Source: Candidatus Limnocylindria bacterium | GTDB taxonomy: Bacteria > Chloroflexota > Limnocylindria > P2-11E | Length of the DNA: 64,000 bases | NCBI GenBank assembly: GCA_038211425.1 | Contig: JBBQVQ010000001.1 | Location: 39,991-103,990, forward strand | Direction of reading: 5' to 3' | Notes under the pieces: model-generated | What the model was told of the DNA's origin: nothing | The model's database searches: none | Seen by the model: only the letters and a program-made list of their open reading frames with translations | Shown: piece after piece, positions 1 through 64,000 of the stretch | How the letters are laid out: the number at the start of each line of letters is the position of its first letter | How positions within the stretch are numbered: position 1 is the first letter of the stretch | Program-made: the position numbers and the translations under genes

Positions 1-564
1 CAGGCCGACCCGCCGGCCCGGGTGGCCGACGTGGCATGCGGCGTCGGCTGGGCCTCGGTGGCGATCGCACGCGCCTACCCGGGCGTATCGGTCTTCGGGT
101 TCGACCCGGACGAGTCTTCGATCGAGATCGCCCGTCGTCTGGCCCGGGAGGCCGGCGTGAACGACCGCGTGCGATTCGAGGTTCGCGACGGAGCGACCAT
201 CGGGAACGAGGGTCCGTTTGACCTCGCCGTCGTGATCGAATCGATCCACGATCTGCCCCGGCCGGTCGAGCTCCTCGCCGGCATTCGGGAGAGCCTGGCA
301 CCCGGCGGGACGCTCATAGTCGCCGACGAGAAGGTGGCCGAAACCTTCAAAACGCCGGGAGACCAGCTCGAGCGCCTGATGTACGGGTTCAGCTTCATGG
401 TCTGTTTGCCGTCCGGGCTGTCTGAGCAGCCCTCCGCGGCGACGGGCACCGTGATGCGCCCCGACACGCTCCGGCGCTATGCAGCCGACGCTGGATTCAG
501 CGAGGTGCAGATCATCGACGAGATCCAGAACGACTTCTTGCGTTTCTACCGTCTGAGGCGTTGA
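1..564 (+). CDS. class I SAM-dependent methyltransferase, 5'-truncated at window edge
   Basis: ORF 22..564. The SAM-binding motif I-like VADVACGVGWASV sits at the very N-terminus, and the post-I acidic residue and typical fold spacing follow; the gene therefore probably begins upstream of the window. Confidence 0.6.
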   Translation, partial: QADPPARVADVACGVGWASVAIARAYPGVSVFGFDPDESSIEIARRLAREAGVNDRVRFEVRDGATIGNEGPFDLAVVIESIHDLPRPVELLAGIRESLAPGGTLIVADEKVAETFKTPGDQLERLMYGFSFMVCLPSGLSEQPSAATGTVMRPDTLRRYAADAGFSEVQIIDEIQNDFLRFYRLRR

Positions 565-756
565 TCGCCACTGCGCGCAGGTCCTGAGGGAGGACTGCGG
601 CTCCCGAACGGACTGGCCTCCGGGCCCTGCTATCATCTTTATCGGTAGGCGGACCACGTCCGCGCGCCGCTCGAGCCGTGAAGGTGGGCGCAACCCACCT
701 TTTTTGTCGCCCGGAGATCGGGCGCGCGCAATTGAAGAGGAAGAGGGGAGCGCTGC

Positions 757-1971
757 ATGAATCGCGAGCTTGTCGCCGGACTCGCGCAGCTCTCCGCAGA
801 GAAGGGGCTCCCCAAAGAGGTCGTCGGAGACATCATCGCGCGCGCCCTCAAGCGCGCCTACGGCCCCGAGGAGAACATCGACGTCAAAGTCGACATCCAG
901 ACCGGCGCCTTTCGTGTCTACCTGCTGAAGAGCGTCGTCGACAAGGTGGAGGACCCCAAACTCCAGATCCAGCTCGAGTCCGCGCGCCGCATCAAACCCG
1001 ATGCGCAGCTCGGCGACGTGATCCCCCTCGAAGAGTCGGCATCCGCCCTCGGCCGGATCGGCGCCCAGACCGCCAAGCAGGTCATCCAGCAGTCGCTGCG
1101 CGAGGCGGAGCGCGAGCAGGTCTACGCCGAGTACGCCGATCGCGAGGGCGACATCATCAACGGGCAGATCGACCACTTCGAGGCCGGCTCGGCCATCATC
1201 GAGCTCGGCAAGGCCAAGGCGATCCTCCCTCGGAGCGAGCAGGCGTCGCATGAACGCTACTTCGTCGGCCAGCATCGCAAGCTGCTGGTCCTCGAGGTGC
1301 GGCGCACGATCCACGGGCCGCAGATCATCGTGAGCCGGGCGCACCGCGGCCTCGTGAAGCGCCTCTTCGAGCTCGAGGTCCCTGAGATCTACCACGGTCA
1401 GGTCGAGATCGTCGGGATCGCGCGCGAGGCGGGGTCTCGCAGCAAGATCGCCGTGCGCGCGCGGCAGCCGGGCCTGGATCCCGTGGGCGCATGCGTGGGG
1501 CAGCGCGGCCTGCGTGTGCAGGCGATCGTGAACGAGCTCGGGGGCGAGAAGATCGACATCATCCCGTTCGACGACAAGCCGGAGGCGTTCGTGAAGAACG
1601 CCCTCTCGCCGGCCCCGGTCGTGAGGGTGGACATCGTCGCCGACGACAAGACCGCATACGTCATCGTGCCGGACCGTTTCCTATCGCTCGCGATCGGCAA
1701 GGAAGGGCAGAATGCCCGGCTCGCCGCCAAGCTCACGGGTTGGCGCATCGACATCCGGAGCGAGTCGGAGGTGCGGGCGGAGGTCGAGCCCGAACCTGAG
1801 CCCGAGCCCGAGATCATCCCCGAGCCGGTCGTCATCGAGGACGAGACCGAGGTCCGTCACGACCTGGTGGCGGAGGTCGAGGCCGAGTCGGCCGCGGCCG
1901 ACGAGGATGAGCTCGAGGAGGAGGATCGCGCCCTCCTCGGCGGCAAGAAGAAGAAGGCCGAGCGCCGTTAG
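757..1971 (+). CDS. nusA: transcription termination/antitermination factor NusA
   Basis: 404 aa with the typical N-terminus [19 protein letters not shown]1/KH-like core and acidic E/P-rich C-terminal tail. ATG preceded by gaggaagagggga RBS. Lies upstream of infB. Confidence 0.93.
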
Positions 1972-2284
1972 CGCCCCGACCGGCGGCGCTCGCCGGGAGC
2001 CGCCGCAGCGCACGTGCGTCGCATGCCGCACCACGCGACCCAAGCGCGAGCTCGTGCGCGTGGTCCGCTCGCCACAGGGCGCGCTCTCCATCGACCTTCG
2101 TGGAAAGGTCTCGGGGCGCGGCGCGTACGTTTGCGCCGACGATGCGTGCGTGGAGCGTGGGCTCGGGCACGGAGCGCTGGCAAAGGCGCTCGAGGCCCCG
2201 ATCGACAGCGAGCGAGCGCGGGCCCTGGGCCAGGAGCTGGCGGCGGCGGTGCACGAGCGCCAGCGGGCGAACCGAGGAGGATAG
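1907..2284 (+). CDS. ylxR: YlxR/DUF448 family RNA-binding protein (nusA-infB operon protein)
   Basis: C-terminal part RTCVACRTTRPKRELVRVV...GRGAYVC matches the YlxR family, in the classic position between nusA and infB. The only canonical in-frame start after the open frame begins is ATG 1907, which would overlap the nusA 3' end by 65 nt; no ATG/GTG/TTG exists between the nusA stop and the conserved core. Start uncertain. Confidence 0.6.
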   Translation: MSSRRRIAPSSAARRRRPSAVSAPTGGARREPPQRTCVACRTTRPKRELVRVVRSPQGALSIDLRGKVSGRGAYVCADDACVERGLGHGALAKALEAPIDSERARALGQELAAAVHERQRANRGG

Positions 2285-2287
2285 GCG

Positions 2288-4189
2288 ATGCCGAAGGCGA
2301 GACCGAGGCGTTTCCCGCCGCAGCGCGGCCCGCGACCCCGTCGGCGACCGTCGCGAGGGCAGCCGGCGGCCGTGGTCGTCGCGCCCGCTCCTGCCGTCGC
2401 GGTCATCCCCGAGGACCAGGGCTCCATCATCCTCCCAAAGACCATCCCCGTCGGCGAGCTCGCGAAAACGTTGGATATCAGCGTGGTCGACGTGATCCGC
2501 GCGCTCGTGAACATGGGGGTGATGGCGACGATCAACCAGACCGTCGACTTCGAGACCGCCTCGCTCGTCGCGAGCGAGCTCGGTTTCGAGGTCGTGCCCG
2601 AGGAGGACGTCGTCCCGGAGCTGGAGGCTCTGCCGACGGAGCCGGTGTCGACCAAGCAGGTGCTATGGACCGACGAAGACACCTCGAAGCTCCGTACCAG
2701 ACCGCCGGTGGTGACCATCCTCGGTCACGTCGACCACGGCAAGACCAGCCTCCTCGACGCGATCCGGGAGACGAACGTCACCGCCCGCGAGGCTGGCGGG
2801 ATCACGCAACACATCGGCGCGTACCAGATCGAGCACAAGGGACGGAAGGTCACCTTCCTCGACACGCCGGGGCACGAAGCGTTCACGGCGATGCGCGCTC
2901 GTGGGGCGCAGGTAACCGATGTTGCGATCCTCGTCGTCGCCGCCGACGACGGCGTCCAGCCTCAGACGGTGGAGGCGATATCGCACGTACGCGCGGCCGG
3001 CGTGCCGATCGTCGTCGCGCTCAACAAGATCGACAAGAGCGACGCGAACCCCGACCAGGTGAAGGGCCAGCTCGCCGAGCAGAGCGTGACGATCGAGGAG
3101 TACGGCGGAGAAGTGCCGCTGGTGGCGGTGTCGGCCAGGACCAAGCAGGGCATCGAAGAGCTCGTCGAGGTCGTCCTCCTGGTGGCTGACGTCGCCGATC
3201 TCAAGGCCGACCCGGACCGCTCCGCGATCGGCCGCGTCATCGAAGCGCACCTGGACAAGGGCCGCGGACCAGTTGCGACGGTCCTCGTGCAGACAGGCAC
3301 GCTCGACCGCGGCGATCTCATCGTCGCGGGGACGACCTTCGGAAAGGTCCGCGCGATGACCGACCACAACGGCAAGAGCATCGGCCGGGCAGAGCCCTCG
3401 CGACCCGTGCAGATCCTCGGCCTTCCCGAGGTGCCCGAGGCCGGCGACGTGCTTCGCGCGGTGGCCGACGAGAAGACGGCCCGTGCTCAGGCGGCGCAGA
3501 ACGCGCGCGATCGCGCGGCGGCGACAGGCAGCGAGCGCCCGGCGACGCTCGACGAGATGTTCGCCCAGGTCAAGGAGGGGAAGGCCAAGGAGCTCAAGAT
3601 CGTGCTGAAGACCGACGTACAAGGCTCGCTCGAGGCGATCAAGGGGGCGCTGGCGAAGGTCCCCCAGGACGAGGTGGCGCTGAACGTGATCCACGACGCG
3701 GTGGGCGACATCACCGAGTCGGACGTCACGCTCGCGGCCGCGTCGGGGGCGGTCGTGATCGGCTTCAACAACCGCGTCGACGTCCCCGCCAAGCGCGCGG
3801 CCGAGCAGGGCACCGTCGACATCCGGCAGTACAAGGTCATCTACGAGCTGCTCGAGGACGTGGAGAAGGCGCTCACCGGGATGCTCGAGCCAGAGATGGT
3901 GGAGAGCACCCTGGGCCACGCGGAGGTGCGCGCGATCTTCACCGCGGGGAAGACCACGATCGCGGGCTGCATGGTCGTCGATGGCCTGATGCGCCGTGGA
4001 GTTCAGGCGCGGCTCATCCGAGGCGGCGCACCGGTGCACGAGGGGCGGATCGACACTCTTCGGCGCGTGAAGGACGACGCGCGCGAGGTCAACGCCGGGC
4101 TCGAGTGCGGGATCGTCCTCGAGGGACACAACGACGTGCTCGTGGGCGACGTGATCGAGTGCTACGTGATCCAGCCCAAGCCCAGGTAA
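2288..4189 (+). CDS. infB: translation initiation factor IF-2
   Basis: 633 aa, R/P-rich N-terminus, G-domain [27 protein letters not shown] with ggaggatagg RBS. Follows nusA/ylxR. Confidence 0.95.
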
Positions 4190-4192
4190 TCG

Positions 4193-4546
4193 TTGCCGTA
4201 CAAGAGGACCGATCGGGTCAACTCGCTCCTCCAGCGCGAGCTGGGGACGATCATCAGCGAGGAGCTTCGCGATCCACGGATCAGTTTTCCGACCGTGACG
4301 GCCGTGGAGACCAGTCCGGACCTACGACGCGCACGCGTCTTCGTGAGCGTGCTCGGGGACGACGACGCGGTCGCATCCACCATGACGGCGCTCGAGGATG
4401 CCCGCCAGCATCTGCGGCACGAGATCGGCGAGCGCACCGAGCTGCGCTTCGTTCCCGACCTCAGTTTCGTCGCGGACCGGTCGGCCGCGACCGCCACGCG
4501 CATCGCCGCGCTGCTTCGGGAAGCGACAAAGGGCCGCACGGAGTGA
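4193..4546 (+). CDS. rbfA: ribosome-binding factor A
   Basis: 117 aa with MPYKRTDRVNSLLQRELGTIIS, typical of RbfA. TTG start directly after the infB stop. Confidence 0.85.
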   Translation: MPYKRTDRVNSLLQRELGTIISEELRDPRISFPTVTAVETSPDLRRARVFVSVLGDDDAVASTMTALEDARQHLRHEIGERTELRFVPDLSFVADRSAATATRIAALLREATKGRTE

Positions 4547-5508
4547 ACGAGGTGGTGCGACGCCTGCGCGAGGCGCGGCGGATCGCGATCGTTTCGCACC
4601 GCGATCCGGATGCCGACACGATCGGCTCGGGCATCGCGCTCGGCCTCGCGCTGGAATCGCTCGGCGCGGGCGTCAGCTGGCACTGCGCGGACCCGGTGCC
4701 CGACTCGATCCTGTTCCTCGCGCGCTCGGAGCGATACGTCACCGAACCGCCACCCGATGACGTCGACCTCGTCGTCACCGTCGACTTCGGCGACGCCACG
4801 CGCGCGAAGTTCGCCCTGCCGAGCGGGCCGCCGCTCGTGAACATCGATCACCACGTCTCCAACCCGGGGTTCGGGGAGGCGAACCTGGTCGATCCCACGT
4901 CGGCGGCGACAGCGGAGCTCGTCTCGCGCGTCATCGACGCCCTCGGAGTTCCATGGACCTCAGAGATGGCGACCGCTGCGCTCGTCGGGATCATGACCGA
5001 CACGGGGTCGTTCCAGTTCCCGAACACCGACGGGCGCGCCCTGGCACGCGCCGCACGACTGCGGGCCGCCGGGGCCGATCTGCAGGCGATCACGTACAAC
5101 GTGTTCCGGAACAAGCGCTTCGAGGCGCTGAAGCTGTGGGGGTTCGCGTTCTCGCGCCTGGCGCGCGAGTTCGACGGCGAGCTGGTGTGGACCGAGTTGC
5201 GGTCAGGGGACCTGCGGGAGGCGATGGCGCGCGACGAGGACGCTTCGGGGCTCGTCGAACAGATCGCCCGGAGCAAAGGGATGCGCCTGGCGCTGCTCTT
5301 CACCGAGGTGCCGGAGGGCGTGAAGATCTCGTGTCGGACGTCGGCATCGCCGCCTTCGGTGGATGCGTCCGCGCTGATGGGCCGGTACGCCGGCGGCGGG
5401 CACGCCCGCGCGGCCGGTGCGCTCGTGCTCGGCGATCCCGCGCTGATCCGCGAACAGGTCCTCACCGATGCTCGCGGCGCGCTGGCCGCGGCTCGCGTTC
5501 CGGCCTGA
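4543..5508 (+). CDS. nrnA: DHH-family phosphoesterase NrnA (bifunctional oligoribonuclease/pAp phosphatase)
   Basis: DHH motifs (IVSHRDPDADTIGS, DHH, GGGH) in ORF 4105..5508. The R-rich upstream extension is judged spurious. GTG at 4543 overlaps the rbfA stop as GTGA. Conserved position after rbfA in actinobacterial operons. Confidence 0.8.
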   Translation: MNEVVRRLREARRIAIVSHRDPDADTIGSGIALGLALESLGAGVSWHCADPVPDSILFLARSERYVTEPPPDDVDLVVTVDFGDATRAKFALPSGPPLVNIDHHVSNPGFGEANLVDPTSAATAELVSRVIDALGVPWTSEMATAALVGIMTDTGSFQFPNTDGRALARAARLRAAGADLQAITYNVFRNKRFEALKLWGFAFSRLAREFDGELVWTELRSGDLREAMARDEDASGLVEQIARSKGMRLALLFTEVPEGVKISCRTSASPPSVDASALMGRYAGGGHARAAGALVLGDPALIREQVLTDARGALAAARVPA

Positions 5509-6281
5509 CCCTCCAGCCCACCCCCGAGGGCATCCTTCCCATCGACAAGCCGTCCGGCTGGACGTCGCACGACGTCGTCGCGGTCGCCCGCGGGGTGATC
5601 GGCACGCGGCGCGTCGGGCATGGTGGGACGCTCGACCCGCTCGCAACGGGGCTTCTTCCGTTGCTGGTGGGCCGCGCGACGAAGTCCGCCGAGCTGTTGC
5701 ACGCATCACCGAAGGCGTACGCCGCGGTCGTCCGCTTCGGGTACGAGACGCCGACCGACGATCTGGAAGGCGCTGCGGCGCGCGCCGCGGCGGTGCCCGC
5801 TGGGGACACCGAGTGGCTCGATCAGCGCCTCCGGTCCTTCCGCGGGACCATCACGCAGGTGCCGCCCGACTTCGCAGCGGTAAAGATCGGCGGGAGACCG
5901 GCGTACGCGCGCGCGAGGGCGGGCGAGACGACCGTGCTACGACCGAGGGAGGTCACCGTCGAGCGCCTATCGATCGCGTCATGGCGACCGCCCGACCTGT
6001 TCGTGCTGGTGGTGTGCGGACGGGGCACCTATATCCGGGCGCTCGCGCGCGATATCGGGCGTGCCGCCGGATCCGCGGCCCACCTAGCGTCGCTGCGACG
6101 GCTCGCCGTGGGCGCGCTTGATGCGGCCGCCGCCATCGGCGTAGAGGCCATGCGCGCACGCGGGCGCGACGCTCTATTGACCGGCCTCATACCTGCCGAC
6201 CCGGGTATCGCCGTCCTTGATGACCGCTATCGCACCGAGTCGGCCGATAAACTTCTGGGTGACTGGGGCCAACGACCATGA
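5505..6281 (+). CDS. truB: tRNA pseudouridine(55) synthase TruB
   Basis: Conserved TruB N-terminus GILPIDKPSGWTSHDVV and catalytic core lie in frame, but no ATG/GTG/TTG occurs between the upstream stop and the conserved region. An in-frame CTG at 5505 forms a CTGA overlap with the nrnA stop codon (5506-5508). The proposed CTG start is inferential. Confidence 0.7.
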   Translation: MTLQPTPEGILPIDKPSGWTSHDVVAVARGVIGTRRVGHGGTLDPLATGLLPLLVGRATKSAELLHASPKAYAAVVRFGYETPTDDLEGAAARAAAVPAGDTEWLDQRLRSFRGTITQVPPDFAAVKIGGRPAYARARAGETTVLRPREVTVERLSIASWRPPDLFVLVVCGRGTYIRALARDIGRAAGSAAHLASLRRLAVGALDAAAAIGVEAMRARGRDALLTGLIPADPGIAVLDDRYRTESADKLLGDWGQRP

Positions 6282-7690
6282 TCCTGAAGACCATCGAGCG
6301 CGCGGTCCGCGGGCTGCTCTTCGCCTGGCAGCAGCTATCGCTGGACGCCAAGGCCGTCGGCGGGATCGCGACCGCGAATTGGCTGCTTCTGTTCGCGAAC
6401 CACACGACCGTGGGGGCCGAGCGCGACGTGCCGCTGTGGCAACTGTTCCCGCTCGCGGCCGCGGTCGTCTTCCTCGTTGTGACGGGGACGCTCGCGGTGA
6501 CCTATCCGCTGCGCGACCGACGGCGGGGGCCGGCCTTCACGCCGCGCGCCCGTGCGGTCCACCTCGCCGCGATCGTCACCGCGTTCGTGATCGTTCCGAC
6601 GCTGGCCTCGATCATCCTGCGCGAGACAGGACGGCCATATACCTACATCCACGACGGCGCGCTCATGATCGAGGAGGCGTCACGAAAGCTGCTCGCGGGC
6701 CAGAACCCGTACGTCGCCGACTACCTGGACACGCCCCTCTATTACTGGCCCATGCTGAACAACCCCGCCCTCTACCACCTGACCTATTTCCCGCTGCTCT
6801 TCCTGATAACGGCGCCCTTCGTGTGGGCCTTCGGTCACCTCGGGGCCTTCTGGGACGAGCGGTATCTGTATCTCCCCGCGTTCGTCGCAACGCTCGTGAT
6901 CGTGCTCTTCCTGATCCGGGGCACCGAGCGGCGCCTATCCGCCGTCGCGCTCGTCGGCCTGAACCCCCAGCTGTTTCCCTTCGTCGTGGAAGGCCGCAAC
7001 GACTTCTTCGTATTGCTGTTCCTCTTCGCGGGCATCGCTCTTCTACAGCGCGAGCGGCGCGCGCTCGCGGGCCTCGCCTTCGCCGCGGGCGCGGCGGCCA
7101 AGCTGCACGCGATCTTCATCCTGCCATTCGTGATCGTGTACATGGTCGCCACGAAACGTCCGCGCACCATCCGCGACGCTTGGACCATCCTGTGGCGCCC
7201 ACTGTGGCCGGCCGCCCTGCTGCTCGGAGTGACCTTCCTGCCGTTCCTGCTGAATGATTGGGGCGCCTTCTACGACGATGTCGTGCGATACAACGCCGGA
7301 GGCGCGGCATGGACGTACCCGATCAGCGGCATGGGCTTCTCCGCTCTGCTGCTCTCGCTGGGGGTGATCCCGTACCGGCAGGCCGACTTCCCCTTTGCGG
7401 TGATCGAGATCGCCGTCGCGGCGCCCATCGCGGTGTGGTCCTTGCGCCGGTCATGGCGGACGCCGACGATCCCCATTCTGCTGGGCGGTTACGCCGCGAC
7501 GCTCCTGGTGTTCCTCTTCTTCGGCCGCTACTTCCAAGGTAACTACCTCGGGTACATCCTCGCGGTCGCGACGCCGATCCCCTTCCTGCGCTCGATACCA
7601 CGTAAGCGGTCCCGGGCGGCGCGCCATGCGGCGCGCAGCCGCACCGTCGGCGCCCCCGCCTCCGCGTCACCGCTTCGATCCATCGATTGA
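6278..7690 (+). CDS. polytopic membrane protein, GT-C-like glycosyltransferase (DUF2029 / mannosyltransferase-like)
   Basis: 470 aa with more than 10 predicted TM helices and aromatic-rich loops. ATG overlaps the truB stop (ATGA). The family assignment is tentative. Confidence 0.55.
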   Translation: MILKTIERAVRGLLFAWQQLSLDAKAVGGIATANWLLLFANHTTVGAERDVPLWQLFPLAAAVVFLVVTGTLAVTYPLRDRRRGPAFTPRARAVHLAAIVTAFVIVPTLASIILRETGRPYTYIHDGALMIEEASRKLLAGQNPYVADYLDTPLYYWPMLNNPALYHLTYFPLLFLITAPFVWAFGHLGAFWDERYLYLPAFVATLVIVLFLIRGTERRLSAVALVGLNPQLFPFVVEGRNDFFVLLFLFAGIALLQRERRALAGLAFAAGAAAKLHAIFILPFVIVYMVATKRPRTIRDAWTILWRPLWPAALLLGVTFLPFLLNDWGAFYDDVVRYNAGGAAWTYPISGMGFSALLLSLGVIPYRQADFPFAVIEIAVAAPIAVWSLRRSWRTPTIPILLGGYAATLLVFLFFGRYFQGNYLGYILAVATPIPFLRSIPRKRSRAARHAARSRTVGAPASASPLRSID

Positions 7691-8619
7691 GGTCAGGCAA
7701 ACCCGCCCGGGAGCTGCACGACTTCGCCGGCTGGCCCGATGGCCCCCTGCACCTGGCGATCGGCGTCTTCGACGGTGTGCATCTCGGGCATCGGGCGCTG
7801 ATCTCGCACCTCGCGGCCCAGGCCACCGACGTGGGCGCCGCTCCGATCGCCGCGACATTCGATCCACTGCCCATCCAGGTGGTCGCCCCGGGTGCGCCCG
7901 CGTCGGCATTGTCCTCGGCGCAGGAGCGGACGTGTCTGCTCGCTGAGGCGGGGGCGTCCGCGGTCGTCCTCTTCGGCTTCGACGAGCGCTTCGCATCGCT
8001 GAGCGCGGACGAGTTCGTCGGCGGCGTCGCCGCCGCGGGCGACGTCCGCCGGGTCGTGGTCGGTCCCGACTTCCAGTTCGGCCACGGGCGCGAGGGCGAC
8101 GTCCGGACGCTGGCCAGGCTTGGTGCGGAGATGAGCTTCGAGGTCGAGGTTTTCCCGCCATTCGAGATCGACGGCGTCCCGGTCAGCTCCACGCGCATAC
8201 GCAACTCCCTCGCTGTCGGCGCGGTGGAGGAGGCAGCTCGACTTCTCGGACGCCCGTATGCGGTCGAGGGCGACGTCGTCCATGGCAGCAGCCGCGGGCG
8301 CGGCCTCGGCTTTCCGACCCTGAACATCGCGACGCCGCCGGAGCGCCTTCTGCCGAAGGACGGCATCTACGCGATGCGCGTCATGCTCGACGGGCGCGAG
8401 TACGCGGCGGCCGCGAGCCTCGGCGTCCGTCCCACCTTCGGCGGGGGGCCGAAGGTGCTGGAGGCGCACCTCCTCGATTTCGGGGCCGACGCCTACGGGC
8501 GACGGGCGACGGCAGCCTTCATCCGCTGGCTCCGCGACGAGCGGCACTTCGGGTCGCCCGGGGAGCTCACGGCGCAGATCGCCCGCGACGTCGAAGCGAC
8601 CCGCGCGGCGTTGGCGTAG
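7687..8619 (+). CDS. ribF: bifunctional riboflavin kinase / FMN adenylyltransferase
   Basis: 310 aa with LAIGVFDGVHLGHRALI (FAD-synthetase nucleotidyl-transferase motif) and a C-terminal riboflavin-kinase domain (GFPTLNI..PTFGG..LEAHLLDF). TTG start overlapping the upstream stop (TTGA). Confidence 0.9.
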   Translation: MRSGKPARELHDFAGWPDGPLHLAIGVFDGVHLGHRALISHLAAQATDVGAAPIAATFDPLPIQVVAPGAPASALSSAQERTCLLAEAGASAVVLFGFDERFASLSADEFVGGVAAAGDVRRVVVGPDFQFGHGREGDVRTLARLGAEMSFEVEVFPPFEIDGVPVSSTRIRNSLAVGAVEEAARLLGRPYAVEGDVVHGSSRGRGLGFPTLNIATPPERLLPKDGIYAMRVMLDGREYAAAASLGVRPTFGGGPKVLEAHLLDFGADAYGRRATAAFIRWLRDERHFGSPGELTAQIARDVEATRAALA

Positions 8620-8826
8620 GCCGCCTGCGGCACGACGCCACGGTCGGCTGAAGTTGACGCCGCGCCGGGGTGCCTTGCGTAGGTCGCTGGAGTTGCCTCG
8701 GCGCGCTCCGTGGAGCTGGGGACACGGTCCAGTCCCGTCGCTTTCGCGGCACGCACTGATGGAATACCCTCGCGGTACCGTTCGTTGTGGTTGTAGGAGC
8801 AACTTCTAGCTCATGAGGAGAGACCC

Positions 8827-9801
8827 GTGCCCGCTGTGACCGTTGCCAATCCGCTCGACCTGCCGATCGTCTCGGTGTCCACTGTCGGGGACACCCGGCC
8901 TCGGCCGGTGCGCGGCGTCGTGAGCGCCCTGAAGACATTCGAAGGCGAGGGGTTCCCGGTCCGAAGGCCGTTTCCGGGCATCGATCGCCGGATCGCCGAC
9001 CCGTTCCTCATGCTCGACCAGATGGGGGAGGTCGAGTACGCCCCGGGCGAAGCCAAGGGTGCTCCGGACCACCCGCACCGGGGGTTCGAGACGGTCACGT
9101 ACATGATCGATGGCGCGTTCGAGCACAAGGACTCGACGGGCGGCGGCGGCCTCATCACGAACGGCGCGACGCAGTGGATGACCGCGGGCGCGGGCATCGT
9201 CCACTCCGAGATGCCACCGGAGAAGCTCGTCGCGAGCGGCGGACTCTTCCACGGCGTCCAGCTGTGGGTCAATCTGCCCCGCGCAGAGAAGTGGACGCCC
9301 GCGCGCTACCAGGACATCGACGCGGCTTCGCTCGTGCTCCTGCGTTCTGCCGACGGCGGCGCGCTCATCCGCGTCATCGCCGGCACCCTCGCCGGCCACG
9401 CCGGGCCGGGCGTGACGCACACACCGATCACGTACGCCCACGTGACGCTTCTCCCGGGCGCCCAGCTCGAGACCCCGTGGTCGCCCGACTTCAACGCGCT
9501 CGTCTACGCCCTCGCCGGCTCCGGAACCGTCGGCACCGAGCGGGTCCGCCTGGACTCAGGTCAGCTGGCGGTCTTCGGGCCAGGTGACACCGTCCGCGTC
9601 GACGCGAGCCCGCGTCAGGACGGCCGAACGCCCTCGTTCGACGTCCTCATGCTCGGTGGCCGCCCGATCGGCGAGCCGGTGGTGCAATACGGGCCCTTCG
9701 TGATGAACACGCGGGAGGAGATCCTGCAAGCCATCGCCGACTACCAGAGCGGCCGTATGGGCTCGATCCCCGCCACCCACTTCGGCGCCGGCCCCCGCTG
9801 A
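8827..9801 (+). CDS. pirin family protein (bicupin)
   Basis: 324 aa with HPHRGFETVTYMIDGAFEHKDSTG cupin metal-site motif. GTG start with gaggag RBS 8 nt upstream. Confidence 0.85.
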   Translation: MPAVTVANPLDLPIVSVSTVGDTRPRPVRGVVSALKTFEGEGFPVRRPFPGIDRRIADPFLMLDQMGEVEYAPGEAKGAPDHPHRGFETVTYMIDGAFEHKDSTGGGGLITNGATQWMTAGAGIVHSEMPPEKLVASGGLFHGVQLWVNLPRAEKWTPARYQDIDAASLVLLRSADGGALIRVIAGTLAGHAGPGVTHTPITYAHVTLLPGAQLETPWSPDFNALVYALAGSGTVGTERVRLDSGQLAVFGPGDTVRVDASPRQDGRTPSFDVLMLGGRPIGEPVVQYGPFVMNTREEILQAIADYQSGRMGSIPATHFGAGPR

Positions 9802-10183
9802 GCGCGAACCCGGGGCCTGGACCGAGCCCCCCGTTGCGCGACAAGCGTTCGCGCAAAAGGCCAGCTTCCAAAAGCCTGCCCTCCGGCGAACCAATGTGCA
9901 GTCGTAGACAGCGGCAGCGCGGTTACGGCGTCTTCTGAAGCAGAGCCGAATGGAGCCGCGCCGAGGCGGCTCCAGGGAGGGTGCGCGCCCGCTACGGCGA
10001 CCCGGGTGCGGGCCACTGCAGGATAAAGGCGCGCTCGCACCCGCGGAGCGCCCGCAGGACCCGACGGATCGGCGTGCAGCCCGACCGACGCAAGGCGCCC
10101 CGGCTCGGCGTCGACTTCAGAACTACGCGCCGTTCGACTGCAGCGCTGGCGTGTCGACTCCGGGCCTCGTGCGACGCGTCGGA

Positions 10184-10206
10184 GCGCCGACCTTAGAGGT
10201 CGGCGC
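10184..10206 (-). terminator. 9-bp GC stem-loop 4 nt downstream of the minus-strand SBP stop (candidate terminator, no U-tract)
   Basis: gcgccgacc-ttaga-ggtcggcgc perfect inverted repeat. Located between convergent pirin (+) and SBP (-) genes. Confidence 0.3.
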
Positions 10207-10209
10207 CGA

Positions 10210-11289
10210 CTACTTCTTCACCTTCTGCGCAAAGCTGTTGTCGAAGAGCGCCGCCGTGTCGACCGAGTCCGTTGGCTTCACATTCCCGCAGAGCTTCGGG
10301 TTCGCCTTGCAGTCCTCGACGTTGACCTTCAGGACGTTTTCCACGCCCTTCTGATCGATGACGCCCTCCGCAGAGAGATAACCCTTCGCGGCGTCGAGCG
10401 CCTTCACGTAGACGTCGAGGTCCTCTCCGGTCACGGTCTTCGGCAGCTTGGCCGCGATGTCCTTCGCCGCGTTCGCGGCGATGAAGCGGTCCGCACGGAC
10501 CAGCGCGTTCACGACGCGCTGGACGAGGCCGGGGCTCTTCTGGATGAACTCCTGCGTCGTGACCGCGCCGGTGAACTGGTAGTCACCGCCGAGGAGTTCC
10601 TTGGTGTCCTTCTCGCTGCGGTAGTCCTTCAGCACGAAGCCCTTGCCGGAACCCGCATAGATCGTCACGAACGGGTCGGAGTTCATGCACGCGTCGGCAG
10701 CACCAGAGTCAAGCGCGGCAGCCATCGTGCTCGAACCGCACGCCACGAACGTGTAGTCGCCCTCCTTGAGCCCCGCCTGGAGGAGCGCGTAGGTCGCCAG
10801 AAGGTGGGTGCCGGAGCCCTCGGATGTGCCGCCGACCTTCATACCCCTCAGGTCGGCGACGCTCTTCACCCTGTCCTTCAGGCGACTGGCGACCAGGAGG
10901 GCCACCCCGGGAAGGCGCGCGAACGACGTCACCATCTTCGTCGGCTTCCCCTGTAGCTGCGCTTTGATCGAGTGGTCGAGGGAGTTGCCGGAGAACTGCG
11001 CCGAGCCCGACAGCAGGGCCGCCGCGGCGGCGGTACCCGCCTGCTGGTACTGCAGGTCGACGTCAAGGCTCTCATCTTCGAAATAGCCGAGCGCCTTGGC
11101 GAGGTCCCACGGCAGATAGATGAGCGATGCGGCCGAGCCGACAGCGACGGTGATCTTCGCGCGCTCCGGCTTCGCTGTCACCGCCTCGCCCGATGCGGCC
11201 GCTGGCGCGCCCGCTCCTCCGCCACCCCCGCACGCTGACGACACCAGCACCATCGCGAGCGCCACGCCAAACAGGTCCCGCACCGCCAT
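10210..11289 (-). CDS. ABC transporter substrate-binding lipoprotein, NitT/TauT (SsuA/TauA-like) family
   Basis: Real start taken as MAVRDLFGVALAMVLVSSACGGG (signal peptide plus lipobox-like C) with strong aaggagg RBS. The upstream part of the 599-aa track ORF is judged spurious read-through. Confidence 0.75.
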   Translation of the reverse strand: MAVRDLFGVALAMVLVSSACGGGGGAGAPAAASGEAVTAKPERAKITVAVGSAASLIYLPWDLAKALGYFEDESLDVDLQYQQAGTAAAAALLSGSAQFSGNSLDHSIKAQLQGKPTKMVTSFARLPGVALLVASRLKDRVKSVADLRGMKVGGTSEGSGTHLLATYALLQAGLKEGDYTFVACGSSTMAAALDSGAADACMNSDPFVTIYAGSGKGFVLKDYRSEKDTKELLGGDYQFTGAVTTQEFIQKSPGLVQRVVNALVRADRFIAANAAKDIAAKLPKTVTGEDLDVYVKALDAAKGYLSAEGVIDQKGVENVLKVNVEDCKANPKLCGNVKPTDSVDTAALFDNSFAQKVKK

Positions 11290-11303
11290 ATCCGCCTCCT
11301 TTA

Positions 11304-12083
11304 CTAGCGCTCCCGCCGCGGTTTCCACCGCGAGAAGCGCGCTTCGACGACCTGGAACAGCGCGTCCAGCCCCAGGGCCAGGAACGCGATGATGACGATA
11401 CCGCCGAACACCCCGGTCGAGTCGAAGAACGCCTCGGCGTTCGCGATGCGGCGTCCCATCCCCTCGGTCGAGCCGATGTACTCCGCCACGACGGCGCCGG
11501 CGAAGGCGAATCCGGCACTCGTCCGGAGACTCGCGACGATGGCGCTGAACGCTGCGGGTAGGAGCACCTGGAACGTCACGTCCCGCCGGCGCGCGCCGAG
11601 GACGCGGACGTTGTCGATGAGCGTGCCGTCGACATCCCGCACGGCCGTGAACGTGGCGAAGAACACGATGAAGAACACGAGCGTCACCGCGAGCGCGACC
11701 TTGCTCGCGATGCCAAAACCGAAGGCGAGCACGAATACCGGCGCGAGAACCAGGCGGGGGATCGCATTGAACATCGAGAAGAGCGGATCGAACGCGGAGC
11801 CGAGCAGCTCGTTGCGCGCAAAAACGTAGCCGAGCCCGAGCCCGAAGAGCGTCCCGATGGCGAAGCCGAGGACGGTCTCGAGCAGCGTGATTCCGATGTC
11901 GCGATACGTGCCTGCGTCTTGCAGCCATTCCGCGATACGCGGCACGATGAGCGAAGGGCTCGAGTAGTAGAACTTGTCGAGCGCCCCCGTTTGGACCAGC
12001 GCCTGCCACCCGCCGACAAAGCCGGCGATGACGGCGACCTGGAGCCCGCGCACCAGGAACTGGCGTCGCGCCGCGGCGTTCAT
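11304..12083 (-). CDS. ABC transporter permease (TauC/SsuC-like)
   Basis: Six-TM permease with EAA-like loop. ATG at 12083 overlaps the ATPase stop (ATGA). Confidence 0.75.
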   Translation of the reverse strand: MNAAARRQFLVRGLQVAVIAGFVGGWQALVQTGALDKFYYSSPSLIVPRIAEWLQDAGTYRDIGITLLETVLGFAIGTLFGLGLGYVFARNELLGSAFDPLFSMFNAIPRLVLAPVFVLAFGFGIASKVALAVTLVFFIVFFATFTAVRDVDGTLIDNVRVLGARRRDVTFQVLLPAAFSAIVASLRTSAGFAFAGAVVAEYIGSTEGMGRRIANAEAFFDSTGVFGGIVIIAFLALGLDALFQVVEARFSRWKPRRER

Positions 12084-12916
12084 GGGGCGGCCTGGAGGCT
12101 TCGCTCGTACGACCGCGTCACCTCGTCGCGCAGGTCCGCCCACGCGCGCTCGTACAGCGCGACGAAATCGGGCGCGAAGCGGATGTCCATGACGTTCCGC
12201 GGCCTCGGCAGCCCGACCGGGTAACGCGCCTTGATGCGCCCTGGACTCGCTGTCATCACGACGATCTCGTCCGAAAGGGCGATCGCCTCCTCGAGGTCAT
12301 GCGTGATGAACAAAACGGTCTTTCCCGCGGCCCCCCAGAGACCCAGCAGTTCGTTCTCCATCAGGTTCCGCGTCTGCACGTCGAGAGCGGAGAACGGCTC
12401 GTCCATCAGGAGGACCGCCGGATCCGCGACGAGCGACTGCGCGAGCTGAGCGCGCTTGCGCATCCCGCCCGACAGCTGGTGGGGATAGTTGTCGCCGAAG
12501 GGCGCCAGGCCGACGCGGGCGATCCACTCGCCGACCCGTTCGCGCTGCGCGGCGCCGCTCACGCCGCGAAAGCGCAGCGGCAGCGCGACGTTCTCGCGGA
12601 CCGTGCGCCAGGGGAGCAGGGCGTCGCGCTGGAAGATGAAACCGACGTCGGTGCGGACACCAGCCACACGGGAGCCGCGGAGGATGACCTCGCCGCCCGA
12701 CGCCGGAAGCAGCCCCGACACGAGCGAGACGAGCGTCGACTTGCCGCACCCGGACGGGCCCACGACCGAGACGAAGCGGCCTGCGGGCACCATGAGGTCG
12801 ACGTGCTCGATCGCCACGAAGGGCTTCTTCCCGCCCTGGCCGTAGACCTTCGAAACGCCACGGAGCGCGATGACGACCTCGGGAGCGGGCGGGGCGATGC
12901 CCCGCGGCTCGATCAG
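12080..12916 (-). CDS. ABC transporter ATP-binding protein (SsuB/TauB-like)
   Basis: Walker A GPSGCGKST, signature LSGGMRKR, Walker B LLMDEPFSALD. No canonical start lies upstream of the motifs. An in-frame CTG at 12916 forms a CTGA overlap with the stop of the upstream HMGL-like gene. Confidence 0.7.
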   Translation of the reverse strand: MIEPRGIAPPAPEVVIALRGVSKVYGQGGKKPFVAIEHVDLMVPAGRFVSVVGPSGCGKSTLVSLVSGLLPASGGEVILRGSRVAGVRTDVGFIFQRDALLPWRTVRENVALPLRFRGVSGAAQRERVGEWIARVGLAPFGDNYPHQLSGGMRKRAQLAQSLVADPAVLLMDEPFSALDVQTRNLMENELLGLWGAAGKTVLFITHDLEEAIALSDEIVVMTASPGRIKARYPVGLPRPRNVMDIRFAPDFVALYERAWADLRDEVTRSYERSLQAAP

Positions 12917-13845
12917 CGCGGGGTGGCGGAGGGGACCGCCGCGCGGGCCCGCTCTGCCTTCTTCACGCGACCCGCCGATGGCCGCCCGACAAGGGCCTCC
13001 GCAACGTCCGCGGCGGCGAAGAGCTTCTGCCGATCCAGTCCCGTGGGCAGGCCGGCCTCGTCGAACATATAGGCGACGTCCTCCGTGGCGACGTTGCCCG
13101 TCGCCCCGGGCGCGAACGGACACCCGCCGAGCCCGGCGATCGACGCGTCGAACCGCCGGACGCCCATGCCGGCCGCGGACCAGGCATTCGCGAGGCCAAG
13201 GCCCCGCGTGTCGTGGAAGTGCGCCGCCCATGTCCGCGCGGCGGGCACGCCGCGTAAGAGAAGCTCGAAGAGGTCGCTCACCTGCGCGGGATTGGCGACG
13301 CCGATGGTGTCGGCGATGTCGAGATCGAGTGCTCCTGTCTCCGCGCATCGCTGCGCGATCCGCAGCACCGCGCGCGGCTCCACGCGCCCTGAGTAGGGGC
13401 AGCCGAAGCTCACGGCGATCGCGGCGCGCACGTTCACGCCGTCACGGTCTCCCCTCCGGCACAGCACCGACAGCTCCGAGAGCGAGCTCTCGACGGTCCG
13501 GCGCACGTTCCGCTCGTTGAACGCGTCGGACGCGGCCAGAACGAAGATGAGCTCGCGCAGGCCCGCCGCCGCGGCTCGCTCGTACCCTCGCTCGTTCGCC
13601 ACGAGCGCCACGTAGGAGATCTCTTCCCGGCGAGGCATGGCCGCGACGAGCGCCTCGGCATCGGCGAGCTGGGGCACGAGGTCGGGACGCACGAAGCTCG
13701 TCACCTCGAGCTCTCGCAGCCCGGTGTCGAGCAGCGCCTCGAGGAGGCGCAGCTTCCCTTCCGTATCCACGGGGGTCGACTCGTTCTGAAGGCCGTCGCG
13801 CAGGCCCACCTCCACGATGGTCGTGCCTGCGGCACCGCTTCTCAG
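12913..13845 (-). CDS. hydroxymethylglutaryl-CoA lyase family protein (HMGL-like; possibly citramalyl-CoA lyase type)
   Basis: TIVEVGLRDGLQNE TIM-barrel N-terminal motif, HFHDTRG, and typical C-terminus. A CTG at 13845 forms a CTGA overlap with the CoA-transferase stop. The first ATG is 35 codons further upstream, inside the neighbouring gene. Confidence 0.7.
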   Translation of the reverse strand: MRSGAAGTTIVEVGLRDGLQNESTPVDTEGKLRLLEALLDTGLRELEVTSFVRPDLVPQLADAEALVAAMPRREEISYVALVANERGYERAAAAGLRELIFVLAASDAFNERNVRRTVESSLSELSVLCRRGDRDGVNVRAAIAVSFGCPYSGRVEPRAVLRIAQRCAETGALDLDIADTIGVANPAQVSDLFELLLRGVPAARTWAAHFHDTRGLGLANAWSAAGMGVRRFDASIAGLGGCPFAPGATGNVATEDVAYMFDEAGLPTGLDRQKLFAAADVAEALVGRPSAGRVKKAERARAAVPSATPR

Positions 13846-14993
13846 ATGACCCCCTCCCGCGCGAGGCGGTCGAGCTCGTCGGGCTCGAGCCCGAGCAGCT
13901 CGCCGTACACCGCCGCATTGTCCGTCCCCAGCGTCTCGGGCCCCAGCCAATCCACCCGGCCGGGAGCTTCGGCGAACTTCGGGACGACACCCGGGATCGT
14001 CAGCGACGTGCCATCGCCGAGCGAGCGCTCGAGCAGCATGTCACGCGCCCGGTACTGCGGATCCCCCGTGATATCGGCCATGGAATAGATGGGTCCCGCG
14101 GGAACGCCCGCTGCCTCCAGCGCGACGAGGCACTCACGCAGCGTCAGGCCCCCCGTCCACGCGGCTATCGCCGCGTCGAGGAGTGAAGCGTCCATGGCCC
14201 TCCCGGGATTCGTCCGGTACCGCTCCACTTCGGCGAGATCGGGACGGCCGACGCACGCCATCAGCCGCTTGAACAGCTCGTCACTGTTGCCGCCGACGAC
14301 GACGAAGGCGCCGTCCGCGGTGGGATAGGTGTTCGACGGCGCGACGCCGGGGTAGGCTCCCCCCGAGCGCTCGCGGATCTCCCCCGAGTACACGTACTCG
14401 GTCACCGCTGCCTCCATCAGCGCGAACACCGCCTCGTACAGCGCGACGTCGACCGTGTCGCCGCGGCCGGTGCTTCCGCGACGAAGCAGGCCCGCGAGCG
14501 CGCCGATCACCGCGAAGAGGGCGGCGATCTCGTCCGCGAGCGAGATACCGGTGCGGGAAGGCGGCGCGTGCGGGTCGCCGGTGATGTAGCGGATCCCGCC
14601 CATGGCCTCGGCCACCGCGCCGAGCCCGGGTCGCTGGCGGTACGGGCCCGACTGGCCGAAACCGGATATGCGGACGACCACGAGGTCCGGCCGCTCCCGC
14701 CGCAGCTCGTCGGGACCGAGTCCCCACCGCTCGAGAGTTCCGGGCCGGAAGTTCTCGATCAGCACGTCGCTCTTGGCGACAAGACGTCGCGCCAGCGCCT
14801 GGCCCTCAGGCTTTCGCAGGTCAGCGGTCACGCAGCGCTTGTTGCGGGACTGGACGCGCCACCACAGCGATGTTCCCTCGTGGAGGTGCTTCCAGTCGCG
14901 GAGCGGATCGCCTCTGCCCGGAAGCTCGACCTTGATGACGTCCGCACCGAGGTCGGCGAGGATGCGCCCCGCGAAGGGGCCGGCGATCATCAT
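13842..14993 (-). CDS. CoA-transferase family III (CaiB/BaiF-like); true start lies upstream of 14993
   Basis: 383 aa from the first ATG. The conserved N-terminal element [11 protein letters not shown] (CaiB: PLAGLRVV..IEIAGPFAG) is encoded in frame upstream at 14994-15026. The frame is open to 15107 with no ATG/GTG/TTG/CTG; only ATC codons are available, the most plausible being 15071. Confidence 0.75.
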
Positions 14994-15161
14994 CCCGAGC
15001 TCGATCGCCCGGATGCCCGCGAGGGGACCCGGCGTCTTGGCTCGACTCGCGGCAGTCCCCTGGGCCTCGATGCCGCGATTATGTCCGGTGTCGACGCAGC
15101 GTCCGTTCGGCTAGACTCGCTTCGAAGAAGAGATCCAGAAGGATCCAGGAAAGGACAACGG

Positions 15162-15434
15162 GTGCCGCCCGCCATCCGCGAGAGCAAGGCAGAGGTAATC
15201 GCCGCGTACCGCCGGACCGAGACCGACACCGGGTCACCGGAGGTCCAGATCGCGATCCTCACCGAGCGCATCAAGCATTTGACCGACCATCTGCGCACCG
15301 CGAAGCACGACAACCACAGCCGCCGCGGACTGCTCATGATGGTCGGACAGCGACGCCGCCTGCTTGCCTACCTCCATCGCAAGGACCCCGAGCGGTACCA
15401 GGCGATCATCGGACGGCTCGGGCTGCGGCGGTGA
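15162..15434 (+). CDS. rpsO: 30S ribosomal protein S15
   Basis: 90 aa with ..[49 protein letters not shown]... GTG start with aggaaagga RBS. Precedes pnp. Confidence 0.9.
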
Positions 15435-15478
15435 CAGCACAGCCCTAGCGGACCGCACCCGCGAGAAACAGCCACAAG

Positions 15479-17698
<2,220 letters not shown>

Positions 17699-17871
17699 CG
17701 ACGGGCTGGCCGACGCTCTCGCTCATCCTCCCCGCGTACAACGAGGCTCGCCGGCTACCGGCGAGCCTCGCGCATTGCGCCGAGTTCCTTCGCGCGCGAT
17801 CGCTCGAGGCCGAGATCATCGTCGTCGACGACGGCTCGACCGACGGCACGGGCGCGGCGTTCGCGGACACG

Positions 17872-18483
17872 GTGGCCACCCTTCCCCAGGCCCACCTCGC
17901 CTACCGGCTGCTCCCGATGCCGCACGCGGGAAAGGGGGGGGCCGTGCGCGCGGGGGTCGCGGCCGCGATCGGCGATCCGATCGTCTTCCTCGACGCCGAC
18001 CTCACGATCCCGGTCGAGAGCATCGACATGTTCATCGAGGCGCTGGCGGGAGGCGCCGACATCGCCGTCGCTTCGCGCTACGTCAAGGGTGCGGTCGTCG
18101 AGCGGCCCTGGTGGCGCGTATTCATGGGCGTCGTCTTCCACACCTGCGTCCACCTCATCGTTCCGGTCGATGTGAACGACACTCAGTGCGGCGGTAAGGC
18201 ATACACGGCCGAGGCCGCGAAGTACCTCTTCCGCACCTCGCGCCTGGACGGCTTCGCATTCGACGCCGAGGTGATCTTCCTCGCCCGGAGGGAGGGATAC
18301 CGCGTGGCGGAGCTGCCGGTCGAACTGCGGCAGCGCGGGGAGACGAGCATCGACTTCCTCGCGGACACCCTCCGCATGCTTCGCGATCTCGTGCTGATCC
18401 GGTTCAACGCCGCCACGGGGCGCTACGAAAGGCTCCGGCAACCGGCTCCGTCGCCGAGGCCGAGTCTCGGGCCGGGTGAGTGA
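17872..18483 (+). CDS. GT2-family glycosyltransferase (polyprenol-phosphate sugar transferase / DPM1- or HpnI-like); N-terminus extends upstream
   Basis: 17872 is the first canonical start (GTG). The same frame is open from 17620 and encodes the GT2 hallmarks LSLILPAYNE (about 17716-17745) and VVDDGSTDGT (about 17821-17850) upstream of it. The real start is therefore between 17620 and about 17725 and is non-canonical or unresolved. Confidence 0.7.
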   Translation: MATLPQAHLAYRLLPMPHAGKGGAVRAGVAAAIGDPIVFLDADLTIPVESIDMFIEALAGGADIAVASRYVKGAVVERPWWRVFMGVVFHTCVHLIVPVDVNDTQCGGKAYTAEAAKYLFRTSRLDGFAFDAEVIFLARREGYRVAELPVELRQRGETSIDFLADTLRMLRDLVLIRFNAATGRYERLRQPAPSPRPSLGPGE

Positions 18484-18647
18484 GCGCGCTCCGGGGGGAC
18501 TTCGGCCCCAGAGACCCCCGAGTGGCGTCCGGAGAAGTGCGCACGCCTCCGCGGTCCGCCGTCGATCTCGGCGCATCCCCGGAATGAAGGCGACCCCCGC
18601 TGCATGAGGCTTCTCGCAGCCCCTCCGACCACGGCCCCTCGGGGCCC

Positions 18648-19454
18648 CTGGTCGTCACCGCTGACGACCTGGGCTTCTCGGGAGCGGTGACGCGGGGCAT
18701 CCTCGCCGCGTACCGGAACGGCATCGTACGGTCGGCTTCGCTGCTGGTGACGTTTCCGGGGAGCGCCGAGGCGGCCGCGCTGGCCGTGCGCGAAAGCGGC
18801 CTCGAGGTGGGTTTGCACCTCGACCTTGTGGGGGGGCGGCCGGCGACCGATCCATCGGCGGTGCGCAGCATCGTTGACGGTGATGGCCGCTTTCATCCAC
18901 TCGGCGCGTTCGTGCGCAGGCTCGTCACCGGGCGTGTGCGCGCCGGCGAGATCGCGACGGAGGTGCGCGCGCAGGCGATGCGGGCGCGGTCGTTCGGGAT
19001 CGCCCCACTCGCGTGGGATTCACACCGGCATGTGCACCTGATCCCCTTCATCGCGCGCGTCGTGGGCGGGGTGGCCAGGGACGAAGGCGTGCGCTGGCTG
19101 CGGCGGGGCCGGTCGCCCGACGTCGCGCGAGGCTGGAAGCCACGGGCGCTGTCGGTGTCGACGGTCGCGAGCGAGAGATTCTTCGGCGGCATCCCCGGCA
19201 ACGATTGGTACCTCGATCTGTCGTCGTGGCGCCCGCGGCCCGGTCCCGCGGCACTCGGGCTCCTGGCGAGGGCGCCCGGCTCGGGCGAGCTCGGCTGCCA
19301 TCCCGGCCAGCTCGACGACGGGCCGGACGCGGGCGACGCGCTCGCGCCCCAGCGCGTGGCGGAGCTCGCCATGCTCACTGAACCAGCGCTGCGGGCGGCG
19401 CTCGCTCACCAGGTCGGCTGGCGCGTCCCGGCGCGCTCGGCGCGCGGGGGCTGA
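18648..19454 (+). CDS. YdjC/ChbG/HpnK-family carbohydrate deacetylase
   Basis: Conserved N-terminus LVVTADDLGFS..GI..A...G.V.S.SL (YdjC: LIVNADDFG) begins at CTG 18648. The first GTG is at 18687 and the frame is open from 18588. Confidence 0.7.
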   Translation: MVVTADDLGFSGAVTRGILAAYRNGIVRSASLLVTFPGSAEAAALAVRESGLEVGLHLDLVGGRPATDPSAVRSIVDGDGRFHPLGAFVRRLVTGRVRAGEIATEVRAQAMRARSFGIAPLAWDSHRHVHLIPFIARVVGGVARDEGVRWLRRGRSPDVARGWKPRALSVSTVASERFFGGIPGNDWYLDLSSWRPRPGPAALGLLARAPGSGELGCHPGQLDDGPDAGDALAPQRVAELAMLTEPALRAALAHQVGWRVPARSARGG

Positions 19455-20125
19455 TGCCGGGATCGACGACCAGCGGGGCGCTGCGCGATGCCCTCGAGCG
19501 CTACCGTCAGGCGCGTTTCGACACGCGCTGGCTGGTCCACGGTCGCGCCTTCCTGTCGGACCTGCCGTTCGTCGAACAATACGTTCCGCGCCACGGTTTC
19601 ATCGTGGACCTGGGCTGCGGCCAGGGCCTGTTCAGCAACCTGCTCAAGGAGGTATCGCCGCAGCGCCGCGTGCTGGGGATCGACGTCGATGCGAGCAAGA
19701 TCGAGATCGCCAGACGGACGATCCAGGGTCGGGAGGGCCTGCGCTTCGAGGTCGGCGACATCACGGCAGCTCCGCCGCCGCGCTGCGACGCGATCGTCAT
19801 CGTGGACGTCCTGTATCTCCTGCCCTCCGAGGCGCAGGAGGCCGTCCTGCGGAACTCCGCAACAGCGCTGTCGGAGAACGCACCGGTCGTCGTGAAGGCC
19901 CAGGAGAGATCGGTCGGGCCGAAGTACGCACTCACCTTCGCGCAGGAGATGATGAGCGTCGCCCTGGGCTTCACGCGGGGTGGCCACGGCCTGCATTTCC
20001 CCTCGCGCGGCGAGGCGCTCGACCTCTTTGGACGCAGCGGGCTGCTCGCGCACGTCGTCGAAATGCGCCGCCGCCCGTACACCGACGTGGTGTATCTGGC
20101 GCGAAAAGCGCCGCGGGTCGGGTAG
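19454..20125 (+). CDS. class I SAM-dependent methyltransferase
   Basis: VDLGCGQG motif I, acidic post-I residue, IVIVDVLYLL motif. ATG overlapping the upstream stop. Confidence 0.8.
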   Translation: MPGSTTSGALRDALERYRQARFDTRWLVHGRAFLSDLPFVEQYVPRHGFIVDLGCGQGLFSNLLKEVSPQRRVLGIDVDASKIEIARRTIQGREGLRFEVGDITAAPPPRCDAIVIVDVLYLLPSEAQEAVLRNSATALSENAPVVVKAQERSVGPKYALTFAQEMMSVALGFTRGGHGLHFPSRGEALDLFGRSGLLAHVVEMRRRPYTDVVYLARKAPRVG

Positions 20126-20140
20126 GGTCCGCATAATCCG

Positions 20141-20770
20141 ATGATGGAAGGGCCTGAGGAACTCCAGCTCTCCTCGCTCGCGGCCGAGATACGCGCGTGC
20201 ACGGCGTGCCCACTGCATCGGAGCGCGCGCCAGGCCGTGCCCGGGGAGGGCAGCGCCGTCTCGGGCATCCTCATGCTGGGCGAGGCGCCCGGCTACCACG
20301 AGGACGTCCAGGGACGGCCGTTCGTCGGCGCGGCCGGTCAGCTCCTCGACGAGCTGCTCCGGGACATCGGCCTCGACCGCTCCAGCGTGTTCATCACGAA
20401 CGTGGTGCGGCATCGACCTCCCGACAACCGCGACCCGCTGCCCGAGGAGGTGCTCGCGTGCGACCAGTGGCTGCGGCGGCACATCGAGGTGCTGCGGCCG
20501 CGGGTCATCGTCACGCTCGGCCGCCACGCGATGTTGCGATTCCTGCCTGGCGAATCGATCTCGCGCATCCACGGGAAGCCGCGCCGCGTGGATGGCCAGC
20601 CGCTCTTCCCCGTCTACCACCCGGCGGCCGCGCTGCATCAGCCGTCACTGCGGGCCGAGCTTGCCGCGGACTTCCGCGCGCTCGCGGCCTTCCTTGCGGC
20701 GTCGTCGCAGCCGCGCACCGGCGAACCGGCGCCGAAGCAGCCGGCGGATCAGATGACGCTCTTTGGCTGA
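20141..20770 (+). CDS. uracil-DNA glycosylase, family 4 (Fe-S type)
   Basis: CTACPLH..GEAPG..F.G.AG Fe-S cluster motifs and HPAA.L. Confidence 0.85.
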   Translation: MMEGPEELQLSSLAAEIRACTACPLHRSARQAVPGEGSAVSGILMLGEAPGYHEDVQGRPFVGAAGQLLDELLRDIGLDRSSVFITNVVRHRPPDNRDPLPEEVLACDQWLRRHIEVLRPRVIVTLGRHAMLRFLPGESISRIHGKPRRVDGQPLFPVYHPAAALHQPSLRAELAADFRALAAFLAASSQPRTGEPAPKQPADQMTLFG

Positions 20771-22445
20771 GCGCCGGCGTGCCTCGGCGCCGCTGCGTGT
20801 GATCCCCCTCGGCGGGGTAGGCGAGATCGGGAAGAACATGCTCCTCGTCGAGCAGGGCGAGGACATCGTGATGATCGACGCAGGGCTCATGTTCCCGGAC
20901 GAGGGGATGCTCGGCATCGACCTCGTGATCCCGGAGATCGGCTACCTCCGCCAGCATCGGGAGCGCCTCCGCGGCATCGTCATCACGCACGCCCACGAGG
21001 ACCACATCGGCGCGCTGCCATACGTGCTCCGGGAGTTCGGAACGGTGCCGATCCACGGAACCAAACTGACGATCGGACTCATCCGCACCAAGCTGAAGGA
21101 GCATCGCCTCGCGGAACGCGCGGTGTTCCGCGAGATCGTCCCCGGGGAGCGCTTCAACATCGGACCGTTCGAGTGCGGCTCGTACCGCGTCTGCCACAGC
21201 ATCCCCGACGCGGTCGGAGTCACGGTCGAGACGCCGTACGGGACGATCGTCCACTCGGGCGACTGGAAGTTCGACCACACGCCTGTCGATGGACGACAGA
21301 CCGACTTCGCGCGGCTTTCGGCGATCGCGGCCAAGGGCGTGCTCCTGCTGCTTTCCGACTCGACCCGCGCAGAGGTGGCGGGCTACACCCCGTCGGAGCG
21401 ACACGTCGGCGAGATCCTCGACGGGATCATGTCGCGCGCGGCGGGCCGGGTGATCATCACCACGTTCGCCTCGAACATCTCTCGGATCAAGCAGATCGTC
21501 GACATCGCGGCGGCGTGGGGCCGCCGGATCGCGATCGTCGGCCGCTCCATGGAGAACTACACACGCACCGCGCGCGAGCTCGGCTACCTCGAGTACCCCG
21601 ACGGCGCGATCGTCCACGCCGCCGAGATCGGCAAGCTGCCCGACCACGAGATCTGCATCATCACGACGGGCAGCCAGGGGGAACCCACGAGCGCGCTCTC
21701 CCGCATGGCCCTCGGCGACCACCGCCACGTCGCGGTGAAGGACGGCGACACCGTCGTGATGTCGTCGAACCCGATCCCGGGCAATGAGGAGCTCGTGTCG
21801 CGGACCGTCGACAACCTCTTCAAGCTCGGCGCCGAGGTGATCTACGACGCCGGGGTGCGTCCGCACGTCTCCGGACACGCCAGCCAGGAGGAGCTGAAGC
21901 TCCTGCTCAACATCCTGCGGCCGAAGTACTTCGTCCCCATCCACGGCGAGTACCGCATGCTCGTGAAGCACGCCCGCATGGCGATGGACCTCGGCGTCGA
22001 GCCCGACAACGCCTTCGTGATGACCAACGGCGACGTTCTCGAGTTCCGCGACAGCGGGGCGAAGCTCGGCGAGCGAGTGCAGACCGGACAGGTCTACGTG
22101 GACGGGCTGGGCGTCGGCGACGTCAGCCAGTCGGTCATGCGGGACCGGTGGTCCATCGGGAGCGATGGCGTGTTCCTGGTGGTCATCACGATCGAGCGTC
22201 AGACCGGAGCCCTGGTCGCCGGACCCGACATCGTGACCAAGGGCTTCGTACCCGAGCAGGACGCCGCACAGCTCATCGAGGAGGCGCGGCAGCGGATCAT
22301 CGAGGGCCTCGGCGAGGCGCAGACCGGCGAGCACCTGGCGGAGGCGGCGGCGCTGAAGGACGCCATCCATTCGAGCGTGGCGTCGTTCCTCTATGAGCGG
22401 ACGAAGCGCCGCCCGATGGTCCTGCCCGTCATCATGCAGGTGTGA
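20763..22445 (+). CDS. rnj: ribonuclease J
   Basis: 560 aa with LRVIPLGGVGEIGKN and HAHEDHIG beta-lactamase/beta-CASP motifs. TTG at 20763 overlaps the UDG stop; an alternative GTG lies near 20799. Confidence 0.9.
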   Translation: MAERRRASAPLRVIPLGGVGEIGKNMLLVEQGEDIVMIDAGLMFPDEGMLGIDLVIPEIGYLRQHRERLRGIVITHAHEDHIGALPYVLREFGTVPIHGTKLTIGLIRTKLKEHRLAERAVFREIVPGERFNIGPFECGSYRVCHSIPDAVGVTVETPYGTIVHSGDWKFDHTPVDGRQTDFARLSAIAAKGVLLLLSDSTRAEVAGYTPSERHVGEILDGIMSRAAGRVIITTFASNISRIKQIVDIAAAWGRRIAIVGRSMENYTRTARELGYLEYPDGAIVHAAEIGKLPDHEICIITTGSQGEPTSALSRMALGDHRHVAVKDGDTVVMSSNPIPGNEELVSRTVDNLFKLGAEVIYDAGVRPHVSGHASQEELKLLLNILRPKYFVPIHGEYRMLVKHARMAMDLGVEPDNAFVMTNGDVLEFRDSGAKLGERVQTGQVYVDGLGVGDVSQSVMRDRWSIGSDGVFLVVITIERQTGALVAGPDIVTKGFVPEQDAAQLIEEARQRIIEGLGEAQTGEHLAEAAALKDAIHSSVASFLYERTKRRPMVLPVIMQV

Positions 22446-24736
22446 GGAAGACCACCGACCGTACGGCGGTGCGCCGGGCAGCCCGCCCCCGCCAGGGCGG
22501 GCTCGAGACCGGCGTTCGCGGTGAGATCGTCGGCATCGCCCTCCTGGTGTTCGCCCTCCTGACGGCGGTCGCCCTGGTCGCCGACCAGGGCGCTCTCCTG
22601 CACTGGTGGCGCGCCTCGCTCTTCTCGATCCTGGGTTGGGGAGCGGTGCTCGTGCCGCCCGCGCTCGCGCTCGTGGGAGCCGCTGTGGCGTTCCCGTCGC
22701 TCCGGCCCGGCCTGGTGGCTCCCGCGGCCGCGGGAGCCGTACTCCTGGTCGCGGTCCTCGGACTGCTCGAGGTCGCCGTCCGGAGCGAGCCGGGGTCGCC
22801 CCCCGGCGGTATGGCCGGCCGGCTCCTCGGCGGCTCGGCGCGCGGGGCGCTGGGAGACGTGGGCGCCGCGCTGCTGCTCATGGCCATCGCCCTCATCGCC
22901 CTCGTCGTGGCGTCGGGCCGATCCGTCGGGGACCTGGCCGGGTCGGTCGCGGGCCTCGCCAGGTCGGGCGCGGATCTCGTGCGGTCCGCAGTGCTGCGGC
23001 GGCGTCGCTTCGCGCTGCGGCCGGGCGCGATGTTGCCCGGAGGCACCGCAGCGGCGCTGGCCGCCGGACTCGCGAAGAGCGATGCTGCCGCGGGCGCCGG
23101 CGCGTACGTGGCCGCGGATGATGGCGCCGACCCGCCCCTGCGCATCAACCTTCAGGAGGCGCGCGCCGCTCGGCCGGTCACCCCGCCCCCTGTCGCGGCC
23201 GCCACGATCGCGCCGCCCCCTCCCGCGGCGGCCCTCGGTCCCGCCGGCCTCGCCTCGGCCGCGGTCGCGGCCGAAGGCGTCCTGCACGCGACCGCCGACC
23301 GCGCATGGGCGCTGCCCTCGATCGACCTCCTCGAGGAGGGCTCCGCTTCGCGGTCAGGGAGGGACGAGGTCATGCGCAACACGCGCGTGATCGAGGAGAC
23401 GCTGCTGCACTTCAACATCGTCGCCAAGGTCGTCGAGGTCAGCGTCGGTCCGGTCGTGACCCGGTACGAGCTGAAGCCGGCGGCGGGGGTGAAGCTCTCG
23501 CGCATCGAGGCACTTTCGGACGACCTGTCCCTTGCGCTCGCCGCGCGGAGCCTGCGCATCGAGGCTCCCGTGCCGGGAAAGAGCGTCGTCGGCATCGAGA
23601 TCCCCAACCTGGCCATCGGCCTGGTCTCGCTGCGGGACGTCGCCGAGACTGCGACATTCGGCGATGCGACGAGCACCCTTACCGTCGCGTGCGGACGCGA
23701 CGTCGCAGGATCGCCGATCGTTCTCGACCTCGCCAAGCTGCCGCACCTGCTCGTTGCCGGCCAGACCGGCTCAGGCAAGAGCGTCTGCATCTCCTCGATG
23801 ATCTGCAGCCTCCTGATGAACGCGACGCCGGACCGCGTGCGGCTGCTCATCGGCGACCTCAAGCGCGTGGACTTCACCGGATTCAGCGGCCTCCCGCACC
23901 TGGTCGTGCCGATCATGACCGAGCACGACAAGATCCTGAACGCGCTGTACTGGGTGACGGGGGAGATGGATCGCCGATACCGTCTCTTCGCCCGTGCGAG
24001 CGCGCGCAACATCGCGGGCTACAACGAGTCGCGGACCGGTCCCGACCAGATCCCGTACGTCGTCTTCATCATCGACGAGCTCGCCGATCTGATGCTCCAG
24101 GCGCCGATCCTGGTGGAGAAGCAGATCACCCGCGTCGCGCAGCTCGCGCGGGCGACGGGGATCCACCTCGTCCTGGGAACGCAGCGGCCCTCGGTGGATG
24201 TCATCACCGGCCTCATCAAGGCGAACATACCCGCACGCATCGCCTTCGCGACAGCGTCTTCGATCGACTCGCGGACGATCCTCGACATGACCGGCGCGGA
24301 GAAGCTCCTCGGCCGCGGGGACATGCTCGTCCTGCCCCCGGACAAGGCGAAGCCGATACGTGCGCAAGGGGTCTACGTCTCGGACCGGGACATCGGCGCG
24401 GTGAGCGCGCACTGGAAGGCCCAGGGCGGCCTCGACCCGCATCCCGAGGTCCTCGAGGATCCCGACAAGGGCGCGGGATGGCGGGACGATGGGGGCGACG
24501 GTGACATCGACGATGCCCGATACGAGGAGGCGGTGGAGATCGTGAAGCGCGCGGGGCAGGCGTCGGTGTCGATGCTGCAGCGGAAGATGACCGTCGGCTT
24601 CGCGCGCGCCGGGAGGCTCATCGATGTGATGGAGCAGCACGGCGTCATCGGGCCGGCGCAGGGCCCGGGCAAGATGCGCGAGGTGTATGGCGGGGCGCCT
24701 CCTCGCCGCCCGGCCGGCGACGACGTCGACGCCTGA
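22442..24736 (+). CDS. ftsK: DNA translocase FtsK/SpoIIIE
   Basis: N-terminal TM helices, A/P-rich linker, motor domain GQTGSGKSV and gamma-domain. GTG overlapping the rnj stop. Confidence 0.92.
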   Translation: MRKTTDRTAVRRAARPRQGGLETGVRGEIVGIALLVFALLTAVALVADQGALLHWWRASLFSILGWGAVLVPPALALVGAAVAFPSLRPGLVAPAAAGAVLLVAVLGLLEVAVRSEPGSPPGGMAGRLLGGSARGALGDVGAALLLMAIALIALVVASGRSVGDLAGSVAGLARSGADLVRSAVLRRRRFALRPGAMLPGGTAAALAAGLAKSDAAAGAGAYVAADDGADPPLRINLQEARAARPVTPPPVAAATIAPPPPAAALGPAGLASAAVAAEGVLHATADRAWALPSIDLLEEGSASRSGRDEVMRNTRVIEETLLHFNIVAKVVEVSVGPVVTRYELKPAAGVKLSRIEALSDDLSLALAARSLRIEAPVPGKSVVGIEIPNLAIGLVSLRDVAETATFGDATSTLTVACGRDVAGSPIVLDLAKLPHLLVAGQTGSGKSVCISSMICSLLMNATPDRVRLLIGDLKRVDFTGFSGLPHLVVPIMTEHDKILNALYWVTGEMDRRYRLFARASARNIAGYNESRTGPDQIPYVVFIIDELADLMLQAPILVEKQITRVAQLARATGIHLVLGTQRPSVDVITGLIKANIPARIAFATASSIDSRTILDMTGAEKLLGRGDMLVLPPDKAKPIRAQGVYVSDRDIGAVSAHWKAQGGLDPHPEVLEDPDKGAGWRDDGGDGDIDDARYEEAVEIVKRAGQASVSMLQRKMTVGFARAGRLIDVMEQHGVIGPAQGPGKMREVYGGAPPRRPAGDDVDA

Positions 24737-25899
24737 TGCCGCGCCTGGGCGAGATCCTGCGGGCGCAGCGCGAGCGCAAGAAGATCACGCTCGACCAGGC
24801 GGCCGACGACACCAGGATCCGCGAGCGGTTCCTGCGGGCGCTCGAGGACGGTGACTACGAGTCCCTTCCCGGAGCTGTCTACACCAAGGGCTTCGTCAGC
24901 AACTACGCCGAGTACCTCGACCTGCCCCCGGCGAAGCTCGTGGGGCTGTATCGATCCGAGCGCCCCGCCGCTGAGGCGCCACGCCGGTTCGAGCCGATGC
25001 GGCCGATCGCCCGGCGCGGCTTCGTGCTCCGCCCGTCGCTGCTCCTGCCGGTCGCGGCGACCGCCGCCGTCCTCCTGTTCGTCGGCTATCTCTACTACCA
25101 GCTGAGTACCTTCGCGGTCCTTCCGAAGATCGACGTGACGGAGCCCGCTGCCGACGCCGTGGCGCAGTCGGCGGACTACGTCGTCAGGGGCCGCACAACG
25201 CCGGACGCTCGGATCACGGTGCGCGTCTTCCCGGGGCCCGAGACGTACGCGGACATCCACCCCAATGCGGGCGGCGAGTTCAGCGTCAAGGTGCGTTTGC
25301 ACCCTGGGACCAATCACGTCGAGGTGGAGGTCCTGGCGCAGGGCAAGGTCGACCGGGTGTCGCGTGCCATACAGTTCGACCCCGCCACCGCCGACGCTGA
25401 GCAGGCGCCACAGCTCATCGTGGAGCAGCCGGCGAACGGCGGGACGTACACGAACGCGCCGGTCACCGTATCGGGCCGGGTCGACCGGTCCGTCGCGAGC
25501 CTGCTCGTGAACGGCACCCCCGTGACGCCGGGCGCGGACGGCAGCTTCACCATGACGGTGAACTTCGCGGCGGGGCAGCAGGCGGTCCATGTCGTCGCGA
25601 AGACGGCGGGAGGAGCGGAGGTGCAGGAGACGCGCACGGTCGGCGTGTCGTACAGCGCCGCGGTCGTCACCGTTCGCGTGCGCGGCGGAGCGGCGTGGCT
25701 CGTGGCCATGGTCGACGGCGCGCAGGCGCCGAACACCAACCGGGTGTTCGGCGACGGCCAGGTGCTCACCTTCAGCGGCAAGCGCGTGGTCCTCCGGACC
25801 GGGAACGCCGGCGCGACGTACGTGACGCACAACGGCCTCGACGTCGGGCGGATGGGCGATCCGGGGCAGGTCATCGAGCGCGCGTTCGCGACGCCGTGA
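24736..25899 (+). CDS. helix-turn-helix domain protein, RodZ-like (HTH + TM + DUF4115-like C-terminal domain)
   Basis: N-terminal LGEILRAQRERKKITLDQAADDTRIRERFLRALE HTH, one TM helix, and a beta-rich C-terminus. Sits in the ftsK–pgsA context. Confidence 0.7.
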   Translation: MPRLGEILRAQRERKKITLDQAADDTRIRERFLRALEDGDYESLPGAVYTKGFVSNYAEYLDLPPAKLVGLYRSERPAAEAPRRFEPMRPIARRGFVLRPSLLLPVAATAAVLLFVGYLYYQLSTFAVLPKIDVTEPAADAVAQSADYVVRGRTTPDARITVRVFPGPETYADIHPNAGGEFSVKVRLHPGTNHVEVEVLAQGKVDRVSRAIQFDPATADAEQAPQLIVEQPANGGTYTNAPVTVSGRVDRSVASLLVNGTPVTPGADGSFTMTVNFAAGQQAVHVVAKTAGGAEVQETRTVGVSYSAAVVTVRVRGGAAWLVAMVDGAQAPNTNRVFGDGQVLTFSGKRVVLRTGNAGATYVTHNGLDVGRMGDPGQVIERAFATP

Positions 25900-26498
25900 A
25901 CCTCGCTCTTGCGCTCGTCTATCTGCGCATGGTGGCCATCGCGCCGATCGTGCTGCTCCTTGGTCAGCCCGGTCCGAGCGCCGCCGCCTGGGCGCTGCTG
26001 CTCTTCGTCGTCGCGGCACTGACAGACCTCGTCGACGGACCGATCGCGCGCCGCCTGGGCCAGGTCACCCGCCTCGGCACCTTCCTCGATCCGCTCGCGG
26101 ACAAGCTCCTCATCGTGGGAACGCTCATCGGCCTCGGGGCGCGCGGGCTGGTGCCCTCGTGGGTCGTCGTACTGGTCGTGGCGCGCGAGCTGGTGGTCAC
26201 CAACGTGCGCGCGGTCGCCGCGGCTCGGGGCTACAGCATCGGCGCGAGCACATACGGCAAGGCCAAGACGGTCATGCAGTCGCTCGCGACCGCGGCGCTG
26301 CTGCTGTTCCTGACGGCGCCCTCCCTGGCTCTGGCCGATGTCGCCTACGCCCTCCTCGCGGCTGCGGTCGGCCTGACGCTGCTGTCCGGGACCGCCTACC
26401 TCTGGCAGGCTTCGTGGGCCATGGCCGGAAGAGGCGTGCCCGCTCGCTGGCGCGCGGCGCCGCGCTCCGACGGTGATGTGCGTGGCACGGCGCCCTAA
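25896..26498 (+). CDS. pgsA: CDP-diacylglycerol--glycerol-3-phosphate 3-phosphatidyltransferase
   Basis: CDP-alcohol phosphotransferase motif D..DG..AR......G..LD.LADK. GTG overlaps the upstream stop (GTGA); the upstream part of track ORF 25695 is judged spurious. Confidence 0.85.
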   Translation: MNLALALVYLRMVAIAPIVLLLGQPGPSAAAWALLLFVVAALTDLVDGPIARRLGQVTRLGTFLDPLADKLLIVGTLIGLGARGLVPSWVVVLVVARELVVTNVRAVAAARGYSIGASTYGKAKTVMQSLATAALLLFLTAPSLALADVAYALLAAAVGLTLLSGTAYLWQASWAMAGRGVPARWRAAPRSDGDVRGTAP

Positions 26499-26532
26499 CC
26501 GCGCGCCCTCATACGAGGACCTGGCCACGCGC

Positions 26533-26991
26533 ATGGCCGTCATCCACACGCGGCTGCGAGAGGCCAAGTTCACCGTCGCCTCGGCGGAGTCGTGCACAGG
26601 AGGACTGCTCGCAGCCATCCTGAGCGAGCACGGCGGATCCAGTGACTACTACCTCGGCGGCGCCGTGGTCTACAGCAATGCCGCCAAGACGGTCTTCGCG
26701 GACGTGCCGAGCCAGCTGATCCACGGCCACGGCGCAGTCTCCAGCGTCGTCGCGGCCGCGCTCGCCCACGGCGCCCGCGACCGGCTCGGGGCGCGGATCG
26801 GCCTCGGTATCACCGGGGTCGCCGGTCCAGGCGGGGGGACCGCGGGCAAGCCCGTCGGCCTCGTCTACGTCGCCGTGGAGAGCGAAGGCCTGTCCACCGT
26901 ACGGGCCTGCCGCTGGGGCTTCGACCGGGGCGGCAACAGGCTCGCCAGCGTCGGCGCCGCGCTGGACCTCCTTGAGCGGTGCGTCGCTTGA
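26533..26991 (+). CDS. CinA-family C-terminal domain protein (nicotinamide-nucleotide amidohydrolase PncC-like)
   Basis: Motif TVASAESCTGGLLAA...GVAGPGGG. ATG 26533 is preferred; the track start at 26473 would overlap pgsA. Confidence 0.75.
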   Translation: MAVIHTRLREAKFTVASAESCTGGLLAAILSEHGGSSDYYLGGAVVYSNAAKTVFADVPSQLIHGHGAVSSVVAAALAHGARDRLGARIGLGITGVAGPGGGTAGKPVGLVYVAVESEGLSTVRACRWGFDRGGNRLASVGAALDLLERCVA

Positions 26992-27950
26992 GCAAGCGCG
27001 AGATGGGCGTTGGCCTCCTCGGCCTCGGTACCGTCGGCAGCGCCGTCGCGCGCGCGTTCGCGGAACGCTCTCGCCTGCTCGATGCCGCGGCCGGGCGCCA
27101 TCTGCGGCTCGTCGCGGCGGCGGTACGCGACGGCGCACGGCCGCGCGACGCCGGCGACGTGCCGGTCACACTCGACCCGTTCGCCGTGCTCGACGCTCCT
27201 GACGTGCTCATCGTCGTCGAGGCCATCGGTGGCCGCAGCCCCGCATCCGACCTGCACCACGCGGCGTTCGAGCGCGGGAAGCACGTCGTCACCGCGAACA
27301 AGGAGCTCGTGGCTTGCGAATGGAATGCCCTGCACGAGGCGGCGCGCATGGCGAAGCGCGAGCTGCGCTACGAGGCGGCCGTCTCCGCCGGCGTCCCGGT
27401 CATCGCCGGCGCGCGGGCGCTCGGAGCGGCTCGTCCGCGGGCCCTGCGCGGCCTCCTGAACGGCACGACCGCGTACATCTGTTCGCGCCTGGAGGCGGGC
27501 ACCCCGTTCGACGCCGCTCTCGCGGAGGCCCAGTCCGCCGGGTACGCTGAGGCGGACCCGAGTAAGGATATCGACGGCTGGGACGCGGCGTACAAGCTCG
27601 CCATCCTCGTGAGCATCCTGGGTGGCCGGCACTTTTCTCCCGAGAAGGTGCGGCGATCGTCGCTTCGTGAGGCGACCCCCGAGGCCGCCACATCGGCAGC
27701 CCGCCGCGGCGCGCGTCTGCGCCACGTCGCGGTCGCGGACTTCGGTGCGAAAGCAACGAAGGGCCGCGTGGGACCGGAGGAGGTCCCGGCCGATTCGCTC
27801 GAGGGGACCGCCAGCGGGCCGACAAACGTCGTGACCATCGACACGGACCTCACCGGAAGGCTCGTGTGGATGGGCGCAGGCGCGGGCGGCGACCCGACCG
27901 CGAGCGCGATCCTCGGCGACGTCCTCGCTATCGCGCGGGCCGCTCCGTGA
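26979..27950 (+). CDS. hom: homoserine dehydrogenase (no ACT domain)
   Basis: GVGLLGLGTVGSAV Rossmann motif and ..TANKEL.. catalytic region. GTG at 26979 overlaps the cinA stop; an alternative ATG is at 27003. Confidence 0.85.
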   Translation: MRRLSKREMGVGLLGLGTVGSAVARAFAERSRLLDAAAGRHLRLVAAAVRDGARPRDAGDVPVTLDPFAVLDAPDVLIVVEAIGGRSPASDLHHAAFERGKHVVTANKELVACEWNALHEAARMAKRELRYEAAVSAGVPVIAGARALGAARPRALRGLLNGTTAYICSRLEAGTPFDAALAEAQSAGYAEADPSKDIDGWDAAYKLAILVSILGGRHFSPEKVRRSSLREATPEAATSAARRGARLRHVAVADFGAKATKGRVGPEEVPADSLEGTASGPTNVVTIDTDLTGRLVWMGAGAGGDPTASAILGDVLAIARAAP

Positions 27951-29341
27951 CGACGACGGTGCTGAAGTTCGGCGGGACATCGGTCGGTTCGCCGGATGCC
28001 GTACGCCACGCCGTGGCCATCGTCGCGGCCACGCCCGGAAGCCGCGTGGTCGTCGTATCCGCGACGGCGGGTACGACGAACGCCCTCATGGACGCCGCGC
28101 GGCTCGGGGCGGAAGGCGACGACCTCGGTGCCCAGCGCGCGATCGGCATGATCGCCGACCGCCACCAGGACCTCGCGGCGGACCTCCTTGGGGATGCCGG
28201 CGCGGCGGTACAGACCGAGCTTGCCGATCTCGCGGAACGCACGAGCGCGCTCCTGCGAAGCGTCGCGATCCTGCGCGAATGCACCCCGCGCAGCCGGGAC
28301 GCGGTCGCCTCGTACGGGGAGCGCGCCTCTGCCCCCATCGTGGCCGCAGCGCTCGCCTCGCGCGACATCACCGCGTCAGCGGTAGCGGGCGACGTGATCG
28401 TCGTCACGGACGACGCTTTCGGCGAGGCCAGCCCACTCCTGAATGAGACGCGCGAGCGCGTGCGGGAGGTCCTCGGGTCCCTCCTGCAACGGCACCATGT
28501 CCCGGTCGTCGGCGGCTACGTCGGAGCGACCCGCGACGGCGTCACCACGACGCTCGGTCGCGGCGCTTCCGACTACACCGCCGCCTTGCTCGCCGCGGCT
28601 CTGCCTGCGGACGAGCTGCGCATCTACACTGACGTGAGCGGGGTCATGAGCGCCGATCCGCGCGTGGTACCGGACGCGCGTCCGCTCGCGACGCTTTCGT
28701 ACGCCGAGGTCGCCGAGCTCTCGCACTTCGGCGCGAAGGTGCTCCATCCACGCGCGGTCCTACCGGCGGTCGAGGCGGGGATCCCGGTCCGCATCCTCAA
28801 TACGTTCTCTCCCGCCGATGCCGGCACCACCATCGCGGCGCAGGCGGAGCGCGACGGGAGCATCGTGAAGGCGACGACCTCGCTCGGGGGACTCGGTCTC
28901 ATCACGGTGCAGGGAGCCGGCATGAGCGGCGTCCCCGGATTCGCGGCACGTGTATTCGACACCTCAGCCGACGAGCGGGTCTCGGTGCTCATGATCAGCC
29001 AATCGTCGAGCGAGAACACGATCTGCCTCGTCGTGCCGGGCGGCGCGGCGGAGCGGCTGCGCAAAGCGCTGGAGCGCAACCTCGCGCGCGAGCTGGGCCG
29101 CCACGACGTGGAGCGCGTCAGCGTGGAGTCGCCGGTCGCGATCGTCGCCGCGGTGGGGGAGGGGATGCGCGGCACGCCGGGCGTGGCCGCGCGCGTCTTC
29201 GCGGCTCTGGGCACCGCCGGGGTGAACGTCATCGCCATCGCGCAGGGCTCGAGCGAGCGGAACATCTCGCTCGTCGTCGCGGACGCGGATCGCGGACGCG
29301 CCGTCAGGGCCATCCACGACCAGTTCCGCCCGGGCGGGTGA
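27947..29341 (+). CDS. ask: aspartate kinase (two ACT domains)
   Basis: VLKFGGTSVG kinase motif and a C-terminal ACT pair. GTG overlaps the hom stop (GTGA); the R-rich upstream extension of the track ORF is judged spurious. Confidence 0.9.
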   Translation: MTTTVLKFGGTSVGSPDAVRHAVAIVAATPGSRVVVVSATAGTTNALMDAARLGAEGDDLGAQRAIGMIADRHQDLAADLLGDAGAAVQTELADLAERTSALLRSVAILRECTPRSRDAVASYGERASAPIVAAALASRDITASAVAGDVIVVTDDAFGEASPLLNETRERVREVLGSLLQRHHVPVVGGYVGATRDGVTTTLGRGASDYTAALLAAALPADELRIYTDVSGVMSADPRVVPDARPLATLSYAEVAELSHFGAKVLHPRAVLPAVEAGIPVRILNTFSPADAGTTIAAQAERDGSIVKATTSLGGLGLITVQGAGMSGVPGFAARVFDTSADERVSVLMISQSSSENTICLVVPGGAAERLRKALERNLARELGRHDVERVSVESPVAIVAAVGEGMRGTPGVAARVFAALGTAGVNVIAIAQGSSERNISLVVADADRGRAVRAIHDQFRPGG

Positions 29342-29348
29342 CCGGGCG

Positions 29349-29729
29349 CTACTGGCCGGCGTGGGGGTTGATGACGCCATCCCGCTCGTGCTGCTCGCGC
29401 AGCTTCTCGACTTCCGACTTGTCCAGGCGTTCGACACCGACCGTGCGGCCTTCGGCCTCCTCGAGGGCCGTCAGCACCTCGTCGAGCTTCAGCTGGAGCG
29501 CGGCCATGTCCCGCGCCTCGGCCCGGTTCGAGAAGAAGACGAGCGTCAGCGTCAGCAGCGAGATGATGAGAGGGAGATCGAGTGCCTGAGGGGGGAGGCC
29601 GAGGACATGCCCCGCGAGCAGCCAGGTCGCGATGAAGAGTGCGGCCATCAACGGCGCGATCCAGTGCCCGAGCCAGTCCCGCACCCTGTCGACGAGGCGT
29701 CCATAGACGACGTGCGATGACGCGCTCAC
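29349..29729 (-). CDS. small membrane protein, low-affinity iron permease family-like
   Basis: Two TM helices followed by the conserved FSNRAEARDMAALQLKLDEVL...coiled tail. GTG at 29729 chosen; the track ORF start at 29876 adds a non-protein-like extension. Confidence 0.45.
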   Translation of the reverse strand: MSASSHVVYGRLVDRVRDWLGHWIAPLMAALFIATWLLAGHVLGLPPQALDLPLIISLLTLTLVFFSNRAEARDMAALQLKLDEVLTALEEAEGRTVGVERLDKSEVEKLREQHERDGVINPHAGQ

Positions 29730-29817
29730 GGCGCCACGATAGTTGCACTCCGCCGTTCCGCGGCGCCGCAGCGCGAGGGTCGCGCCGCGGGGCTGCCGCG
29801 TCTGCGAGACTTGAGGC

Positions 29818-30864
29818 GTGAGGAAGCGGCGCGTCGCGGTGTTGGGCGCCACGGGCACGGTCGGCCAACGGTTCATCAGCCTGCTCGTGGATCACCCTTG
29901 GTTCGAGCTGGCCGCGCTGACGACTTCCCGCGAGAAGGCGGGGAGGCGATACGCGGACGTCACGCCGTGGCACTTCGGCGAGCGCATCCCGGACAGCGTC
30001 GGATCCATGCTGCTCGAGCCGACGCGTGCGGACCTCGATGCGGAGATCTGCTTCAGCGCCCTGCCTTCAGAGGCCGCGGAGGAGCATGAGGCCGCCCTCG
30101 CCTCGACGGGGCACCACGTGTTCTCGAACGTGAAGAACCACCGGATGGACGAGGACGTGCCGCTCATCATCGCCGAGGTCAACCCGGATCACGCCCGCGC
30201 GCTCGCTGTGCAGCGACGGCGGCGCGGCTGGTCCGGGTCGCTCGTGACCAACGGGAACTGCTCCGCGATCCACCTCGCCCTCGCGCTCGCCCCGCTGCAT
30301 CGGAGCTTCGGGATCGAGCGGCTCGTCGTCACGACGATGCAGGCGCTCTCGGGCGCCGGCTATCCGGGGGTCGCGTCCCTCGACGCGCTCGACAACGTCG
30401 TCCCGTACATCGGCGAGGAGGAGGAAAAGCTCGCCGCCGAGACGCGCAAGTTCCTCGGTGGATGGGACGGGGAGGCATTCGTCCCGGCTTCGTTCCCGGT
30501 ATCGGCGCATTGCAACCGCGTGAGCGTCCGCGACGGGCACACCGAAACGGTCAGCATCGCTCTCTCCGGGTCGCCGGCCGTGCACGCTGTGAAGGAGGCG
30601 CTCGCCGGGTTCCGCGGACGCCCCCAGGAGCTCGGCCTGCCGTCGGCGCCGGAGCATCCGATCGTCGTGCGTGATGAGCCGGACCGGCCCCAGCCCATCC
30701 TCGACCGCGACGCCGAGCGTGGGATGGCCTCGGTGGTCGGCCGGGTCCGCGAGGACGAGGTCCTCGGGATCAAGTTCGTGCTTCTCGGCCACAATACGAT
30801 CCGCGGCGCCGCGGGCGCGTCGGTGCTGAACGCCGAGCTGCTCTGCGCCGAGGCGATGCTGTAG
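29818..30864 (+). CDS. asd: aspartate-semialdehyde dehydrogenase
   Basis: VAVLGATGTVGQ NAD-binding motif and GNCS active-site Cys. Forms an ask–asd pair. Confidence 0.92.
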   Translation: MRKRRVAVLGATGTVGQRFISLLVDHPWFELAALTTSREKAGRRYADVTPWHFGERIPDSVGSMLLEPTRADLDAEICFSALPSEAAEEHEAALASTGHHVFSNVKNHRMDEDVPLIIAEVNPDHARALAVQRRRRGWSGSLVTNGNCSAIHLALALAPLHRSFGIERLVVTTMQALSGAGYPGVASLDALDNVVPYIGEEEEKLAAETRKFLGGWDGEAFVPASFPVSAHCNRVSVRDGHTETVSIALSGSPAVHAVKEALAGFRGRPQELGLPSAPEHPIVVRDEPDRPQPILDRDAERGMASVVGRVREDEVLGIKFVLLGHNTIRGAAGASVLNAELLCAEAML

Positions 30865-30869
30865 GCGGG

Positions 30870-32201
30870 ATGTCGGGCGACTTCGTCACCCGCTTGGACG
30901 CCGTGAGGCTGAACAGCTTTCACCGGCGGCTGCTCGTCGCCAGCGGATTCGGCTGGATGTTCGACGCGATGGACGTCATCCTGCTCTCGTACGTCGTCGC
31001 GCCGATACAGCGCGACCTCGCCCTCGACGCGATACGCACCGGCCTCGTACCGAGCGCGACCTTCGCCGGCATGTTCCTCGGAGCCGCGATATCGGGACGC
31101 CTCGCGGACCGTTACGGCCGGCTGCCCGTCTTCCAGTGGACGCTGGTGCTGTTCGCCGCGGGAAGCCTGCTCTCGGCGATCGCACCGACTTTCGAGACGC
31201 TTCTTCCGGCCCGGCTCGTCGCCGGGCTCGGCCTGGGTGGCGAGCTTCCGGTCGTGGCGACGCTCGTTTCGGAACTGTCGCCGCGGGCGCTGCGAGGGCG
31301 GATGATCGTGCTGCTGGAGTCGTTCTGGGCGTACGGCACGATCGCGGCGGGCCTGATCGGCATCCTGGTGGTGCCGCGTTTCGGTTGGCGCGCGGCATTC
31401 GTGATCGGCGCGCTCCCGGCCCTGTACGCCGTGTACCTGCGCCGCGCGCTCCCTGAATCGCCGCGCTACCTCGCGGCGAAGGGGCGGACCGTCGAGGCGG
31501 ATGCGATCGTGCGACGGGTGGAGCGGGAGCGCGGAGGCCCCCTCATCAGCATCGCACGCGTCCCGCGCCCGCAGGCGCCGACGATGCCCGTCAAGGTCGC
31601 GCAGCTCTTCACGGCCAGATACGCGCGGCGCACGGTCATGCTCTGGACGCTGTGGTTCGGAGTCGTGCTGACGTACTACGGGATCTTCATCTACCTGCCG
31701 ACCTTCCTCAGCGCGCGCGGTCTCTCCGAGGTCAGGAGCAACGAGTTCTTCTTCCTGTCGACCCTGGCGCAGATCCCGGGCTACTTCAGCGCCGCGTGGC
31801 TCGTGGAGCGCTGGGGACGCAAGCCGACCCTGGTCGCGTACCTCTTGGGGACCGCGGCCGCGGCGGTGCTCTTCGGGAACGCGCAGACCGGAACGGACGC
31901 CTTCCTCTACGCGGCGATGCTCTCGTTCTTCAACCTCGGCGCGTGGGGGGTCATGTACACATATTCGCCCGAGCTGTATCCCACCTCGATCCGTGCCACC
32001 GGCGCCGGCGCGGCCGCGGCCTTCGGCCGTCTGGGCGCCATCGTCGGACCGGCTGCCGCGCCGGTCGCCGCCGCGGCGTATGGCCAGCCCGTCGTCTTCG
32101 CGGTGTTCACGGCCGTCCTCGTTCTCACCGCGGCGGTGGTCTTCGGCCTCGCCGAGGAGACGCGAGGACGCTCCCTGGAGGAGATCGCGCCGGCCGCCTG
32201 A
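30870..32201 (+). CDS. MFS transporter (metabolite:H+ symporter type)
   Basis: 12 TM helices with the sugar-transporter-like motifs GRLADRYGR and PESPR. Confidence 0.85.
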   Translation: MSGDFVTRLDAVRLNSFHRRLLVASGFGWMFDAMDVILLSYVVAPIQRDLALDAIRTGLVPSATFAGMFLGAAISGRLADRYGRLPVFQWTLVLFAAGSLLSAIAPTFETLLPARLVAGLGLGGELPVVATLVSELSPRALRGRMIVLLESFWAYGTIAAGLIGILVVPRFGWRAAFVIGALPALYAVYLRRALPESPRYLAAKGRTVEADAIVRRVERERGGPLISIARVPRPQAPTMPVKVAQLFTARYARRTVMLWTLWFGVVLTYYGIFIYLPTFLSARGLSEVRSNEFFFLSTLAQIPGYFSAAWLVERWGRKPTLVAYLLGTAAAAVLFGNAQTGTDAFLYAAMLSFFNLGAWGVMYTYSPELYPTSIRATGAGAAAAFGRLGAIVGPAAAPVAAAAYGQPVVFAVFTAVLVLTAAVVFGLAEETRGRSLEEIAPAA

Positions 32202-32359
32202 GTCATCGCCGAGCACCGGACCGGCGCGCGGCGGTCGACCACCGCAGACTCTCTCGACGTGGCCGACAGCGAACGTCCCATGAGCCGGAAGCCCCTACGA
32301 TGCCACCACGGCCTCGCCAACGACCGCACCCGGCGGTGACGGTGAGAAACGGAGTTGTG

Positions 32360-32662
32360 ATGGAAGATCGTTCGGCGAAGGTCGCCGCGCTCCTGCGCGA
32401 AGCGGCCGAGACACACCATCGCGTCTATCGCATCGTGGACGGCGACGATCCTGACTGGGCATCGTGGTACGCGGACTGGCTGCTCCGCCTGTCTGAGCTG
32501 CCCCAGCTCCTCGGCACCACGCCGGTCCGCAGCGAGCTCGTCTACATGTTGGTCAGGCTCGACAAGGAGTTCGTTCAGCAGGGACCGGGCGAGCAGTGGG
32601 AGGCGTTCTACGCGGCGACGCTTCTGCGCACATTCGGCGAGGGCGTACGCGCGCCCATCTAA
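32360..32662 (+). CDS. hypothetical protein (about 100 aa)
   Basis: ATG with gagaaacggag RBS. The soluble protein MEDRSAKVAALLREAAETHHRVYR... has no recognisable motif. Confidence 0.4.
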   Translation: MEDRSAKVAALLREAAETHHRVYRIVDGDDPDWASWYADWLLRLSELPQLLGTTPVRSELVYMLVRLDKEFVQQGPGEQWEAFYAATLLRTFGEGVRAPI

Positions 32663-33466
32663 CTAACTGGTCAGGATCCCCGCCGCCAGCGCGGCGAGGA
32701 TGGCAGCGGCGAGTAGCAGCCGATAGGCAACGAACCAACCGAGTGAATGCCGACGCAGGAAGCGGACCATGAAGGCGACCGCGGCAAGGCCGCTGATGAA
32801 CGAGACCGCGAAGCCGACAGCCACGACGGAAGGATCGGCCGTGAGCGCCGCGAGCTTCCTCGCGTCGAGGACCGTCTTCAGGCCCGCGCCGAGGATGATG
32901 GGGGTCGCCAGCAGAAAGCTGAAGCGCGTGGCGTCCCCCCGCTCGAGGCCGCGGACGAGGCCCCCGGAGATCGTGATCCCGGATCGCGAAATACCCGGGA
33001 GAAGCGCCACCGCCTGGGCAACACCCATGAAAAGCGCGTCCGCGAACGTGAGGCGCTCCCACCGGTGACGCTGGCTCGCCAGCCGTTCGGCGAGCACGAA
33101 GACCAGTGACCCCACGATGAGGCCGATCGCGATGATCAGTGGTCCGCGCAGCGTCTGCGTGACCAGGGATTCGAGCAGAACTCCCGCGATGGCGCCCGGC
33201 ACGGTCCCGATCACGATGAGCAGGGGCAGGCGCCACCGCCCGCGGAAGAGGTCGACGGCCAGGCCCCACCACGTCCGGGCGAAGTACAGGAGCACGGCGA
33301 GCGCTGTGCCGAGATGCAAAGCCACGTCGAATGACAGGCCGAAGCGCTCGGGGTCCAGCTTCAAGACGTCCGCGGCAAGGATGAGATGCGCCGTCGAGCT
33401 CACGGGCAGGAACTCCGTGAGGCCCTGGACGAGGCCGAGAATGGCGGCGGCAAGAGCGTCGTTCAC
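32663..33466 (-). CDS. uppP: undecaprenyl-diphosphatase
   Basis: GLVQGLTEFLPVSSTAHL and PGISRSGITISG motifs, eight TM helices. GTG at 33466 gives a standard 267-aa protein. Confidence 0.88.
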   Translation of the reverse strand: MNDALAAAILGLVQGLTEFLPVSSTAHLILAADVLKLDPERFGLSFDVALHLGTALAVLLYFARTWWGLAVDLFRGRWRLPLLIVIGTVPGAIAGVLLESLVTQTLRGPLIIAIGLIVGSLVFVLAERLASQRHRWERLTFADALFMGVAQAVALLPGISRSGITISGGLVRGLERGDATRFSFLLATPIILGAGLKTVLDARKLAALTADPSVVAVGFAVSFISGLAAVAFMVRFLRRHSLGWFVAYRLLLAAAILAALAAGILTS

Positions 33467-33693
33467 GGCAGGCCGATGTTCGCACGCTTCGGCGCCGCAC
33501 GCATGATCACGCGATGGCACAGAGGCCCCGAACAGCACCATGCTGGTCTGGGTGGCCGCCGCGAGCGGCATGAAATCGTGATCGCATCGGTCATCGCCCG
33601 CGAGCCCGATGTGACTAGGTAGGCCGTGGCTGTGCGGGCGCTGGCGCGCGAGGTCTCGACAGCGGACCTTCTGGCATCCGTACACTGCCCGCG

Positions 33694-34473
33694 GTGCAGG
33701 TCGATCTCACAGGACGGGTCGCGATCGTCACGGGATCGACCCGCGGGATCGGGCGGGGGATCGCGCTCGCGCTCGCCGCGAACGGGGCTCGCGTCGTGGT
33801 CAACGGACGTTCGGCGGAGGCGGCGGCCGAGGTCGCCCACCAGATCGTCGAGAGCGGTGGGGCGGCCCGTGACCACGCAGGCGACCTCGCCGTTCCCGAG
33901 ACGCTGGACGGCCTGGTCGACGCCGCATCCGCCCTGGGTGGCCTCGACATCCTGGTCAACAACGCCGGCCTCACCGATACCTTCGGGGCATTCCTCGAGA
34001 CGCCCGACGAACGCACCGACGAGATCCTCGCGGTGAATCTGCGGGCGGCGATGGTCCTCTGCCGGCGCGCCGCGCGATCGATGGCGCAGCGCCGCCGGGG
34101 CGCCATCGTGAACGTCACCTCGGTCGGAGGGTCGCAGCGGGCGCACCATGACAACGTCGCGTACGACACAACCAAGGGCGGCCTCGACGCGCTGACGCGC
34201 GCGCTCGCCGTCGACCTGGGGCCGCTGGGCATCCGCGTGAACGCCGTCGGCCCCGCCGCGACCAGCGACGCACCCCCGGAGGGCCGCGGCGGCGACCTCC
34301 CACTTCGCAGGGGCGGTACTCCGGGGGATGTGGCCAACGCGGTGCTCTACCTGGTATCCGACGAGGCCGCGTTCGTCACCGGCCAGATCCTGTACATCGA
34401 TGGCGGGCTCTCCGCTCAGCTGCGCAGCCCGGCGGAAGCTCTCTCGAGCCAGAACGAGATCGTCCGTGACTAG
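33694..34473 (+). CDS. SDR-family oxidoreductase
   Basis: TGSTRGIGRGIA Rossmann motif and Y...K catalytic dyad (AYDTTK). GTG start. Confidence 0.85.
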   Translation: MQVDLTGRVAIVTGSTRGIGRGIALALAANGARVVVNGRSAEAAAEVAHQIVESGGAARDHAGDLAVPETLDGLVDAASALGGLDILVNNAGLTDTFGAFLETPDERTDEILAVNLRAAMVLCRRAARSMAQRRRGAIVNVTSVGGSQRAHHDNVAYDTTKGGLDALTRALAVDLGPLGIRVNAVGPAATSDAPPEGRGGDLPLRRGGTPGDVANAVLYLVSDEAAFVTGQILYIDGGLSAQLRSPAEALSSQNEIVRD

Positions 34474-34474
34474 G

Positions 34475-35614
34475 GTGGTGGTCGCATCGCCGACCGCGTC
34501 GGCGATCGAGCGGGTCCGATGCGCGCTCTATCGGCTGCCGCTGCCGGAGCCGGTCAGCGACGCCAAGGTCTACAGCGGCCGCCAGCTGCCCCTCTCCGAA
34601 GTCGACGTCGTGGTGACCGAGGTCGGGACCGCGGACGGGCTCGCGGGCCTCGGCTTCAGCTACTCCAAGCGCGCTGGAGGCCCCGCGATCTTCGCCCACG
34701 CGCGGCAGATCGCGCCGCTCCTCCTGGGCGAGGATGCGCTCGAGATCGGCCGGCTGTGGGAGAAGCTCGTATGGGCATCGGCATCGGTGGGCCGGGAGGG
34801 TGTGGCGGTCCAGTCCGTCGCAGCGTTCGACATCGCGCTTCACGATCGAATGGCGAAGTTCACGGGCCTGTCGCTCGCGAAACTGCTCGGGAGCTACCGA
34901 GACCGTGTTCGCTGTTACGACACCGCCGGTGGATTCCTGTCGACATCGGTCGAGGCCATCGTGGGCAACGCTGAGCGCAGCCTCGCTCGAGGCATGGGAG
35001 GGATCAAGCTCAAGGTGGGCGGAGAACCGAACAGCGACCTGGCACGCGTCGCCGCGGTCCGCGACGCGCTGGGTGAGCGTTCGCCCCTGATGGTCGATGC
35101 GAACCAACAATGGGATCGGTCCACTGCCCGGCTGTTGGGCCGCCGGTTGGCCAAGTACGACCTGCAATGGATCGAGGAGCCGCTCGACGCGTACGACGTG
35201 GAGGGGCACGCGGCTCTGCGGCAGGCGCTCGACGTACCGATCGCGACAGGCGAGATGCTGACTTCCGGTCGCGACCACCGGCGTCTGCTACTGGCCCAGG
35301 CCGTGGACGTCATCCAGCCCGACGCGATCCGTATCGGCGGCGTCACGCCGTATCGCCGCGTCGCGGAGCTCGCACTCGAGGCCGGCGTGCTGGTGGCCCC
35401 GCACTTCGCTCCTGAGCTCCACGTGCATCTCGCGGCTGCCCACCCGCGGGAAGGCTGGGTGGAGTACTTCGATTGGCTCCAGCCGCTGTTCGCGGAGCGC
35501 CTCGAGCTGCGCGATGGCAGCGTGCTCGTCCCGGATCGCCCAGGGCTCGGGCTGAGCCTAGATCCCGGTGCCGCGGGCATGCTCGTGACCGAGACCAGTT
35601 TTCCCGAGCGCTGA
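34475..35614 (+). CDS. enolase-superfamily enzyme (mandelate racemase/muconate lactonizing enzyme family; sugar-acid dehydratase or cycloisomerase candidate)
   Basis: KLKVGG barrel motif and metal ligands D/E/D (MVDANQQW, IEEP, DAIR). GTG at 34475, 2 nt after the SDR stop. Confidence 0.8.
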   Translation: MVVASPTASAIERVRCALYRLPLPEPVSDAKVYSGRQLPLSEVDVVVTEVGTADGLAGLGFSYSKRAGGPAIFAHARQIAPLLLGEDALEIGRLWEKLVWASASVGREGVAVQSVAAFDIALHDRMAKFTGLSLAKLLGSYRDRVRCYDTAGGFLSTSVEAIVGNAERSLARGMGGIKLKVGGEPNSDLARVAAVRDALGERSPLMVDANQQWDRSTARLLGRRLAKYDLQWIEEPLDAYDVEGHAALRQALDVPIATGEMLTSGRDHRRLLLAQAVDVIQPDAIRIGGVTPYRRVAELALEAGVLVAPHFAPELHVHLAAAHPREGWVEYFDWLQPLFAERLELRDGSVLVPDRPGLGLSLDPGAAGMLVTETSFPER

Positions 35615-35618
35615 TCTC

Positions 35619-36848
35619 GTGCGGATCGTCGAACTTCGAGCCACGCCCGTCGCCATGGCGGATCCGCCTCTGCGGAGCGCGTTCGGATTGCACGCGCCCT
35701 CCGCGCTCCGGACGATCGTGGAGATCGAGACCGATGAGGGCGTCGTCGGGCTATCCGAGACCTACGGCGGCGAGGCTCCGCTCCACTCGCTCCGGGAGGC
35801 GCGAGAACGAGTCGTCGGCCGTGATCCGAACGACCTGACGAGTCTGCGGGTCGAGATCGAGGGGCCGGGCGGCGTGTCGGGCGACTACCGCCCCTGGGAG
35901 GCTCGGGCGCTCGTAGGACCGGCGCTCTTCGGCGCGATCGAGGTCGCGTGCCTCGACGCGATCGGCAAGAAGCTGGGGCGGCCGATGTGCGATCTCTTGG
36001 GCGGCGCGGTGCGAGATCGGGTCCCGTTCTCGGCGTACCTGTTCTTCAAGCAGGCCGGGAACGATGAATGGGGCGAGGTGCTGACCACGGAGGCTCTCCT
36101 TCGCGAGGCGCGGCGCATGCGGGAGCGATACGGCTTCGGTTCGCTGAAGCTGAAGGGAGGCGTCCTGGAGCCGGATGTCGAGGTCGAGACGGTGCGCGCA
36201 CTGCGCGAAGCGTTCGGTCCGGGGGTCGCGCTGCGTCTCGATCCGAATGCCGCGTGGAGCGTCCCGACGAGCCTGCGCGTCGTTGGCGCGCTCGCGGGTA
36301 CGCTCGAGTACCTAGAGGATCCGACGCCCGGCATCGACGGCATGGCCGCCGTGGCCGCGGGGTCCCCGATCCCGCTCGCGACCAACATGTGCGTTACGGC
36401 CTTCGAGCACATCCCGGCCGCGGTCGCGAAGCGCGCGGTGGGGATCATCCTGTCCGATCATCACATCTGGGGCGGCATGCGCGCCACGATCGAGCTCGCT
36501 CGGGTCTGTCGCTCGTTGGGGCTCGGCATCTCCATGCACTCGAACTCGCACCTCGGAGTCTCGCTCGCGGCCATGGTGCACGTCGCCGCGGCGCTACCGG
36601 AGCTCACGTATGCGTGCGACACCCACTACCCATGGCAGACCGACGAGGTCATCCGAGGAGGCAAGCTGCGGATCGAGGGGGGCGCTGTGGCGGTGCCTGG
36701 TGGTGGCGGCCTGGGCGTGGAGATCGATCGCGACGCGCTCGACGAGCTGCACGAGCGGTACCTGAGAACGGATCTCCGGGCGCGCGATGACGTCGCCGCC
36801 ATGCGGAAGGTCGTTCCGGACTGGCGCCCGCATGTGGGCGACTGGTGA
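35619..36848 (+). CDS. enolase-superfamily dehydratase, glucarate dehydratase-like
   Basis: 409 aa with the LKLKGGVLEPD motif and a LRLDPNAAW metal site, consistent with the GudD subgroup. Confidence 0.7.
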   Translation: MRIVELRATPVAMADPPLRSAFGLHAPSALRTIVEIETDEGVVGLSETYGGEAPLHSLREARERVVGRDPNDLTSLRVEIEGPGGVSGDYRPWEARALVGPALFGAIEVACLDAIGKKLGRPMCDLLGGAVRDRVPFSAYLFFKQAGNDEWGEVLTTEALLREARRMRERYGFGSLKLKGGVLEPDVEVETVRALREAFGPGVALRLDPNAAWSVPTSLRVVGALAGTLEYLEDPTPGIDGMAAVAAGSPIPLATNMCVTAFEHIPAAVAKRAVGIILSDHHIWGGMRATIELARVCRSLGLGISMHSNSHLGVSLAAMVHVAAALPELTYACDTHYPWQTDEVIRGGKLRIEGGAVAVPGGGGLGVEIDRDALDELHERYLRTDLRARDDVAAMRKVVPDWRPHVGDW

Positions 36849-36906
36849 GAGGCAGGCCATCCGGCGTCCGGACCCGCGGCCCCGTTCGGGCGACAATACC
36901 GGCGGT

Positions 36907-37851
36907 ATGAGACCGCAGGAGCTGAGCGACCGCCTTCGCGGCACGTTGGCGTTCCCGGTCACCCCGTTCGATACGGCCCTGCGCATCGACGAGGCAGGCT
37001 TTCGGGAGAACCTCGAGCGGCTGGCGAGCTCGTCCGTCGCCGCACTGGTCGTCGCCGGCGGCACGGGTGAATTCCACGCGCTCGACCCGCAGGAGATCGA
37101 GGCGCTCTGCCGGGTCGCCGTCGCCGTCTGCGCGGGACGGATGCCGGTCGTCGTCGGCGTCGGCGGGAATGCCAAGGTTTCAAGCGCGCTCGCCGAGCGC
37201 TGCGAGGCCGCGGGCGCGGACGGCCTCCTGATGATGCCGCCTTCGTACGGCCGCGCGGAGGACGACGGTCTGTTCGCCTACTACGAGGCGATCGCGACCT
37301 CCGTCTCGATCGGCGTGTTTCCCTATGCTCGCGACCACGCCGTGCTTTCACCGGCCCTCGTGGCGCGGCTGGCGCGCATCGACAACGTGATCGCCTTCAA
37401 GGACGGGCACGGGGATCTGCGCCTGTGGAAGCGCATCCGAGAGCAAGTGGGTGGCGAGCTCCGGTGGCTCGCGGGGGTGGGGGACGATCTCGCACCGCAG
37501 TACTTCAGCGCGGGCGCGGAGGGCTTCACGTCGAGCATCGCCAACCTCGATCCGGCGATAGCGTGCCGGCTCTTCCGGCTCGCGACGACGGACGCCGCCG
37601 CCGCCGAGGCTTTCGTGGCACGCCACATCCAGCCGATCTACTCGCTGCGCTCGAGGCGCAGGGGCTACGAGGTCACCACGATCAAGGCCGCGATGGAGAG
37701 GCTCGGGCGACCCGCCGGACCCGTACGTCCGCCGCTGATCGCCCTGGCGCCCGAGGACTCGGAGGACCTCGACCACGCGATCGCGGCGCTCGGCTCCGCG
37801 CAGGAGGGGAGCCGAGCGGCCAGTGGACCGGCGTCCGTCCAGCGAAAATAG
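36907..37851 (+). CDS. DapA-family aldolase/dehydratase, 5-dehydro-4-deoxyglucarate dehydratase (KdgD)-like
   Basis: MRPQELSDRLRGTLAFPVTPFD...VVAGGTGEF N-terminus typical of KdgD/DHDPS-like enzymes. The R-rich track extension (36787) is judged spurious. Confidence 0.7.
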   Translation: MRPQELSDRLRGTLAFPVTPFDTALRIDEAGFRENLERLASSSVAALVVAGGTGEFHALDPQEIEALCRVAVAVCAGRMPVVVGVGGNAKVSSALAERCEAAGADGLLMMPPSYGRAEDDGLFAYYEAIATSVSIGVFPYARDHAVLSPALVARLARIDNVIAFKDGHGDLRLWKRIREQVGGELRWLAGVGDDLAPQYFSAGAEGFTSSIANLDPAIACRLFRLATTDAAAAEAFVARHIQPIYSLRSRRRGYEVTTIKAAMERLGRPAGPVRPPLIALAPEDSEDLDHAIAALGSAQEGSRAASGPASVQRK

Positions 37852-37864
37852 GGAGGAACATCGA

Positions 37865-39076
37865 GTGAACGCCCTTCAACGCGGCCTCGCCGCGGTCGCG
37901 CTTTTCGCGATCGTGCTCGGCGCCTGCGGCGGCTCATCCGGCCCCGCGGGACCCAGCGCGACCGGCGCGGCAGCCGGCGGCCTGAAGTTCTCGGAGACGC
38001 CGGTGACACTCAACATCCTGGACATCGCCGGGCAGGACCAGCTCGTCAAGGGGATCTTCGACAAGTACAAGAAGGCGTATCCGAACCGCCTCAAGGACTA
38101 CAAGATCGAGAAGGCCACCTCGCCGGAGATGCCCGCGAAGATCAAGGCGCAGCAGGACGCCAACAACGTGCAAACGTCGCTCGTGCTCACGGGCCTCGAC
38201 GGTATGGCCGCCGGGGTCGAGCAGGGGATCTGGGAGCAGCTCCTGCCGAAGTACGCCTCGACGTTCCCGGATCTCGAGAACAACTATGTCGACGGCGCGC
38301 GGCCGATCCAGGGACTGACGAAGGGCTTCGGCATCATGGTCGTATACACGCCGAGCGGACCGCTCATCGAGTACAACGCCTCGAAGGTGCCGAACCCCCC
38401 GAAGAATGTGGCGGAGCTGCTCGCATGGGCGAAGGCGAACCCGAACAAGCTCGAGTACGCGCGCCCCGCCAACAGCGGGCCGGGCCGGACGCTTCTGCAG
38501 GGTCTGCCGTATCTCCTGAACGACAAGGACCCCAAGGACCCGGAGAAGGGCTGGGACAAGACCTGGCAGTACCTGAAGGACCTCGACCCCTATGTCGAGT
38601 TCTACCCGACCGGCACTGGTCCGACGATGAAGGCGCTGGCCGACGGGACCCGCTGGATCATCGCGAGCACGATGGGCTGGGACATCAACCCGCGCGCCCT
38701 CGGGCAGGTGCCGAAGGACGTCAAGGTCGCCAAGCTGGAAAACACGTCGTTCGTCGCGGACGAGCAGTTCATGTCCGTCCCGAAGGGGCTCGATGAGGCG
38801 CGGCTCGCCGTCGTGCTCGACCTCATCGCATTCGCGCTCAAGCCGGAGAACCAGGCGTTCACATACGACGCCGGCTACTTCTATCCGGGCCCGGCCGTGA
38901 AGGGCTCGACGCTCGACATGGCGCCTGCCGAGAGCCAGCAGATCATCAAGGAGTTCGGCCGGCCCGAGTACGACCAGTGGGCCAAGGACACGAAGATCGT
39001 GCTTCCCCTGGACACGAAGCAGCTCGTGACCGCATTCGATCTCTGGGACAAGGCCTTCGGCGCCAAGAAGAAGTGA
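37865..39076 (+). CDS. ABC transporter substrate-binding lipoprotein (family 1 SBP)
   Basis: GTG with gggagga RBS, signal peptide and lipobox LGACGGS, SBP fold. Confidence 0.8.
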   Translation: MNALQRGLAAVALFAIVLGACGGSSGPAGPSATGAAAGGLKFSETPVTLNILDIAGQDQLVKGIFDKYKKAYPNRLKDYKIEKATSPEMPAKIKAQQDANNVQTSLVLTGLDGMAAGVEQGIWEQLLPKYASTFPDLENNYVDGARPIQGLTKGFGIMVVYTPSGPLIEYNASKVPNPPKNVAELLAWAKANPNKLEYARPANSGPGRTLLQGLPYLLNDKDPKDPEKGWDKTWQYLKDLDPYVEFYPTGTGPTMKALADGTRWIIASTMGWDINPRALGQVPKDVKVAKLENTSFVADEQFMSVPKGLDEARLAVVLDLIAFALKPENQAFTYDAGYFYPGPAVKGSTLDMAPAESQQIIKEFGRPEYDQWAKDTKIVLPLDTKQLVTAFDLWDKAFGAKKK

Positions 39077-40206
39077 CCGCGGCGTCCAGCGCGGGCGCGA
39101 GGCGACCGCCGGCGGGCTCCCACGAGCCGGCCGGCGGGCAGCGGGAATGCCTGGAGCTGCGCGGGGTCACGAAGCGGTTCGGGGGGATGATCGCCGTCGA
39201 TCGCCTCGATCTGTCCGTGGAGCCGGGTGAGTTCCTGACGCTGCTCGGCCCGAGTGGCTGCGGCAAGTCCACCGCGCTGAACTGCATCGCCGGTCTCATG
39301 CGCCTATCCGAGGGCGAGATCCACTTCGGCGGCAAGCGCGTCGACCGGATGCCGCCCGAGAAGCGCGGCTTCGGGATGGTGTTCCAGAACTACGCGCTCT
39401 TCCCACACCTCACCGCACGCGAGAACGTCGCATTCGGCCTGGAGGTCCGCGGCCTGCGGCGCGAGGAGGTCGTCCGTCGCACCAGCGAGGCGCTCGCCGT
39501 CGTGCGCCTGGAGGCCCACGGCGACAAACACCCGGGGCAGCTCTCGGGAGGCCAGCAGCAGAGAGTGGCGATCGCGCGCGCGCTCGTCGTCGAACCTCGC
39601 CTGCTGCTCATGGACGAGCCCCTCTCGAACCTCGACACCAAGCTCAGGGGAGAGCTGCGGACCGAGATCAAGCGCTTGCACCAGCGGCTCGGTCTGACCT
39701 CCGTGTACGTCACGCACGACCAGGGCGAGGCGCTCTCGTTATCGGATCGCGTCGTGGTGCTTCGGGATGGCCGGGTGCAGCAGATCGGCGCGGCGAACGA
39801 GGTATACGAGATGCCCGCGACCGCCTTCGTCGCGGACTTCATGGGCTACCGCAATCTTCTGCGTGCAGAGGTGGAGTCCGTCGACGGCCACTCGGCGGTC
39901 GTCGACGCCGGTGGCCTCGAGCTGCGCGGGACCGCAATGGGCGACCTCGCTCCGCGCGGTCGTGCCATCGCCGCGATCAGGCCGCACGACGTGCTGTGCC
40001 ATTTCGCCGCCGGTGACGGCCTCCGCGGCCGGGTCGAGGTCGTCGAGTACGAGGGCAACGTATTCGTCGCCGACATCCTGCTGGCGAGCGGGCTGCGGCT
40101 GTACGCGGAGTCGGCGGACCCTCTCGCACCGGGCGATGAGATCGGGATCCACATCGACCCGCGACGGCTCCTGGTCTTCCCGGACCAGGACGCGCCGCAG
40201 GCATGA
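39073..40206 (+). CDS. ABC transporter ATP-binding protein (PotA/FbpC-like with C-terminal TOBE domain)
   Basis: Walker A GPSGCGKST, LSGGQQQRVAIARAL, Walker B LLMDEPLSNLD. GTG overlaps the SBP stop (GTGA). Confidence 0.85.
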   Translation: MTAASSAGARRPPAGSHEPAGGQRECLELRGVTKRFGGMIAVDRLDLSVEPGEFLTLLGPSGCGKSTALNCIAGLMRLSEGEIHFGGKRVDRMPPEKRGFGMVFQNYALFPHLTARENVAFGLEVRGLRREEVVRRTSEALAVVRLEAHGDKHPGQLSGGQQQRVAIARALVVEPRLLLMDEPLSNLDTKLRGELRTEIKRLHQRLGLTSVYVTHDQGEALSLSDRVVVLRDGRVQQIGAANEVYEMPATAFVADFMGYRNLLRAEVESVDGHSAVVDAGGLELRGTAMGDLAPRGRAIAAIRPHDVLCHFAAGDGLRGRVEVVEYEGNVFVADILLASGLRLYAESADPLAPGDEIGIHIDPRRLLVFPDQDAPQA

Positions 40207-41045
40207 CCTTCCGCCGGGGCGTCCTCCTGTCGGCGCCCGCGGTCCTGTTTCTGGTCGCAGCGTTCGTGTACCCGTTCGCGTACGGGATCGTGCTGAGCTT
40301 CACTCCGAAGTCAGGCGGTCCGCTCGCGAACTTCACCGTCTTTCTGGGTGACGAGTTCCAGCGCGCGGCGATCGGCAACACGTTCGCGCTGGCGGTGCCG
40401 GCGGCACTCATCTGTGTCGGCCTCGCGGTCCCCCTCGCGTACCGCATGCGAAGGGGGATCCGTGGAGAGCGGGCGCTGACGGCGCTGCTGGTGGTCCCGG
40501 TGACGCTCGGCCCGGTGTTCATCGCCGACGCGATGCTCTTCTACTTCGGACCCGTCGGCTGGTTCAATCGGGTCGTCGAGGCATTGCACCTGACCTCCGA
40601 GCCGGTCCGCCTGATCCACACCTATTCCGCGGTGCTCCTGGCGATCGTCCTGACCGCTTTCCCGTTCGCGTTCCTCCTGCTGCTCGGCTACATCTCGGGG
40701 ATCGACCCTGTTCTCGAGCGCGCCGCGCACGTGCTCGGGGCGGGGCCTTGGGTGACGTTCCGACGCGTCCTGATCCCGCTCATGGCGCCGGGCATCGCGA
40801 CATCGTTCGCGCTGACGTTCGTCCTCGCCTTCGGGGTCTTCCCCTCGGCCGTGCTGCTCGGTGAGCCCGGCGGCTCGACGCGAGTGCTGGCGATCGCCGC
40901 GTACCAGGCGGCGTACGAGAAGTTCGACTTCTCCGCCGGATCCGCGATCGCGTTGCTCATGGGGGTGCTCCAGCTGGGGACCATCGGGCTCGTGTTCGCC
41001 GTGCGCGCGCGCCTGTATTCCGGAGCGCGCGGGGGTAAGGGATGA
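40203..41045 (+). CDS. ABC transporter permease (PotB-like)
   Basis: Six TM helices. ATGA overlap with the upstream gene. Confidence 0.85.
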   Translation: MTFRRGVLLSAPAVLFLVAAFVYPFAYGIVLSFTPKSGGPLANFTVFLGDEFQRAAIGNTFALAVPAALICVGLAVPLAYRMRRGIRGERALTALLVVPVTLGPVFIADAMLFYFGPVGWFNRVVEALHLTSEPVRLIHTYSAVLLAIVLTAFPFAFLLLLGYISGIDPVLERAAHVLGAGPWVTFRRVLIPLMAPGIATSFALTFVLAFGVFPSAVLLGEPGGSTRVLAIAAYQAAYEKFDFSAGSAIALLMGVLQLGTIGLVFAVRARLYSGARGGKG

Positions 41046-41881
41046 CCGAGCAACGCGGACGCCGGGGAGCGGTCGAGGCGATCGGCAGGGCTTTGTTCGT
41101 CGCCGTCCTCGCGGCGTTCTTCCTCAATCTGTTCGCGGCGATCGCGACGGTCATCGTGAACTCGTTCGCCCGGACGTGGTTCGGCGGATGGTTCCCCGAC
41201 GGGCTGGTGACCCGGTGGTATGGATACGCCGACAGCGAATTCGGCATGGTCGACGTGCTTCGGTTCACCCTCGTCGTCACACTGGCCGTCGCATTTCTGG
41301 CATGTCTCTTCGGCGTGCCGGCCGCCTACGTCCTCGCGCGCGCGCGATTTCGTGGTAAGCGCGCGCTCGTCCTGCTCTACCTGCTGCCGATGCTCATGCC
41401 ACCGTTCACCTACGGCATCCCCCTCGCGTCTCTGCTGTACCGAGCGCAGCTCGCCGGCACGCTGCCCGGGGTGATCCTCATCAACCTGGTCCCGGCGCTT
41501 CCCTTCGTGATCCTCGTGATGACGCCGTTCATCGAGCAGCTCGATCCCAATCTCGAATCGGCGGGACGCATGCTCGGCGCGTCGCCGTGGGCCCTGTTCC
41601 GGCGGGTCCTCCTGCCGCTCCTCGTCCCGGGGGTCCTCACCGCCGCACTCCTGGTGGTCGTCCGGACGATGGGGCTGTTCGAGCTCACCTTCCTGGTATC
41701 CGGCGCGGATAGCCAGACCCTCGTGGTCGCCCTGTACTCCGCGATCTTCGGGGCGGGCATACGTCCGGCACAGGCCGTCGACGCCATGGCCGTCGTGTAC
41801 ATGGGCACGACGCTGGCGATCCTGGTCGTGGCGCTGCGATTCGTGAGCCCGACGCAGATGGTCTTCAGGGTCCGCGGCTGA
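41042..41881 (+). CDS. ABC transporter permease (PotC-like)
   Basis: Six TM helices. ATGA overlap with the upstream gene. Confidence 0.85.
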   Translation: MTEQRGRRGAVEAIGRALFVAVLAAFFLNLFAAIATVIVNSFARTWFGGWFPDGLVTRWYGYADSEFGMVDVLRFTLVVTLAVAFLACLFGVPAAYVLARARFRGKRALVLLYLLPMLMPPFTYGIPLASLLYRAQLAGTLPGVILINLVPALPFVILVMTPFIEQLDPNLESAGRMLGASPWALFRRVLLPLLVPGVLTAALLVVVRTMGLFELTFLVSGADSQTLVVALYSAIFGAGIRPAQAVDAMAVVYMGTTLAILVVALRFVSPTQMVFRVRG

Positions 41882-41892
41882 CCCCGCACGAG

Positions 41893-42729
41893 ATGGTCGC
41901 CCGCTGGGCGGCCAACTGCCGGCCGCCCAGCGGTGCGGTCGCGATCCTGCGCCTCGGACAATCCGGCTTCGCCCTGCGGGGAGACGGCACGACCCTGCTC
42001 GTGGACCCCCTTCTCTCCGCGCGTGCGGACCAGCTCGCGCCGCCCGCGGCCGGACCGGAGGATCTCGGCGCTCTCGACGCGGTGATCGCGACACACGAGC
42101 ATCGCGACCACCTCGATCTTGCGGTCTGGCCTCAACTCGCGGCCGCCTCGCCGGCGGCGTGGTTCGTCGTACCCGAGCCTCTTGCCGGCCGCGTTTCGGC
42201 GACCGTACCCGCGGGCCGTGTCATCGGCGCGTCGGTGGGCCGCCGCATCGAGGTAGGTGCGGCCCGCATCGATCCCGTTCCGGCGCGCCATGGGGTGCAC
42301 GTGGCCGACGCGTACGCGTTCGGCCAGGAGCTCTCGAACGGCTCCCACCGCTACCTGGGTTACGTCATCGAGCTCGCCGGGATGCGGCTGTATCACGCGG
42401 GCGACACCATCGGTTACGAAGGCCACGCGGAGCGCCTGCGGGCGCATGGCGTCGACGTGGCGTTCCTCCCGATAAACGGACGCGATCCCGAACGCGAGGC
42501 GCGGGACATCGTCGGCAACCTGGAGGCCGACGAGGCCGCGGATCTCGCCGCGGCGGCTGGCATCCCGATCGTCGTCCCGATGCACCATGACGCGATCGCC
42601 GGGAACACCGGCCGCGCCGCGGACCTCGTCGAGCAAGCGGAGCGGCGCCGTCCCGCGCTCTGCATCGTCGTGCTGGGGCTGGCGGGGAGCATCGTGATCG
42701 CCAGTGGAGGCCGAGCGGCTTCCGTGTAA
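41893..42729 (+). CDS. MBL-fold metallo-hydrolase
   Basis: HEHRDH metal motif and a later H..GDT...H motif; 278 aa. Confidence 0.75.
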   Translation: MVARWAANCRPPSGAVAILRLGQSGFALRGDGTTLLVDPLLSARADQLAPPAAGPEDLGALDAVIATHEHRDHLDLAVWPQLAAASPAAWFVVPEPLAGRVSATVPAGRVIGASVGRRIEVGAARIDPVPARHGVHVADAYAFGQELSNGSHRYLGYVIELAGMRLYHAGDTIGYEGHAERLRAHGVDVAFLPINGRDPEREARDIVGNLEADEAADLAAAAGIPIVVPMHHDAIAGNTGRAADLVEQAERRRPALCIVVLGLAGSIVIASGGRAASV

Positions 42730-42751
42730 GCGCTGGCCAGTCCTCCGTGCC

Positions 42752-43723
42752 CTATGGGGCGGTCGAGAGACGTCCGCGCTCGAGCCGCTCGGCGTCGTCG
42801 AAGTGGCGCCGGAGCTCGGCCGAGGTGATCTTCGTGTAGCGCCGCGTCGTCTGGGGGCTCGCGTGTCCCGCGAGCTCCTGCGCGGCGAGAAGGCCAGCGT
42901 GGCGCGCGACGATCGTCAAACGGCCGTGACGGAACCAGTGCGGCGAAAAGTCGTCGGGTAGGCCCGCGCGGCGAGCCAATGCGGTCACGAGTGCCTGGAC
43001 CGAACGAGGAGCGACCGGGTACACGTCCTTCACCGGAATGCGCTCGCGCGTGGTCGGATCGACTACGCGCCGCACGGTCCGTCGCGAGACGAAGAGGTGC
43101 GGCGACTCGTCGCGCCGCGTGTTCAAATACCTCGTCAGCCATTCCGCGGCGTCGGCAGTGAGGTACGTGCCGCGCACCTTCTTGCCCTTGCCGAGCACCT
43201 CGACCTCGCGCGTTCGGAGGTCCACGCGGCGACGGGTGAGCGCGCAAAGCTCCGAGAGCCGGCAGCCCGTCGCAAAGAGCACCTCCAGCAGGGCACGATC
43301 CCGCAACTTGGTCTGGGACTTGGATGGCAGCGCCGCGATGAGGCGGTCGAAGTCGGCGCGCTCCATGTGGCGTGTCTGGCGGTCGCCGATCTTCGCGAGG
43401 ACGACGGTGTCCGGGGCCGGCAGCGCCTGATCGCAACGCGTGACGCCGTGACGGATCAGCCCACGCAGGGCCGACGCATACAGATTGCGCGTGGCGAGCG
43501 TCAGCGGCCCGTCGGGGGTCCGACGCTCGGCCAGGTCCATCTGGTACGCCACGATGAGCGGCCGGTCGATGTGCGCCGCGGGAGCCGCGAGCGCGACGCC
43601 GCGGCCTTCCGCGAAATCCAAGAAGTCGCGGACGTAGGCATGGTAATGCGATACGGTCCGCTCGGCCCTTCCGGCGAGCGTGAGATGGGCGAAGTAGTCG
43701 TCGACCAGCTCAGCGAGCGTCAT
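42752..43723 (-). CDS. tyrosine-type site-specific recombinase/integrase (XerC/D-like)
   Basis: N-terminal core-binding domain and catalytic R...H.LR.....Y residues (HWFRHGRLT, RRYTKI). Start taken at MTLAELVDDYFAHL (aa 66 of track ORF 42752..43918). Confidence 0.85.
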   Translation of the reverse strand: MTLAELVDDYFAHLTLAGRAERTVSHYHAYVRDFLDFAEGRGVALAAPAAHIDRPLIVAYQMDLAERRTPDGPLTLATRNLYASALRGLIRHGVTRCDQALPAPDTVVLAKIGDRQTRHMERADFDRLIAALPSKSQTKLRDRALLEVLFATGCRLSELCALTRRRVDLRTREVEVLGKGKKVRGTYLTADAAEWLTRYLNTRRDESPHLFVSRRTVRRVVDPTTRERIPVKDVYPVAPRSVQALVTALARRAGLPDDFSPHWFRHGRLTIVARHAGLLAAQELAGHASPQTTRRYTKITSAELRRHFDDAERLERGRLSTAP

Positions 43724-43966
43724 CGAGGCTATGGGCCGTACCCGCACACATGGCGAAGCGTATGTCATTCGAGTGCTCGCCCGGCTGCGCTCGCCGACGC
43801 GGTCACGCGCCAATTGGTCGAATGGGTGGGGGAGCGCAACTCCTGCGGCTCCTTTTCGTCGTGCGGATGTCTTCGTGAGAACCCACCCGCGTCGAGATCT
43901 CGTAGGCGCTCGGGCCAACGACCGTCATCGAGCCGTCCGACCAGTGGCCAGACTTAGACTTCGCCG

Positions 43967-45230
43967 ATGAGGACGGCCATCAGGAAGGCACTGGGGACGG
44001 TGGTCCTCGGGGCACTCCTCGGCTACGTCGTCATGGCGTTCGGCGGTCCGATGGTCCAGCAGCTGGCGCTCTTCGGCCAGCGCGAGGCCCCCGAGGCACG
44101 CCGCTACATGATCGGCGTGCTGCAGAACGAGCCCGAGACGCTGTCCGCGCTCAGCCCGCGCGCCGATCTCGTGTCGCGCGCGCTCCAGTTCCAGAGAGCC
44201 AGCAGGCGCAGGGCCAGTGGCGGCCCATCTCTCTGACCTACCTGGGCGGAGGGACTTCGGGGACGCTGAGCGTCCACATATACGCGATCGAACTGCGCGG
44301 CACGCAGGGTCGCGAGCAGTTTATCTCGTTCGCCCTCACGCTCGCCAACGGCAAGGTCATCCGGCGGGAATGAGGGCCGTCGCGACCGTCCTCGTCCCCG
44401 CCGGCTCGCGCAGCTCGTCGACAGCGACCTGCTCAAGGCGCTTGGGCCGGCCCTGCAGCCGCTCCAGGAGATCCTCGAGGTGAAGTTCGTTGGTGCGGCG
44501 GAGCGAAAAGGCGACATCCTCTCCGCATACGTGGCGAGTGGGCGTGATATGAGCGGTCGCAGCTTCTCCGTGGGTGTGGTCTTCCGCGTCAGTGGTTCCT
44601 CTCGCGGCCGCGCAAGTACGTGGTCACACCGGACAGCCCGCAGATCGGGCTCTCGTTCGCGAATTACCGGGGCCAGTCGGACCTGCTCGAGCACGCAAAG
44701 ACCACGGTCAAGATCCTGCGCGGCGTACGCCGCTTCCGCGAGCTCGGCGGAGAGCCGCCGCGCGGAATGCTCCTCTCGCGAGGGCGCCCGGCACCGGCAA
44801 GACGTTCCTCGCCGGCGTGATGGCGGCCGAGGCGAACCTCCCGTTCATCTACATCGACGCCTCTTCGCTCACGGACCTCGATCGGGGTCCAGCCGACGGA
44901 GTCCGCGACCATCATGTCGGTTCTCCGGCTGCAGGTACCTCGCCACGTCGAGGTCCGGGACGTGTGCCTTCCCATCGACGAGCTCGACTCCATCGGGCTC
45001 AGCCGCGGCGGCATGCAGGGCAGCCAGGGGCAGGGCGGCATGGGCGGGATGGGACTCAAGACGATCATCAGAGCTCTTCCTCGGAACGAAGATGACCGGC
45101 GCCGGGAGCGACCTCCAGACAGCGAGCACGCACGCGCTCATGTGTACGTCTCGCAGTTCGGCATGGGCCCGAGCCTCCTCACGTCGCCGATGCGTGGACC
45201 CGCCGGCGGGTCCTCTCGCCTAACTTAGCG
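43967..45230 (+). pseudogene. AAA+ ATPase (FtsH-like) pseudogene disrupted by at least two frameshifts
   Basis: The protein is recoverable only by frame-hopping. An N-terminal TM-like ORF (43967..44236) is followed by the pre-Walker-A segment FANYRGQSDLLEHAKTTVKILRGVRRFRELGGEPPRGMLLS in frame 1, Walker A APGTGKTFLAGVMAAEANLPFIYIDAS in frame 0, and Walker B CLPIDELDSIG back in frame 1. The first shift maps to a missing G in a G-run near 44790. Confidence 0.6.
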
Positions 45231-45402
45231 TCAAAGAGTCATTGTACGCAATGTCATGATCTCCGCTCGACTGACCCATCCGCGTTGTACCCACTTCGTG
45301 CTGGGCGCCGCCCATGCCTGGCGCGCCACCAGCTAGGGGCCGGGCGGCGCCGCCGCGGCTGTCCGCTCCGATCTGTGCGCGCAGCTGTTCGGGATCACTC
45401 GG

Positions 45403-45438
45403 GCTGCTGCCGCCCGGGACGCTTCCGGCGGCAGCAGC
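45403..45438 (-). terminator. 12-bp perfect GC-rich stem-loop 20 nt downstream of the FAD-oxidase stop (candidate intrinsic terminator without U-tract)
   Basis: gctgctgccgcc-(12 nt loop)-ggcggcagcagc. Confidence 0.35.
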
Positions 45439-45456
45439 ACGGGGGCTCGCGTCCTT

Positions 45457-46827
45457 TTACGGCTTGATGTTCTGGTTGAGGCGGAAAAGGTTGTTCGGGT
45501 CGTAGGCCCGCTTGACCTCGACCAGCCGCTGATAGTTGCCGCGGTAGTTGGCCTTGATCCGGTCCTGGTCGTCGCCGGCCATGAAGTTGATATACCCCCC
45601 GGCCTCCGAGAGCGGCGCCGTCGCGTCGTAGTAGTCGCGCACCCACTTGGTGTTCGCCTCGTTCTGCGCCGGATCCGGCCACATCCCCGCGATCACGGTG
45701 GCGAACGTGGCGTCCCGATACGCGAACGCCGTCGCGTCGGGCGCGACCCGGTGGGCGGCTCCGTTGATCGGGTAGATGTGGACCGTCGAGTTCACCACCG
45801 GAACCTTCGGCCCATGCTGGAGGTGCGCGTCGATGGCTTCGTCGGTGAGCTCCTTCACGAAATTGGCCTTCCAGTAGTGCTGCAGGCCGGCCGGCACGAG
45901 CGCGTCGAAGGCGCTGTTCAGCGCCGGATACGGCATCGGTCCGACGTGCTCGGCCACGACCGGAGCGACATCGTGGAGCGGCTTGAGGGCGCGTTCTCCC
46001 TCCTCGATGGGCCCGGCCCAGCAGGCGACGAACGCGAGGAACGGCTCGCCCTGCCGCTTCTCCGGGATGAATGGGAGCGGCGGCGCGATCTGCCATGCGG
46101 GAAAGCCGCCGAACTGCTCGGGAGCGTCGGCGATGAACTCACGGTAGAAGCGCAGGATCTCCGCCGCGTCCTTCAATTCGAAGAACATGGGGCCGCCGTA
46201 GATGTCCTTCACCGGATGGACCCTGAACTCCAGGGAGGTCACGACGCCGAAATTCCCGCCGCCGCCGCGAAGCGCCCAGAAAAGGTCGGGGTTCTCCGTA
46301 TCGCTGGCGACGAGCTGCCGCCCATCCGCGGTCACGACCTCGGCAGACAGCAAGTTGTCGCACGAGAGTCCGAATCCGCGCGTGAGGTACCCGATCCCGC
46401 CGCCGAGCGTCAGCCCGCCGACCCCCGTGGTCGATATGATCCCGCCCGTCGTCGCGAGGCCGTGGGCATGCGTCGCGTTGTTGAAATCCCCCCAGGTCGC
46501 GCCACCTTCGGCGCGAGCGGTCCGCTTTGCGGGGTCGACGCGGACCCCTCGCATCCGGGAGAGGTCCACGACCACGGCATCGTCGGCCGTTCCGAATCCA
46601 GGAACACTGTGCCCGCCACCCCGCACGGCGATCGCGAGCTCCCCCTCGCGCGCGAAGGCGACGGCGGCCTTCACGTCGTCCGCATTGGCGGCTTGAACGA
46701 CGACGCGCGGCCGCTTGTCGATCATGGCGTTGTAGACCCTGCGTGCCGTCTCGTAGCCCTCGTCGTCCGCGGTGATCACCGAGCCGCGCACCCGCTCCTG
46801 CAGCTGTCCGGTCATGAGTCTCGCCAT
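45457..46827 (-). CDS. FAD-binding oxidoreductase (FAD-linked oxidase / BBE-like)
   Basis: PCMH-type FAD-binding domain (AVRGGGHS, GGGNFGVVT) and a BBE-like C-terminus. ATG at 46827 has a ggggagg RBS; the track extension to 47040 is judged spurious. Confidence 0.85.
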   Translation of the reverse strand: MARLMTGQLQERVRGSVITADDEGYETARRVYNAMIDKRPRVVVQAANADDVKAAVAFAREGELAIAVRGGGHSVPGFGTADDAVVVDLSRMRGVRVDPAKRTARAEGGATWGDFNNATHAHGLATTGGIISTTGVGGLTLGGGIGYLTRGFGLSCDNLLSAEVVTADGRQLVASDTENPDLFWALRGGGGNFGVVTSLEFRVHPVKDIYGGPMFFELKDAAEILRFYREFIADAPEQFGGFPAWQIAPPLPFIPEKRQGEPFLAFVACWAGPIEEGERALKPLHDVAPVVAEHVGPMPYPALNSAFDALVPAGLQHYWKANFVKELTDEAIDAHLQHGPKVPVVNSTVHIYPINGAAHRVAPDATAFAYRDATFATVIAGMWPDPAQNEANTKWVRDYYDATAPLSEAGGYINFMAGDDQDRIKANYRGNYQRLVEVKRAYDPNNLFRLNQNIKP

Positions 46828-46957
46828 CGCCGTTTGCCTCCCCGTCAGCCTTCCGGTCCCACCTCCGGCTGCGGCCGGGATTGTAGGACGGGACGCAACG
46901 TCGAGGGCTAGCGGTGATCGCCCGCGAGCGGCGGGGCAGCCGGGATATGAGGCAGCC

Positions 46958-47266
46958 TTACTCCGGAGCGGCCTTGAGAAGCCAGCGCGCGATCGTGGCG
47001 TCGGTCTGACCCGCCGCGTCGAGCTCGGCACCACCGGCACGGATCACCGGGATCCGCAGCGCGTAGCGGTCAAAGAGGGCCGGGTCGGCTGTGATGTCGA
47101 GGCGCTCGATAGCGAGAGGACGGTCGAGCGAGATCCTGCGCAGCTGGCGGTGCGCCTCCGCGCACAGCCCGCACTGCGCCTTCTCGAGCAGGGTGACGGC
47201 CAGGGGGGCGCCGCGGTGGGTGCGCTTGCGCACGAGCGCGAGACCGCGGCGCAGGTTCCCCCGCAT
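46958..47266 (-). CDS. glutaredoxin-like thioredoxin-fold protein (DUF836-like, CxxC)
   Basis: VTLLEKAQCGLCAEAHR...DITADPALFDRYALRIPVI thioredoxin-fold motif. This is the C-terminal 102 aa of a 485-aa spurious antisense ORF. Start at ATG 47266; an alternative GTG lies 11 codons in. Confidence 0.6.
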   Translation of the reverse strand: MRGNLRRGLALVRKRTHRGAPLAVTLLEKAQCGLCAEAHRQLRRISLDRPLAIERLDITADPALFDRYALRIPVIRAGGAELDAAGQTDATIARWLLKAAPE

Positions 47267-47308
47267 CCCGTAGATTTTCCCATCGTGGGCCGCTTTGTAC
47301 GACCGCAG

Positions 47309-48136
47309 GTGTTTTTGTCGACCGCCGAGGTCGCCTCCCGCCTCGAGGATCCCGCGGTCCGGCTGGTGGACTGCCGTTGGACCGAGGAAGGTGCGCGCGA
47401 TGCATACATCGCCGGGCACCTGCCCGGTGCGGTGCACTGCGACTGGGCGCGCGACCTGTCGGCTCCCCCGCCTCCAGGCGGCCATCCCCGCTGGATGCTT
47501 CAGGGCCCCGAAGACTTCGCGGCGACCATGGCGCGCCTGGGCATCGGCAATGAGACGACCGTCATCGGATATGACCGGGAGGGCGGGCACCACGCCGCGC
47601 GCCTCTGGCTCGCGCTGCGGCGCTACGGCCACGACCGCATGGCGGTAATGGACGGAGGCCTCCCGAAGTGGCAGGCGGAGGGCCGGCCGCTCGAGAGCGG
47701 CGAGACCGATGCGCCCCAGGCGACCTTTCTCCCAGCGCCTCGGTCCGGCGTCGTGGCGTCGAAGGACGAGGTGCTCTCGGCTGTGACCAGCGGCGATCCC
47801 TGGTTGCTCGACGTGCGGCGCGAGACCGAGTACACCGGCGAAGAGGCGCGCGCCGCCCGTGGCGGCCACATCCCCGGCGCCGTTCACATCCTCTGGAGAG
47901 ACGCGCTGCACGAGGACTGGACGCTGCGCGACCCGGACGAGCTCGACGACCTTTATGCGGACGCCGGTTTCGGCGCCGACACGCGCGCGATCACCTACTG
48001 CCAGGCCGGCATCCGCGCCGCATTCACGCACCTCGTGCTCCACGCACTCGGCCGCGACGACGTCCGAACGTACGACGGATCGTGGGAGGAATGGGGCAAC
48101 GACCCCACCCTCCCGGTGGTGAAGGGCCGCAGCTGA
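47309..48136 (+). CDS. rhodanese-domain sulfurtransferase (tandem rhodanese, thiosulfate/3-mercaptopyruvate sulfurtransferase-like)
   Basis: DPAVRLVDCRW in the N-terminal domain and active-site CQAGIRA in the second domain. GTG at 47309; the long upstream track ORF is antisense to the FAD oxidase. Confidence 0.8.
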   Translation: MFLSTAEVASRLEDPAVRLVDCRWTEEGARDAYIAGHLPGAVHCDWARDLSAPPPPGGHPRWMLQGPEDFAATMARLGIGNETTVIGYDREGGHHAARLWLALRRYGHDRMAVMDGGLPKWQAEGRPLESGETDAPQATFLPAPRSGVVASKDEVLSAVTSGDPWLLDVRRETEYTGEEARAARGGHIPGAVHILWRDALHEDWTLRDPDELDDLYADAGFGADTRAITYCQAGIRAAFTHLVLHALGRDDVRTYDGSWEEWGNDPTLPVVKGRS

Positions 48137-48148
48137 GTGAACGCGACG

Positions 48149-48171
48149 GCGTGCCCTCGCTGAGGGCGCGC
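48149..48171. terminator. 10-bp stem-loop between convergent rhodanese (+) and MFS (-) genes (candidate bidirectional terminator)
   Basis: gcgtgccctc-gct-gagggcgcgc with one G·U pair. Confidence 0.3.
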
Positions 48172-48173
48172 AG

Positions 48174-49391
48174 TCAGCGCGCCGCGGCGGGCCGCGGCAC
48201 CAGGGCGAACGTGATACCCGCCGCCAGCAGCGCCAGCGCCGCCGCCACGGCGAGGGCGACGGTCGTCGAGACACCGAGGAGCAGTCCCGCGAGGGCAGAC
48301 CCGACCGGAACGCCGGAGTAGTTAAGGTGCATCGAGACCGCGAACGCGCGCCCGTACCAGGCCGGGTCGGTGACGCGCTGGCGCAGCGAGAATAGCCCGA
48401 TGTCCATTGGCCCACCGAACAACCCCGTGAACAGCGCGCCCAGCGCGACGACGACGAGCGATGCCGCGAAGGTCAGGACGCCGATGCCGAGCGCGATCCC
48501 GAGCAGGCCGCCGATGATGAAGAGCCGCTCGCGACCTTCGCTGCCGAGTCGACCGGCGGTGAGCCCCGAGATCACCCCACCGGCTCCGACGACGCCCCAG
48601 AGCACGCCGACGAGGGAGGCGCCGCCATGAAGCCGTTCGAAGACGAGCACCGGCAGCGCGACCAGCAGGATCCCCTGCGCGAGATTGCCGACCGAGACGC
48701 CGAGGGCGAGTCCGCGAAGGCTGCGGTTCCGCATGACGTACATCACGCCCGCGCGCGCGTCGTTCACCACGCCACCGGACTCGATCGGTCTCTCCCGTAT
48801 CCGGATACCGATGAGCGCGAGGGCGCTCAACAGATAGACGCCCGCCGTCGCCGCGATCCCGGCCTCAGCTCCCGCGAACCCGACGATCGCGCCGGCGACC
48901 GGAGGCCCGACGATCGCCGTCAGCGTGTACCCCATGGCGTCGACGGCGTTCGCGCGGTCCCAGAGTCCGCTCGGGACCACGAGCGGGAATAGCGTGCGTG
49001 CACCGGCCGCGCCGAGGGGGTTCGTGATCGATGCGGCGACGACGAGCAGTAACAGAAGATGGAGCGACAACGCGCCGTTCAGCGAGAGAGCGGCGATCGC
49101 GGCGAGCACGACGCACGAGACGCCGAAATCTATGGCCATGAGCCTGACGCGGCCGTAGCGGTCGAGGAGCGCGCCGGCCAGCGGGCTGACGAGGATCCCC
49201 GGTGCGATGCCGAGGAAGACGGCAAGGCCGGCGAGTCCAGGCGAGCCGAACCGCGAGAGCACGAACAGCACGAGCGCGAGCTGCCACATCGCCGCAGCCG
49301 TCCGGACCAGGATCGTCGATGCGGCCAGGCGCGCGAAGTGCGGGACGCCCAAGAGCTCCGCGTATCCGGCACGCGGTGTGGCGACCGTCAC
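48174..49391 (-). CDS. MFS transporter
   Basis: 405 aa, 12 TM helices, D-R-x-G-R-like loop LDRYGRVR. Confidence 0.85.
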   Translation of the reverse strand: MTVATPRAGYAELLGVPHFARLAASTILVRTAAAMWQLALVLFVLSRFGSPGLAGLAVFLGIAPGILVSPLAGALLDRYGRVRLMAIDFGVSCVVLAAIAALSLNGALSLHLLLLLVVAASITNPLGAAGARTLFPLVVPSGLWDRANAVDAMGYTLTAIVGPPVAGAIVGFAGAEAGIAATAGVYLLSALALIGIRIRERPIESGGVVNDARAGVMYVMRNRSLRGLALGVSVGNLAQGILLVALPVLVFERLHGGASLVGVLWGVVGAGGVISGLTAGRLGSEGRERLFIIGGLLGIALGIGVLTFAASLVVVALGALFTGLFGGPMDIGLFSLRQRVTDPAWYGRAFAVSMHLNYSGVPVGSALAGLLLGVSTTVALAVAAALALLAAGITFALVPRPAAAR

Positions 49392-49412
49392 CTCCCCACT
49401 GCGAGGTTTCGG

Positions 49413-50678
49413 CTAGAAGGCGGCGTTGAGCTCGGCGGCGAGCGACGGCGGAACGTCCGCCTCGATCTCGATCCCCCGCTCGTTGTAGTCGGCGCGGTGC
49501 AGAGCCCCTCGTTCGCGGATGCGCTGGACCATCGCGCCCGATGCGTGAGGGAGCGTGAGCGCGACGCGCTGCCACAACGAGGCCGCGAGCAGAGCGATGC
49601 GTGCGCGGAGCTCCTCGAGTCCCGCACCGCGCAGGGCGGACACGAAGATGGCCTCCGGGAACTCGGCGCCGAGCGCCTCATGGAGCGCCTCGCCCTCGGG
49701 TCCCGAGAGCGCGTCAGCCTTGTTGAGCACGAGCAGGGTCGAACGCTCCTGGAGCCCCAGCGAGCGGAGGGTGTCCCGGACGACGGCGCTCTGCTCGTGC
49801 ACGTTCGGGTGCGACACATCGGCCACGTGGATCAGCAGATCGGCTCCGTCGAGCTCCTCGAGCGTCGCGTGGAACGCCGCGACGAGCGTCGGCGGCAGCT
49901 TGTTCACGAAGCCGACCGTATCCGAAAGCAGCGCCAGCGTGCCGTTCGGCAGCGCGATCCTGCGCGTCGTCGGATCGAGCGTAGCGAACGGCTGATCGGC
50001 GACGAGCACCTCGGAGCCGGACAGCGCGTTCAGTAGCGTGGACTTTCCGGCATTCGTGTACCCGACCAGCGCTGCGAGGAACAGCCCTTCCGCGGCGCGC
50101 GAGCGTCTGCTGCGGGCCCGCTGGGCCGAAAGCTCGTCGAGCCGTCCCTTCAGCTCCTGGATCCGGCGGCGGATCACCTGCCTGTCGCTCTCGAGCTTGG
50201 ACTCGCCTGGCCCGCGCGTTCCGATACCACCGCCGAGGCGCGAAAGGCCGAGCGATCCTCCGGTCAAGCGGGGCAGGCGGTATTCGAGCTGCGCGAGCTC
50301 CACCTGGAGGCGGCCCTCCCTGGTCCGCGCGTGCCGCGCGAATATGTCGAGGATCAGCGCGGAGCGGTCGATCACTGCGAGCTTTGTCGCCTTCTCGAGC
50401 GATCGCTGCTGCGTCGGCGACAGCTCGTCGTCGCAGACCAGGAGATCCGCGGCCACGCGGCCGCACTCGAGGGCGACCTCCTCGAGCTTCCCCTTCCCCA
50501 CCCAGCTGTTCGGATCGGGCGCACGGCGGCGTTGCTCGCTGCGCCCGACGACTCGTGCGTCGGCGGCAACCGCCAGCGCCGCCAGCTCGTCGAGCGAGTC
50601 CTCGACGTCGAGGGTGGCGCCCGGGGTCTGCAGCCCGAGCAGGAACGCGCGCTCCGGCGGATCCGCCGTGTCGATCAT
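49413..50678 (-). CDS. hflX: GTPase HflX
   Basis: HflX N-domain, G1 GYTNAGKSTLLNAL, DTVGF and NKAD motifs. ATG at 50678 has a gagggag RBS; the track extension is judged spurious. Confidence 0.9.
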   Translation of the reverse strand: MIDTADPPERAFLLGLQTPGATLDVEDSLDELAALAVAADARVVGRSEQRRRAPDPNSWVGKGKLEEVALECGRVAADLLVCDDELSPTQQRSLEKATKLAVIDRSALILDIFARHARTREGRLQVELAQLEYRLPRLTGGSLGLSRLGGGIGTRGPGESKLESDRQVIRRRIQELKGRLDELSAQRARSRRSRAAEGLFLAALVGYTNAGKSTLLNALSGSEVLVADQPFATLDPTTRRIALPNGTLALLSDTVGFVNKLPPTLVAAFHATLEELDGADLLIHVADVSHPNVHEQSAVVRDTLRSLGLQERSTLLVLNKADALSGPEGEALHEALGAEFPEAIFVSALRGAGLEELRARIALLAASLWQRVALTLPHASGAMVQRIRERGALHRADYNERGIEIEADVPPSLAAELNAAF

Positions 50679-50821
50679 CGTCGCTGCTCCCTCTGAAAAA
50701 ACGCGGCATGCATGCGCCTGCGCGCTTGCGCGGGCAGCAGCATCGTGGATGAGGAGTGTGCCACCCCGAGCGAAAAGGGACCGCGTCCCCGGCGACGCAA
50801 CGGCGTCGGTAGCATGCGGGC

Positions 50822-51400
50822 GTGACCCCACCACCCTCCCGCGCATTGGCGCGCGCCTGGTTCGACATCGGCACGCAGTCGGTCGGCGGAGGCACGAGCA
50901 CCCTGTTCATGATCCGGCGGATCCTCGTCGAGCGGCATGGATGGATCTCGCTTCGAGATTTCACCGAGGCATGGGTCCTATCGCAGCTGAGCCCGGGGAT
51001 CCACCTCGTGGCCCTCGCGGGTCTCCTTGGCCGGCGCATCGCCGGGCTTCGCGGGGTCGTGGTCTCGGTCGGCGGCATGATGCTCCCCGCGGCGGCCATC
51101 ACGGCGATCCTCACCGCGCTCTTCAGCGGCATCGCGGAGCATCCGCTGACGCTCGCGGCCCTTCTCGGCATCGGTCCGGTCGCCGCCGGTATGACCATCG
51201 GGCTCGCGCTCACGCTCGCGCGTCCGGTTGTGCACCGCGGTTGGTACGCGATCCTCGACGTCGCGCTCCTTGCGGCGGCCTTCGGCGTGCTGCTCAGGGG
51301 TGCCGCCCCGACCGTCGCCGTGATCGCGGGGAGCGCGGTCTTTGGCGCGTTCTTCCTCCGGCGCGAGCGTCCCACATCATCCGATGCCCCCATGAGCTGA
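50822..51400 (+). CDS. chrA: chromate transporter family protein (short-chain CHR, first half)
   Basis: 192 aa, four to five TM helices, CHR motif SQLSPGIH..G. Confidence 0.8.
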   Translation: MTPPPSRALARAWFDIGTQSVGGGTSTLFMIRRILVERHGWISLRDFTEAWVLSQLSPGIHLVALAGLLGRRIAGLRGVVVSVGGMMLPAAAITAILTALFSGIAEHPLTLAALLGIGPVAAGMTIGLALTLARPVVHRGWYAILDVALLAAAFGVLLRGAAPTVAVIAGSAVFGAFFLRRERPTSSDAPMS

Positions 51401-51403
51401 GGC

Positions 51404-51910
51404 ATGGATCAACTCACGCTGTTCCTCCTGTTCCTGAAGTCCTCCGCCCTGGCCGTCGGCGGCCTCGCATCGCTGCCGCTCCTGCGGACCGACCTGGTGC
51501 CGGCGTACACGAACGACGCAGGGATCCTGCAGGCGCTCGCCATCGGTCGGCTCGCTCCCGGCCCGAACGGCCTGTACATCGTGAGCCTCGGTTATCTCGT
51601 CGCCGGCTGGACGGGTGCCGTTTACGCCGTGGTCGGCGCGACCCTCGCGCCGCTCGCGATCCTGCCCGCGACCATGCTCGCCCGCCGCTGGCTGCTGTCG
51701 CCCTGGTTCGCCGGACTCGTCCGCGGTGTCGCGCTCGGGACCGCGGGGCTCCTCCTCGCGACGGGCGTCACGATCGCGCAGACGGGCGGAACGGCGCCGT
51801 GGCAGCTCGGGCTCGCCGCTGCCGCCGTCGTTCTCACCGTCCGCGGCAGGCTGCACCCCGCCATCCTCGTCGGCCTCGGTGCCGCGGCGGGGCTCGCACT
51901 CGGCAGATAG
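51404..51910 (+). CDS. chrA: chromate transporter family protein (short-chain CHR, second half)
   Basis: 168 aa, motif RLAPGPNGLY, adjacent to the first half 4 nt downstream. Confidence 0.8.
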   Translation: MDQLTLFLLFLKSSALAVGGLASLPLLRTDLVPAYTNDAGILQALAIGRLAPGPNGLYIVSLGYLVAGWTGAVYAVVGATLAPLAILPATMLARRWLLSPWFAGLVRGVALGTAGLLLATGVTIAQTGGTAPWQLGLAAAAVVLTVRGRLHPAILVGLGAAAGLALGR

Positions 51911-52011
51911 CGCCAGGTCGAGGCTGCAACGCGGTCCGGATGCCAGGTCCCCAGCTCGGCCCGGCATCTGCGGCTCGGGGCGTGCGCTTCCGCCGGGGAG
52001 CGCGCTTCTTC

Positions 52012-52647
52012 CTAGCGGCTGACGTGGTACTTGACGTGCGTGACCGTCGGCGAGGCGACCACCTTGACGGGTTCGAGTTTGGGATCGCCGACGTGCTCCA
52101 GCAGCCGCTCCCCTGCGCCGAGGATCACCGGAACGATGTGGAGGTACAGCTCGTCGACCATCCCGGCCGCGAGGAATTGCTGTACGGCGCTCGCGCCGCC
52201 CGCGATCGCAACGTTCTTTCCCCCGGCCGCCGTTCGAGCCCGTTCCAAGGCGGACTGGATCCCGCCGGTCACGAAGGTGAACGTCGTGCCGCCCATCATC
52301 GAGAGCGGTTGGCGCGCGTGGTGTGTGAGCACGAAGACCGGCGCGTGGAAGGGCGGGTCATCGCCCCACCATCCCTTCCAGGTCTCGTCCCACGGCCCGC
52401 CGCCACCGCCGAACATCCTGCGGCCCATGATGTGGGCGCCGACACCCTCGACGACTTCCTCGGCGATCTCAGCGTCGGCCGTGTGCTCACCGCCGTCCAG
52501 TCCCTGCTGCCTGCGCCACGTGTCGGTGCCGAAGACCCACTGGTGCAGCCGCATCCCGCCCCTCCCAAGCGGGTCCTCCACGCTCTGGTGCGGTCCGGCG
52601 ACGAAGCCGTCGAGCGATATCGACATGTGGCAGACGACTGAGCTCAT
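52012..52647 (-). CDS. dihydrofolate reductase family protein (RibD C-terminal domain-like)
   Basis: MSISLDGFVAGP... and GG..F domain features; 211 aa. Confidence 0.6.
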   Translation of the reverse strand: MSSVVCHMSISLDGFVAGPHQSVEDPLGRGGMRLHQWVFGTDTWRRQQGLDGGEHTADAEIAEEVVEGVGAHIMGRRMFGGGGGPWDETWKGWWGDDPPFHAPVFVLTHHARQPLSMMGGTTFTFVTGGIQSALERARTAAGGKNVAIAGGASAVQQFLAAGMVDELYLHIVPVILGAGERLLEHVGDPKLEPVKVVASPTVTHVKYHVSR

Positions 52648-52762
52648 GCGTGCAGTGACCTCCGGCGACCATCGGGATCGAGCCTCGTCAACACGCGACT
52701 ATCCACCGTACCGACCGCACGTGCATCATCGCAGCCCGCCCGAGAGCGACTAGCCTAGCGAC

Positions 52763-53197
52763 ATGCGGCCCCTGCTGGTCCTGGTCGGCGTGATGCTGGC
52801 GCTCGGCATGTCTTCGGCGAGCGCCCAGGCGGCGGACAAGGCGTGCGGGACCGTGTCCGCGGTCTTCTTCGGCGATCTCCCGAGCGGCGGGTTCGTGGCC
52901 ATCGACGGCCGCAGGTTCCAGGTCGGCGGCGTCAGTCCGCGCAACGTGGTGCTGCCACCCGCGACGCACCTGCGTGTCGGAGTGCGCGCTTGTGCCGTCG
53001 GGGACTTCCGTGCACTCGCGGACGGGACGGTGGACCTGTACAACGGCGAGGTGTTCGTCGAGGCGACGGCGGGGCCGCTCCCGAACACCAGCACAACGAC
53101 CGCAGACGTGGGCGGTGCGTTCGCCTTCGGCGTACTGGCCGCGGCCGGCCTCGCCGGCGCCGCGAAAGCGTTCGGCTCGAGCCGACAGCACAGCTGA
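52763..53197 (+). CDS. secreted/anchored hypothetical protein with C-terminal sorting-signal-like tripartite tail
   Basis: Signal peptide MRPLLVLVGVMLALGMSSASAQA and a small beta-rich domain. C-terminus PLPNTSTTTADVGG-AFAFGVLAAAGLAGAA-KAFGSSRQHS has a motif, hydrophobic helix and basic tail. Confidence 0.55.
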   Translation: MRPLLVLVGVMLALGMSSASAQAADKACGTVSAVFFGDLPSGGFVAIDGRRFQVGGVSPRNVVLPPATHLRVGVRACAVGDFRALADGTVDLYNGEVFVEATAGPLPNTSTTTADVGGAFAFGVLAAAGLAGAAKAFGSSRQHS

Positions 53198-53209
53198 GAG
53201 GAGCAGGTT

Positions 53210-54424
53210 TTGCCCGAACCACCGACGTTGATGACGCGCCTCCGCGCGAGGGTCGCCGGCGAGATCTCGACCGACACGATCGCCGCCTACCGGGCCGCCG
53301 GGGCCTCCGCCTACGGCCTCCTGGTCGAGGCCGAGCAGGAGCGGACGGTGCTCGCCACGGACGACTACTGGACCGTGTCCGCGTCTCAGCAGACGTTCTT
53401 CCTCGCCACATGGAATGCCTTCGTCCTGCAGAGCATCGCCGACGCCTTCATCGACGCGGACTTCGCCTTCGATCCCGGAACAGTGGGATTCGTGCCGCCG
53501 GTGACCGCCGAGCAGGCGATGCGCTTCTACGCCGGAGTCGAGCAGTGGCTGGTGCGTGCGCGTCAGGCGCAGGCCGACCCCCGCTACCGGCTCGATCTTC
53601 ACGTGCCCGCGGAGCTTCCGGCGTGGGTCGAGGTCGAGCCCTGCCCGGAGGCGCACCTGCACGCGATGCTGACGGCCTCGGGCAAGCTGCGCGAGCACGC
53701 CGAGCTCGCTGTCGCGGACCTGAGAAAGCGCGCGCCGCAGAGCCGCCAGTCCGATCTCACGAAGATCAAGTCGCTCCTGGCCGCCGCGCAGACAACGGCC
53801 GACTACGCCGAGCAGCTGCACACGCAGCTCCACGCCGGCCAGAGCGCAAGTCAGGACCTGCACGAGCGCATCGAGCGGTCGATCAAGGACGCCCTTGGGA
53901 AGGCCTTCCTCACCGGGCAACTCGCAGCGATGCCGCAGATCGACCAGTACGTTCCAGAGAGCGGGAGCGTCCCGACACAACGACTACCCGGTCCCGGTGA
54001 TCGCGGCTTCGATCCCTGGTGCCTGACCGATCCGCACACGCGAGCGCAGTGGCAGCGCGACCGACGAGCTCAGGCGGCGGTCGACGCGTTGTGGAAGTAC
54101 GACCCACATCCCGACCGTACGCTGGAGATCCAAGCCACGATCGACGCCGCTCTCGCGCGGGGCGATGTCGATTACGCCACCGACGCGAACGGCCGCCGCC
54201 TCGGTAATTACTTCTGCTGTCCCTGGTCGGCCGTCTACGTCGCCAAGCGGCCGATCGAGATCGGTGGCAAGCGCCTGCGGCCGCTGCAGCAGTTCACCTT
54301 CGACGTCTCGGCCGAGGAGATCGTCGAGGGCGGGGCCTTCAAGCGGGAGCTGCTCGTCGCGGACTTCTCCCGGACCGAAGACATCGACTATTGCGACCCG
54401 GGCGCGGACGGCCGTCACGAGTAG
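53210..54424 (+). CDS. hypothetical protein (404 aa, no recognised domain)
   Basis: TTG start with gagaggag RBS 6 nt upstream. Alpha-helical N-terminal half and Cys/Trp-containing C-terminal half (DPWCLTDP, GNYFCCPWSAVYV). Confidence 0.5.
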   Translation: MPEPPTLMTRLRARVAGEISTDTIAAYRAAGASAYGLLVEAEQERTVLATDDYWTVSASQQTFFLATWNAFVLQSIADAFIDADFAFDPGTVGFVPPVTAEQAMRFYAGVEQWLVRARQAQADPRYRLDLHVPAELPAWVEVEPCPEAHLHAMLTASGKLREHAELAVADLRKRAPQSRQSDLTKIKSLLAAAQTTADYAEQLHTQLHAGQSASQDLHERIERSIKDALGKAFLTGQLAAMPQIDQYVPESGSVPTQRLPGPGDRGFDPWCLTDPHTRAQWQRDRRAQAAVDALWKYDPHPDRTLEIQATIDAALARGDVDYATDANGRRLGNYFCCPWSAVYVAKRPIEIGGKRLRPLQQFTFDVSAEEIVEGGAFKRELLVADFSRTEDIDYCDPGADGRHE

Positions 54425-54475
54425 CCGGGCGCTCTGGGTCCGGAACGTCCGCAAGGAACCCGTCCGCGGGCGCGA

Positions 54476-55234
54476 CTAGCTCGAAAGCTCGCCCTCGAAG
54501 ACGTATTCCGCCGGGCCGCTGAGAGTCCAGCGCTTTCCCGGGAGGACGACGAGGGCCCCGCCGGGCAGGTGCACGGAGATCCTGTCGCCGCGGGCATCGC
54601 CGCGCCCGAGGGCCGCGGCGGCGGCGGCGATCGCCCCGGTCCCGCACGCGAGCGTCACCCCCACTCCACGCTCGTCGACGCGGAGGCGGATAGCGCCGGC
54701 CGATCGCACCGCGGCGCAGCCCACGTTCCCCTCGCCCCCGGCAGCCCGCGCGGCGGCGGCGAAGGCGGTGAGGTCGATCGCCGCCGGCTCCGCGACGAAC
54801 GCGACCAGCTGGGTGTTGCCCGCGTCCACGCGCGTCGCCCCGTGCGGAGCGCCTCCATAGACGAACGTGAACCGGCCCACGACGCGCGGGGGCGCAAGCT
54901 CGATGGCGATCCCCGCGCCGTCCCGGCGGGCGCCGACGACCGCGCCGCGGGTACGCAGCCGCAGCCTCTCTCCTCCGTGGCGATCGAGCAGATACCGTGC
55001 GACGCATCGGGCGCCGTTGCCGCACGCCTCGGCGGTCGATCCATCGGCGTTGTGGATCCTCCAGTCCTACACGCGGTCGTCGCGATCTCCGATCACGAGG
55101 ACGCCATCGGCGCCGATCCCCAGCCTTCGATCGCAGAGAGCGGCCACGTGGGCGGCCGTCAGCGTCGCCCAACCGTCGTCGCCCTCGCCGACGATGAAGT
55201 CGTTGCCGCAGCCGTGCATCTTCGTGAACCTCAC
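54476..55234 (-). pseudogene. dapF: diaminopimelate epimerase with in-frame amber (TAG) codon at codon 56
   Basis: N-terminal 55 codons VRFTKMHGCGNDFIV...GDRDDRV, then TAG at 55069..55067, then DWRIHNADGSTAEACGNGARC. These continue in the same frame into track ORF 54476..54880 (C-terminal half with GTGAIAAAAAA and LPGG). The GTG start at 55234 overlaps the miaA stop (GTGA). The stop replaces a conserved aromatic position (E. coli DFHYRIFNADGS). Confidence 0.8.
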
Positions 55235-56127
55235 TTCGCGAGTGCCTCACGGATCATCTCGAGCGGATCGACGGTCGTTGGGTCGACCCACCGCACTTCC
55301 TGATCGCGACGGAACCACGTCATCTGGCGCCGCGCGTACGCGGAGGTGTCTTTCGCGGTGGCGGCGATCGCATCGCCAAGGTCGATCTCGCCTCGCAGAT
55401 GAGCAGCCCAGTGGATGTAGCCGTGGGCGCTCATGCTCGGGAGGCGCGGGTCGAGGCCGTCGGCCAGCAGCGTCGCGGTCTCCTCGAGCACGCCCCGCTC
55501 GACCATGCCTCGAACGCGGCTCTCGATCTCCCTACGGAGGAGGGGGCGAGGCGGACAGAGCCCGATTCGGATGGTCTCGAGGCATCCTCGGCGCGCTTGA
55601 TGACCGCTCGCGCTTCCCGTGAGCATCGCGATCTCGAGGTAACGCACGACGCGACGCACGTTGTGGGGATGGACACGTGCGGCCGCGGCGGGGTCACGCG
55701 AAGCCAGCTCCTGGTGGAGCGCGACGTCGCCGTGCTCTGTCGCTCGCGCCTCGAGCGCGGCGCGGAGGGGCGCATGAGTGGGCAGCGCGTCGAGCGCCAA
55801 CCCGTCGAGGAGGGCGCGCACGTACAGGCCCGTTCCCCCCGCGACGATCGGGACGCGGCCTCGGCGCTCGATCTCCGCGAGAGCCGCACGCGCTTCCCGC
55901 TGGTAGCGAGCCGCGTCGTAGCGTTCGCCGGGATCGGCGACGTCGATCAGGTGATGAGGGACGGCCCGCCGCTGCCCGGCCGTCGGTTTGGCGGTACCGA
56001 TGTCCATCCGGCGGTAGACCAGGCGCGAGTCCGCCGAGAGGATCTCCCCCTGGAGAAGCGTCGCGGCGCCGAGCGCGAGCGTCGTCTTGCCCGAGGCTGT
56101 CGGCCCCACGATCGCAAGGACCCTCAT
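55231..56127 (-). CDS. miaA: tRNA dimethylallyltransferase
   Basis: P-loop VGPTASGKT, motif DIGTAKP, 298 aa. Lies upstream of dapF. Confidence 0.92.
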   Translation of the reverse strand: MRVLAIVGPTASGKTTLALGAATLLQGEILSADSRLVYRRMDIGTAKPTAGQRRAVPHHLIDVADPGERYDAARYQREARAALAEIERRGRVPIVAGGTGLYVRALLDGLALDALPTHAPLRAALEARATEHGDVALHQELASRDPAAAARVHPHNVRRVVRYLEIAMLTGSASGHQARRGCLETIRIGLCPPRPLLRREIESRVRGMVERGVLEETATLLADGLDPRLPSMSAHGYIHWAAHLRGEIDLGDAIAATAKDTSAYARRQMTWFRRDQEVRWVDPTTVDPLEMIREALAK

Positions 56128-56230
56128 GCCCGTTCCTTCCGCGAGGGCACGCGAGCCGCGGGAGGACCGGCAGCGTTCCCGATCGATCCGCCGGCTCGCC
56201 CCTCGGATGCCGTCCGATGCGGCACCGCCA

Positions 56231-57583
56231 TCACCTCCGCTCCGTCAGCGCCCGCAGCGCCATGCGCGCGGCTTCGATGCGACCCGCATCGGGCACCCGC
56301 TCCGCATAGCGCAGCTGCTCGAACGCCGTGACGACCGGCCCTGCGCCAAGCCACTCCGGCGAGGACGCGGAGATGCGAAAGAGGTGCTCCGTCGGCGTCT
56401 CCGCATCCGCGCGCCACCCCGCGCCACGGCCTTCCGCGAGAGCGAGAAATCTCCAGTACAAGAGTCGCACCGAAGTCGAGACGCTGCCGTCGTTCGACGG
56501 TGGGCGCCGACGCGGGTGGCGGCGCGGGAGCAGCGTCGCGAGGCTCGCGCGCAGCGAGAGGCCATCGGCTCGCTCCCGTTCGATGCTGCCGCCTTCCGGA
56601 AGATCGGCGCGCCGGTCGCGCACGAGCCGGTCGATCAGCAGCACGGCGATGCCGACCCCGACGACGGCGATGAGGATCTCGACGGCACCGAACACGAACG
56701 GCCGGCTGTGCTCGAGCGCCAGCCTCACCGCCTCCTCGTCTGCGTCAGGCCGCGCCGGAGGCGGTCGCCGGGGAGGGATGTCGACCGACCCGAACCATCC
56801 GGAGAAGACCTCGACCAGGTAGGCGGCGAGATAACCGAACGGAAGCAGCATCGCGTACAGGGCACGCGAGAGCACCGGCTCGACCGCCCTCCCGAGCTCG
56901 GCGAGCGCCTCTTGCGCTGTCGGGAGGAACGCCGCGACGACGATCGCCGCAGCACCCAGAGTGAACGCCGCCGCGGTGCCGGAGACCGCGGCGGTGCCTC
57001 CCCGCGCCTCGTCGGGTGCGAGCTGCTGATCCTCGGCGGACCGAGCGAGCGAGAGCGTGAGCCCTCCGGTCGCGACGACGAGCAGTCCCAGCATCGCGAG
57101 CGACCCCCGGTCGACCGGCAGCGGGATGATCGCGAGAAGCACCAGCGACACCAGCGCGAGCGCGCACGCGTCGCGCGCGTCGCCCCACCGCCCCAGCGTG
57201 CGCGCGAGCGAGAGCACGCGCCAGAGGAACGCTTCCCCGAAAAATGCGAACGCGATGCCGCGCGTGAGCACCGCGAGCCCGTCCGCTCCGCGCATCGGGA
57301 GCATGAGTCCCCAGACCACGGCCGCTCCTACGACCACCGCCACCTGGACGGTGCTCTGCCCCTCGGCGCGCGAGTCTGCGAGGAGCGCGGACAGCACCAG
57401 GATGACCCCGAAGAGCCCCACGGTGACCGGCAGGATCGCAAGGGGTGCGGCTCCGAGAATGAGCGAGTGGATCAGCCCGGCGACTGCGGCGAAGGCCACG
57501 GCCTCCATGAACGCGCGCCCTGCGAGCAGGGTGAGCCTCGGCGCTCTAGACGGCACGGCCCGCCTCGGATCCCGCGAGGACAT
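56231..57583 (-). CDS. membrane protein, DUF4129/transglutaminase-like (third gene of MoxR–DUF58 triad)
   Basis: Multiple TM helices then a soluble C-terminal domain. The track start overlaps the DUF58 3' end by 38 nt, so a later start is possible. Confidence 0.55.
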   Translation of the reverse strand: MSSRDPRRAVPSRAPRLTLLAGRAFMEAVAFAAVAGLIHSLILGAAPLAILPVTVGLFGVILVLSALLADSRAEGQSTVQVAVVVGAAVVWGLMLPMRGADGLAVLTRGIAFAFFGEAFLWRVLSLARTLGRWGDARDACALALVSLVLLAIIPLPVDRGSLAMLGLLVVATGGLTLSLARSAEDQQLAPDEARGGTAAVSGTAAAFTLGAAAIVVAAFLPTAQEALAELGRAVEPVLSRALYAMLLPFGYLAAYLVEVFSGWFGSVDIPPRRPPPARPDADEEAVRLALEHSRPFVFGAVEILIAVVGVGIAVLLIDRLVRDRRADLPEGGSIERERADGLSLRASLATLLPRRHPRRRPPSNDGSVSTSVRLLYWRFLALAEGRGAGWRADAETPTEHLFRISASSPEWLGAGPVVTAFEQLRYAERVPDAGRIEAARMALRALTERR

Positions 57584-58778
57584 CGATCGCGACTCCGCTC
57601 GACCGTACCTGCCGCACGATATCTTCCGGCGGCTCCTGGACGGTTACCACCATCACGCGGTGGTGCGCGCGACGCAGCGCCACGCACGCCTGCGCGAGCG
57701 AAGTCCCGAGCCGGGGTGTCACCACGATGAGGCTGGCCCCCCATGGGATGCGTCCGCGCTCCCTGAGGAACACCGCCTCGGGGGCGGCGGCCGCGTATGG
57801 TCCGAGCCGGGCCAGGATGTCGAGGCTGCGCACCAGCGGCCGCGGGCCGCGGCCAAGTGCCGATCGCGGCCGCTCGTGCGTGATGTTGTCGAGGCCGTTC
57901 GTGATGAGACCGACCTGCCGGCCCGCTTCCGCAGCGAGGCGAAGCAGCTCCGCCGCCGCCGACACCACGAGCTCGGTCGCGTCGGGGTCGGCCTGGATCC
58001 AGTACTGGTCATACGAGGCGACATTGACAAGGAAGATCGCGTCGAGGCTCGTCGCCGGCTCGTAGAGCTTGGTCTGAAGACGACGAAGACGCGCGGACGC
58101 CTTCCAGTGGATCTCCTTGCGCGCGTCGCCGATGCGATGCTCGCGGACGCCGCGGAAACGCAGCGGATCCGGCAACAGCCCGCGCCTCGTCGCCGTCTCG
58201 GCGAGCGGCCGCAGCGACGGGAGATGGCGATCGCGGACCGCGAGTGGCGCCGGATATGCGATGAGCGTGAGGCCGGGCGACAGGGTGCGGTCATCACGGA
58301 TGAAGCCGAGCCAGTCGCTCGCGCGAAGCCTCAATGGACCGAGAACGAAGGCGCCGCGCTGGGACGCTCTCAGCAGAAAACGTAGCTTCACGCGCTCGAA
58401 GGGCCGGGGCCCGAATCCCGCGCCGATGCTGGATCGAGCGCGACCCCGCTGATCGGTCGCAGGCTCGATCCCCTCGGGGAGGTTCAAACGGATCTCGAGC
58501 CACGGCAGCGGCAGAGCCTTGCGGTTCGCGACGGCGAACGTGACCGTGAACGTTTCCCCCGATACGACCCGAGCCGGGAGAAGCTCGGCACGGACCTCGA
58601 CCGCGAGCAGCGCGAGGCGGGCGGTGATCTCGACCACGGCGCCCGCGACCGCCACGCCTGTGGCCAGCACGATCAAACCGCCCTCGCGGCTGATGGCCGC
58701 GATGAGCGCGAGAAGGACCGCGGCAGCCCACGGGAACTGCCCCGTCCGGGTGCCCAGGTGCGCCGGGGCCGCGACCAA
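57546..58778 (-). CDS. DUF58 domain protein (vWA-like, MoxR-associated)
   Basis: 410 aa, N-terminal TM helices, conserved DUF58 core (EIHWKASAR.). Confidence 0.7.
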   Translation of the reverse strand: MVAAPAHLGTRTGQFPWAAAVLLALIAAISREGGLIVLATGVAVAGAVVEITARLALLAVEVRAELLPARVVSGETFTVTFAVANRKALPLPWLEIRLNLPEGIEPATDQRGRARSSIGAGFGPRPFERVKLRFLLRASQRGAFVLGPLRLRASDWLGFIRDDRTLSPGLTLIAYPAPLAVRDRHLPSLRPLAETATRRGLLPDPLRFRGVREHRIGDARKEIHWKASARLRRLQTKLYEPATSLDAIFLVNVASYDQYWIQADPDATELVVSAAAELLRLAAEAGRQVGLITNGLDNITHERPRSALGRGPRPLVRSLDILARLGPYAAAAPEAVFLRERGRIPWGASLIVVTPRLGTSLAQACVALRRAHHRVMVVTVQEPPEDIVRQVRSSGVAIDVLAGSEAGRAV

Positions 58779-58784
58779 TCCCGC

Positions 58785-59747
58785 TCAGCCCGTCCGGGAG
58801 ACCACGGGCTCCTCCGCCGGCACTGGCGTACGGCCCATCACTTCGGCGACGACGGTCATCGTCGTACGCCCCCGCATCTGCGCCTCAGCATCGAGGAAGA
58901 GGCGGTGGCGGAGCACCGGGGGTGCCTGCGCCTTGACGTCGTCGGGCAGGACGAAATCGCGGCCGCGGATCGCCGCGCGCGCCTGAGAGGCGCGATACAA
59001 CGCGAGGGCGGCACGCGGGCTTGCCCCGAGCTCCACGCCGGACAGTCGGCGCGTGGCTCGGACGATGGCACTGATATAGCCACGCACCGCATCGCTGACG
59101 CGTACTGCCCGCACTTCGGCGCGCAGGGCGGCGAGCCCCGTCCCATCGAAGATCGGCTCGAGCGTGTCCGTCGAGACATTCGCCGGTCCGTGAAGGCGCA
59201 GGATCTCGTCCTCCTCCCCTTCGTCCGGATAGCCCAGGTTCAGAAGGAGCAGGAAGCGGTCGAGCTGCGCTTCGGGCAACGGGAACGTGCCCTCGAGCTC
59301 GATCGGGTTCTGGGTCGCGATGACGAAGAATGGGTCCGGCAGCCGGTGGGTCGTCTCGTCGACGGTGATCTGCCGCTCTTGCATCGCCTCCAGCAGGGCG
59401 GACTGCGCGCGAGGCGTCGCGCGGTTGATCTCGTCGACGAGCACCACGTTCGCCAGGAGCGGACCGGGGCGGTACTCGAAGCGCCGCGTCGCCTCATCGA
59501 ATATCGAGACTCCGGTGATGTCCGACGGAACGAGGTCCGGCGTGCACTGGATCCGCCTGAAGTCGAGGTCGAAGGTGCGCGCGACCGCCCGCGCGAGCAT
59601 CGTCTTTCCCACCCCGGGGACGTCGTCGAGGAGCACATGGCCGTCCACCAGGAGCGCGGTGAGCATCTGCTCCGTGGCCGCGCCCTTGCCGACGACGACG
59701 CGCCCCACCGCTGCGACGATGCGCGCCGCAGCATCCTGGACGATCAC
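58785..59747 (-). CDS. MoxR-family AAA+ ATPase
   Basis: Walker A GVPGVGKT, Walker B VVLVDEINRATP, sensor TQNPIE. GTG at 59747 gives the canonical roughly 320-aa length; the track ATG at 59897 adds 50 aa. Confidence 0.85.
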   Translation of the reverse strand: MIVQDAAARIVAAVGRVVVGKGAATEQMLTALLVDGHVLLDDVPGVGKTMLARAVARTFDLDFRRIQCTPDLVPSDITGVSIFDEATRRFEYRPGPLLANVVLVDEINRATPRAQSALLEAMQERQITVDETTHRLPDPFFVIATQNPIELEGTFPLPEAQLDRFLLLLNLGYPDEGEEDEILRLHGPANVSTDTLEPIFDGTGLAALRAEVRAVRVSDAVRGYISAIVRATRRLSGVELGASPRAALALYRASQARAAIRGRDFVLPDDVKAQAPPVLRHRLFLDAEAQMRGRTTMTVVAEVMGRTPVPAEEPVVSRTG

Positions 59748-59905
59748 GAAGGGCGTCCATGCGGCAGAGCGCAGGGAAACACGCCACCGATCCGCTGAGT
59801 CGACCCGCGCGTCAGCCACACCATGACAGTGATCGGATGCTAGCGGGGGTGCCCCGCACCCCATCGTGAGCGTGCTGTCCATCCGCGTCGGTACCATGGG
59901 GATCC

Positions 59906-60544
59906 ATGGCGACCGTCATCCGCGCTCGAGAAAGCCGGACGCCTCGCGTGGGCGGCCGCCCGAGCGTCTCGTCGCCGGACGTGACGCCGTTCACCTTCGA
60001 CCCGCAGCGCGTTGCTCGCCTCGAGACGATGGCCTGGCGCGCGTACTACGAACGCCACTGGCTCGCTCTTGCCTACTTCACGGAGCGGGCATGCGCCGAC
60101 CAGTTCCACGTTCCACTCCCGATCTCGGCCCAGGCGGCTTACTACGCGACCCGCGGGGCGGTCGCCTTCAAGCCGGTCGACAACGATGTCGGCCTCGCCG
60201 TGGCCGCGCTCGCGCGCTACTACGCCATCGTGCGGCGGCACTCGGGCCTGGCGTTCGATCCCGCGGAGGTCGCGCGCACCGAGGTCCGCTACTGGGTCGT
60301 GCATAGGCGGCTGTCCGGAAGCGGCGACCATGCGGAGCTCGTCGACACGTTCGCCAAGCTCCACGCTTTGACGTTCGCCATCGGGACCGACCGCGCGCGC
60401 GAGTCGGCCGAGTGGCGCACCCGCGCCGCCATCACCGTCGACGACATCACCGGCCGGCGCTCGACGGATCAGGAAGGCGACTGGCGGCGGGTGGAGACCC
60501 AGCTCCGCCGCGGCTATCGCTCACTGGTGGCCGCGATCGCCTGA
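59906..60544 (+). CDS. hypothetical protein (212 aa, W/Y/R-rich, no recognised domain)
   Basis: ORF from the track. Helical protein with repeated AYY/RYY motifs. The start may be internal (MAWRAYYERHW). Confidence 0.4.
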   Translation: MATVIRARESRTPRVGGRPSVSSPDVTPFTFDPQRVARLETMAWRAYYERHWLALAYFTERACADQFHVPLPISAQAAYYATRGAVAFKPVDNDVGLAVAALARYYAIVRRHSGLAFDPAEVARTEVRYWVVHRRLSGSGDHAELVDTFAKLHALTFAIGTDRARESAEWRTRAAITVDDITGRRSTDQEGDWRRVETQLRRGYRSLVAAIA

Positions 60545-60564
60545 GCCGCTGACCGGTCCGGCAC

Positions 60565-60663
60565 GGCATCCACGGCATCCGGGGCATCCACGGCATCCGC
60601 GGCATCCGGGGCATCCGGGGCATCCGGGGCATCCGGGGCATCCGGAGCATCCGGGGCATCCGG
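60565..60663. repeat. 11-copy tandem 9-bp repeat (consensus ggcatccgg; variants ggcatccac, ggcatccgc, agcatccgg) in convergent intergenic region
   Basis: Read directly from the sequence. Lies between the stop of 59906..60544 (+) and the stop of the permease 60664..61716 (-). Confidence 0.9.
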
Positions 60664-61716
60664 TCAGAACGACGCCGGAAGCCGCCCCTCCTTTTGGTAC
60701 GGGATGCCGTCGGCGGCGGGCGGAGTGGCCCTGCCGACCACCCCGGCCAGGATCACGATCGTCGCGAGGTACGGGAGAGCGGCGTACCAAAAGCTCGGGA
60801 TCGTTCTCATCACATCACCGAGCTCCCCGTCGGGCGGCCGCACGTTCACGATGACGCCCAGCGCTGTGGCGGCACCGAATAGGAGCGCCCCACCGAAGGC
60901 GCCGATGGGCGTCCAGCGCCCGAAGATCATCGCGGCGAGCGCGATGAAACCGCGCCCCCCGGTCATGCCGTTCTGGAACGAGCCGGTCGATTCGAGGGTC
61001 AGGAACGCCCCGGCCAGGCCGGCGAGGCCGCAGCCGGCGACGACGTTGACGAAGCGCGTCCGCAGGACGTCGATGCCGACCGTGTCCGCCGCCTTCGGGT
61101 GCTCGCCGACAGCCCGCGTACGAAGACCCCACCGCGTGCGGAAGAGCGCGAACTGGAGAAGCACGACGATGACGATGACGCTCATCGCGATGGGTCCCTG
61201 GTCCAGGAGCATCGAGGCGATGGGTCCAAGGAGGGGAAGTGCGGCGATCTGATCCGGCGCGTGGAACGGAGGGACCACCCCGGCGCCTCCGCGCCCACTG
61301 GGGCTGATCACCAAACGGTTGAGGTATCCGGTGATGCCGAACGCCGCGATGTTCAACATCGTCCCAGCGATGATCTGGTCGGCCCGCACGCTGATCGTCA
61401 GCCATGCGTGCACCGTGCCCGCGAGCATTCCCGTCGCCACAGCGACGGCGATGCCGGCGACGAGCGCGGCCGCGCTGCCGATGGGGTCGTGGAGCGCGAA
61501 CCCGGTGAGATAGCCGAAGAACGCCGCGAGCAGCATGATCCCTTCGATCCCGATGTTCACCACGCCGCTCCGCTCGTTGACCACGCCACAGAGGGCGCCC
61601 AGCGCGAGCGGCGTCGCGAGCGCGAGGACGATCGGCAGGAGACCGGGAACGACGGTGATCAGATAGCCGCCGAGCTCGACCAGCAGACGCAGCACGTGCA
61701 GGATGCCTTCCATCAC
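60664..61716 (-). CDS. ABC transporter permease (CUT2/BMP-type)
   Basis: 350 aa, 8-10 TM helices, branched-chain/sugar-type permease fold. Confidence 0.8.
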   Translation of the reverse strand: MMEGILHVLRLLVELGGYLITVVPGLLPIVLALATPLALGALCGVVNERSGVVNIGIEGIMLLAAFFGYLTGFALHDPIGSAAALVAGIAVAVATGMLAGTVHAWLTISVRADQIIAGTMLNIAAFGITGYLNRLVISPSGRGGAGVVPPFHAPDQIAALPLLGPIASMLLDQGPIAMSVIVIVVLLQFALFRTRWGLRTRAVGEHPKAADTVGIDVLRTRFVNVVAGCGLAGLAGAFLTLESTGSFQNGMTGGRGFIALAAMIFGRWTPIGAFGGALLFGAATALGVIVNVRPPDGELGDVMRTIPSFWYAALPYLATIVILAGVVGRATPPAADGIPYQKEGRLPASF

Positions 61717-62861
61717 CGCGGCTCGGCCGCCGCGGTCGCCACCTCGGGGCTCGACCAGCTCCGCGTCACCGTCTCGGGCTCTCCGAGGCCGCCGCGGGCG
61801 CGCCGGATCCTGAAGACCCTGCGCACGAGGACATCCGCCGCCAGGAAGAGGATCACCAGCGCTTGGATGATGTCGATCACCTCGACCGGGACGGAGGTCT
61901 CGATCTGCATGAGCGGCGCGCCGGCCCGGAAGGCACCGAAGAGCACCGCGGCGAGGACCACGCCGACCGGGTCGGACCGTCCGACAAGCGCCACCGCGAT
62001 CGAGTCGAACCCGACCGAGGCGGTGATGCCCGGCGCGTAAAAGCCGATCACCCCCAGCATCTGGATCGCCCCTGCCATGCCGCCAAGCACCCCTGCGAGC
62101 GTCATCGTCAGCGCGGTGACGAGCACCGGCCGCATGCCCGAGTAGCGGGCCGCCACGGGGTTCGCGCCGACGCTGCGTATCTCAAAACCGATGGTCGTGC
62201 GGTCGAGCATCCATGCCACGGCCGGGACAGCGATCAGCGCGAGGAGGATGCCGAGATGCAGGTTCCGCCCCGCAAGGACCGGCAGCGCGGCGTTGCCGAT
62301 GTCACCGGTGCGCGGAAACGAGAATCCCGGCGCACGGACGAGATCGGTGACTGCCCAGGTGAGCAGCAGGGCGGCCGCGTTGTTGAGCATGATCGTCGTG
62401 ACGACCTCGTGCGCCCCCGTGCGCGCCTTGAGGAACCCCGGGATGAAGCCGATGACGCCGCCCGCCACCGCGCCGGCGATGAGGGCGGCCGCGACCGCGA
62501 GAGGAGCGAACGCGGCGGCGGCCCAGGCACCCATCACCGCGGCGGCGAACGCGCCCGCAAGGAACTGGCCCGCGACACCGATGTTGAAGAGCCCTGCCTT
62601 GAATGCGAGAGCGACGGAAAGACCTCCCAGCACCAGCGGCGCCGCCCCGACGAGCGTGTTGCCGATCGCCGTTGGGCTGCCGAATGCGCCCGCAGCGAGC
62701 GACGAGTACGCGCGCACCGGCAGGAGGACATCGAGACCACCAGGCGTGAATGCGCTCGAAACGACGATCACCGCGGCGGCGAGCGCGAGGGCGAGAAGGA
62801 TCGAGAGCGCCGGGACCGCGACGAGCCGCCATCCGTCGAGTGTGCGCCGGGCGAGCGTCAT
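61713..62861 (-). CDS. ABC transporter permease (CUT2/BMP-type)
   Basis: 382 aa. ATGA-type overlap with the downstream gene. Confidence 0.8.
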   Translation of the reverse strand: MTLARRTLDGWRLVAVPALSILLALALAAAVIVVSSAFTPGGLDVLLPVRAYSSLAAGAFGSPTAIGNTLVGAAPLVLGGLSVALAFKAGLFNIGVAGQFLAGAFAAAVMGAWAAAAFAPLAVAAALIAGAVAGGVIGFIPGFLKARTGAHEVVTTIMLNNAAALLLTWAVTDLVRAPGFSFPRTGDIGNAALPVLAGRNLHLGILLALIAVPAVAWMLDRTTIGFEIRSVGANPVAARYSGMRPVLVTALTMTLAGVLGGMAGAIQMLGVIGFYAPGITASVGFDSIAVALVGRSDPVGVVLAAVLFGAFRAGAPLMQIETSVPVEVIDIIQALVILFLAADVLVRRVFRIRRARGGLGEPETVTRSWSSPEVATAAAEPR

Positions 62862-64000
62862 GTCGCCGATCCCGTGGCCATCAGCCGGCCCACGCGGTCA
62901 CGCCCGGCATCCGCGGCCGCGAACGTCCCGACGATGCGCCCGCGATACATCACCGCCACGCGGTCCGACAGTTGGAGGACCTCGTCGAGCTCGGCTGATA
63001 CAAGGAGGATCGCCGCACCCTCGTCGCGCTGGGCCACCACCTGCCGGTGGATGAACTCGATACTCCCGACGTCGAGGCCGCGGGTCGGCTGGTCGAGCAC
63101 CAGGAGCCGAAGATCCGCCCGGAACTCGCGGGCAACGATGAGTTTTTGCTGGTTGCCCCCCGACAGCGTGCCGGCATCCACCGCGGCGGATGAGGTGCGG
63201 ACATCGAACCGTTCGATGAGTCGTCGGGCGCTCGCCTGGATCGCGGAGCGATCGCGAAGGATGCGCCCGAACCCACGCGCGAAGGGGGCATGGTCATACC
63301 TCGTCAGAACGAGGTTGTCGTAGACGGGGAAGGAAAGTACGAGACCGGCCCGCTGCCGATCGGCCGGGACATACGCGAGGCCGCGATCGCGCCGCTGCCG
63401 GATCGACCCCTTCGTCACGTCGCGGCCGTCGATCCGCATGGTCCCCGAGGTGGCCCGGCGCAGGCCCACGATGGCTTCGACGAGTTGCTCCTGCCCATTC
63501 CCCGCGACCCCGGCGATGCCGAGGATCTCGCCCGAGCGGACAACCAGGTCGACGGATCGCACGGCCTCGTGCCCGCGGCCATCCGCGACGCGCAGGGCGC
63601 GGATCTCGAGCCGGGCGTCCCCGGCGCGTGAGCGGCCCCGGTCCACGCGGAGCGAGACCGTGCGGCCCACCATGAGCTCCGCGAGCTCGCTGGTGGTCGT
63701 CTGCCCCGGCCTACGCTCTCCGACGACCCTGCCCCGGCGGATCACCGTTATCCGGTCGGCCACCGCCTGGACCTCGTCCAGCTTGTGACTGATGAACACG
63801 ATGGCCGCCCCTTCGCCGGCAAGTCGCCTGAGCACCGCGAATATCTCGCTCGTCTCCTGCGGGGTGAGGACCGCGGTCGGCTCGTCGAGCACCAGGATCC
63901 GCGCGCCGCGGTAGACGGCCTTGAGTATCTCGACGCGCTGCTGCTGTCCGACGCTCAGCTGCTCGATGCGCGCGTCAGGACGAAGGTCGAATCCGAGGCG
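62858..64000 (-). CDS. ABC transporter ATP-binding protein with duplicated ATPase domains (CUT2-type), 5' end beyond window
   Basis: Second-domain motifs LSGGNQQK and LLVLDQPTRGLD, plus first-domain signature LSVGQQQRVEILKAVYRGARILVLDEPTAVL. The frame is open to the window edge. Confidence 0.8.
   Translation of the reverse strand, partial: RLGFDLRPDARIEQLSVGQQQRVEILKAVYRGARILVLDEPTAVLTPQETSEIFAVLRRLAGEGAAIVFISHKLDEVQAVADRITVIRRGRVVGERRPGQTTTSELAELMVGRTVSLRVDRGRSRAGDARLEIRALRVADGRGHEAVRSVDLVVRSGEILGIAGVAGNGQEQLVEAIVGLRRATSGTMRIDGRDVTKGSIRQRRDRGLAYVPADRQRAGLVLSFPVYDNLVLTRYDHAPFARGFGRILRDRSAIQASARRLIERFDVRTSSAAVDAGTLSGGNQQKLIVAREFRADLRLLVLDQPTRGLDVGSIEFIHRQVVAQRDEGAAILLVSAELDEVLQLSDRVAVMYRGRIVGTFAAADAGRDRVGRLMATGSAT

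Follow-up and report, generated by a model that had tools for sequence, protein, structure and literature searches.

Candidate CTG start codons at three CTGA stop/start overlaps in an uncultured soil Chloroflexota genome

Three CTGA junctions and their genes

The window analysed here is a stretch of 64,000 nucleotides from a Candidatus Limnocylindria contig (JBBQVQ010000001.1). In it the tetranucleotide CTGA joins genes of the same strand at 5505-5508 (+), 13845-13842 (-) and 12916-12913 (-), with each CTG in the frame of the downstream gene, as a sequence-only reading had described. At the first junction, the nrnA-like gene (4543..5508, +; Pfam DHH and DHHA1), which itself starts at a GTGA overlap with rbfA, ends in GCC and TGA (5506-5508), and the CTG that they supply (5505..5507, +) is the proposed start of truB (5505..6281, +; 258 aa from CTG; TruB_N and TruB_C_2 in Pfam). 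At the second, a CoA-transferase family III gene (13842..14993 from its first ATG, -; Pfam CoA_transf_3) ends in ATC and TGA (13844-13842), supplying the CTG (13843..13845, -) proposed for an HMG-CoA lyase-like (HMGL) coding sequence (12913..13845, -; 310 aa from CTG; Pfam HMGL-like from residue 9). At the third, the TGA of HMGL (12915-12913) overlaps the CTG (12914..12916, -) proposed for a NitT/TauT-type ABC transporter ATPase (12080..12916, -; 278 aa from CTG; Pfam ABC_tran), whose closest solved homologues are nitrate/bicarbonate transporter ATPases. The gene identities proposed from the letters alone were thus borne out by Pfam.

In the same 15 kb, the CoA-transferase, GT2 and YdjC genes are also without canonical starts. 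The CoA_transf_3 domain starts 10 residues upstream of the first ATG of the CoA-transferase, the calls on record for GCA_046262615.1 give ATC starts to GT2 and the CoA-transferase, and YdjC has a fourth probable CTG start, at 18648, which is not at an overlap.

Canonical 4-nt overlaps named by the earlier reading (GTGA at 4543, ATGA at 6278 and TTGA at 7687) are present, and 13 canonical 4-nt overlap starts were counted across the window. Its argument from three independent CTGA occurrences carries no statistical weight. About half of the TGA stops in the window (17 of 35) are preceded by C and CTG accounts for 4% of codons, so chance alone would be expected to give both the CTGA tetranucleotide and an in-frame CTG nearby. 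Besides, a GTGA or ATGA overlap turns into CTGA by one synonymous change in the last codon of the upstream gene. Two features go beyond chance: no usable canonical start is left to the downstream genes, and the CTGs lie at, or adjoin, the position where orthologues start. Assembly error is excluded, since independent assemblies match both regions: the HMGL/ABC region has an indel-free match in two independent metagenome assemblies (L001, 99.68%; L002, 100%), and the truB junction was found in five further assemblies.

It had also been claimed that no ATG, GTG or TTG exists from the upstream in-frame stop to the conserved region. This turned out to be false, as canonical in-frame codons lie inside the upstream genes and HMGL also has GTG codons at 13815 and 13809. 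A narrower form is true: truB and the ABC ATPase have no canonical start from the stop of the upstream gene to the conserved N-terminus. The distance of this N-terminus from the CTG, given as 8-14 residues, fits truB (8) and HMGL (8), but not the ABC ATPase (17).

The truB start

The arrangement GCC|TGA / CTG ACC is common to the window, L004-L007 and L017 (six assemblies of about four lineages, with 77-95% nucleotide identity), and no canonical start stands ahead of the conserved GILPIDKP strand in any of these six genomes. The nrnA tail (...AAARVPA*) is kept in the six as well. By itself the kept C of GCC|TGA is weak evidence, because five of these genomes do not vary at about one third of nrnA third positions in any case. 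In other relatives the CTG is matched by an ordinary start: in L013/L014 its homologue is the GTG of a GTGA overlap, GTGA occupies the junction position in a 65% relative, and LTLQPTPEGILPIDKP of the window is aligned with MTLAPNGVLPIDKP of P0026, whose start is a GTGA overlap. In the gene calls on record for GCA_046262615.1, truB starts at exactly this CTG. The homology with M. tuberculosis TruB (1sgv) extends from residue 6 onwards, and 37 residues stand ahead of GHxGTLDP with the CTG start, where the mode in 120 homologues is 35. Codons 1-30 have coding-like usage (+0.53 bit/codon). The synonymous to nonsynonymous codon differences (summed pairwise) are 31:28 in codons 1-9, 63:45 in codons 9-30 and 944:572 in the rest of the gene, and this resemblance near the CTG indicates that translation covers the codons directly after it.

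Automatic gene callers assume that the next canonical codon downstream is used (GTG 5595, 13815 or 12817), giving N-terminally shortened proteins. The source contig and L001 are annotated in this way (HMGL, 300 aa; ABC ATPase, 245 aa), and the calls for truB relatives (P0002-P0004) are shortened likewise. For truB, the first canonical in-frame start downstream of the CTG, the GTG at 5595..5597 (+), comes after 30 codons, and its use would remove GILPIDKPSGWTSHDVVAVARG; the shortened protein would be without its first strand and helix, two conserved elements on which purifying selection acts. In L004 no canonical start occurs until 75 codons in, and in L006 until 54, in both past the GHGGTLDP motif with the catalytic Asp. 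With the HMGL and ABC evidence given below, we regard the downstream codons as improbable starts.

Canonical codons inside the upstream genes could also serve, with overlaps of 105-207 nt and long N-terminal extensions. Such codons do exist: GTG 5331 and three more lie in frame inside nrnA, TTG 13950 lies inside the CoA-transferase gene 35 codons upstream of HMGL, and GTG 13123 (69 codons up) and two ATGs lie inside HMGL ahead of the ABC ATPase. The one nearest to truB, the GTG at 5331..5333 (+), is 58 codons up, present in five genomes and preceded in the window by GGAGGG 13 nt upstream, but this GGAGGG falls in Pro-Glu-Gly codons of nrnA and is GGGGGG in L004, L005 and L007 (Pro-Gly-Gly, going by the translation). 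The extension from GTG 5331 scores -0.56 bit/codon, and the upstream extensions as a whole score -0.48 to -0.89 bit/codon, like off-frame sequence. Synonymous sites of nrnA are no less variable in the putative overlap (39 of 58 third positions) than elsewhere (64 of 122 and 71 of 120), L011 has an in-frame stop in the equivalent HMGL extension, and the N-termini would reach far beyond the length range of the homologues. Initiation at these upstream codons is thus very unlikely.

At all three junctions the downstream gene is read in the -1 frame of its upstream neighbour, which would suit a programmed -1 frameshift that fuses the two proteins (e.g. NrnA-TruB) and makes a start codon unneeded. 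We find this hardly credible, as none of the upstream genes has an X_XXY_YYZ slippery heptamer within its last 30 codons, the junction carries a normal start codon in relatives, and in L015 truB comes after rbfA, not nrnA.

The HMGL and ABC ATPase starts

The HMGL CTG is also found in L008, L011 and L017, where an ATG start directly follows it (CTG ATG). In the window this ancestral start position holds AGA (13840..13842, -), where L008, L011 and L017 have ATG and L009 has GTG, so that two substitutions separate it from the ancestral codon (ATG vs AGA). P0362 likewise starts HMGL with ATG one codon past the CTG position, and in a relative of the same 90%-identity cluster the protein opens with MSGGGAVTVVEVG, compared with the (L) of the CTG and the 13 residues after it in the window. 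Homology to B. subtilis 1ydo runs from query residue 8 (chain residue 7). Upstream of the CTG there is a Shine-Dalgarno-like GGGAGGGGG (13850..13858, -) with its GGAGG core 7 nt away; its duplex with the anti-Shine-Dalgarno sequence (-11.2 kcal/mol) is the strongest among all window sites tested, and it is kept as GGGAGGGCG in L011 and L017.

For this gene the downstream GTG at 13813..13815 (-), 10 codons past the CTG, is a real rival, and only 10 residues would be lost with it. Both GTGs (13815 and 13809) lie inside TIVEVGLRDG. Against 13815, a start there would leave 3 residues before G.RDG.Q, whereas the CTG gives a typical 13 and 94 of 120 homologues have 9-13; it is also without a Shine-Dalgarno sequence (-2.6 kcal/mol).

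L011 (P0121, 278 aa, 93% identical) and L017 have ordinary overlap starts, GTGA and ATGA respectively, whose GTG and ATG are in exact alignment with the ABC CTG and after which the aligned sequences continue (I/N)-E/D-P. Codon usage is coding-like from the CTG to GTG 12817 (+0.64 bit/codon) and within the first 15 codons (+0.54 bit/codon). The first canonical start, the GTG on record at 12815..12817 (-), would lose LRGVSKVYG..., including a strand (LRGVSKVY) that we take, from what is established for ABC ATPases, to carry the A-loop aromatic residue. It would also leave 19 residues before Walker A, compared with 41-42 as the mode (76 of 120 homologues). On the other hand, comparison of codons 1-17 with L011 shows 7 nonsynonymous codon changes and 1 synonymous one, distributed evenly among the codon positions, which suggests that this stretch is unconstrained.

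That stretch bears on another possibility, initiation at some other near-cognate codon, mainly ATC (truB 5532/5541; ABC 12913/12898/12871; HMGL 13818). With ATC 12871, Walker A would be preceded by 37 residues, a length shared by 4 of 120 homologues, and the initiation rates measured in E. coli for AUC and CUG are low and alike (bioRxiv 10.1101/063800). The start on record for truB in the sister MAG GCA_030774595.1 is ATC (codon 12), not CTG, which, like the ATC calls for GT2 and the CoA-transferase in GCA_046262615.1, speaks for such codons. However, neither truB ATC is kept in all genomes (L004 has GTC for ATC-9, and L005 has GTC for ATC-12), and among the near-cognate codons in truB codons 0-9 only the CTG is conserved in all genomes checked. 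The CTGs coincide with canonical starts of orthologues, and the codons from them to the ATCs are coding-like in usage and substitution pattern. An ATC start is accordingly judged a fairly unlikely alternative.

A further explanation is that the CTGs are mutational scars: HMGL, the ABC ATPase and possibly other genes would be being lost or essentially unexpressed, and the geometry would reflect junction ancestry only. The HMGL and ABC start losses occur only in the species of the window, while its sisters L011 and L017 are canonical, and the ancestral HMGL ATG has changed at two positions. HMGL differs from its 99.7% relative L001 by 3 nonsynonymous and 4 synonymous changes, where the neighbouring genes have synonymous ones only, and dapF in the window has an in-frame TAG, indicating that the genome tolerates defects. 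We still think this unlikely, if worth keeping in view. The truB state is kept over about four lineages, 77-84% identical in nucleotides, with coding-type substitution patterns; truB, HMGL and the ABC ATPase are free of frameshifts and stops, with frames intact and normal codon usage. The ABC ATPase is identical to that of L001, and a canonical junction start is missing too from the calls of another close genome (P0361), so its state is not a one-off.

We therefore favour, with some reserve, CTG initiation: the canonical start of an ancestral overlap has been lost in all three genes, which are themselves intact, and translation now most likely begins at the CTG left there (truB, ABC ATPase) or one codon upstream (HMGL). 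The case is strong for truB, good for the ABC ATPase and moderate for HMGL. Orthologous genes start at the CTG position or, for HMGL, one codon after it, not at a downstream GTG or ATG, which the earlier reading had named as an outcome that would refute it. Its core inference, non-canonical and probably CTG initiation, held up, while its supporting argument was weak or wrong.

Origin, mechanism and known systems

As comparison with the relatives shows, the truB and ABC CTGs are derived from ancestral GTGA/ATGA overlaps by a third-position change that is synonymous upstream (GCG to GCC, Ala, at the nrnA/truB junction; CGG to CGC, Arg, at the HMGL/ABC junction); third codon positions of the genome are 88% G+C. 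For HMGL, the same comparison shows the ATG of the CTG-ATG arrangement decayed to AGA, leaving the CTG made by the upstream ATC-TGA. Judged from the sister genomes, the HMGL and ABC losses are recent and at species level.

On CUG, fMet-tRNA would have a first-position mismatch, the same class as on GUG and UUG. An anti-Shine-Dalgarno duplex scan found no Shine-Dalgarno sequence at the truB and ABC CTGs, a lack shared by most canonical overlap starts in the window, and we therefore propose that a ribosome terminating on the overlapping UGA may re-initiate in place (termination-reinitiation coupling). At HMGL, the strong GGGAGGGGG 7 nt upstream would recruit ribosomes directly. Translational coupling at the CTGA junctions is plausible. 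The probable YdjC CTG (18648) is 165 nt from the nearest stop, which suggests that an overlap is not required for a CTG start.

Regulatory non-canonical starts such as infC AUU/AUA and pcnB AUU are deeply conserved and tied to IF3 autoregulation. As in these genes, a weak start codon would set a low translation rate for a housekeeping gene, but two of the three CTGs here are species-level novelties with canonical sisters, and drift is therefore as likely as regulation. Low expression is expected, probably amounting to a few percent of that from an AUG start. In E. coli, CUG initiates at about 1-2% of AUG from a high-expression plasmid (Hecht et al., bioRxiv 10.1101/063800) and, together with AUH codons, at 0.02-3% in a single-copy construct; CUG, AUC, AUU and AUA form the near-cognate tier among the 64 codons measured there. 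These rates give a mechanistic expectation and come from E. coli reporters with strong Shine-Dalgarno sequences, not from re-initiation or Chloroflexota.

Bacterial CTG initiation is documented in Deinococcus-Thermus rpsL, where it is conserved, and in RepA of an E. coli plasmid (PMC2830850). As in these genes and the HPPK gene Deide_03051, a near-cognate CTG stands where the conserved N-terminus demands a start, is kept among related genomes, and was recognised by locus alignment after gene callers had shortened the protein. The rpsL start is backed by peptides, whereas the CTGs here are proposed from comparison of sequences. Unlike those cases, the present CTGs overlap the upstream stop, derive recently from GTGA/ATGA starts, and affect several neighbouring genes together. 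Same-strand stop/start overlaps also underlie termination-reinitiation coupling at 4-nt (ATGA/GTGA) and 1-nt (TGATG) overlaps (Huber et al. 2019, PMC6728339; PMC10666635; PMC12548453); the overlap starts in the window are likewise mostly without Shine-Dalgarno sequences, and the ancestral junctions are ordinary GTGA, ATGA and TGATG. What differs is that the start member here is CTG, which neither PMC12548453 nor PMC10666635 mentions (as CTG or CUG) as an overlap start.

In conclusion, CTG initiation is a known, uncommon mode, of which truB, HMGL and the ABC ATPase would be new members, and CTG starts look unusually frequent in the lineage of this uncultured soil Chloroflexota genome.

CTGA junctions at truB, HMGL and the ABC ATPase

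The sequence-only reading had proposed that three genes begin at a CTG which overlaps the stop codon of the preceding gene, and each of the three junctions does contain CTGA, with the CTG in the downstream frame every time. On the plus strand, nrnA ends in GCC-TGA at 5508 and CTG 5505 is in the truB frame (5505-5508). On the minus strand, the CoA-transferase gene ends in ATC-TGA at 13842, with CTG 13845 in the frame of the HMGL-like gene, called HMGL here (13845-13842), and HMGL ends in CGC-TGA at 12913, with CTG 12916 in the frame of the ABC ATPase gene (12916-12913). The gene identities at these junctions are all upheld by Pfam. TruB matches TruB_N (8e-44) and M. tuberculosis TruB (1sgv, 4e-49), and its sequence shows GHxGTLDP, the motif with the catalytic Asp, as well as the strand G(I/V)LxxDKPxGxTSHD at the N-terminus. 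HMGL matches HMGL-like (4e-48) and 1ydo (5e-68, from residue 8) and has the N-terminal EVGxRDGLQNE motif. The ABC ATPase matches ABC_tran and the NrtD/CmpD structures (1e-47), contains a Walker A motif with the beta-1/A-loop strand ahead of it, and lies beside a BPD_transp_1 permease and an NMT1 binding protein; the JGI names of its homologues agree with the NitT/TauT type.

The canonical four-nucleotide overlaps cited in the same reading are also real, and the window has 13 canonical overlap starts in total. Some of its supporting statements did not survive. It was wrong that no ATG, GTG or TTG lies between the upstream in-frame stop and the conserved region: the three frames are open into the upstream genes and contain canonical codons, the nearest being GTG 5331 (truB, 58 codons from the CTG), TTG 13950 (HMGL, 35 codons) and GTG 13123 (ABC ATPase, 69 codons), and HMGL has the additional GTG 13815 within TIVEVG. 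The spacing from CTG to the conserved LRGVSKVYG of the ABC ATPase is 17 residues, not the 8-14 given. The recurrence of CTGA is itself uninformative, since C precedes 17 of the 35 TGA stops in the window, where G+C is 70%, 48% of third codon positions are C and 4% of all codons are CTG. As statistical support, both the raw count of the CTGA tetranucleotide and the conservation of the C in GCC-TGA (a chance of about one in three per site) were rejected as too weak.

An assembly error was rejected as well, for the HMGL/ABC region is matched without indels by two assemblies made independently from separate sequencing runs, the close metagenome (Logan) contigs L001 (99.68% identical over 4414 nt) and L002 (100%), with 14 mismatches, none of which falls in a CTG; the truB junction is present in five other assemblies, which likewise argues against this explanation. 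The best protein matches of the window are named uncultured Chloroflexota, several of them "Candidatus Limnocylindria". The scan of metagenomes with HMGL returned only three loci, two of them of use, while the TruB-based scan of genome contigs (pattern PIDKPSGW) gave, among the matches listed, only an unrelated Rhodothermales locus.

Loss of canonical starts and probable use of the CTG codons

The junction alignments show the three CTGs to be derived from ordinary overlap starts by point substitution: the ancestral junctions read GTGA, ATGA or TGATG, and those of the window all read CTGA. In truB and the ABC ATPase the CTG is an NUG near-cognate at the very position of the orthologues' canonical start, which is GTG in L013/L014 for truB, and GTG in L011 and ATG in L017 for the ABC ATPase (L011 and L017 are related loci from GCA_030774595.1 and GCA_046262615.1). 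No canonical start that preserves the N-terminus exists for these two genes, whereas in HMGL the use of GTG 13815 costs only about 10 residues. Started at CTG, the proteins would have N-termini such as (M)TLQPTPEGILPIDK and (M)IEPR...

For truB, the arrangement GCC TGA / CTG ACC is common to the window and five related loci (L004, L005, L006, L007 and L017), and in these six genomes, which represent about four lineages with truB DNA 77-84% identical between them, there is no ATG, GTG or TTG ahead of the conserved strand. The first canonical truB codon comes at 75 codons in L004 and at 54 in L006, both past GHGGTLDP with its catalytic Asp. L013/L014, a 65% relative, has GCG TGA / GTG ACC CTG GCC at the same position, a normal GTGA overlap, so what separates the CTG of the window from it is a change that is silent in the last codon of nrnA (Ala). 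In the alignment to 1sgv, the first matched residues are number 6 in TruB as started at the CTG and number 4 in the chain. Against 258 aa from the CTG, the closest TruB records are all shortened, to 204-232 aa with internal GTG or ATG starts and 246 aa with an ATC start; more distant records (60-65% identity) have about 253-255 aa and the N-terminus M(T/I)xxPxGVLPIDKP. The deposited gene calls of GCA_046262615.1 place the truB start at this CTG (258 aa).

Summed over pairs of genomes, synonymous and nonsynonymous codon differences in truB number 31:28 in codons 1-9, 63:45 in codons 9-30 and 944:572 in the rest of the gene, a coding-type pattern which indicates that translation covers the codons following the CTG. 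The stretch from the CTG to GTG 5595 also has coding-like codon usage (+0.53 bit/codon). A start further upstream, at GTG 5331, is unlikely: the 58-codon extension scores -0.56 bit/codon, and in this region 39 of 58 nrnA third positions are variable, against 64 of 122 and 71 of 120 further upstream. Judging from these alignments, the CTG state of truB is old and the gene is still under purifying selection. In another genome, GCA_028876375.1 (L015/L016 10001), truB directly follows rbfA and is called from a GTG that gives MDKASGW; the conserved GVLAV strand lies in frame just upstream of this GTG, with no canonical start back to the rbfA stop; this may be another unconventional start.

For the ABC ATPase, P0121, the L011 protein from the sister MAG GCA_030774595.1, is 93% identical and with 278 aa has the same length as the CTG-started protein of the window. 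Its N-terminus is MNEPRNGMPPVPEIVIALRGVSKVYG, against (L)IEPRGIAPPAPEVVIALRGVSKVYG in the window, and the junction DNA reads GCG GTG AAC GAG CCG against GCG CTG ATC GAG CCG, which makes the start of the sister a GTGA overlap. The G to C change at the start turns CGG into CGC (Arg) in HMGL and is synonymous there. In L017 this place is taken by an ATGA overlap, and the spacer from there to IALRGVSK is longer and unrelated. The call on record begins downstream at the first canonical codon, GTG 12817 (245 aa), which leaves 19 residues to Walker A, versus 41-42 in 76 of 120 homologues, and removes the A-loop strand, which in ABC ATPases carries the aromatic residue of the A-loop. The codons from the CTG to GTG 12817 score +0.64 bit/codon (+0.54 for codons 1-15), and the upstream extension that begins at GTG 13123 scores -0.48. 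Codons 1-17 differ from L011 by one synonymous and seven nonsynonymous changes, spread evenly over codon positions, which points to an unconstrained N-terminal tail, so an ATC start at 12913, 12898 or 12871 is possible. A second close genome seems to lack a canonical start at the junction as well, judging by its ABC protein (P0361), for which the call likewise begins at an internal GTG.

In HMGL, the CTG lies one codon upstream of the orthologues' ATG or GTG, in the context CAT CTG ATG in L008, L011 and L017 and CTA GTG in L009. The N-terminus of P0362, a protein of the same 90%-identity cluster, is MSGGGAVTVVEVG, and its counterpart in the window begins (L), from which it follows that AGA 13842-13840 stands in for the ATG; the CTG is found in the window and the relatives listed because the CoA-transferase gene ends in ATC-TGA. 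A pair of indels as the origin of this AGA was rejected, since P0362, the closer relative, shows a plain substitution of the ATG. Two more CTGA junctions on the plus strand (19451-19456 and 24733-24738) are CTG-ATG arrangements, that is, TGATG overlaps of 1 nt, the arrangement that HMGL had before the loss of its ATG.

A start at GTG 13815 would shorten HMGL by part of strand 1. With the CTG start there are 13 residues ahead of G.RDG.Q and with GTG 13815 only 3, and 94 of 120 homologues have 9-13; the homology to solved HMG-CoA lyases starts at residue 8-9. GGGAGGGGG upstream of the CTG, with a GGAGG core at 7 nt, has a Shine-Dalgarno duplex energy of -11.2 kcal/mol, the strongest site tested in the window, and the value at GTG 13815 is -2.6 kcal/mol. 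Codon usage between CTG and GTG 13815 is -0.03 bit/codon, over 10 codons, which are too few to score. HMGL differs from L001 by three nonsynonymous and four synonymous changes, its neighbours by synonymous changes only, and it is possible that HMGL is a shortened or decaying gene. Taken together, the proposal that the genes start at CTG is borne out in part, strongly for truB, well for the ABC ATPase and moderately for HMGL.

As to how the CTG would be used, CUG may be read by fMet-tRNA with a first-position mismatch, as are GUG and UUG. The canonical overlap starts of the window mostly have no Shine-Dalgarno site (-1.7 to -5 kcal/mol, one +0.3 and one -9.9), and truB (-1.7) and the ABC ATPase (+1.5) have none either and belong to the same class, so re-initiation by the terminating ribosome would be the natural route for these two; HMGL could use its own Shine-Dalgarno site. 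Translational coupling at these junctions is plausible. Fusion by a -1 frameshift was rejected, as the X_XXY_YYZ heptamer is absent from the last 30 codons of nrnA, CoA-transferase and HMGL.

Other genes without a canonical start at the conserved N-terminus

We compared the first canonical start with the start of the first Pfam domain for about 55 stop-to-stop ORFs in the window. In only six of the genes (truB, HMGL, ABC ATPase, CoA-transferase, GT2 and YdjC) has the domain already begun where the first canonical start occurs. All six are found at 5.5-19.5 kb, in a single 15-kb stretch that holds about 16 genes, and there are none among about 40 others in the window, a clustering that was noticed post hoc.

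In the CoA-transferase gene (13842-15110, minus strand), ATG 14993 falls at profile position 11, so that a start there loses a conserved segment of 11 residues, and the near-cognates upstream are ATC codons only. L011 and L017 have kept ATC 15071, and in L017 the gene call begins at it (409 aa); the distant L008 and L009 have an ATG start (MTGWGPLAG...). Directly upstream of the ATC lies GGACATAATCGCGGC (15072-15086, minus strand), a motif kept in all five loci, which in L008 and L009 stands just upstream of the ATG with CC between. Its CATAAT could be a -10-like element 6-8 nt from the start, implying a leaderless transcript. A sigma-70 promoter at CATAAT was rejected, since a two-hexamer consensus scan found none.

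In the GT2 glycosyltransferase gene after pnp (17695-18483, plus strand), the earliest canonical codon is GTG 17872, by which point 50 residues of the Pfam domain have passed. No ATG, GTG, TTG or CTG occurs from the pnp stop (TAG 17696-17698) to the essential LSLILPAYNE, and the same lack of a start is found on the minus strand of L011 (4273-5075), L012 (4326-5100) and L017 (5352-6155). There is no NUG or AUH codon ahead of this motif and only ACG 17713 and ATC 17725 near it. The codon right before LSLILP is ACG in the window, L011 and L017 and ATC in L012, and an in-frame stop precedes LSLILPAYNE by 3 codons in L012 and 6 in L017. The calls on record begin at an ATC in L017 ("ILPAYNE") and at a CTG further in for L011.

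For YdjC (18588-19454, plus strand), the first canonical start is GTG 18687, 13 residues into the Pfam domain, and its use removes LVVTADDLGFSGA. CTG 18648, at profile position 2, is the probable start as judged from the alignment; L011 and L017 also have CTG here, and in L012 the codon is CTC and the gene starts in a GTGA overlap two codons ahead of it. With 165 nt between it and the closest stop upstream, the CTG of the window is not at an overlap.

Known CTG starts and possible meaning for the clade

CTG starts are included in translation table 11. There is experimental precedent for them, with a CTG start conserved in rpsL of Deinococcus-Thermus and one used by plasmid RepA (PMC2830850), and in E. 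coli initiation from CUG on a high-expression plasmid runs at about 1-2% of that from AUG, while in a single-copy construct CUG and the AUH codons give 0.02-3% (10.1101/063800). Coupling by termination and re-initiation is established at ATGA, GTGA and TGATG overlaps (PMC6728339, PMC10666635, PMC12548453); CTG or CUG as an overlap start is not mentioned in the text of PMC10666635 or PMC12548453. The literature searched contained no paper linking Limnocylindria with start codons. CTG starts are known in bacteria, and what is new is these genes, although the truB CTG is already in the gene calls of a relative. In the protein collection, neither the GT-C protein nor the CTG- or ATC-started versions of the window proteins had an exact match.

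Where gene callers accept only ATG, GTG and TTG, these proteins come out short: TruB has 204-232 aa on record and not 258, the ABC ATPase loses the A-loop strand, and HMGL loses a part of strand 1. Such shortened records spread through protein databases for an abundant uncultured soil class. The loci show stepwise how an overlap lets a change that is synonymous upstream destroy the start codon downstream, and that CTGA, once there, can last over lineages whose truB DNA is no more than 77-84% identical; this persistence indicates that CUG, probably aided by re-initiation, yields enough TruB.

A tentative reading, which we consider rather doubtful, is that the CTGs are part of a relaxed choice of start codons throughout a Limnocylindria-like clade. 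Its basis is that among about 16 genes in a row (5.5-19.5 kb), 6 lack a canonical start at the conserved N-terminus, the apparent starts being CTG (truB, HMGL, ABC ATPase, YdjC), ATC (CoA-transferase) and ACG or ATC (GT2). Several of these states recur in three to six related genomes, and two occur away from stop/start overlaps. Non-canonical starts are on record for 3 of 18 genes in L017 (CTG for truB, ATC for GT2 and CoA-transferase), for GT2 in L011 (CTG) and for truB in L004 (ATC, GCA_030774595.1); the contig of the window itself and the Logan contigs are called with ATG, GTG and TTG only, with shortened proteins. We keep this reading tentative because its sample is a single stretch of 15 kb, the clustering was noticed only afterwards and dapF contains a TAG. 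The dapF gene (54476-55229, minus strand) starts at a GTGA overlap on the miaA stop and has the in-frame TAG at 55069-55067, reading ..GDRDDRV*DWRIHNADGS.., which splits DAP_epimerase (profile positions 1-49 before it, the rest after); possible explanations are a pseudogene, an error in the consensus or readthrough. The window contains neither tRNA genes nor infC. If the reading is true, initiation fidelity (IF3, or the anticodon stem of the initiator tRNA) would differ in this clade, standard gene callers would systematically shorten a noticeable share of its proteins, and the clade would be a natural system for differences in start-codon stringency among bacterial phyla.

Follow-up and report, generated by a model that had tools for sequence, protein, structure and literature searches.

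Two adjacent genes in the window (the whole 64-kb stretch of DNA that was analysed), designated here ORF A and ORF B, are best read on balance as functionally independent genes that stand side by side in this lineage alone and are probably co-transcribed, and their pairing is a chance, local accident. ORF A is, from its predicted layout, a probable surface-anchored protein that ends in a conserved sorting-like tail. ORF B belongs to a large, widespread and unnamed protein family, and its surroundings in other genomes point to a probable metal- or stress-related Cys/His protein. As a two-gene system the pair has no significance; each of the two families is of interest in its own right.

Locus organization and composition

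The pair and its neighbours were placed in the window as follows.

49413..50846, - strand, hflX (neighbour)
52763..53197, + strand, ORF A, 144 aa, ATG start (ORF call and translation)
53196..53203, + strand, Shine-Dalgarno-like gagaggag, overlapping the ORF A TGA and 6 nt 5' of the ORF B TTG
53210..54424, + strand, ORF B, 404 aa, TTG start (ORF call and translation)
54476..55234, - strand, dapF (neighbour)
55231..56127, - strand, miaA (neighbour)

Both open reading frames, the 12-nt gap between them, the gagaggag ribosome-binding site and all motifs quoted in the initial annotation (PLPNTST, the 18-residue GGAFAFGVLAAAGLAGAA, KAFGSSRQHS, DPWCLTDP and NYFCCPW) were located in the sequence. GC content at the three codon positions was of the coding type in ORF A (GC1/2/3 of 0.72/0.56/0.88) and in ORF B (0.71/0.48/0.87), as in the known neighbour genes, and the TTG start of ORF B was backed by the N-termini of its homologs. 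Because the two genes are separated by 12 nt, with the ribosome-binding site of the second overlapping the end of the first, they are probably carried on one transcript, and a functional link specific to this lineage may therefore exist. A tyrosine recombinase gene was also observed approximately 9 kb upstream of the pair, and a putative TAG stop codon lies within dapF at 55067..55069.

The initial annotation had described a two-gene insertion between hflX and dapF. The two flanking genes were as described; the interval contains five genes (two chromate-transporter half genes, a RibD_C protein gene, ORF A and ORF B) rather than two, and the signs of an insertion were missing, since GC content is flat across the region (0.68-0.73, no compositional anomaly) and direct or inverted repeats flanking the pair were limited to short matches at chance level. 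These observations, together with searches of the pair against defence and phage families (PADLOC, PHROG) that returned no match, make the suggested small toxin/immunity-like island, or a defence island, extremely unlikely at this site. The pair does break the miaA-dapF-hflX order, which we take to be contiguous in many Actinobacteria (e.g. Mycobacterium tuberculosis Rv2725c-Rv2727c), and the upstream recombinase gene would suit an island, but homologs of ORF B are single chromosomal genes found in very different contexts.

Co-occurrence of ORF A and ORF B

Adjacency of the two genes was conserved in neither direction. No ORF A homolog was present in any of the 89 loci carrying an ORF B homolog, including those of the closest ORF B relatives (78, 77, 76 and 67% identity; L093, L088, L087 and L089 among them), and no ORF B homolog was present in either of the two readable loci of ORF A homologs (L091 and L092). 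This lack of co-occurrence largely refutes the proposal that the pair forms a novel, dedicated surface-display or processing module, in which ORF B would mature, modify or export ORF A. The short spacing, the ribosome-binding site overlapping the upstream stop codon and the uncharacterised state of both genes are what such a module could draw upon; the ORF B family, however, has hundreds of members against approximately 25 for that of ORF A, and ORF B has neither a signal peptide nor a membrane segment in its sequence with which to reach an exported substrate. We therefore consider a dedicated module very improbable, and ORF A and ORF B are treated below as separate genes.

ORF A and its family

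The following features were assigned within ORF A.

52763..52831, + strand, Sec-type signal peptide MRPLLVLVGVMLALGMSSASAQA (sequence reading; homologs alike)
53078..53092, + strand, LPNTS (residues 106-110), pentapeptide resembling LPXTG with P1' Ser; motif conserved in relatives
53111..53164, + strand, hydrophobic segment GGAFAFGVLAAAGLAGAA (residues 117-134; Kyte-Doolittle)
53165..53194, + strand, basic end KAFGSSRQHS (Arg/Lys tail in homologs)

The protein is thus laid out as a signal peptide, a beta-rich domain of ~82 residues and a C-terminal sorting-like tail. As read from the sequence, the n-region of MRPLLVLVGVMLALGMSSASAQA is charged and leads through a hydrophobic core to an AxA site, and cleavage would be expected after AQA, giving a mature protein that begins AD. 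A hydrophobic N-terminus with a small-x-small site ahead of A-[DE]-[RK]-x-C-G is common to the ORF A homologs. The earlier proposal that the first protein is exported is supported. Invariant residues of the family are C28, G29, G43, I47, C77 and G80, with C28 and C77 being the two invariant Cys of the domain.

Homologs of ORF A (P0121 in the protein collection) were missed by a word-indexed search, whereas an exhaustive HMMER search of 1.84 billion representatives recovered 23 at E<=1e-3, so that ORF A had looked like an orphan only through limited search sensitivity. When the ORF A alignment was used as a profile, only 8 further matches were obtained, all on short contigs, and a metagenome scan with a 7-sequence alignment yielded one locus. 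The exact ORF A sequence was matched elsewhere solely in a 931-nt conspecific contig. No domain was matched in Pfam or NCBIfam, and comparison with PDB sequence profiles gave a single weak and meaningless match (PsbTn, E=0.024).

The tripartite tail noted at the outset is kept in homologs, so the refuting condition named in the initial annotation, its absence from orthologs, was not borne out. The full arrangement ([LMV]PxT[STA] motif, hydrophobic helix and Arg/Lys end) was found in 16/27 ORF A relatives, and two further sequences of the 27 stop just past the motif; because of this conservation, the tail is taken to be a real sorting-like signal. Among the relatives the motif takes the form LP[NSTA]T[STA], with Ser, Thr or Ala at P1' and Gly in none. 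The hydrophobic segment of ORF A is 18 residues long and is followed by a positive tail (K...R); its best 15-residue Kyte-Doolittle window is 1.93, compared with 2.0-3.2 at the same place in homologs, and in every anchored homolog the segment gives way to a tail that contains Arg/Lys. When 838 kb of six-frame translation, drawn from the window and 93 loci, was checked for chance occurrences, the C-terminal combination of L[PA]xT[GSTA], a hydrophobic stretch after it and then a basic tail was confined to ORF A and its homologs.

The tail had been likened to a sortase- or exosortase-type signal with a non-canonical motif. Its sortase-like layout stood, being conserved in relatives; the exosortase comparison was abandoned, as the PEP, PGF or GG signatures of PEP-CTERM, PGF-CTERM and GlyGly-CTERM are absent from the tail and NCBIfam gave no match. 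Like sortase substrates, ORF A combines a secretion signal (from the reading given above) with an L-P-x-T pentapeptide, from which a spacer of ~8 residues leads to a hydrophobic segment (~18 residues) and then to a basic end, and this layout is conserved across the family. Unlike LPXTG substrates, ORF A carries LPNTS in place of the canonical LPXTG pentapeptide, family members have Ser, Thr or Ala at P1', and a conserved Thr continues the motif (LPxTST). ORF A also differs from curated sortase substrates in that neither the whole protein nor the tail alone matched the Pfam and NCBIfam anchor models (PF00746, TIGR01167), even at E<=10; one of 17 family members matched PF00746 (LPXTG anchor) weakly (E=0.005).

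Sorting motifs are known to vary: Streptococcus agalactiae has the variants LPXTS and LPXTN, the class D sortase of Bacillus anthracis recognises LPNTA, and actinobacterial class E sortases recognise LAXTG. LPXTS occurs as a minor variant in genuine streptococcal sortase substrates, LPATS is cut by S. pyogenes SrtA, and known sortases accept both LPXTS and LPNTA (PMC8225981, PMC9520033). Since LPXTS is documented in streptococci, a sortase-like mechanism may apply to the LPNTS of ORF A as well. Searches for related literature on LPXTS, LPNTS or LPSTS outside the sortase context returned unrelated papers only.

In the proposed mechanism, cleavage of the Sec signal peptide would release the beta-rich domain (~82 residues), which a single disulfide probably stabilises, and the LPxT[S/T/A]-hydrophobic-basic C-terminal signal would keep it at the cell surface. 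Most likely, a sortase-type transpeptidase would cut ORF A after Thr and join the protein to the wall; without such an enzyme acting, ORF A would stay at the surface by its C-terminal membrane anchor. It is quite possible that ORF A is simply an exoprotein of the latter kind, with LPxTST as a Pro/Thr/Ser linker, possibly O-glycosylated, instead of a sortase site. A linker would be compatible with S, T or A but no G at P1', with the lack of matches to sorting-signal HMMs, and with three relatives (P0144, P0148 and P0149) that have a membrane segment and a basic tail and no clear LPxT motif; the cognate sortase looked for within the 64-kb window, where no TLxTC-type motif was present in any coding frame, also yielded no candidate. 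It is harder to reconcile with a strictly conserved Leu-Pro-x-Thr whose spacing to the hydrophobic segment is constant in an otherwise variable linker, with the weak PF00746 match of one homolog, and with the acceptance of LPXTS and LPNTA by known sortases (PMC8225981, PMC9520033). The conserved LPxT[S/T/A] tail of this small family could help to define sortase specificity in poorly studied Actinomycetota.

ORF B family, conservation and structure

The second protein had been taken for an orphan, which was overturned by at least 565 full-length homologs of uniform length and 46-78% identity. These were distributed over Actinomycetota, Cyanobacteria, Armatimonadota/Abditibacteria, Chloroflexota, Deinococcales, Gemmatimonadota and Acetobacteraceae, which places the family in at least 7 phylum-level groups, mainly of Terrabacteria. 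The best match in the genome collection was from a Solirubrobacterales MAG (61% identity). Cultured carriers include Amycolatopsis orientalis, Nonomuraea spp., Conexibacter, Abditibacterium utsteinense and Chroococcidiopsis, and the family is present in desiccation- and radiation-tolerant groups (Chroococcidiopsis, Deinococcales and Abditibacteria).

Domains and motifs of ORF B were positioned as follows.

53228..53950, + strand, N-terminal all-helical domain (residues 7-247; AF2 model)
53636..53656, + strand, EPCPxxH (residues 143-149), in the helical domain
53861..53875, + strand, HERIE (residues 218-222), in the helical domain
53975..54421, + strand, C-terminal alpha/beta domain (residues 256-404; AF2 model)
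54008..54034, + strand, FDPWCLTDP, in the alpha/beta domain
54215..54226, + strand, CCPW, in the alpha/beta domain
54386..54400, + strand, DYCDP, in the alpha/beta domain

Cys145, His149, His218, Glu222, Cys336, Cys337 and Cys395 are 95-100% conserved in the family, and the Cys/Trp motifs singled out earlier are, as supposed, among its most conserved positions. C145, H149, H218 and E222 are the candidate ligands in the helical domain. The sequences of many members close with a His-rich GGHHDD tail. Literature searches with the motifs CCPW, WCLTDP and EVEPCP returned unrelated papers only, and one on hypothetical proteins of metal operons was uninformative.

ORF B is predicted to be a cytoplasmic two-domain protein, with a helical bundle followed by an alpha/beta domain (AF2 model, pLDDT 90.9, pTM 0.78). 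The initial annotation had reported no recognisable domain, and this held on closer inspection: ORF B matched nothing in Pfam at E<=0.1, only noise in NCBIfam (E>0.1) and no PDB sequence profile, and no precomputed Pfam domain was recorded among 120 listed homologs. Comparison with PDB folds using Foldseek gave no significant match. Long antiparallel helices make up the N-terminal 240 residues, as in ferritin-like and other up-down helical bundles, and the weak Foldseek matches include ferritins and bacterioferritins; a ferritin-like fold or di-iron bundle was considered for this domain and rejected on the basis of a best Foldseek E-value of 0.18, ferritin probabilities of <=0.44 and the absence of ExxH pairs. 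ORF B flags a large and highly conserved family of ~400-aa proteins that lacks a curated model and a solved relative and whose fold, predicted with confidence, is unmatched.

Gene neighbourhoods and proposed role of ORF B

Metal-type genes (P1B-ATPase, CDF, RND, ArsR or multicopper oxidase) were located within 3.5 kb of the ORF B homolog in 35/84 loci, a figure to be read as a rough estimate of enrichment. Many of these neighbours are on the same strand with gaps of <130 nt, and operon-like gaps to metal genes were seen in Armatimonadota, Abditibacteria and Nonomuraea, such that same-strand placement beside metal transporters or regulators recurs across lineages. ORF B homologs (B) lie within or adjoin RND-B-PII-P1B ATPase, ArsR-CDF-B, B-HMA ATPase and multicopper oxidase clusters. 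A PspA, PspAA or Usp gene was found near the homolog in 11/84 loci, rhodanese and hemerythrin genes are also among the neighbours, and metal- or stress-type neighbours are absent from approximately half of the loci.

Because its homologs are found repeatedly in or near metal-efflux operons and close to PspA and Usp genes, ORF B is proposed to act, most likely, in metal or envelope stress tolerance. Its invariant Cys, His and Glu would most likely be the residues of a metal or thiol-based centre, and the protein may bind, buffer or hand over metal ions. The accessory proteins of metal-efflux operons (CopZ-type HMA metallochaperones; ArsR-regulated CDF/P1B-ATPase operons) offer the closest comparison: ORF B homologs are likewise encoded on the same strand in ArsR-CDF, RND-PII-ATPase and HMA-ATPase clusters and likewise carry invariant Cys/His. 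Unlike CopZ-type metallochaperones, ORF B is ~400 aa long, has two domains and lacks an HMA or other Pfam domain and a PDB fold match, and unlike accessory proteins of metal operons in general it stands away from metal genes in about half of its loci.

Many invariant polar residues are spread over both domains of ORF B, and these, the Usp, PspA, rhodanese and hemerythrin neighbours and the occurrence of the family in Chroococcidiopsis, Deinococcales and Abditibacteria could also suit an enzyme. Its Cys/His would then take part in catalysis or bind an Fe-S or redox centre, for instance in thiol, sulfur or oxidative-damage chemistry, with ORF B serving as a general stress protein and its link to metal pumps being secondary. 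This appears rather unlikely, as ORF B resembles no enzyme family or fold and metal efflux is the commonest class of neighbour.

The metal-related reading of ORF B can be taken further, tentatively and jointly with a proposal for ORF A. The ORF B family might be a new class of Cys/His metalloprotein of the cytoplasm, its C-terminal fold being unseen in the PDB, and might serve metal-efflux pumps (P1B-ATPase, CDF, RND) throughout Terrabacteria by buffering, sensing or delivering metal. Independently of this, the ORF A family might carry an LPxT[S/T]T signal for which uncultured soil Actinomycetota have a sortase with unusual P1' specificity. The position of the ORF B family beside metal-efflux and envelope-stress genes offers a testable lead on how acidophilic bacteria and those of soil and desert maintain metal homeostasis. 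Near ORF B in the window, the two chromate-transporter half genes, 1.3 kb off, are the sole neighbours with even a loose relation to metal or stress functions.

Gene pair and surroundings

The initial annotation described an exported-protein gene (ORF A) and a 404-aa protein gene (ORF B) as a + strand pair with a 12-nt gap, and both ORFs were found as described, as was every peptide motif quoted for them. The genes considered here are listed below, with names from Pfam where marked.

42752..43918, -, tyrosine recombinase (Phage_integrase family)
49413..50846, -, hflX (Pfam)
50822..51400, +, chromate-transporter half gene 1, 192 aa, PF02417 (Pfam)
51404..51910, +, chromate-transporter half gene 2, 168 aa, PF02417 (Pfam)
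52012..52647, -, RibD_C protein gene (Pfam)
52763..53197, +, ORF A, 144 aa, ATG start
53210..54424, +, ORF B, 404 aa, TTG start
54476..55234, -, dapF (Pfam)
55231..56127, -, miaA (Pfam)
56231..57583, -, DUF4129 gene
57546..58778, -, DUF58 gene
58785..59897, -, MoxR-type AAA ATPase gene

The sequence gagaggag (53196..53203) overlaps the ORF A TGA and ends 6 nt 5' of the ORF B TTG. GC by codon position was of coding type in ORF A (0.72/0.56/0.88) and ORF B (0.71/0.48/0.87), as in hflX, miaA and other neighbours. The pair had been called a two-gene insertion between hflX and dapF; the location holds, and five genes rather than two lie in that interval. GC content is flat across the ORF A/ORF B region, and a check for flanking repeats and promoter-like or terminator-like sites there returned none that was meaningful. 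Nothing marks a recent insertion.

The chromate transporter is split into two adjacent half-size genes, the first of which shares 25 nt with the start of the divergent hflX. The dapF gene carries an in-frame TAG (55067..55069, after codon 55; ...DRDDRV*DWRIHNADGS...), and the halves on either side both still match diaminopimelate epimerase (Pfam, PDB); the TAG could reflect a nonsense mutation or pseudogene, or a MAG assembly or sequencing error, and read-through is less likely. The tyrosine recombinase lies ~9 kb upstream of ORF A/ORF B; between it and hflX come small unannotated ORFs and then genes for a BBE/FAD oxidase, a rhodanese and an MFS transporter. The DUF4129, DUF58 and MoxR-type ATPase genes form an operon (56231..59897, -) directly downstream of miaA.

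Conservation of the pairing

ORF A was searched by tblastn against all 89 ORF B homolog loci, with nothing better than E=0.78, and the upstream genes are unrelated in the nearest ORF B relatives, at loci L093 (78% identity), L088 (77%), L087 (76%) and L089 (67%). The ORF A homolog that matches best (P0125, 52% identity) lies at L091, where the next gene encodes a membrane-anchored beta-propeller-like protein rather than ORF B, and at L092, the sole metagenome locus for ORF A, the homolog has a PLP enzyme gene on one side and a gene for an unrelated 610-aa protein on the other. With ORF A absent at ORF B loci and ORF B absent at ORF A loci, the adjacency is limited to this organism and an identical 931-nt metagenome contig. 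A two-gene module, proposed as a novel surface-display or processing system, was therefore rejected, the pairing being conserved in neither direction (0/89 ORF B loci with ORF A; L091 and L092 without ORF B). The most probable reading is that ORF A and ORF B are independent of each other and have come to lie on one transcript here through local history.

ORF A family and its C-terminal tail

A word-indexed search with ORF A gave no match, though the protein itself is present in that collection; an exhaustive search of 1.84 billion representatives recovered 23 homologs at E<=1e-3 (10 at E<=1e-10), of 41-53% identity and mostly 120-170 aa. Their alignment shows that the signal peptide, with its small-x-small site, is conserved and that C28, G29, G43, I47, C77 and G80 are invariant. 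The sorting-like tail seen in the single sequence was looked for in relatives and is conserved in 16/27, which carry [LMV]PxT[STA], usually LP[NS]TST; a spacer comes next, then a hydrophobic segment whose 15-residue Kyte-Doolittle mean is ~2.0-3.2, and last an Arg/Lys tail. Loss of the signal in orthologs, the observation that would have refuted the initial annotation, is thus not seen. Two more relatives appear truncated, ending immediately behind the motif; in three the anchor is present but the motif is not clear; and four longer lipoprotein-like relatives carry the domain C-terminally with no anchor. In a six-frame translation of 838 kb the tail pattern occurred in the ORF A family only, and so is not a chance feature.

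The ORF A-type Cys-Cys domain is also found in longer lipoprotein-like proteins (P0137, P0138, P0140 and P0142), where two similar domains stand in tandem at the C-terminus and it is the second of them; the long N-terminal region of P0138 (556 aa) resembles the gene that follows the ORF A homolog at L091.

The motif had rightly been called non-canonical: in contrast to LPXTG, the fifth residue in the ORF A family is never Gly. As a sorting signal, the tail varies a type already known. In Streptococcus agalactiae, LPXTS-tailed proteins are among those predicted to be sortase substrates, and LPNTA is the class D sortase motif (PMC8225981); LPATS is both bound and cleaved by SrtA of S. pyogenes (PMC9520033). 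By analogy with these precedents, sortase processing of ORF A is plausible but unproven. Anchor models matched neither the window protein nor its isolated tail (PF00746 matched one relative only, E=0.005), and no sortase-like catalytic motif was found in the coding frames of the 64-kb window. ORF A probably encodes an exported protein that stays at the cell surface; it may quite possibly be sortase-anchored, and retention by a plain membrane anchor is a somewhat less likely alternative.

ORF B family and predicted structure

ORF B had no match in Pfam, NCBIfam, PADLOC or PHROG, in agreement with the absence of a recognisable domain noted at the outset; the lack of a PADLOC or PHROG match, with flat GC and no meaningful flanking repeats, speaks against a toxin/immunity-like island. 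The protein had been supposed an orphan and is not one: the protein database returned at least 565 homologs. The best 120 of these range from 378 to 429 aa, at 46-78% full-length identity; none has a precomputed Pfam domain, and those named are 'hypothetical protein'. When one genome per species was scanned, 137 loci were found to encode a homolog, and several genomes carry two copies. Carriers include Actinomycetota (Solirubrobacterales, Conexibacter, Amycolatopsis, Nonomuraea, Catenulispora, Rugosimonospora and others), Cyanobacteria (Microcoleus, Chroococcidiopsis, Leptolyngbya), Armatimonadota, Abditibacteria, Chloroflexota, Deinococcales, Thermaceae, Longimicrobium and Acetobacteraceae.

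Residue conservation was taken from the alignment and a 120-sequence re-alignment. C145, H149, H218 and E222 are 100% conserved, followed by C337 (99%), C336 (98%), C395 (95%) and C271 (84%); E18, Q74, D84, D268, D298 and W68/W113/W295/W339 are kept in >=95% of the 120 sequences. This conservation makes DPWCLTDP and NYFCCPW, earlier judged conserved-looking, genuine family signatures. Many members have a His-rich GGHHDD C-terminal tail.

An AlphaFold2 model built from 40 sequences was confident (pLDDT 90.9, pTM 0.78) and predicts a helical domain (7-247) and an alpha/beta domain (278-383). Sequence profiles found no PDB relative, and Foldseek on the model gave no match below E=0.18. ORF B is a cytoplasmic protein whose large family has no name and is undescribed but widespread, with an unmatched predicted fold: a reasonable domain-of-unknown-function-type lead, not a surprise.

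Genomic neighbourhood of ORF B homologs

For 84 non-redundant ORF B homolog loci, genes were called heuristically, neighbours were clustered and annotated with Pfam, and seed matches <=3.5 kb from the homolog were counted. The family is associated with metal and stress neighbours: P1B-type ATPases (16/84 loci), CDF transporters (9/84), ArsR regulators (8/84), PspA (7/84), PspAA (7/84), multicopper oxidases (6/84), RND pumps (4/84) and Usp (3/84). Any metal-type neighbour was present at 35/84 loci (42%), and a metal-type or Psp/Usp neighbour at 43/84. Genomes carry a handful of metal-efflux transporters among thousands of genes, so chance adjacency is expected, on a rough estimate, at well under 1%.

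Operon-like arrangements were RND -> B -> P-II -> P-type ATPase in Armatimonadota (L017, L061), ArsR -> CDF -> B in Nonomuraea (L039, L052, L056) and, in Abditibacteria (L016, L048, L053, L054), B -> HMA-ATPase with 20-130 nt between the genes; B is the ORF B homolog. The association involves different transporter classes in different phyla, which suggests a role in metal stress at large and not one tied to a single metal. At the cyanobacterial loci L013, L024 and L032, one or two Usp genes flank the homolog. The closest relatives of the window protein have different neighbours: Usp, PspA, PspAA, PspAB and an M48 peptidase at L087 (692..3923), and a membrane spermine-synthase-like gene at L088 (2118..3659) and L093 (1937..2722). 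In the window, the chromate-transporter genes are the sole neighbours with even a loose relation to these functions.

We propose that the conserved Cys, His and Glu of ORF B would hold a metal or redox centre and that the protein would contribute to metal or envelope stress tolerance; the association of the family with its neighbours is an observation, and metal binding and the mechanism are inferred. A further reading, in which ORF B stands for a new class of proteins that handle metals together with efflux pumps, appears less likely than not.

Same-strand ORF B homologs inside metal-efflux clusters (RND-B-PII-P1B ATPase, ArsR-CDF-B, B-HMA ATPase) also occur at L036 and L022 (Armatimonadota/Abditibacteria) and at L063 and L069 (Nonomuraea), and the small P-II-like gene between B and the ATPase recurs in 4 loci. 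At L001, the Amycolatopsis locus, a DUF58 gene is likewise present, ~7 kb away from the ORF B homolog; that such a gene occurs near both this homolog and the window pair is probably coincidence.

Follow-up and report, generated by a model that had tools for sequence, protein, structure and literature searches.

A single in-frame amber codon interrupts the diaminopimelate epimerase gene (dapF) in the window, by which we mean the whole 64-kb stretch of DNA that was analysed. The codon stands at position 56 of the frame, where the ancestral codon is TGG (Trp), and the rest of the gene has not changed at an accelerated rate. The TAG is probably a real and very recent nonsense allele (TGG>TAG). On this reading, the mutation would be very young, being either a strain-level variant of the sampled population or an allele recently fixed in it, with no decay elsewhere in the gene. 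The genetic code is standard here, and there is no evidence for an altered code or a new mechanism.

The dapF gene and its neighbourhood

Translation showed that the dapF frame runs from a GTG at 55234 to a TAG at 54478..54476 with a single internal stop (Table 1). With the TAG at codon 56, no uninterrupted frame spans both domains of the enzyme. For the family models, codon 56 was set to W or X in the query. The masked product matched the Pfam model DAP_epimerase (PF01678) in two stretches (E = 1.1e-35; 122.7 bits against a cutoff of 34.7), and passed the NCBIfam DapF equivalog model TIGR00652 with 167 bits (cutoff 114.65). An alignment with 19 homologues showed that all 72 of the 72 family-invariant columns are kept in the window, including both catalytic cysteines and the GNDF motif; among the invariant columns are C71-G72-N73-G74, C197-G198, and G10-N11-D12-F13. 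The two cysteines (motifs CGNG and ACG[TS]G, one per domain) we take to be catalytic from the published DapF structures. The earlier note had described the frame as continuous from 55234 to 54476 except for the TAG at 55069-55067, as well conserved on either side of it, and as retaining both active-site cysteines. Coordinates and translation agree with this description, the codons of Cys71 and Cys197 are present, and the conservation is borne out by the invariant columns and the equivalog score.

Table 1. Positions of dapF, its neighbours and other features in the window.
Feature	Position	Strand	Details
dapF (diaminopimelate epimerase) frame	54476..55234	minus	252 codons and terminator, one interruption; translation, Pfam, TIGR00652
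Amber codon TAG, codon 56 of dapF	55067..55069	minus	ancestral TGG (Trp); on the plus strand, C>T at 55068
dapF N-terminal piece, 55 codons	55070..55234	minus	GNDF motif present, neither catalytic cysteine; GC3 0.85
dapF remainder 3' of the stop, 196 codons	54479..55066	minus	both catalytic cysteines; GC3 0.88
Cys71 codon of dapF	55024..55022	minus	
Cys197 codon of dapF	54646..54644	minus	
Natural terminator of dapF, TAG	54476..54478	minus	position close to orthologue ends
miaA (tRNA isopentenyltransferase)	55231..56127	minus	Pfam IPPT E = 3.7e-77; TGA overlaps the dapF GTG as GTGA
404-aa conserved hypothetical	53210..54424	plus	convergent with dapF; no Pfam or NCBIfam match
144-aa ORF	52763..53197	plus	signal-peptide-like N-terminus; no Pfam or NCBIfam match
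hflX stop-to-stop frame, TAG end	49416..50906	minus	Pfam GTP-bdg_N, GTP-bdg_M, MMR_HSR1
hom, ask (aspartate kinase with ACT domains), asd	within 26976..30861	plus	all intact
Two enolase-superfamily (MR_MLE) genes and KdgD-like gene	34241..37848	plus	beside an ABC sugar transporter
KdgD-like gene (DHDPS family)	36766..37848	plus	5-dehydro-4-deoxyglucarate dehydratase
Tyrosine integrase gene	42755..43924	minus	Pfam Phage_integrase E = 1.9e-28
AAA+ ATPase remnant	44548..45225	plus	motifs split over two frames
ORF beside the tandem repeat	59870..60541		
Tandem repeat	60565..60663		11 copies of a 9-bp unit

The DNA of the two nearest relatives, L082 (GCA_046262615.1) and L081 (GCA_038200085.1), was compared with the window. 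The GTGA overlap of miaA and dapF, the coupling that the earlier note had pointed out, is identical in both. In these relatives, the gene order is MoxR-DUF58-DUF4129-miaA-dapF-M20 peptidase-RibD_C-ChrA-ChrA-hflX-MFS. The window differs from this order in one respect: two plus-strand ORFs stand in place of the M20 gene, and tblastn found no remnant of an M20 peptidase gene within the window. The 404-aa protein belongs to a large conserved family, with 565 matches including Amycolatopsis, Actinomycetota, and Rhodospirillales. The neighbours of this family differ elsewhere: M48 peptidase and PspA genes in L083, and DUF1360 in L084. Five genes, three of them on the opposite strand, separate dapF from hflX. 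The proposed miaA-dapF-hflX locus thus stands in part: miaA adjoins dapF, but hflX is only nearby, 3.6 kb downstream and five genes off.

Two other features of the window were observed. The AAA+ ATPase remnant adjoins the tyrosine integrase gene, and its motifs read '...GGEPPRGMLLS' in one frame, 'GAPGTGKTFLAGVMAAEANLPFIYIDASSLT' in another, and 'IDELDSIG' back in the first. This arrangement implies at least two frameshifts and a truncation; lying beside the integrase gene, the remnant is probably a decayed integrated element. The tandem repeat consists of the 9-bp unit GGCATCCGG in perfect register (91% matches), and sits between an ORF and an ABC-transporter permease gene.

The ancestral codon and the age of the lesion

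A search of the protein collection returned 5,960 DapF relatives. The four closest proteins are 72-74% identical to the window protein and intact (253, 253, 248, and 253 aa, against 252 aa in the window); one of them carries a source name, a Candidatus Limnocylindria (Chloroflexota) MAG. The column of codon 56 contains Trp in 19 of the 19 aligned homologues, and Trp is conserved there at 95% or more among the 120 closest DapF proteins. Phe or Tyr occurs there in more distant DapF proteins with solved structures. The DNA of L081 and L082 aligns with the window over the site without gaps, and both have TGG opposite the TAG of the window. Because the two nearest relatives agree in this way, the lesion is a single transition, G>A as read on the coding strand. 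Among spontaneous changes in bacteria, G:C>A:T transitions are the most frequent. It had been suggested earlier that the amber codon sits at a conserved aromatic position and that a sequencing error might have turned TAC into TAG. The aromatic character holds across the distant solved proteins, but the lineage itself has Trp rather than Tyr, and with TGG as the ancestral codon the proposed TAC to TAG error falls away.

The in-frame stop at codon 56 was absent from every relative compared. A degenerate DNA pattern for DWRIHNADG preceded by W or a stop gave no match in the metagenome contigs. No contig of the same species was found; the motif scan of genome contigs was dominated by generic DapF motifs, and its best match was 57% identical. 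The protein search with dapF returned no 100%-identical fragment, which is consistent with a source record that holds no DapF protein, for example one in which the gene is marked as a pseudogene.

The constraint on the gene was assessed by relative rate. The mean identity of the whole window DapF to 116 outgroup homologues was 57.0%, compared with 57.0-58.1% for the four intact sisters. For the 196 residues past the stop, the values were 55.8% in the window and 55.6-56.7% in the intact sisters against the same homologues. GC3 on both sides of the stop is like that of other window genes, and the DNA alignment showed no indels in dapF relative to the two nearest relatives. For practically all of its history, the dapF frame has thus evolved under normal constraint. 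Since there is no accelerated change, the TAG must have arisen very recently, if it is real at all. The earlier argument that dapF is not an old pseudogene holds up, as the relative-rate comparison shows no excess divergence.

An older, dispensable pseudogene, explained by another dapF copy, by a bypass through meso-DAP dehydrogenase, or by a lost need for DAP or lysine synthesis, is in our view very unlikely. The locus is rearranged, with the M20 gene replaced in comparison with both relatives, and the window DapF carries two unique changes at conserved columns, E193V and V205A. Together with the stop at W56, these make three unique deviations at the columns conserved at 95% or more, compared with none or one in the sisters. 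However, the window DapF is the longest branch of its clade, and Ile occupies the position of E193 in a DapF of solved structure, 9mro; because of these two facts, the unique deviations are poor evidence of decay. The Ile of 9mro was also the ground for rejecting E193V as a further disabling change. Compared with the intact sisters there is no acceleration, and the frame has no indel and no second stop. The tblastn search found no second dapF within the window, in which ask, asd, and hom are intact. The M20 gene of the relatives was also considered as a dapE, which would have made its loss part of a pathway-loss story, and this was rejected: the M20 protein is dipeptidase-like and scores below every DapE/ArgE cutoff, so that its loss is not evidence of decay of the DAP pathway.

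An error of base calling, consensus, or polishing would also account for a TAG without any trace of age. The organism would then have TGG and a normal dapF, which is possible but rather unlikely. The gene is otherwise perfect, with invariant residues, GC3, divergence, and the GTGA overlap all kept, and this is the picture to be expected if a functional gene had been misread. All of the closest relatives are MAGs, the source is probably a MAG too, and low-coverage positions occur in such assemblies. The complete lack of secondary decay looks like a consensus error as well, and it counts against a real allele. However, about 57 other genes in the 64 kb are free of frameshift and stop, and because of this the assembly would seem to be accurate, with a low per-base error rate. 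The only other broken gene, the AAA remnant by the integrase, has several lesions and looks truly decayed. In general, a stop codon results from only a few percent of random substitutions, and graph-type assemblers normally output alleles that are truly in the reads. Pseudogenes at a few percent of genes are normal. We infer from these points that the base is probably real.

TAG as a terminator and the fate of the product

Segments between stops in all six frames of the window were scanned for the codon-position GC pattern of the genome (about 70% GC, with a GC3 of about 0.85-0.9) and annotated with Pfam. The terminators of about 47 Pfam-confirmed genes were TGA in 29, TAG in about 16, and TAA in 2. 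The TAG-ended genes include dapF, hflX, nusA, ribF, pnp, asd, uppP, RibD_C, and DUF58, and where orthologues in L082 were compared the lengths agree: they are 211 and 211 aa for RibD_C, 410 and 410 aa for DUF58, and 252 and 253 aa for DapF. Genome-wide recoding of TAG was rejected on these grounds, as TAG is a frequent terminator and the genes that it ends have orthologue-like lengths.

Among about 58 genes in the window, dapF is the only one split by an in-frame stop. Seven adjacent pairs of same-frame segments lie across one stop, and each was resolved as separate: IF2/RbfA, methyltransferase/UDG, UppP/non-coding, HflX/MFS, ChrA/ChrA, the 144-aa/404-aa ORFs, and MoxR/DUF58. The gaps in the scan are filled by intact genes, namely those for a DHH phosphoesterase, truB, pgsA, an ABC ATPase, and a permease. 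No tRNA genes and no matches to Rfam families were found within the 64-kb window. The RNA on the 3' side of the stop is not unusually structured: a stretch of 116 nt that starts immediately 5' of the TAG gave a fold comparable to those of shuffled sequences (z = 0.23).

These results bear on the reading in which a real TAG is decoded. Full-length DapF would then be made across a leaky stop, by means of an amber-suppressor tRNA encoded in the genome or of near-cognate read-through that is efficient or regulated. The frame 3' of the TAG is intact, a small amount of enzyme may suffice, and in E. coli UAG can be read by near-cognate tRNAs as Gln, Tyr, Trp, Glu, or Lys (PMC4333366); with Tyr or Trp, the conserved position would again be aromatic. 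A trace of full-length DapF is therefore conceivable, with no sign of enhancement at the site. However, the stop is unconserved at a position where the homologues have Trp and the nearest relatives TGG; TAG is a frequent and correctly placed terminator, that of dapF itself included; no other window gene contains an in-frame TAG; neither a tRNA gene nor an Rfam match was found in the window; and the RNA 3' of the stop is not unusually structured. As far as the window goes, read-through or reassignment fails for these reasons, and decoding of the TAG is extremely unlikely. Three candidates had been put forward in the earlier note. The recent nonsense mutation and the sequencing error remain, while programmed amber read-through, like reassignment of UAG, is contradicted by every test possible within the window.

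If the nonsense allele is real, its consequence would be simple. Translation, coupled to miaA via GTGA, would end after 55 residues, because TAG is an ordinary terminator in this genome. The peptide lacks both catalytic cysteines, and for this reason no diaminopimelate epimerase would be made, bar trace near-cognate read-through. A restart, or an enzyme in two pieces, was considered and rejected as not credible. The first in-frame ATG, GTG, or TTG 3' of the TAG is the GTG at 54880, which lies beyond Cys71, so that a start there would lose this residue; a GGAGG follows the TAG, and the only nearby ATG is out of frame. Since the next downstream gene is convergent, dapF is the last gene of its transcription unit here, and the stop would have no polar effect on downstream genes.

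The need for DapF and comparison with known systems

In most bacteria, no route from LL- to meso-diaminopimelate other than DapF is known, and a fixed knockout of dapF should for this reason carry a cost. The statement of the earlier note that dapF is normally essential was nevertheless too strong. According to PMC4086706, which refers to Richaud 1987 and Mengin-Lecreulx 1988, glucose minimal medium without supplements supports the growth of E. coli dapF null mutants, and the 1988 paper is reported to describe LL-DAP incorporation into the wall of these mutants. The loss might be tolerated here in the manner of the E. coli nulls, with LL-DAP in the wall; cross-feeding, or a bypass gene that lies beyond the window, might also make up for it.

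Several observations concern the pathway genes and their surroundings in the window. A small iron-permease gene lies between ask and asd on the opposite strand. The asd gene belongs to the asd_EA type (TIGR00978, 420.8 bits), which is archaeal/eukaryote-like, and not to the bacterial asd_B type. The DHDPS-family gene was considered as a dapA and rejected, as it is KdgD-like; it scored 270.5 bits against NF002958, just below the cutoff of 278. Together with the two enolase-superfamily genes, this dehydratase gene forms what looks like a sugar-acid catabolic cluster.

The significance of the lesion depends on which reading is correct. If the base is real, a Limnocylindria-like population, or one strain of it, would be without diaminopimelate epimerase; it would need external lysine or meso-DAP, have LL-DAP in its wall, or use a bypass, and this would be a minor point about auxotrophy among uncultured Chloroflexota of soil and freshwater. 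In the case of an error, the correct annotation would be an intact dapF. Decoding of the TAG, if it occurred, would mean that a core gene of the cell-wall and lysine pathway in an uncultured lineage of the Chloroflexota has a leaky stop, either naturally tolerated or regulatory. There is little significance beyond annotation.

Three known systems can be compared with the window dapF. Programmed read-through and amber reassignment, as in pyrrolysine decoding or with suppressor tRNAs, likewise have an in-frame UAG in an intact conserved enzyme gene. However, the stop in the window is unconserved and falls on a conserved Trp, TAG ends about one third of the window genes, and no tRNA or RNA element lies nearby. 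The E. coli dapF null mutants, as described in PMC4086706, share the loss of DapF, and they show that a bacterium can live without it. Those are laboratory mutants of a proteobacterium, and a member of the Chloroflexota may or may not tolerate the loss in the same way.

The third system is that of ordinary bacterial pseudogenes and loss-of-function alleles that arise by a single nonsense mutation. They share one substitution, intact orthologues, a standard code, and no recoding signal. Unlike a typical pseudogene, the window dapF has no secondary lesions and no relaxed constraint, and the sequence by itself cannot separate it from a consensus error; as a pseudogene or allele, it would fall at the youngest end of the range. 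Overall, the dapF gene itself is genuine, and what interrupts it is either an ordinary lesion by one nonsense mutation or an artefact.

Follow-up and report, generated by a model that had tools for sequence, protein, structure and literature searches.

The window analysed in this study is a stretch of 64,000 nucleotides (64 kb; G+C content, 70%) from an uncultured soil Chloroflexota of the Candidatus Limnocylindria, a placement to which the source names of its protein homologues also point. Within the window, a gene on the forward strand and a gene on the reverse strand converge on a gap of 119 bp between their stop codons, and this gap holds a tandem array of 9-bp units (Table 1). The gene to the left of the array encodes a conserved hypothetical protein that has 47 homologues and no Pfam family. 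Its ORF ends with the TGA codon at 60542-60544, and the unique spacer that leads from there to the first unit of the array (u1) aligns loosely with the 3' flank of the orthologous gene in a relative, L004. The gene to the right of the array encodes the permease, and its stop codon at 60664-60666 directly adjoins the last unit (u11).

Table 1. Positions in the window of the two convergent genes and of the features that lie at or between their stop codons.
Feature	Position	Strand	Basis
Left gene, conserved hypothetical protein; 212-aa ORF (198 aa as called in P0001)	59906..60544	+	ORF list, homologue alignment
Unique 20-bp spacer from the stop of the + gene to u1 (gccgctgaccggtccggcac)	60545..60564		Direct reading; same in L003
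Tandem array, 11 x 9 bp; consensus GGCATCCGG (+), CCGGATGCC (-)	60565..60663		Direct reading, TRF, simulation
Segment replacing ~1.2 kb of L004	60606..60674		BLAST homology to L004 ends at 60605 and resumes at 60675
Potential G-quadruplex core GGGG(CATCC GGGG)x3, 31-mer GGGGCATCCGGGGCATCCGGGGCATCCGGGG	60608..60638	+	u5-u9 junctions
Right gene, BPD_transp_2 permease, second of a Bmp-type (nucleoside/simple sugar) ABC operon	60664..61716	-	Pfam E = 5.6e-35, homologues

TRF describes the array as 11.0 copies of a period of 9 with 91% matches and 0 indels, and assigns it a score of 156, as compared with 68 for the runner-up in the 64-kb window. Likewise, the period-9 self-match score of the array is 61, whereas it did not exceed 14 in any of 20 second-order Markov simulations of the window. 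The 11-copy repeat that the original prediction placed here is therefore real and lies far above chance expectation. Read from left to right, the units are ggcatccac (u1), ggcatccgg (u2), ggcatccac (u3), ggcatccgc (u4), ggcatccgg (u5-u9), agcatccgg (u10) and ggcatccgg (u11). The variant units are thus found at the left edge (cac in u1 and u3, cgc in u4) and at u10 (agc), and u5-u9 make up a run of five perfect central units. Elsewhere in the window, GGCATCCGG occurs only as isolated singletons at close to background frequency. A search for further arrays of the same unit, proposed earlier as a check, returned none in the 64 kb besides the one described here. We also considered a CRISPR array, in which repeats of ~23-50 bp are separated by unique spacers of similar length. 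The head-to-tail arrangement of spacerless 9-bp units rules this out, as had been stated from the outset.

The stop codons of both flanking genes appear at the positions expected from their homologues. The hypothetical protein ends in ...LRRGYRSLVAAIA (...YRSLVAAIA), and the homologues P0002 and P0003 end in ...YRSLAAAIA at the same position. Its C-terminus coincides with those of its nearest homologues, which speaks against the possibility, raised in the original prediction, that the true stop of this gene lies beyond the repeat. The permease ends in ...PPAADGIPYQKEGRLPASF (...KEGRLPASF), no more than two codons from the orthologous stops in L001 and L061, where the protein finishes with PASSRP and PAPSRP, respectively, as compared with PASF in the window; among the best 120 homologues listed, the majority end in ...KEG[KR]G. 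The repeat peptides (PDA)n, (GAS)n, (GIR)n, (MPR)n, (GCP)n and (HPG)n were found in none of 289 proteins retrieved as homologues of the hypothetical protein, of the permease or of EamA. Furthermore, a GC3 frame test assigns a + frame to the left flank of the array and a - frame to its right flank. Because the C-termini are conserved, the repeat is missing from the 289 homologues and the GC3 frame switches, the array is non-coding and lies between two genuine convergent stop codons. Its earlier placement outside both coding sequences was correct.

Short-read contigs provide a second view of the array. Logan contigs of SRR19962011 enter it from both sides with a sequence identical to that of the window. 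One of them, L003, runs from the hypothetical gene through u1-u7 with one distant mismatch to the window and ends at the point where the k-mer turns purely repetitive; the break at u7 is explained by the fact that a de Bruijn graph must break at such a k-mer. The other, L047, enters from the permease side, matches the window at every base and takes in u11 and most of u10. It stops 17 nt past the permease stop, one base short of the A in u10. Its terminal 31-mer is tied to unique sequence, and an end at this point therefore suggests either that the reads branch here, through an A/G variant or a change in length by one unit, or that coverage falls. This is a faint hint, and the sole one, of heterogeneity in the array. 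Both are k=31 contigs, neither of which spans the perfect internal units, and they do not bear on how many of these there are (five in the window). No second assembly of this lineage was found to extend across the array, and two exact-flank scans of JGI metagenome contigs returned 0 matches to the array locus. The longest perfect stretch in the array is 45 bp, from which it would follow that an assembly at a k of at least 55 requires real spanning reads.

We compared the locus with four orthologous loci from Candidatus Limnocylindria MAGs and contigs (L001, L004, L060 and L061). In L001 (GCA_038200085.1), the gene order is DUF58, MoxR, the hypothetical gene, EamA, permease, permease and ABC ATPase. 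The order in L004 is MoxR, the hypothetical gene, EamA, a 225-bp spacer and permease, and that in L061 is permease, EamA, the hypothetical gene (interrupted by an in-frame TAG) and MoxR. In L060 (GCA_046262615.1), EamA is followed by MoxR and DUF58, and the hypothetical gene is missing. An EamA/DMT transporter gene is therefore present at this locus in all four relatives, and a tblastn search found no EamA homologue anywhere in the 64-kb window. As for the repeat, no comparable tandem array was observed at the L001, L004, L060 or L061 locus or in 60 kb of related loci. The array is thus absent or rudimentary at orthologous sites, as expected of SSR/VNTR loci of recent local origin.

The difference between the window and L004 is confined to a short interval. 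Between the two blocks of BLAST homology, L004 has 1,212 bp (980-2191), comprising EamA and the 225-bp spacer; its counterpart in the window measures 69 bp and consists almost entirely of array. At the 3' end of the permease gene, the window and L004 share 91% identity, as compared with 82-84% for all other pairs. Given that all four relatives have EamA and that the window groups with L004, loss in the window lineage is the parsimonious assumption. The simplest reading of these sequences is that a deletion of ~1.2 kb removed EamA in the window lineage and that the array lies at the junction; the polarity of this indel is drawn from the four relatives and their levels of similarity, not from a rooted tree, and it is weakened by the hypothetical genes, whose similarities are nearly star-like at 77-80%. 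More distant relatives lose synteny at this operon boundary, with HAD or GntR genes after the permease in L053 and L055 and the hypothetical gene located elsewhere in L048-L052, and consequently they do not root the indel more firmly. In L060, the hypothetical gene has been lost between imperfect 13-nt direct repeats, and the region is thus demonstrably one in which short direct repeats give rise to deletions. The earlier idea of a recombination hotspot therefore holds in the sense of an indel-prone spot, at which EamA is gone in the window and the hypothetical gene is gone in L060 and interrupted in L061. Attempts to define the junction itself yielded no trustworthy microhomology. The candidates were CCGGATG, with which EamA starts in L001, and ATCCGG, which L004 has close to its permease stop; at ~80% divergence such matches are too short, and a junction model based on L004 would delete permease codons that the window keeps.

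A possible precursor of the array is present in L004. Located 48 nt past the stop of the hypothetical gene, GGCATCCGCGCCAT matches 14-mers of the array at 13 of 14 positions and amounts to an imperfect repeat of 1.5 units. In 107 kb of sequence from the clade, matches as good as 13/14 turn up at a rate of about one per 12 kb, and from this background the probability of such a match in the 107-bp L004 spacer is p ~0.01. Although the match is short, its presence suggests that the array probably expanded from a proto-repeat of this kind by replication slippage.

Sequences of the same kind are found in other genomes. A pattern scan of the GTDB species representatives with the 27-mer (GGCATCCGG)x3, in which the source genome is not among the matches, returned 42 loci in Streptomyces, other Actinomycetota, Chloroflexi and others, that is, in unrelated high-GC genomes. 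The flanks of these 42 loci show no homology to the window, indicating independent origins. By the GC3 frame test, approximately 15 of the 42 arrays belong to open reading frames, encoding (ASG)n or (PDA)n, and the frame is unchanged from one flank to the other; those in L007, L022 and L045 lie at convergent junctions. In the Chloroflexi MAG ACE_CHL4, two contigs end in the array, apparently within an acidic Pro/Asp/Ala-rich coding region. By the sequence of their flanks, then, we take the 42 loci to have arisen separately, from a GC-rich unit that forms easily, and not to be members of a mobile family. A dispersed repeat family was likewise rejected as an identity for the array in the window, which has no other arrays of this kind and whose 42 counterparts lack flank homology and lie mostly in coding or unrelated contexts.

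The original prediction had also proposed that the array modulates 3'-end formation of the convergent transcripts. We found 0 promoter-like or terminator-like sites on either strand between 59500 and 61500, and no intrinsic terminator (a G+C-rich hairpin followed by a T/U tract) in the 119-bp gap. RNA folding of the two strands was no better than that of dinucleotide shuffles (z = 0.02 and 0.35), and the C-rich strand folded as DNA was marginally better than its shuffles (z = -1.85). Rfam yielded no match in the whole 64-kb window. With no terminator-like site, folding equal to that of shuffles and no Rfam match, the proposed role in 3'-end formation was not borne out. The perfect central units do, as a sequence, constitute a potential G-quadruplex. 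Their four GGGG tracts, separated by three loops of five nucleotides, fit the canonical G4 motif (at least four tracts of at least three G, with loops of 1-7 nt), and the opposite strand is a C-tract of the i-motif type. The window has no second canonical four-G-tract motif, and canonical G3+ motifs number 5 on both strands together (128 kb of strand), a rarity that leaves room for a structural role. The G4Hunter score of the core, 1.58, is unremarkable, and 112 other 25-nt windows score at least 1.5. When ViennaRNA was run with a G4-aware MFE at the array, hairpins were preferred and the G4 was not adopted. Neither the G-quadruplex-type motif nor the absence of the EamA gene had been mentioned in the original prediction.

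Several other explanations of the array have to be weighed. The array could be coding, either as a C-terminal extension of a flanking gene or as part of a small ORF on the - strand, and a 9-bp period indeed leaves every frame open. Each of the flanking TGA codons is followed by an in-frame repeat (PDA repeats for the permease, TAS/GAS repeats for the hypothetical gene), small - strand ORFs cover the array at 60447-60659 (MPRMPRMP...) and 60521-60790 (GCPGCPGC...), and according to the GC3 frame test, DNA arrays of the GGCATCCGG type are coding elsewhere at the ~15 loci described above. However, both stops match those of orthologues, no homologue among the 289 carries a repeat tail, and the GC3 signal flips from + to - across the array as it would at a boundary between convergent genes. 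The small - strand ORFs, for their part, overlap conserved genes, and six open frames are common at 70% GC. We therefore reject the coding extension and the small ORFs on the basis of the C-terminal alignments, the 289 homologues and the GC3 test, and regard a coding array as barely conceivable. A contingency SSR acting in phase variation was rejected as well, since the array lies downstream of both stops and a 9-bp unit is unable to shift the frame. It is also very unlikely that the array is an assembly artefact, whether a wrong join that leaves out a segment such as EamA or a copy number guessed by the assembler. In favor of an artefact are the breaks of k=31 short-read contigs within the array from either side, the two contigs of another Chloroflexi MAG that terminate in the GGCATCCGG repeat, and the unique 31-mer with which L047 ends one base before the u10 variant, which is unexpected unless reads branch or coverage falls. 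Nevertheless, the perfect stretch is only 45 bp long and variant units anchor it on both sides, and the end of L003 is precisely the one that a k=31 graph imposes. The gene order on either side is syntenic with L001, L004 and L061, indicating that the join connects the correct neighbors, and searches of the window and of proteins found no EamA orthologue above 81% that could belong to this lineage.

Two further explanations would assign the array a function. It may be a structured 3'-end element in which a G-quadruplex on the G-rich strand, together with an i-motif or slipped hairpins on the C-rich strand, would serve as a bidirectional terminator, a roadblock or a stabiliser of mRNA. The G-rich strand would then act as the 3' UTR of the mRNA of the hypothetical gene or as non-template DNA, at a place where the deletion would have brought two convergent genes within 119 bp. 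What makes this worth considering is the set of four GGGG tracts with 5-nt loops, the sole such motif in 64 kb, with its G4Hunter score of 1.58; in addition, the G-rich strand has the sense orientation of the + gene, starting 20 nt past its stop, a conventional intrinsic terminator is missing from the gap, and the DNA fold of the C-rich strand has the z score of -1.85 noted above. However, the G4-aware MFE favors ordinary hairpins, RNA folding does not differ from that of shuffles on either strand, and equal or better G4Hunter scores are reached by 112 windows elsewhere. Moreover, the element is found in no relative and is therefore not conserved, it is a single array in 64 kb as opposed to the dispersed family of Xanthomonas and Nostoc, and its 11 units far exceed what a G4 requires. 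On balance, we consider a structured 3'-end element unlikely. More doubtful still is a specific form of it, in which the array would have been retained after the EamA deletion as a G-quadruplex/i-motif bidirectional insulator against convergent transcription collision. The corresponding detail, a de novo repeat-born substitute for a terminator in a high-GC lineage without canonical U-tract terminators, with its copy number tuned by slippage, would be equally doubtful. Alternatively, the units may be protein-binding sites, such as DnaA-box-like 9-mers or operator repeats, that mark a replication origin or a regulatory site. The unit is as long as a DnaA box, and 6 of the 9 positions in u1 and in u3 (ATCCAC) agree with TTATCCACA. 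Against this, no unit lies within one mismatch of TTRTCCACA, boxes resembling TTRTCCACA number 3 in the window as compared with 5 expected from shuffles, and the GC skew is flat, with no switch. On the basis of the box matches and the flat GC skew, we reject a DnaA-box cluster or oriC. The array also lies downstream of both genes and not at a promoter, and it is absent in relatives, making protein-binding sites in general a highly improbable explanation.

Given these considerations, we favor the interpretation that the array is a non-coding, lineage-specific 9-bp minisatellite of the VNTR type, probably grown by slippage, at the scar of an EamA deletion, and we hold this with good though not full confidence. 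According to the model that we propose, the 3' flank of the hypothetical gene would have contained a short proto-repeat, and slipped-strand mispairing (replication slippage) would have expanded it into an array. A deletion of ~1.2 kb would have removed the EamA/DMT transporter gene from between the hypothetical gene and the permease, leaving the array located at the deletion scar. The degenerate units on the left and the five identical units in the center could be the trace of a recent central expansion. A dedicated function is not probable in this model, and the G-quadruplex capacity and the position at two stops would be by-products. From the absence of a functional signal, we infer that the array is probably neutral.

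Comparison with known systems agrees with the minisatellite interpretation. Loci of the SSR/VNTR type are used for MLVA typing in Xanthomonas, Burkholderia, Bacillus anthracis and Mycobacterium. The array shares with bacterial intergenic SSR/VNTR loci of 6-12 bp units its short head-to-tail units, its homogeneous center and its degenerate edges. Likewise, it is non-coding, private to a lineage and missing from orthologous loci, with slipped-strand mispairing as the best fit to its origin. The literature presents bacterial intergenic SSR/VNTR loci in like terms. The array thus looks like a locus of an already known kind and not like a new type of element, although its host is an uncultured soil Chloroflexota and not a many-strain pathogen as for the VNTRs typed by MLVA, and it is VNTR-like by structure. 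In operational terms, a VNTR is defined by a copy number that differs among strains.

Other classes of repeats resemble the array in part. REP/BIME elements occur in hundreds of dispersed copies, each an imperfect palindrome able to fold into a stable hairpin. The array shares with them a position between convergent genes just past the stops; unlike REP/BIME elements or MITEs, it is a direct repeat, folds like its shuffles, is unique in the window and has no Rfam match. With the (PDA)n and (ASG)n low-complexity linkers encoded in other high-GC bacteria, the array has an identical DNA unit, but it lies between a + and a - frame, whereas the linkers lie inside one frame. With respect to its G4 potential, the array comes nearest, among described elements, to a family of repeats in Xanthomonas and Nostoc. 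These repeats, GGGNATC and GGGGA(C/T)T, form G-quadruplexes (Rehm et al. 2015, PMC4692102). Heptamers of the GGGNATC type are dispersed over ~180 sites in each genome, preferentially as four units, and they are enriched in non-coding DNA, on the sense strand and within 50 bp of stop codons (PMC4692102). The array has in common with this family that it is a G-rich SSR with a unit of 6-9 nt, that it is non-coding with at least four G-tracts, and that it is found on the sense strand no more than 50 bp from a stop. It differs in that its unit is the 9-mer GGCATCCGG and not a GGGNATC or GGGGA(C/T)T heptamer, and in that it is a single, undispersed array of 11 units in 64 kb that is absent in relatives and whose G4 is a predicted one.

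By itself, the array is of little significance beyond providing a clean example, from an uncultured soil Chloroflexota, of a short tandem array that would have arisen at the scar of a lost gene. It is also a potential strain marker for this population. Because the array breaks assemblies at k=31, and because GGCATCCGG ends contigs in another Chloroflexi MAG, such arrays add to the fragmentation of MAGs. If the G-quadruplex or insulator reading were true, the array would bear on the way in which convergent transcripts are terminated in high-GC bacteria that lack U-tract terminators.

The 9-bp unit of the array is also found in tandem in genomes that are not related to the window. In the unrelated Chloroflexi MAG ACE_CHL4, two contigs terminate within an array of the same unit as the window's, GGCATCCGG / CCGGATGCC. 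This array apparently lies inside a coding region that is acidic and rich in Pro, Asp and Ala, and the repeat is probably the assembly breakpoint that links contigs JAHBUZ010000001.1 and JAHBUZ010000033.1. We also observed an array of this 9-mer between a plus-strand frame and a minus-strand frame at three loci (L007, L022 and L045) from unrelated genomes of Actinomycetota or Streptomyces, and these would be convergent gene junctions as judged only by the GC3 frame heuristic. With respect to variation, the Logan contig L047 (k=31) has its anchor in unique sequence and stops exactly one base short of the A that distinguishes the tenth unit, u10. This stop may reflect a polymorphism in sample SRR19962011, either A/G or one unit in length.

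The unit core also occurs inverted, as GGATGCC, within the permease codons for a conserved D-G-I-P motif, and in the permease mRNA this core could pair with any unit of the array. Overall, however, folding showed no excess stability. [quoted passage not shown]

Coordinates of the features compared
Feature	Location	Strand	Remarks
Array, ACE_CHL4	L023 3868-3935 (JAHBUZ010000001.1)		
Array, ACE_CHL4	L024 3233-3284 (JAHBUZ010000033.1)		
End of L047	window 60646/60647		
Inverted unit core, GGATGCC	window 60702-60708	+	38 nt from array
Hypothetical protein gene	window 59906-60544	+	homologue and Pfam searches
Hypothetical-gene orthologue	L061 1290-1925	-	interrupted by in-frame TAG
Permease C-terminal codons	window 60664-60690; L004 2142-2200; L001 4633-4670; L061 ~310-370		end-sequence comparison
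L060 deletion site	L060 reverse complement ~3840-3890		compared with L001 2749-2761 and 3591-3603

The family of the hypothetical protein encoded upstream of the array is very small, with 47 members in 5.8 billion proteins, and no Pfam domain was found in the protein. An LRRCYRSL motif is conserved close to the C-terminus in this family, two members of which carry fusions to domains of the SRPBCC type (PF10604, PF03364). In the related locus L061, the in-frame TAG (…AEVR*WVVHRRL…) splits the orthologue into two called ORFs of 127 and 81 aa; either the orthologue is a pseudogene or the TAG is a sequencing error.

On the other side of the array, the permease C-termini vary inside the clade, reading RLPASF* in the window, RAPASSRP* in L001, RAPAPSRP* in L061 and RLPDRPRRAAGPAPSRQHP* in L004; homologues further away than the clade end in KEG[KR]G*. 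The permease gene has undergone remodelling of its 3' end at the synteny breakpoint.

The hypothetical gene is missing from L060 (GCA_046262615.1), which is 92-96% identical to L001. Approximately 830 bp have been lost in L060 between two direct repeats that match imperfectly, AGCCGTCGGCCCGC and AGCCGACGCCCGC. Thus, the MoxR-to-permease interval is a recurrent deletion site in this clade.
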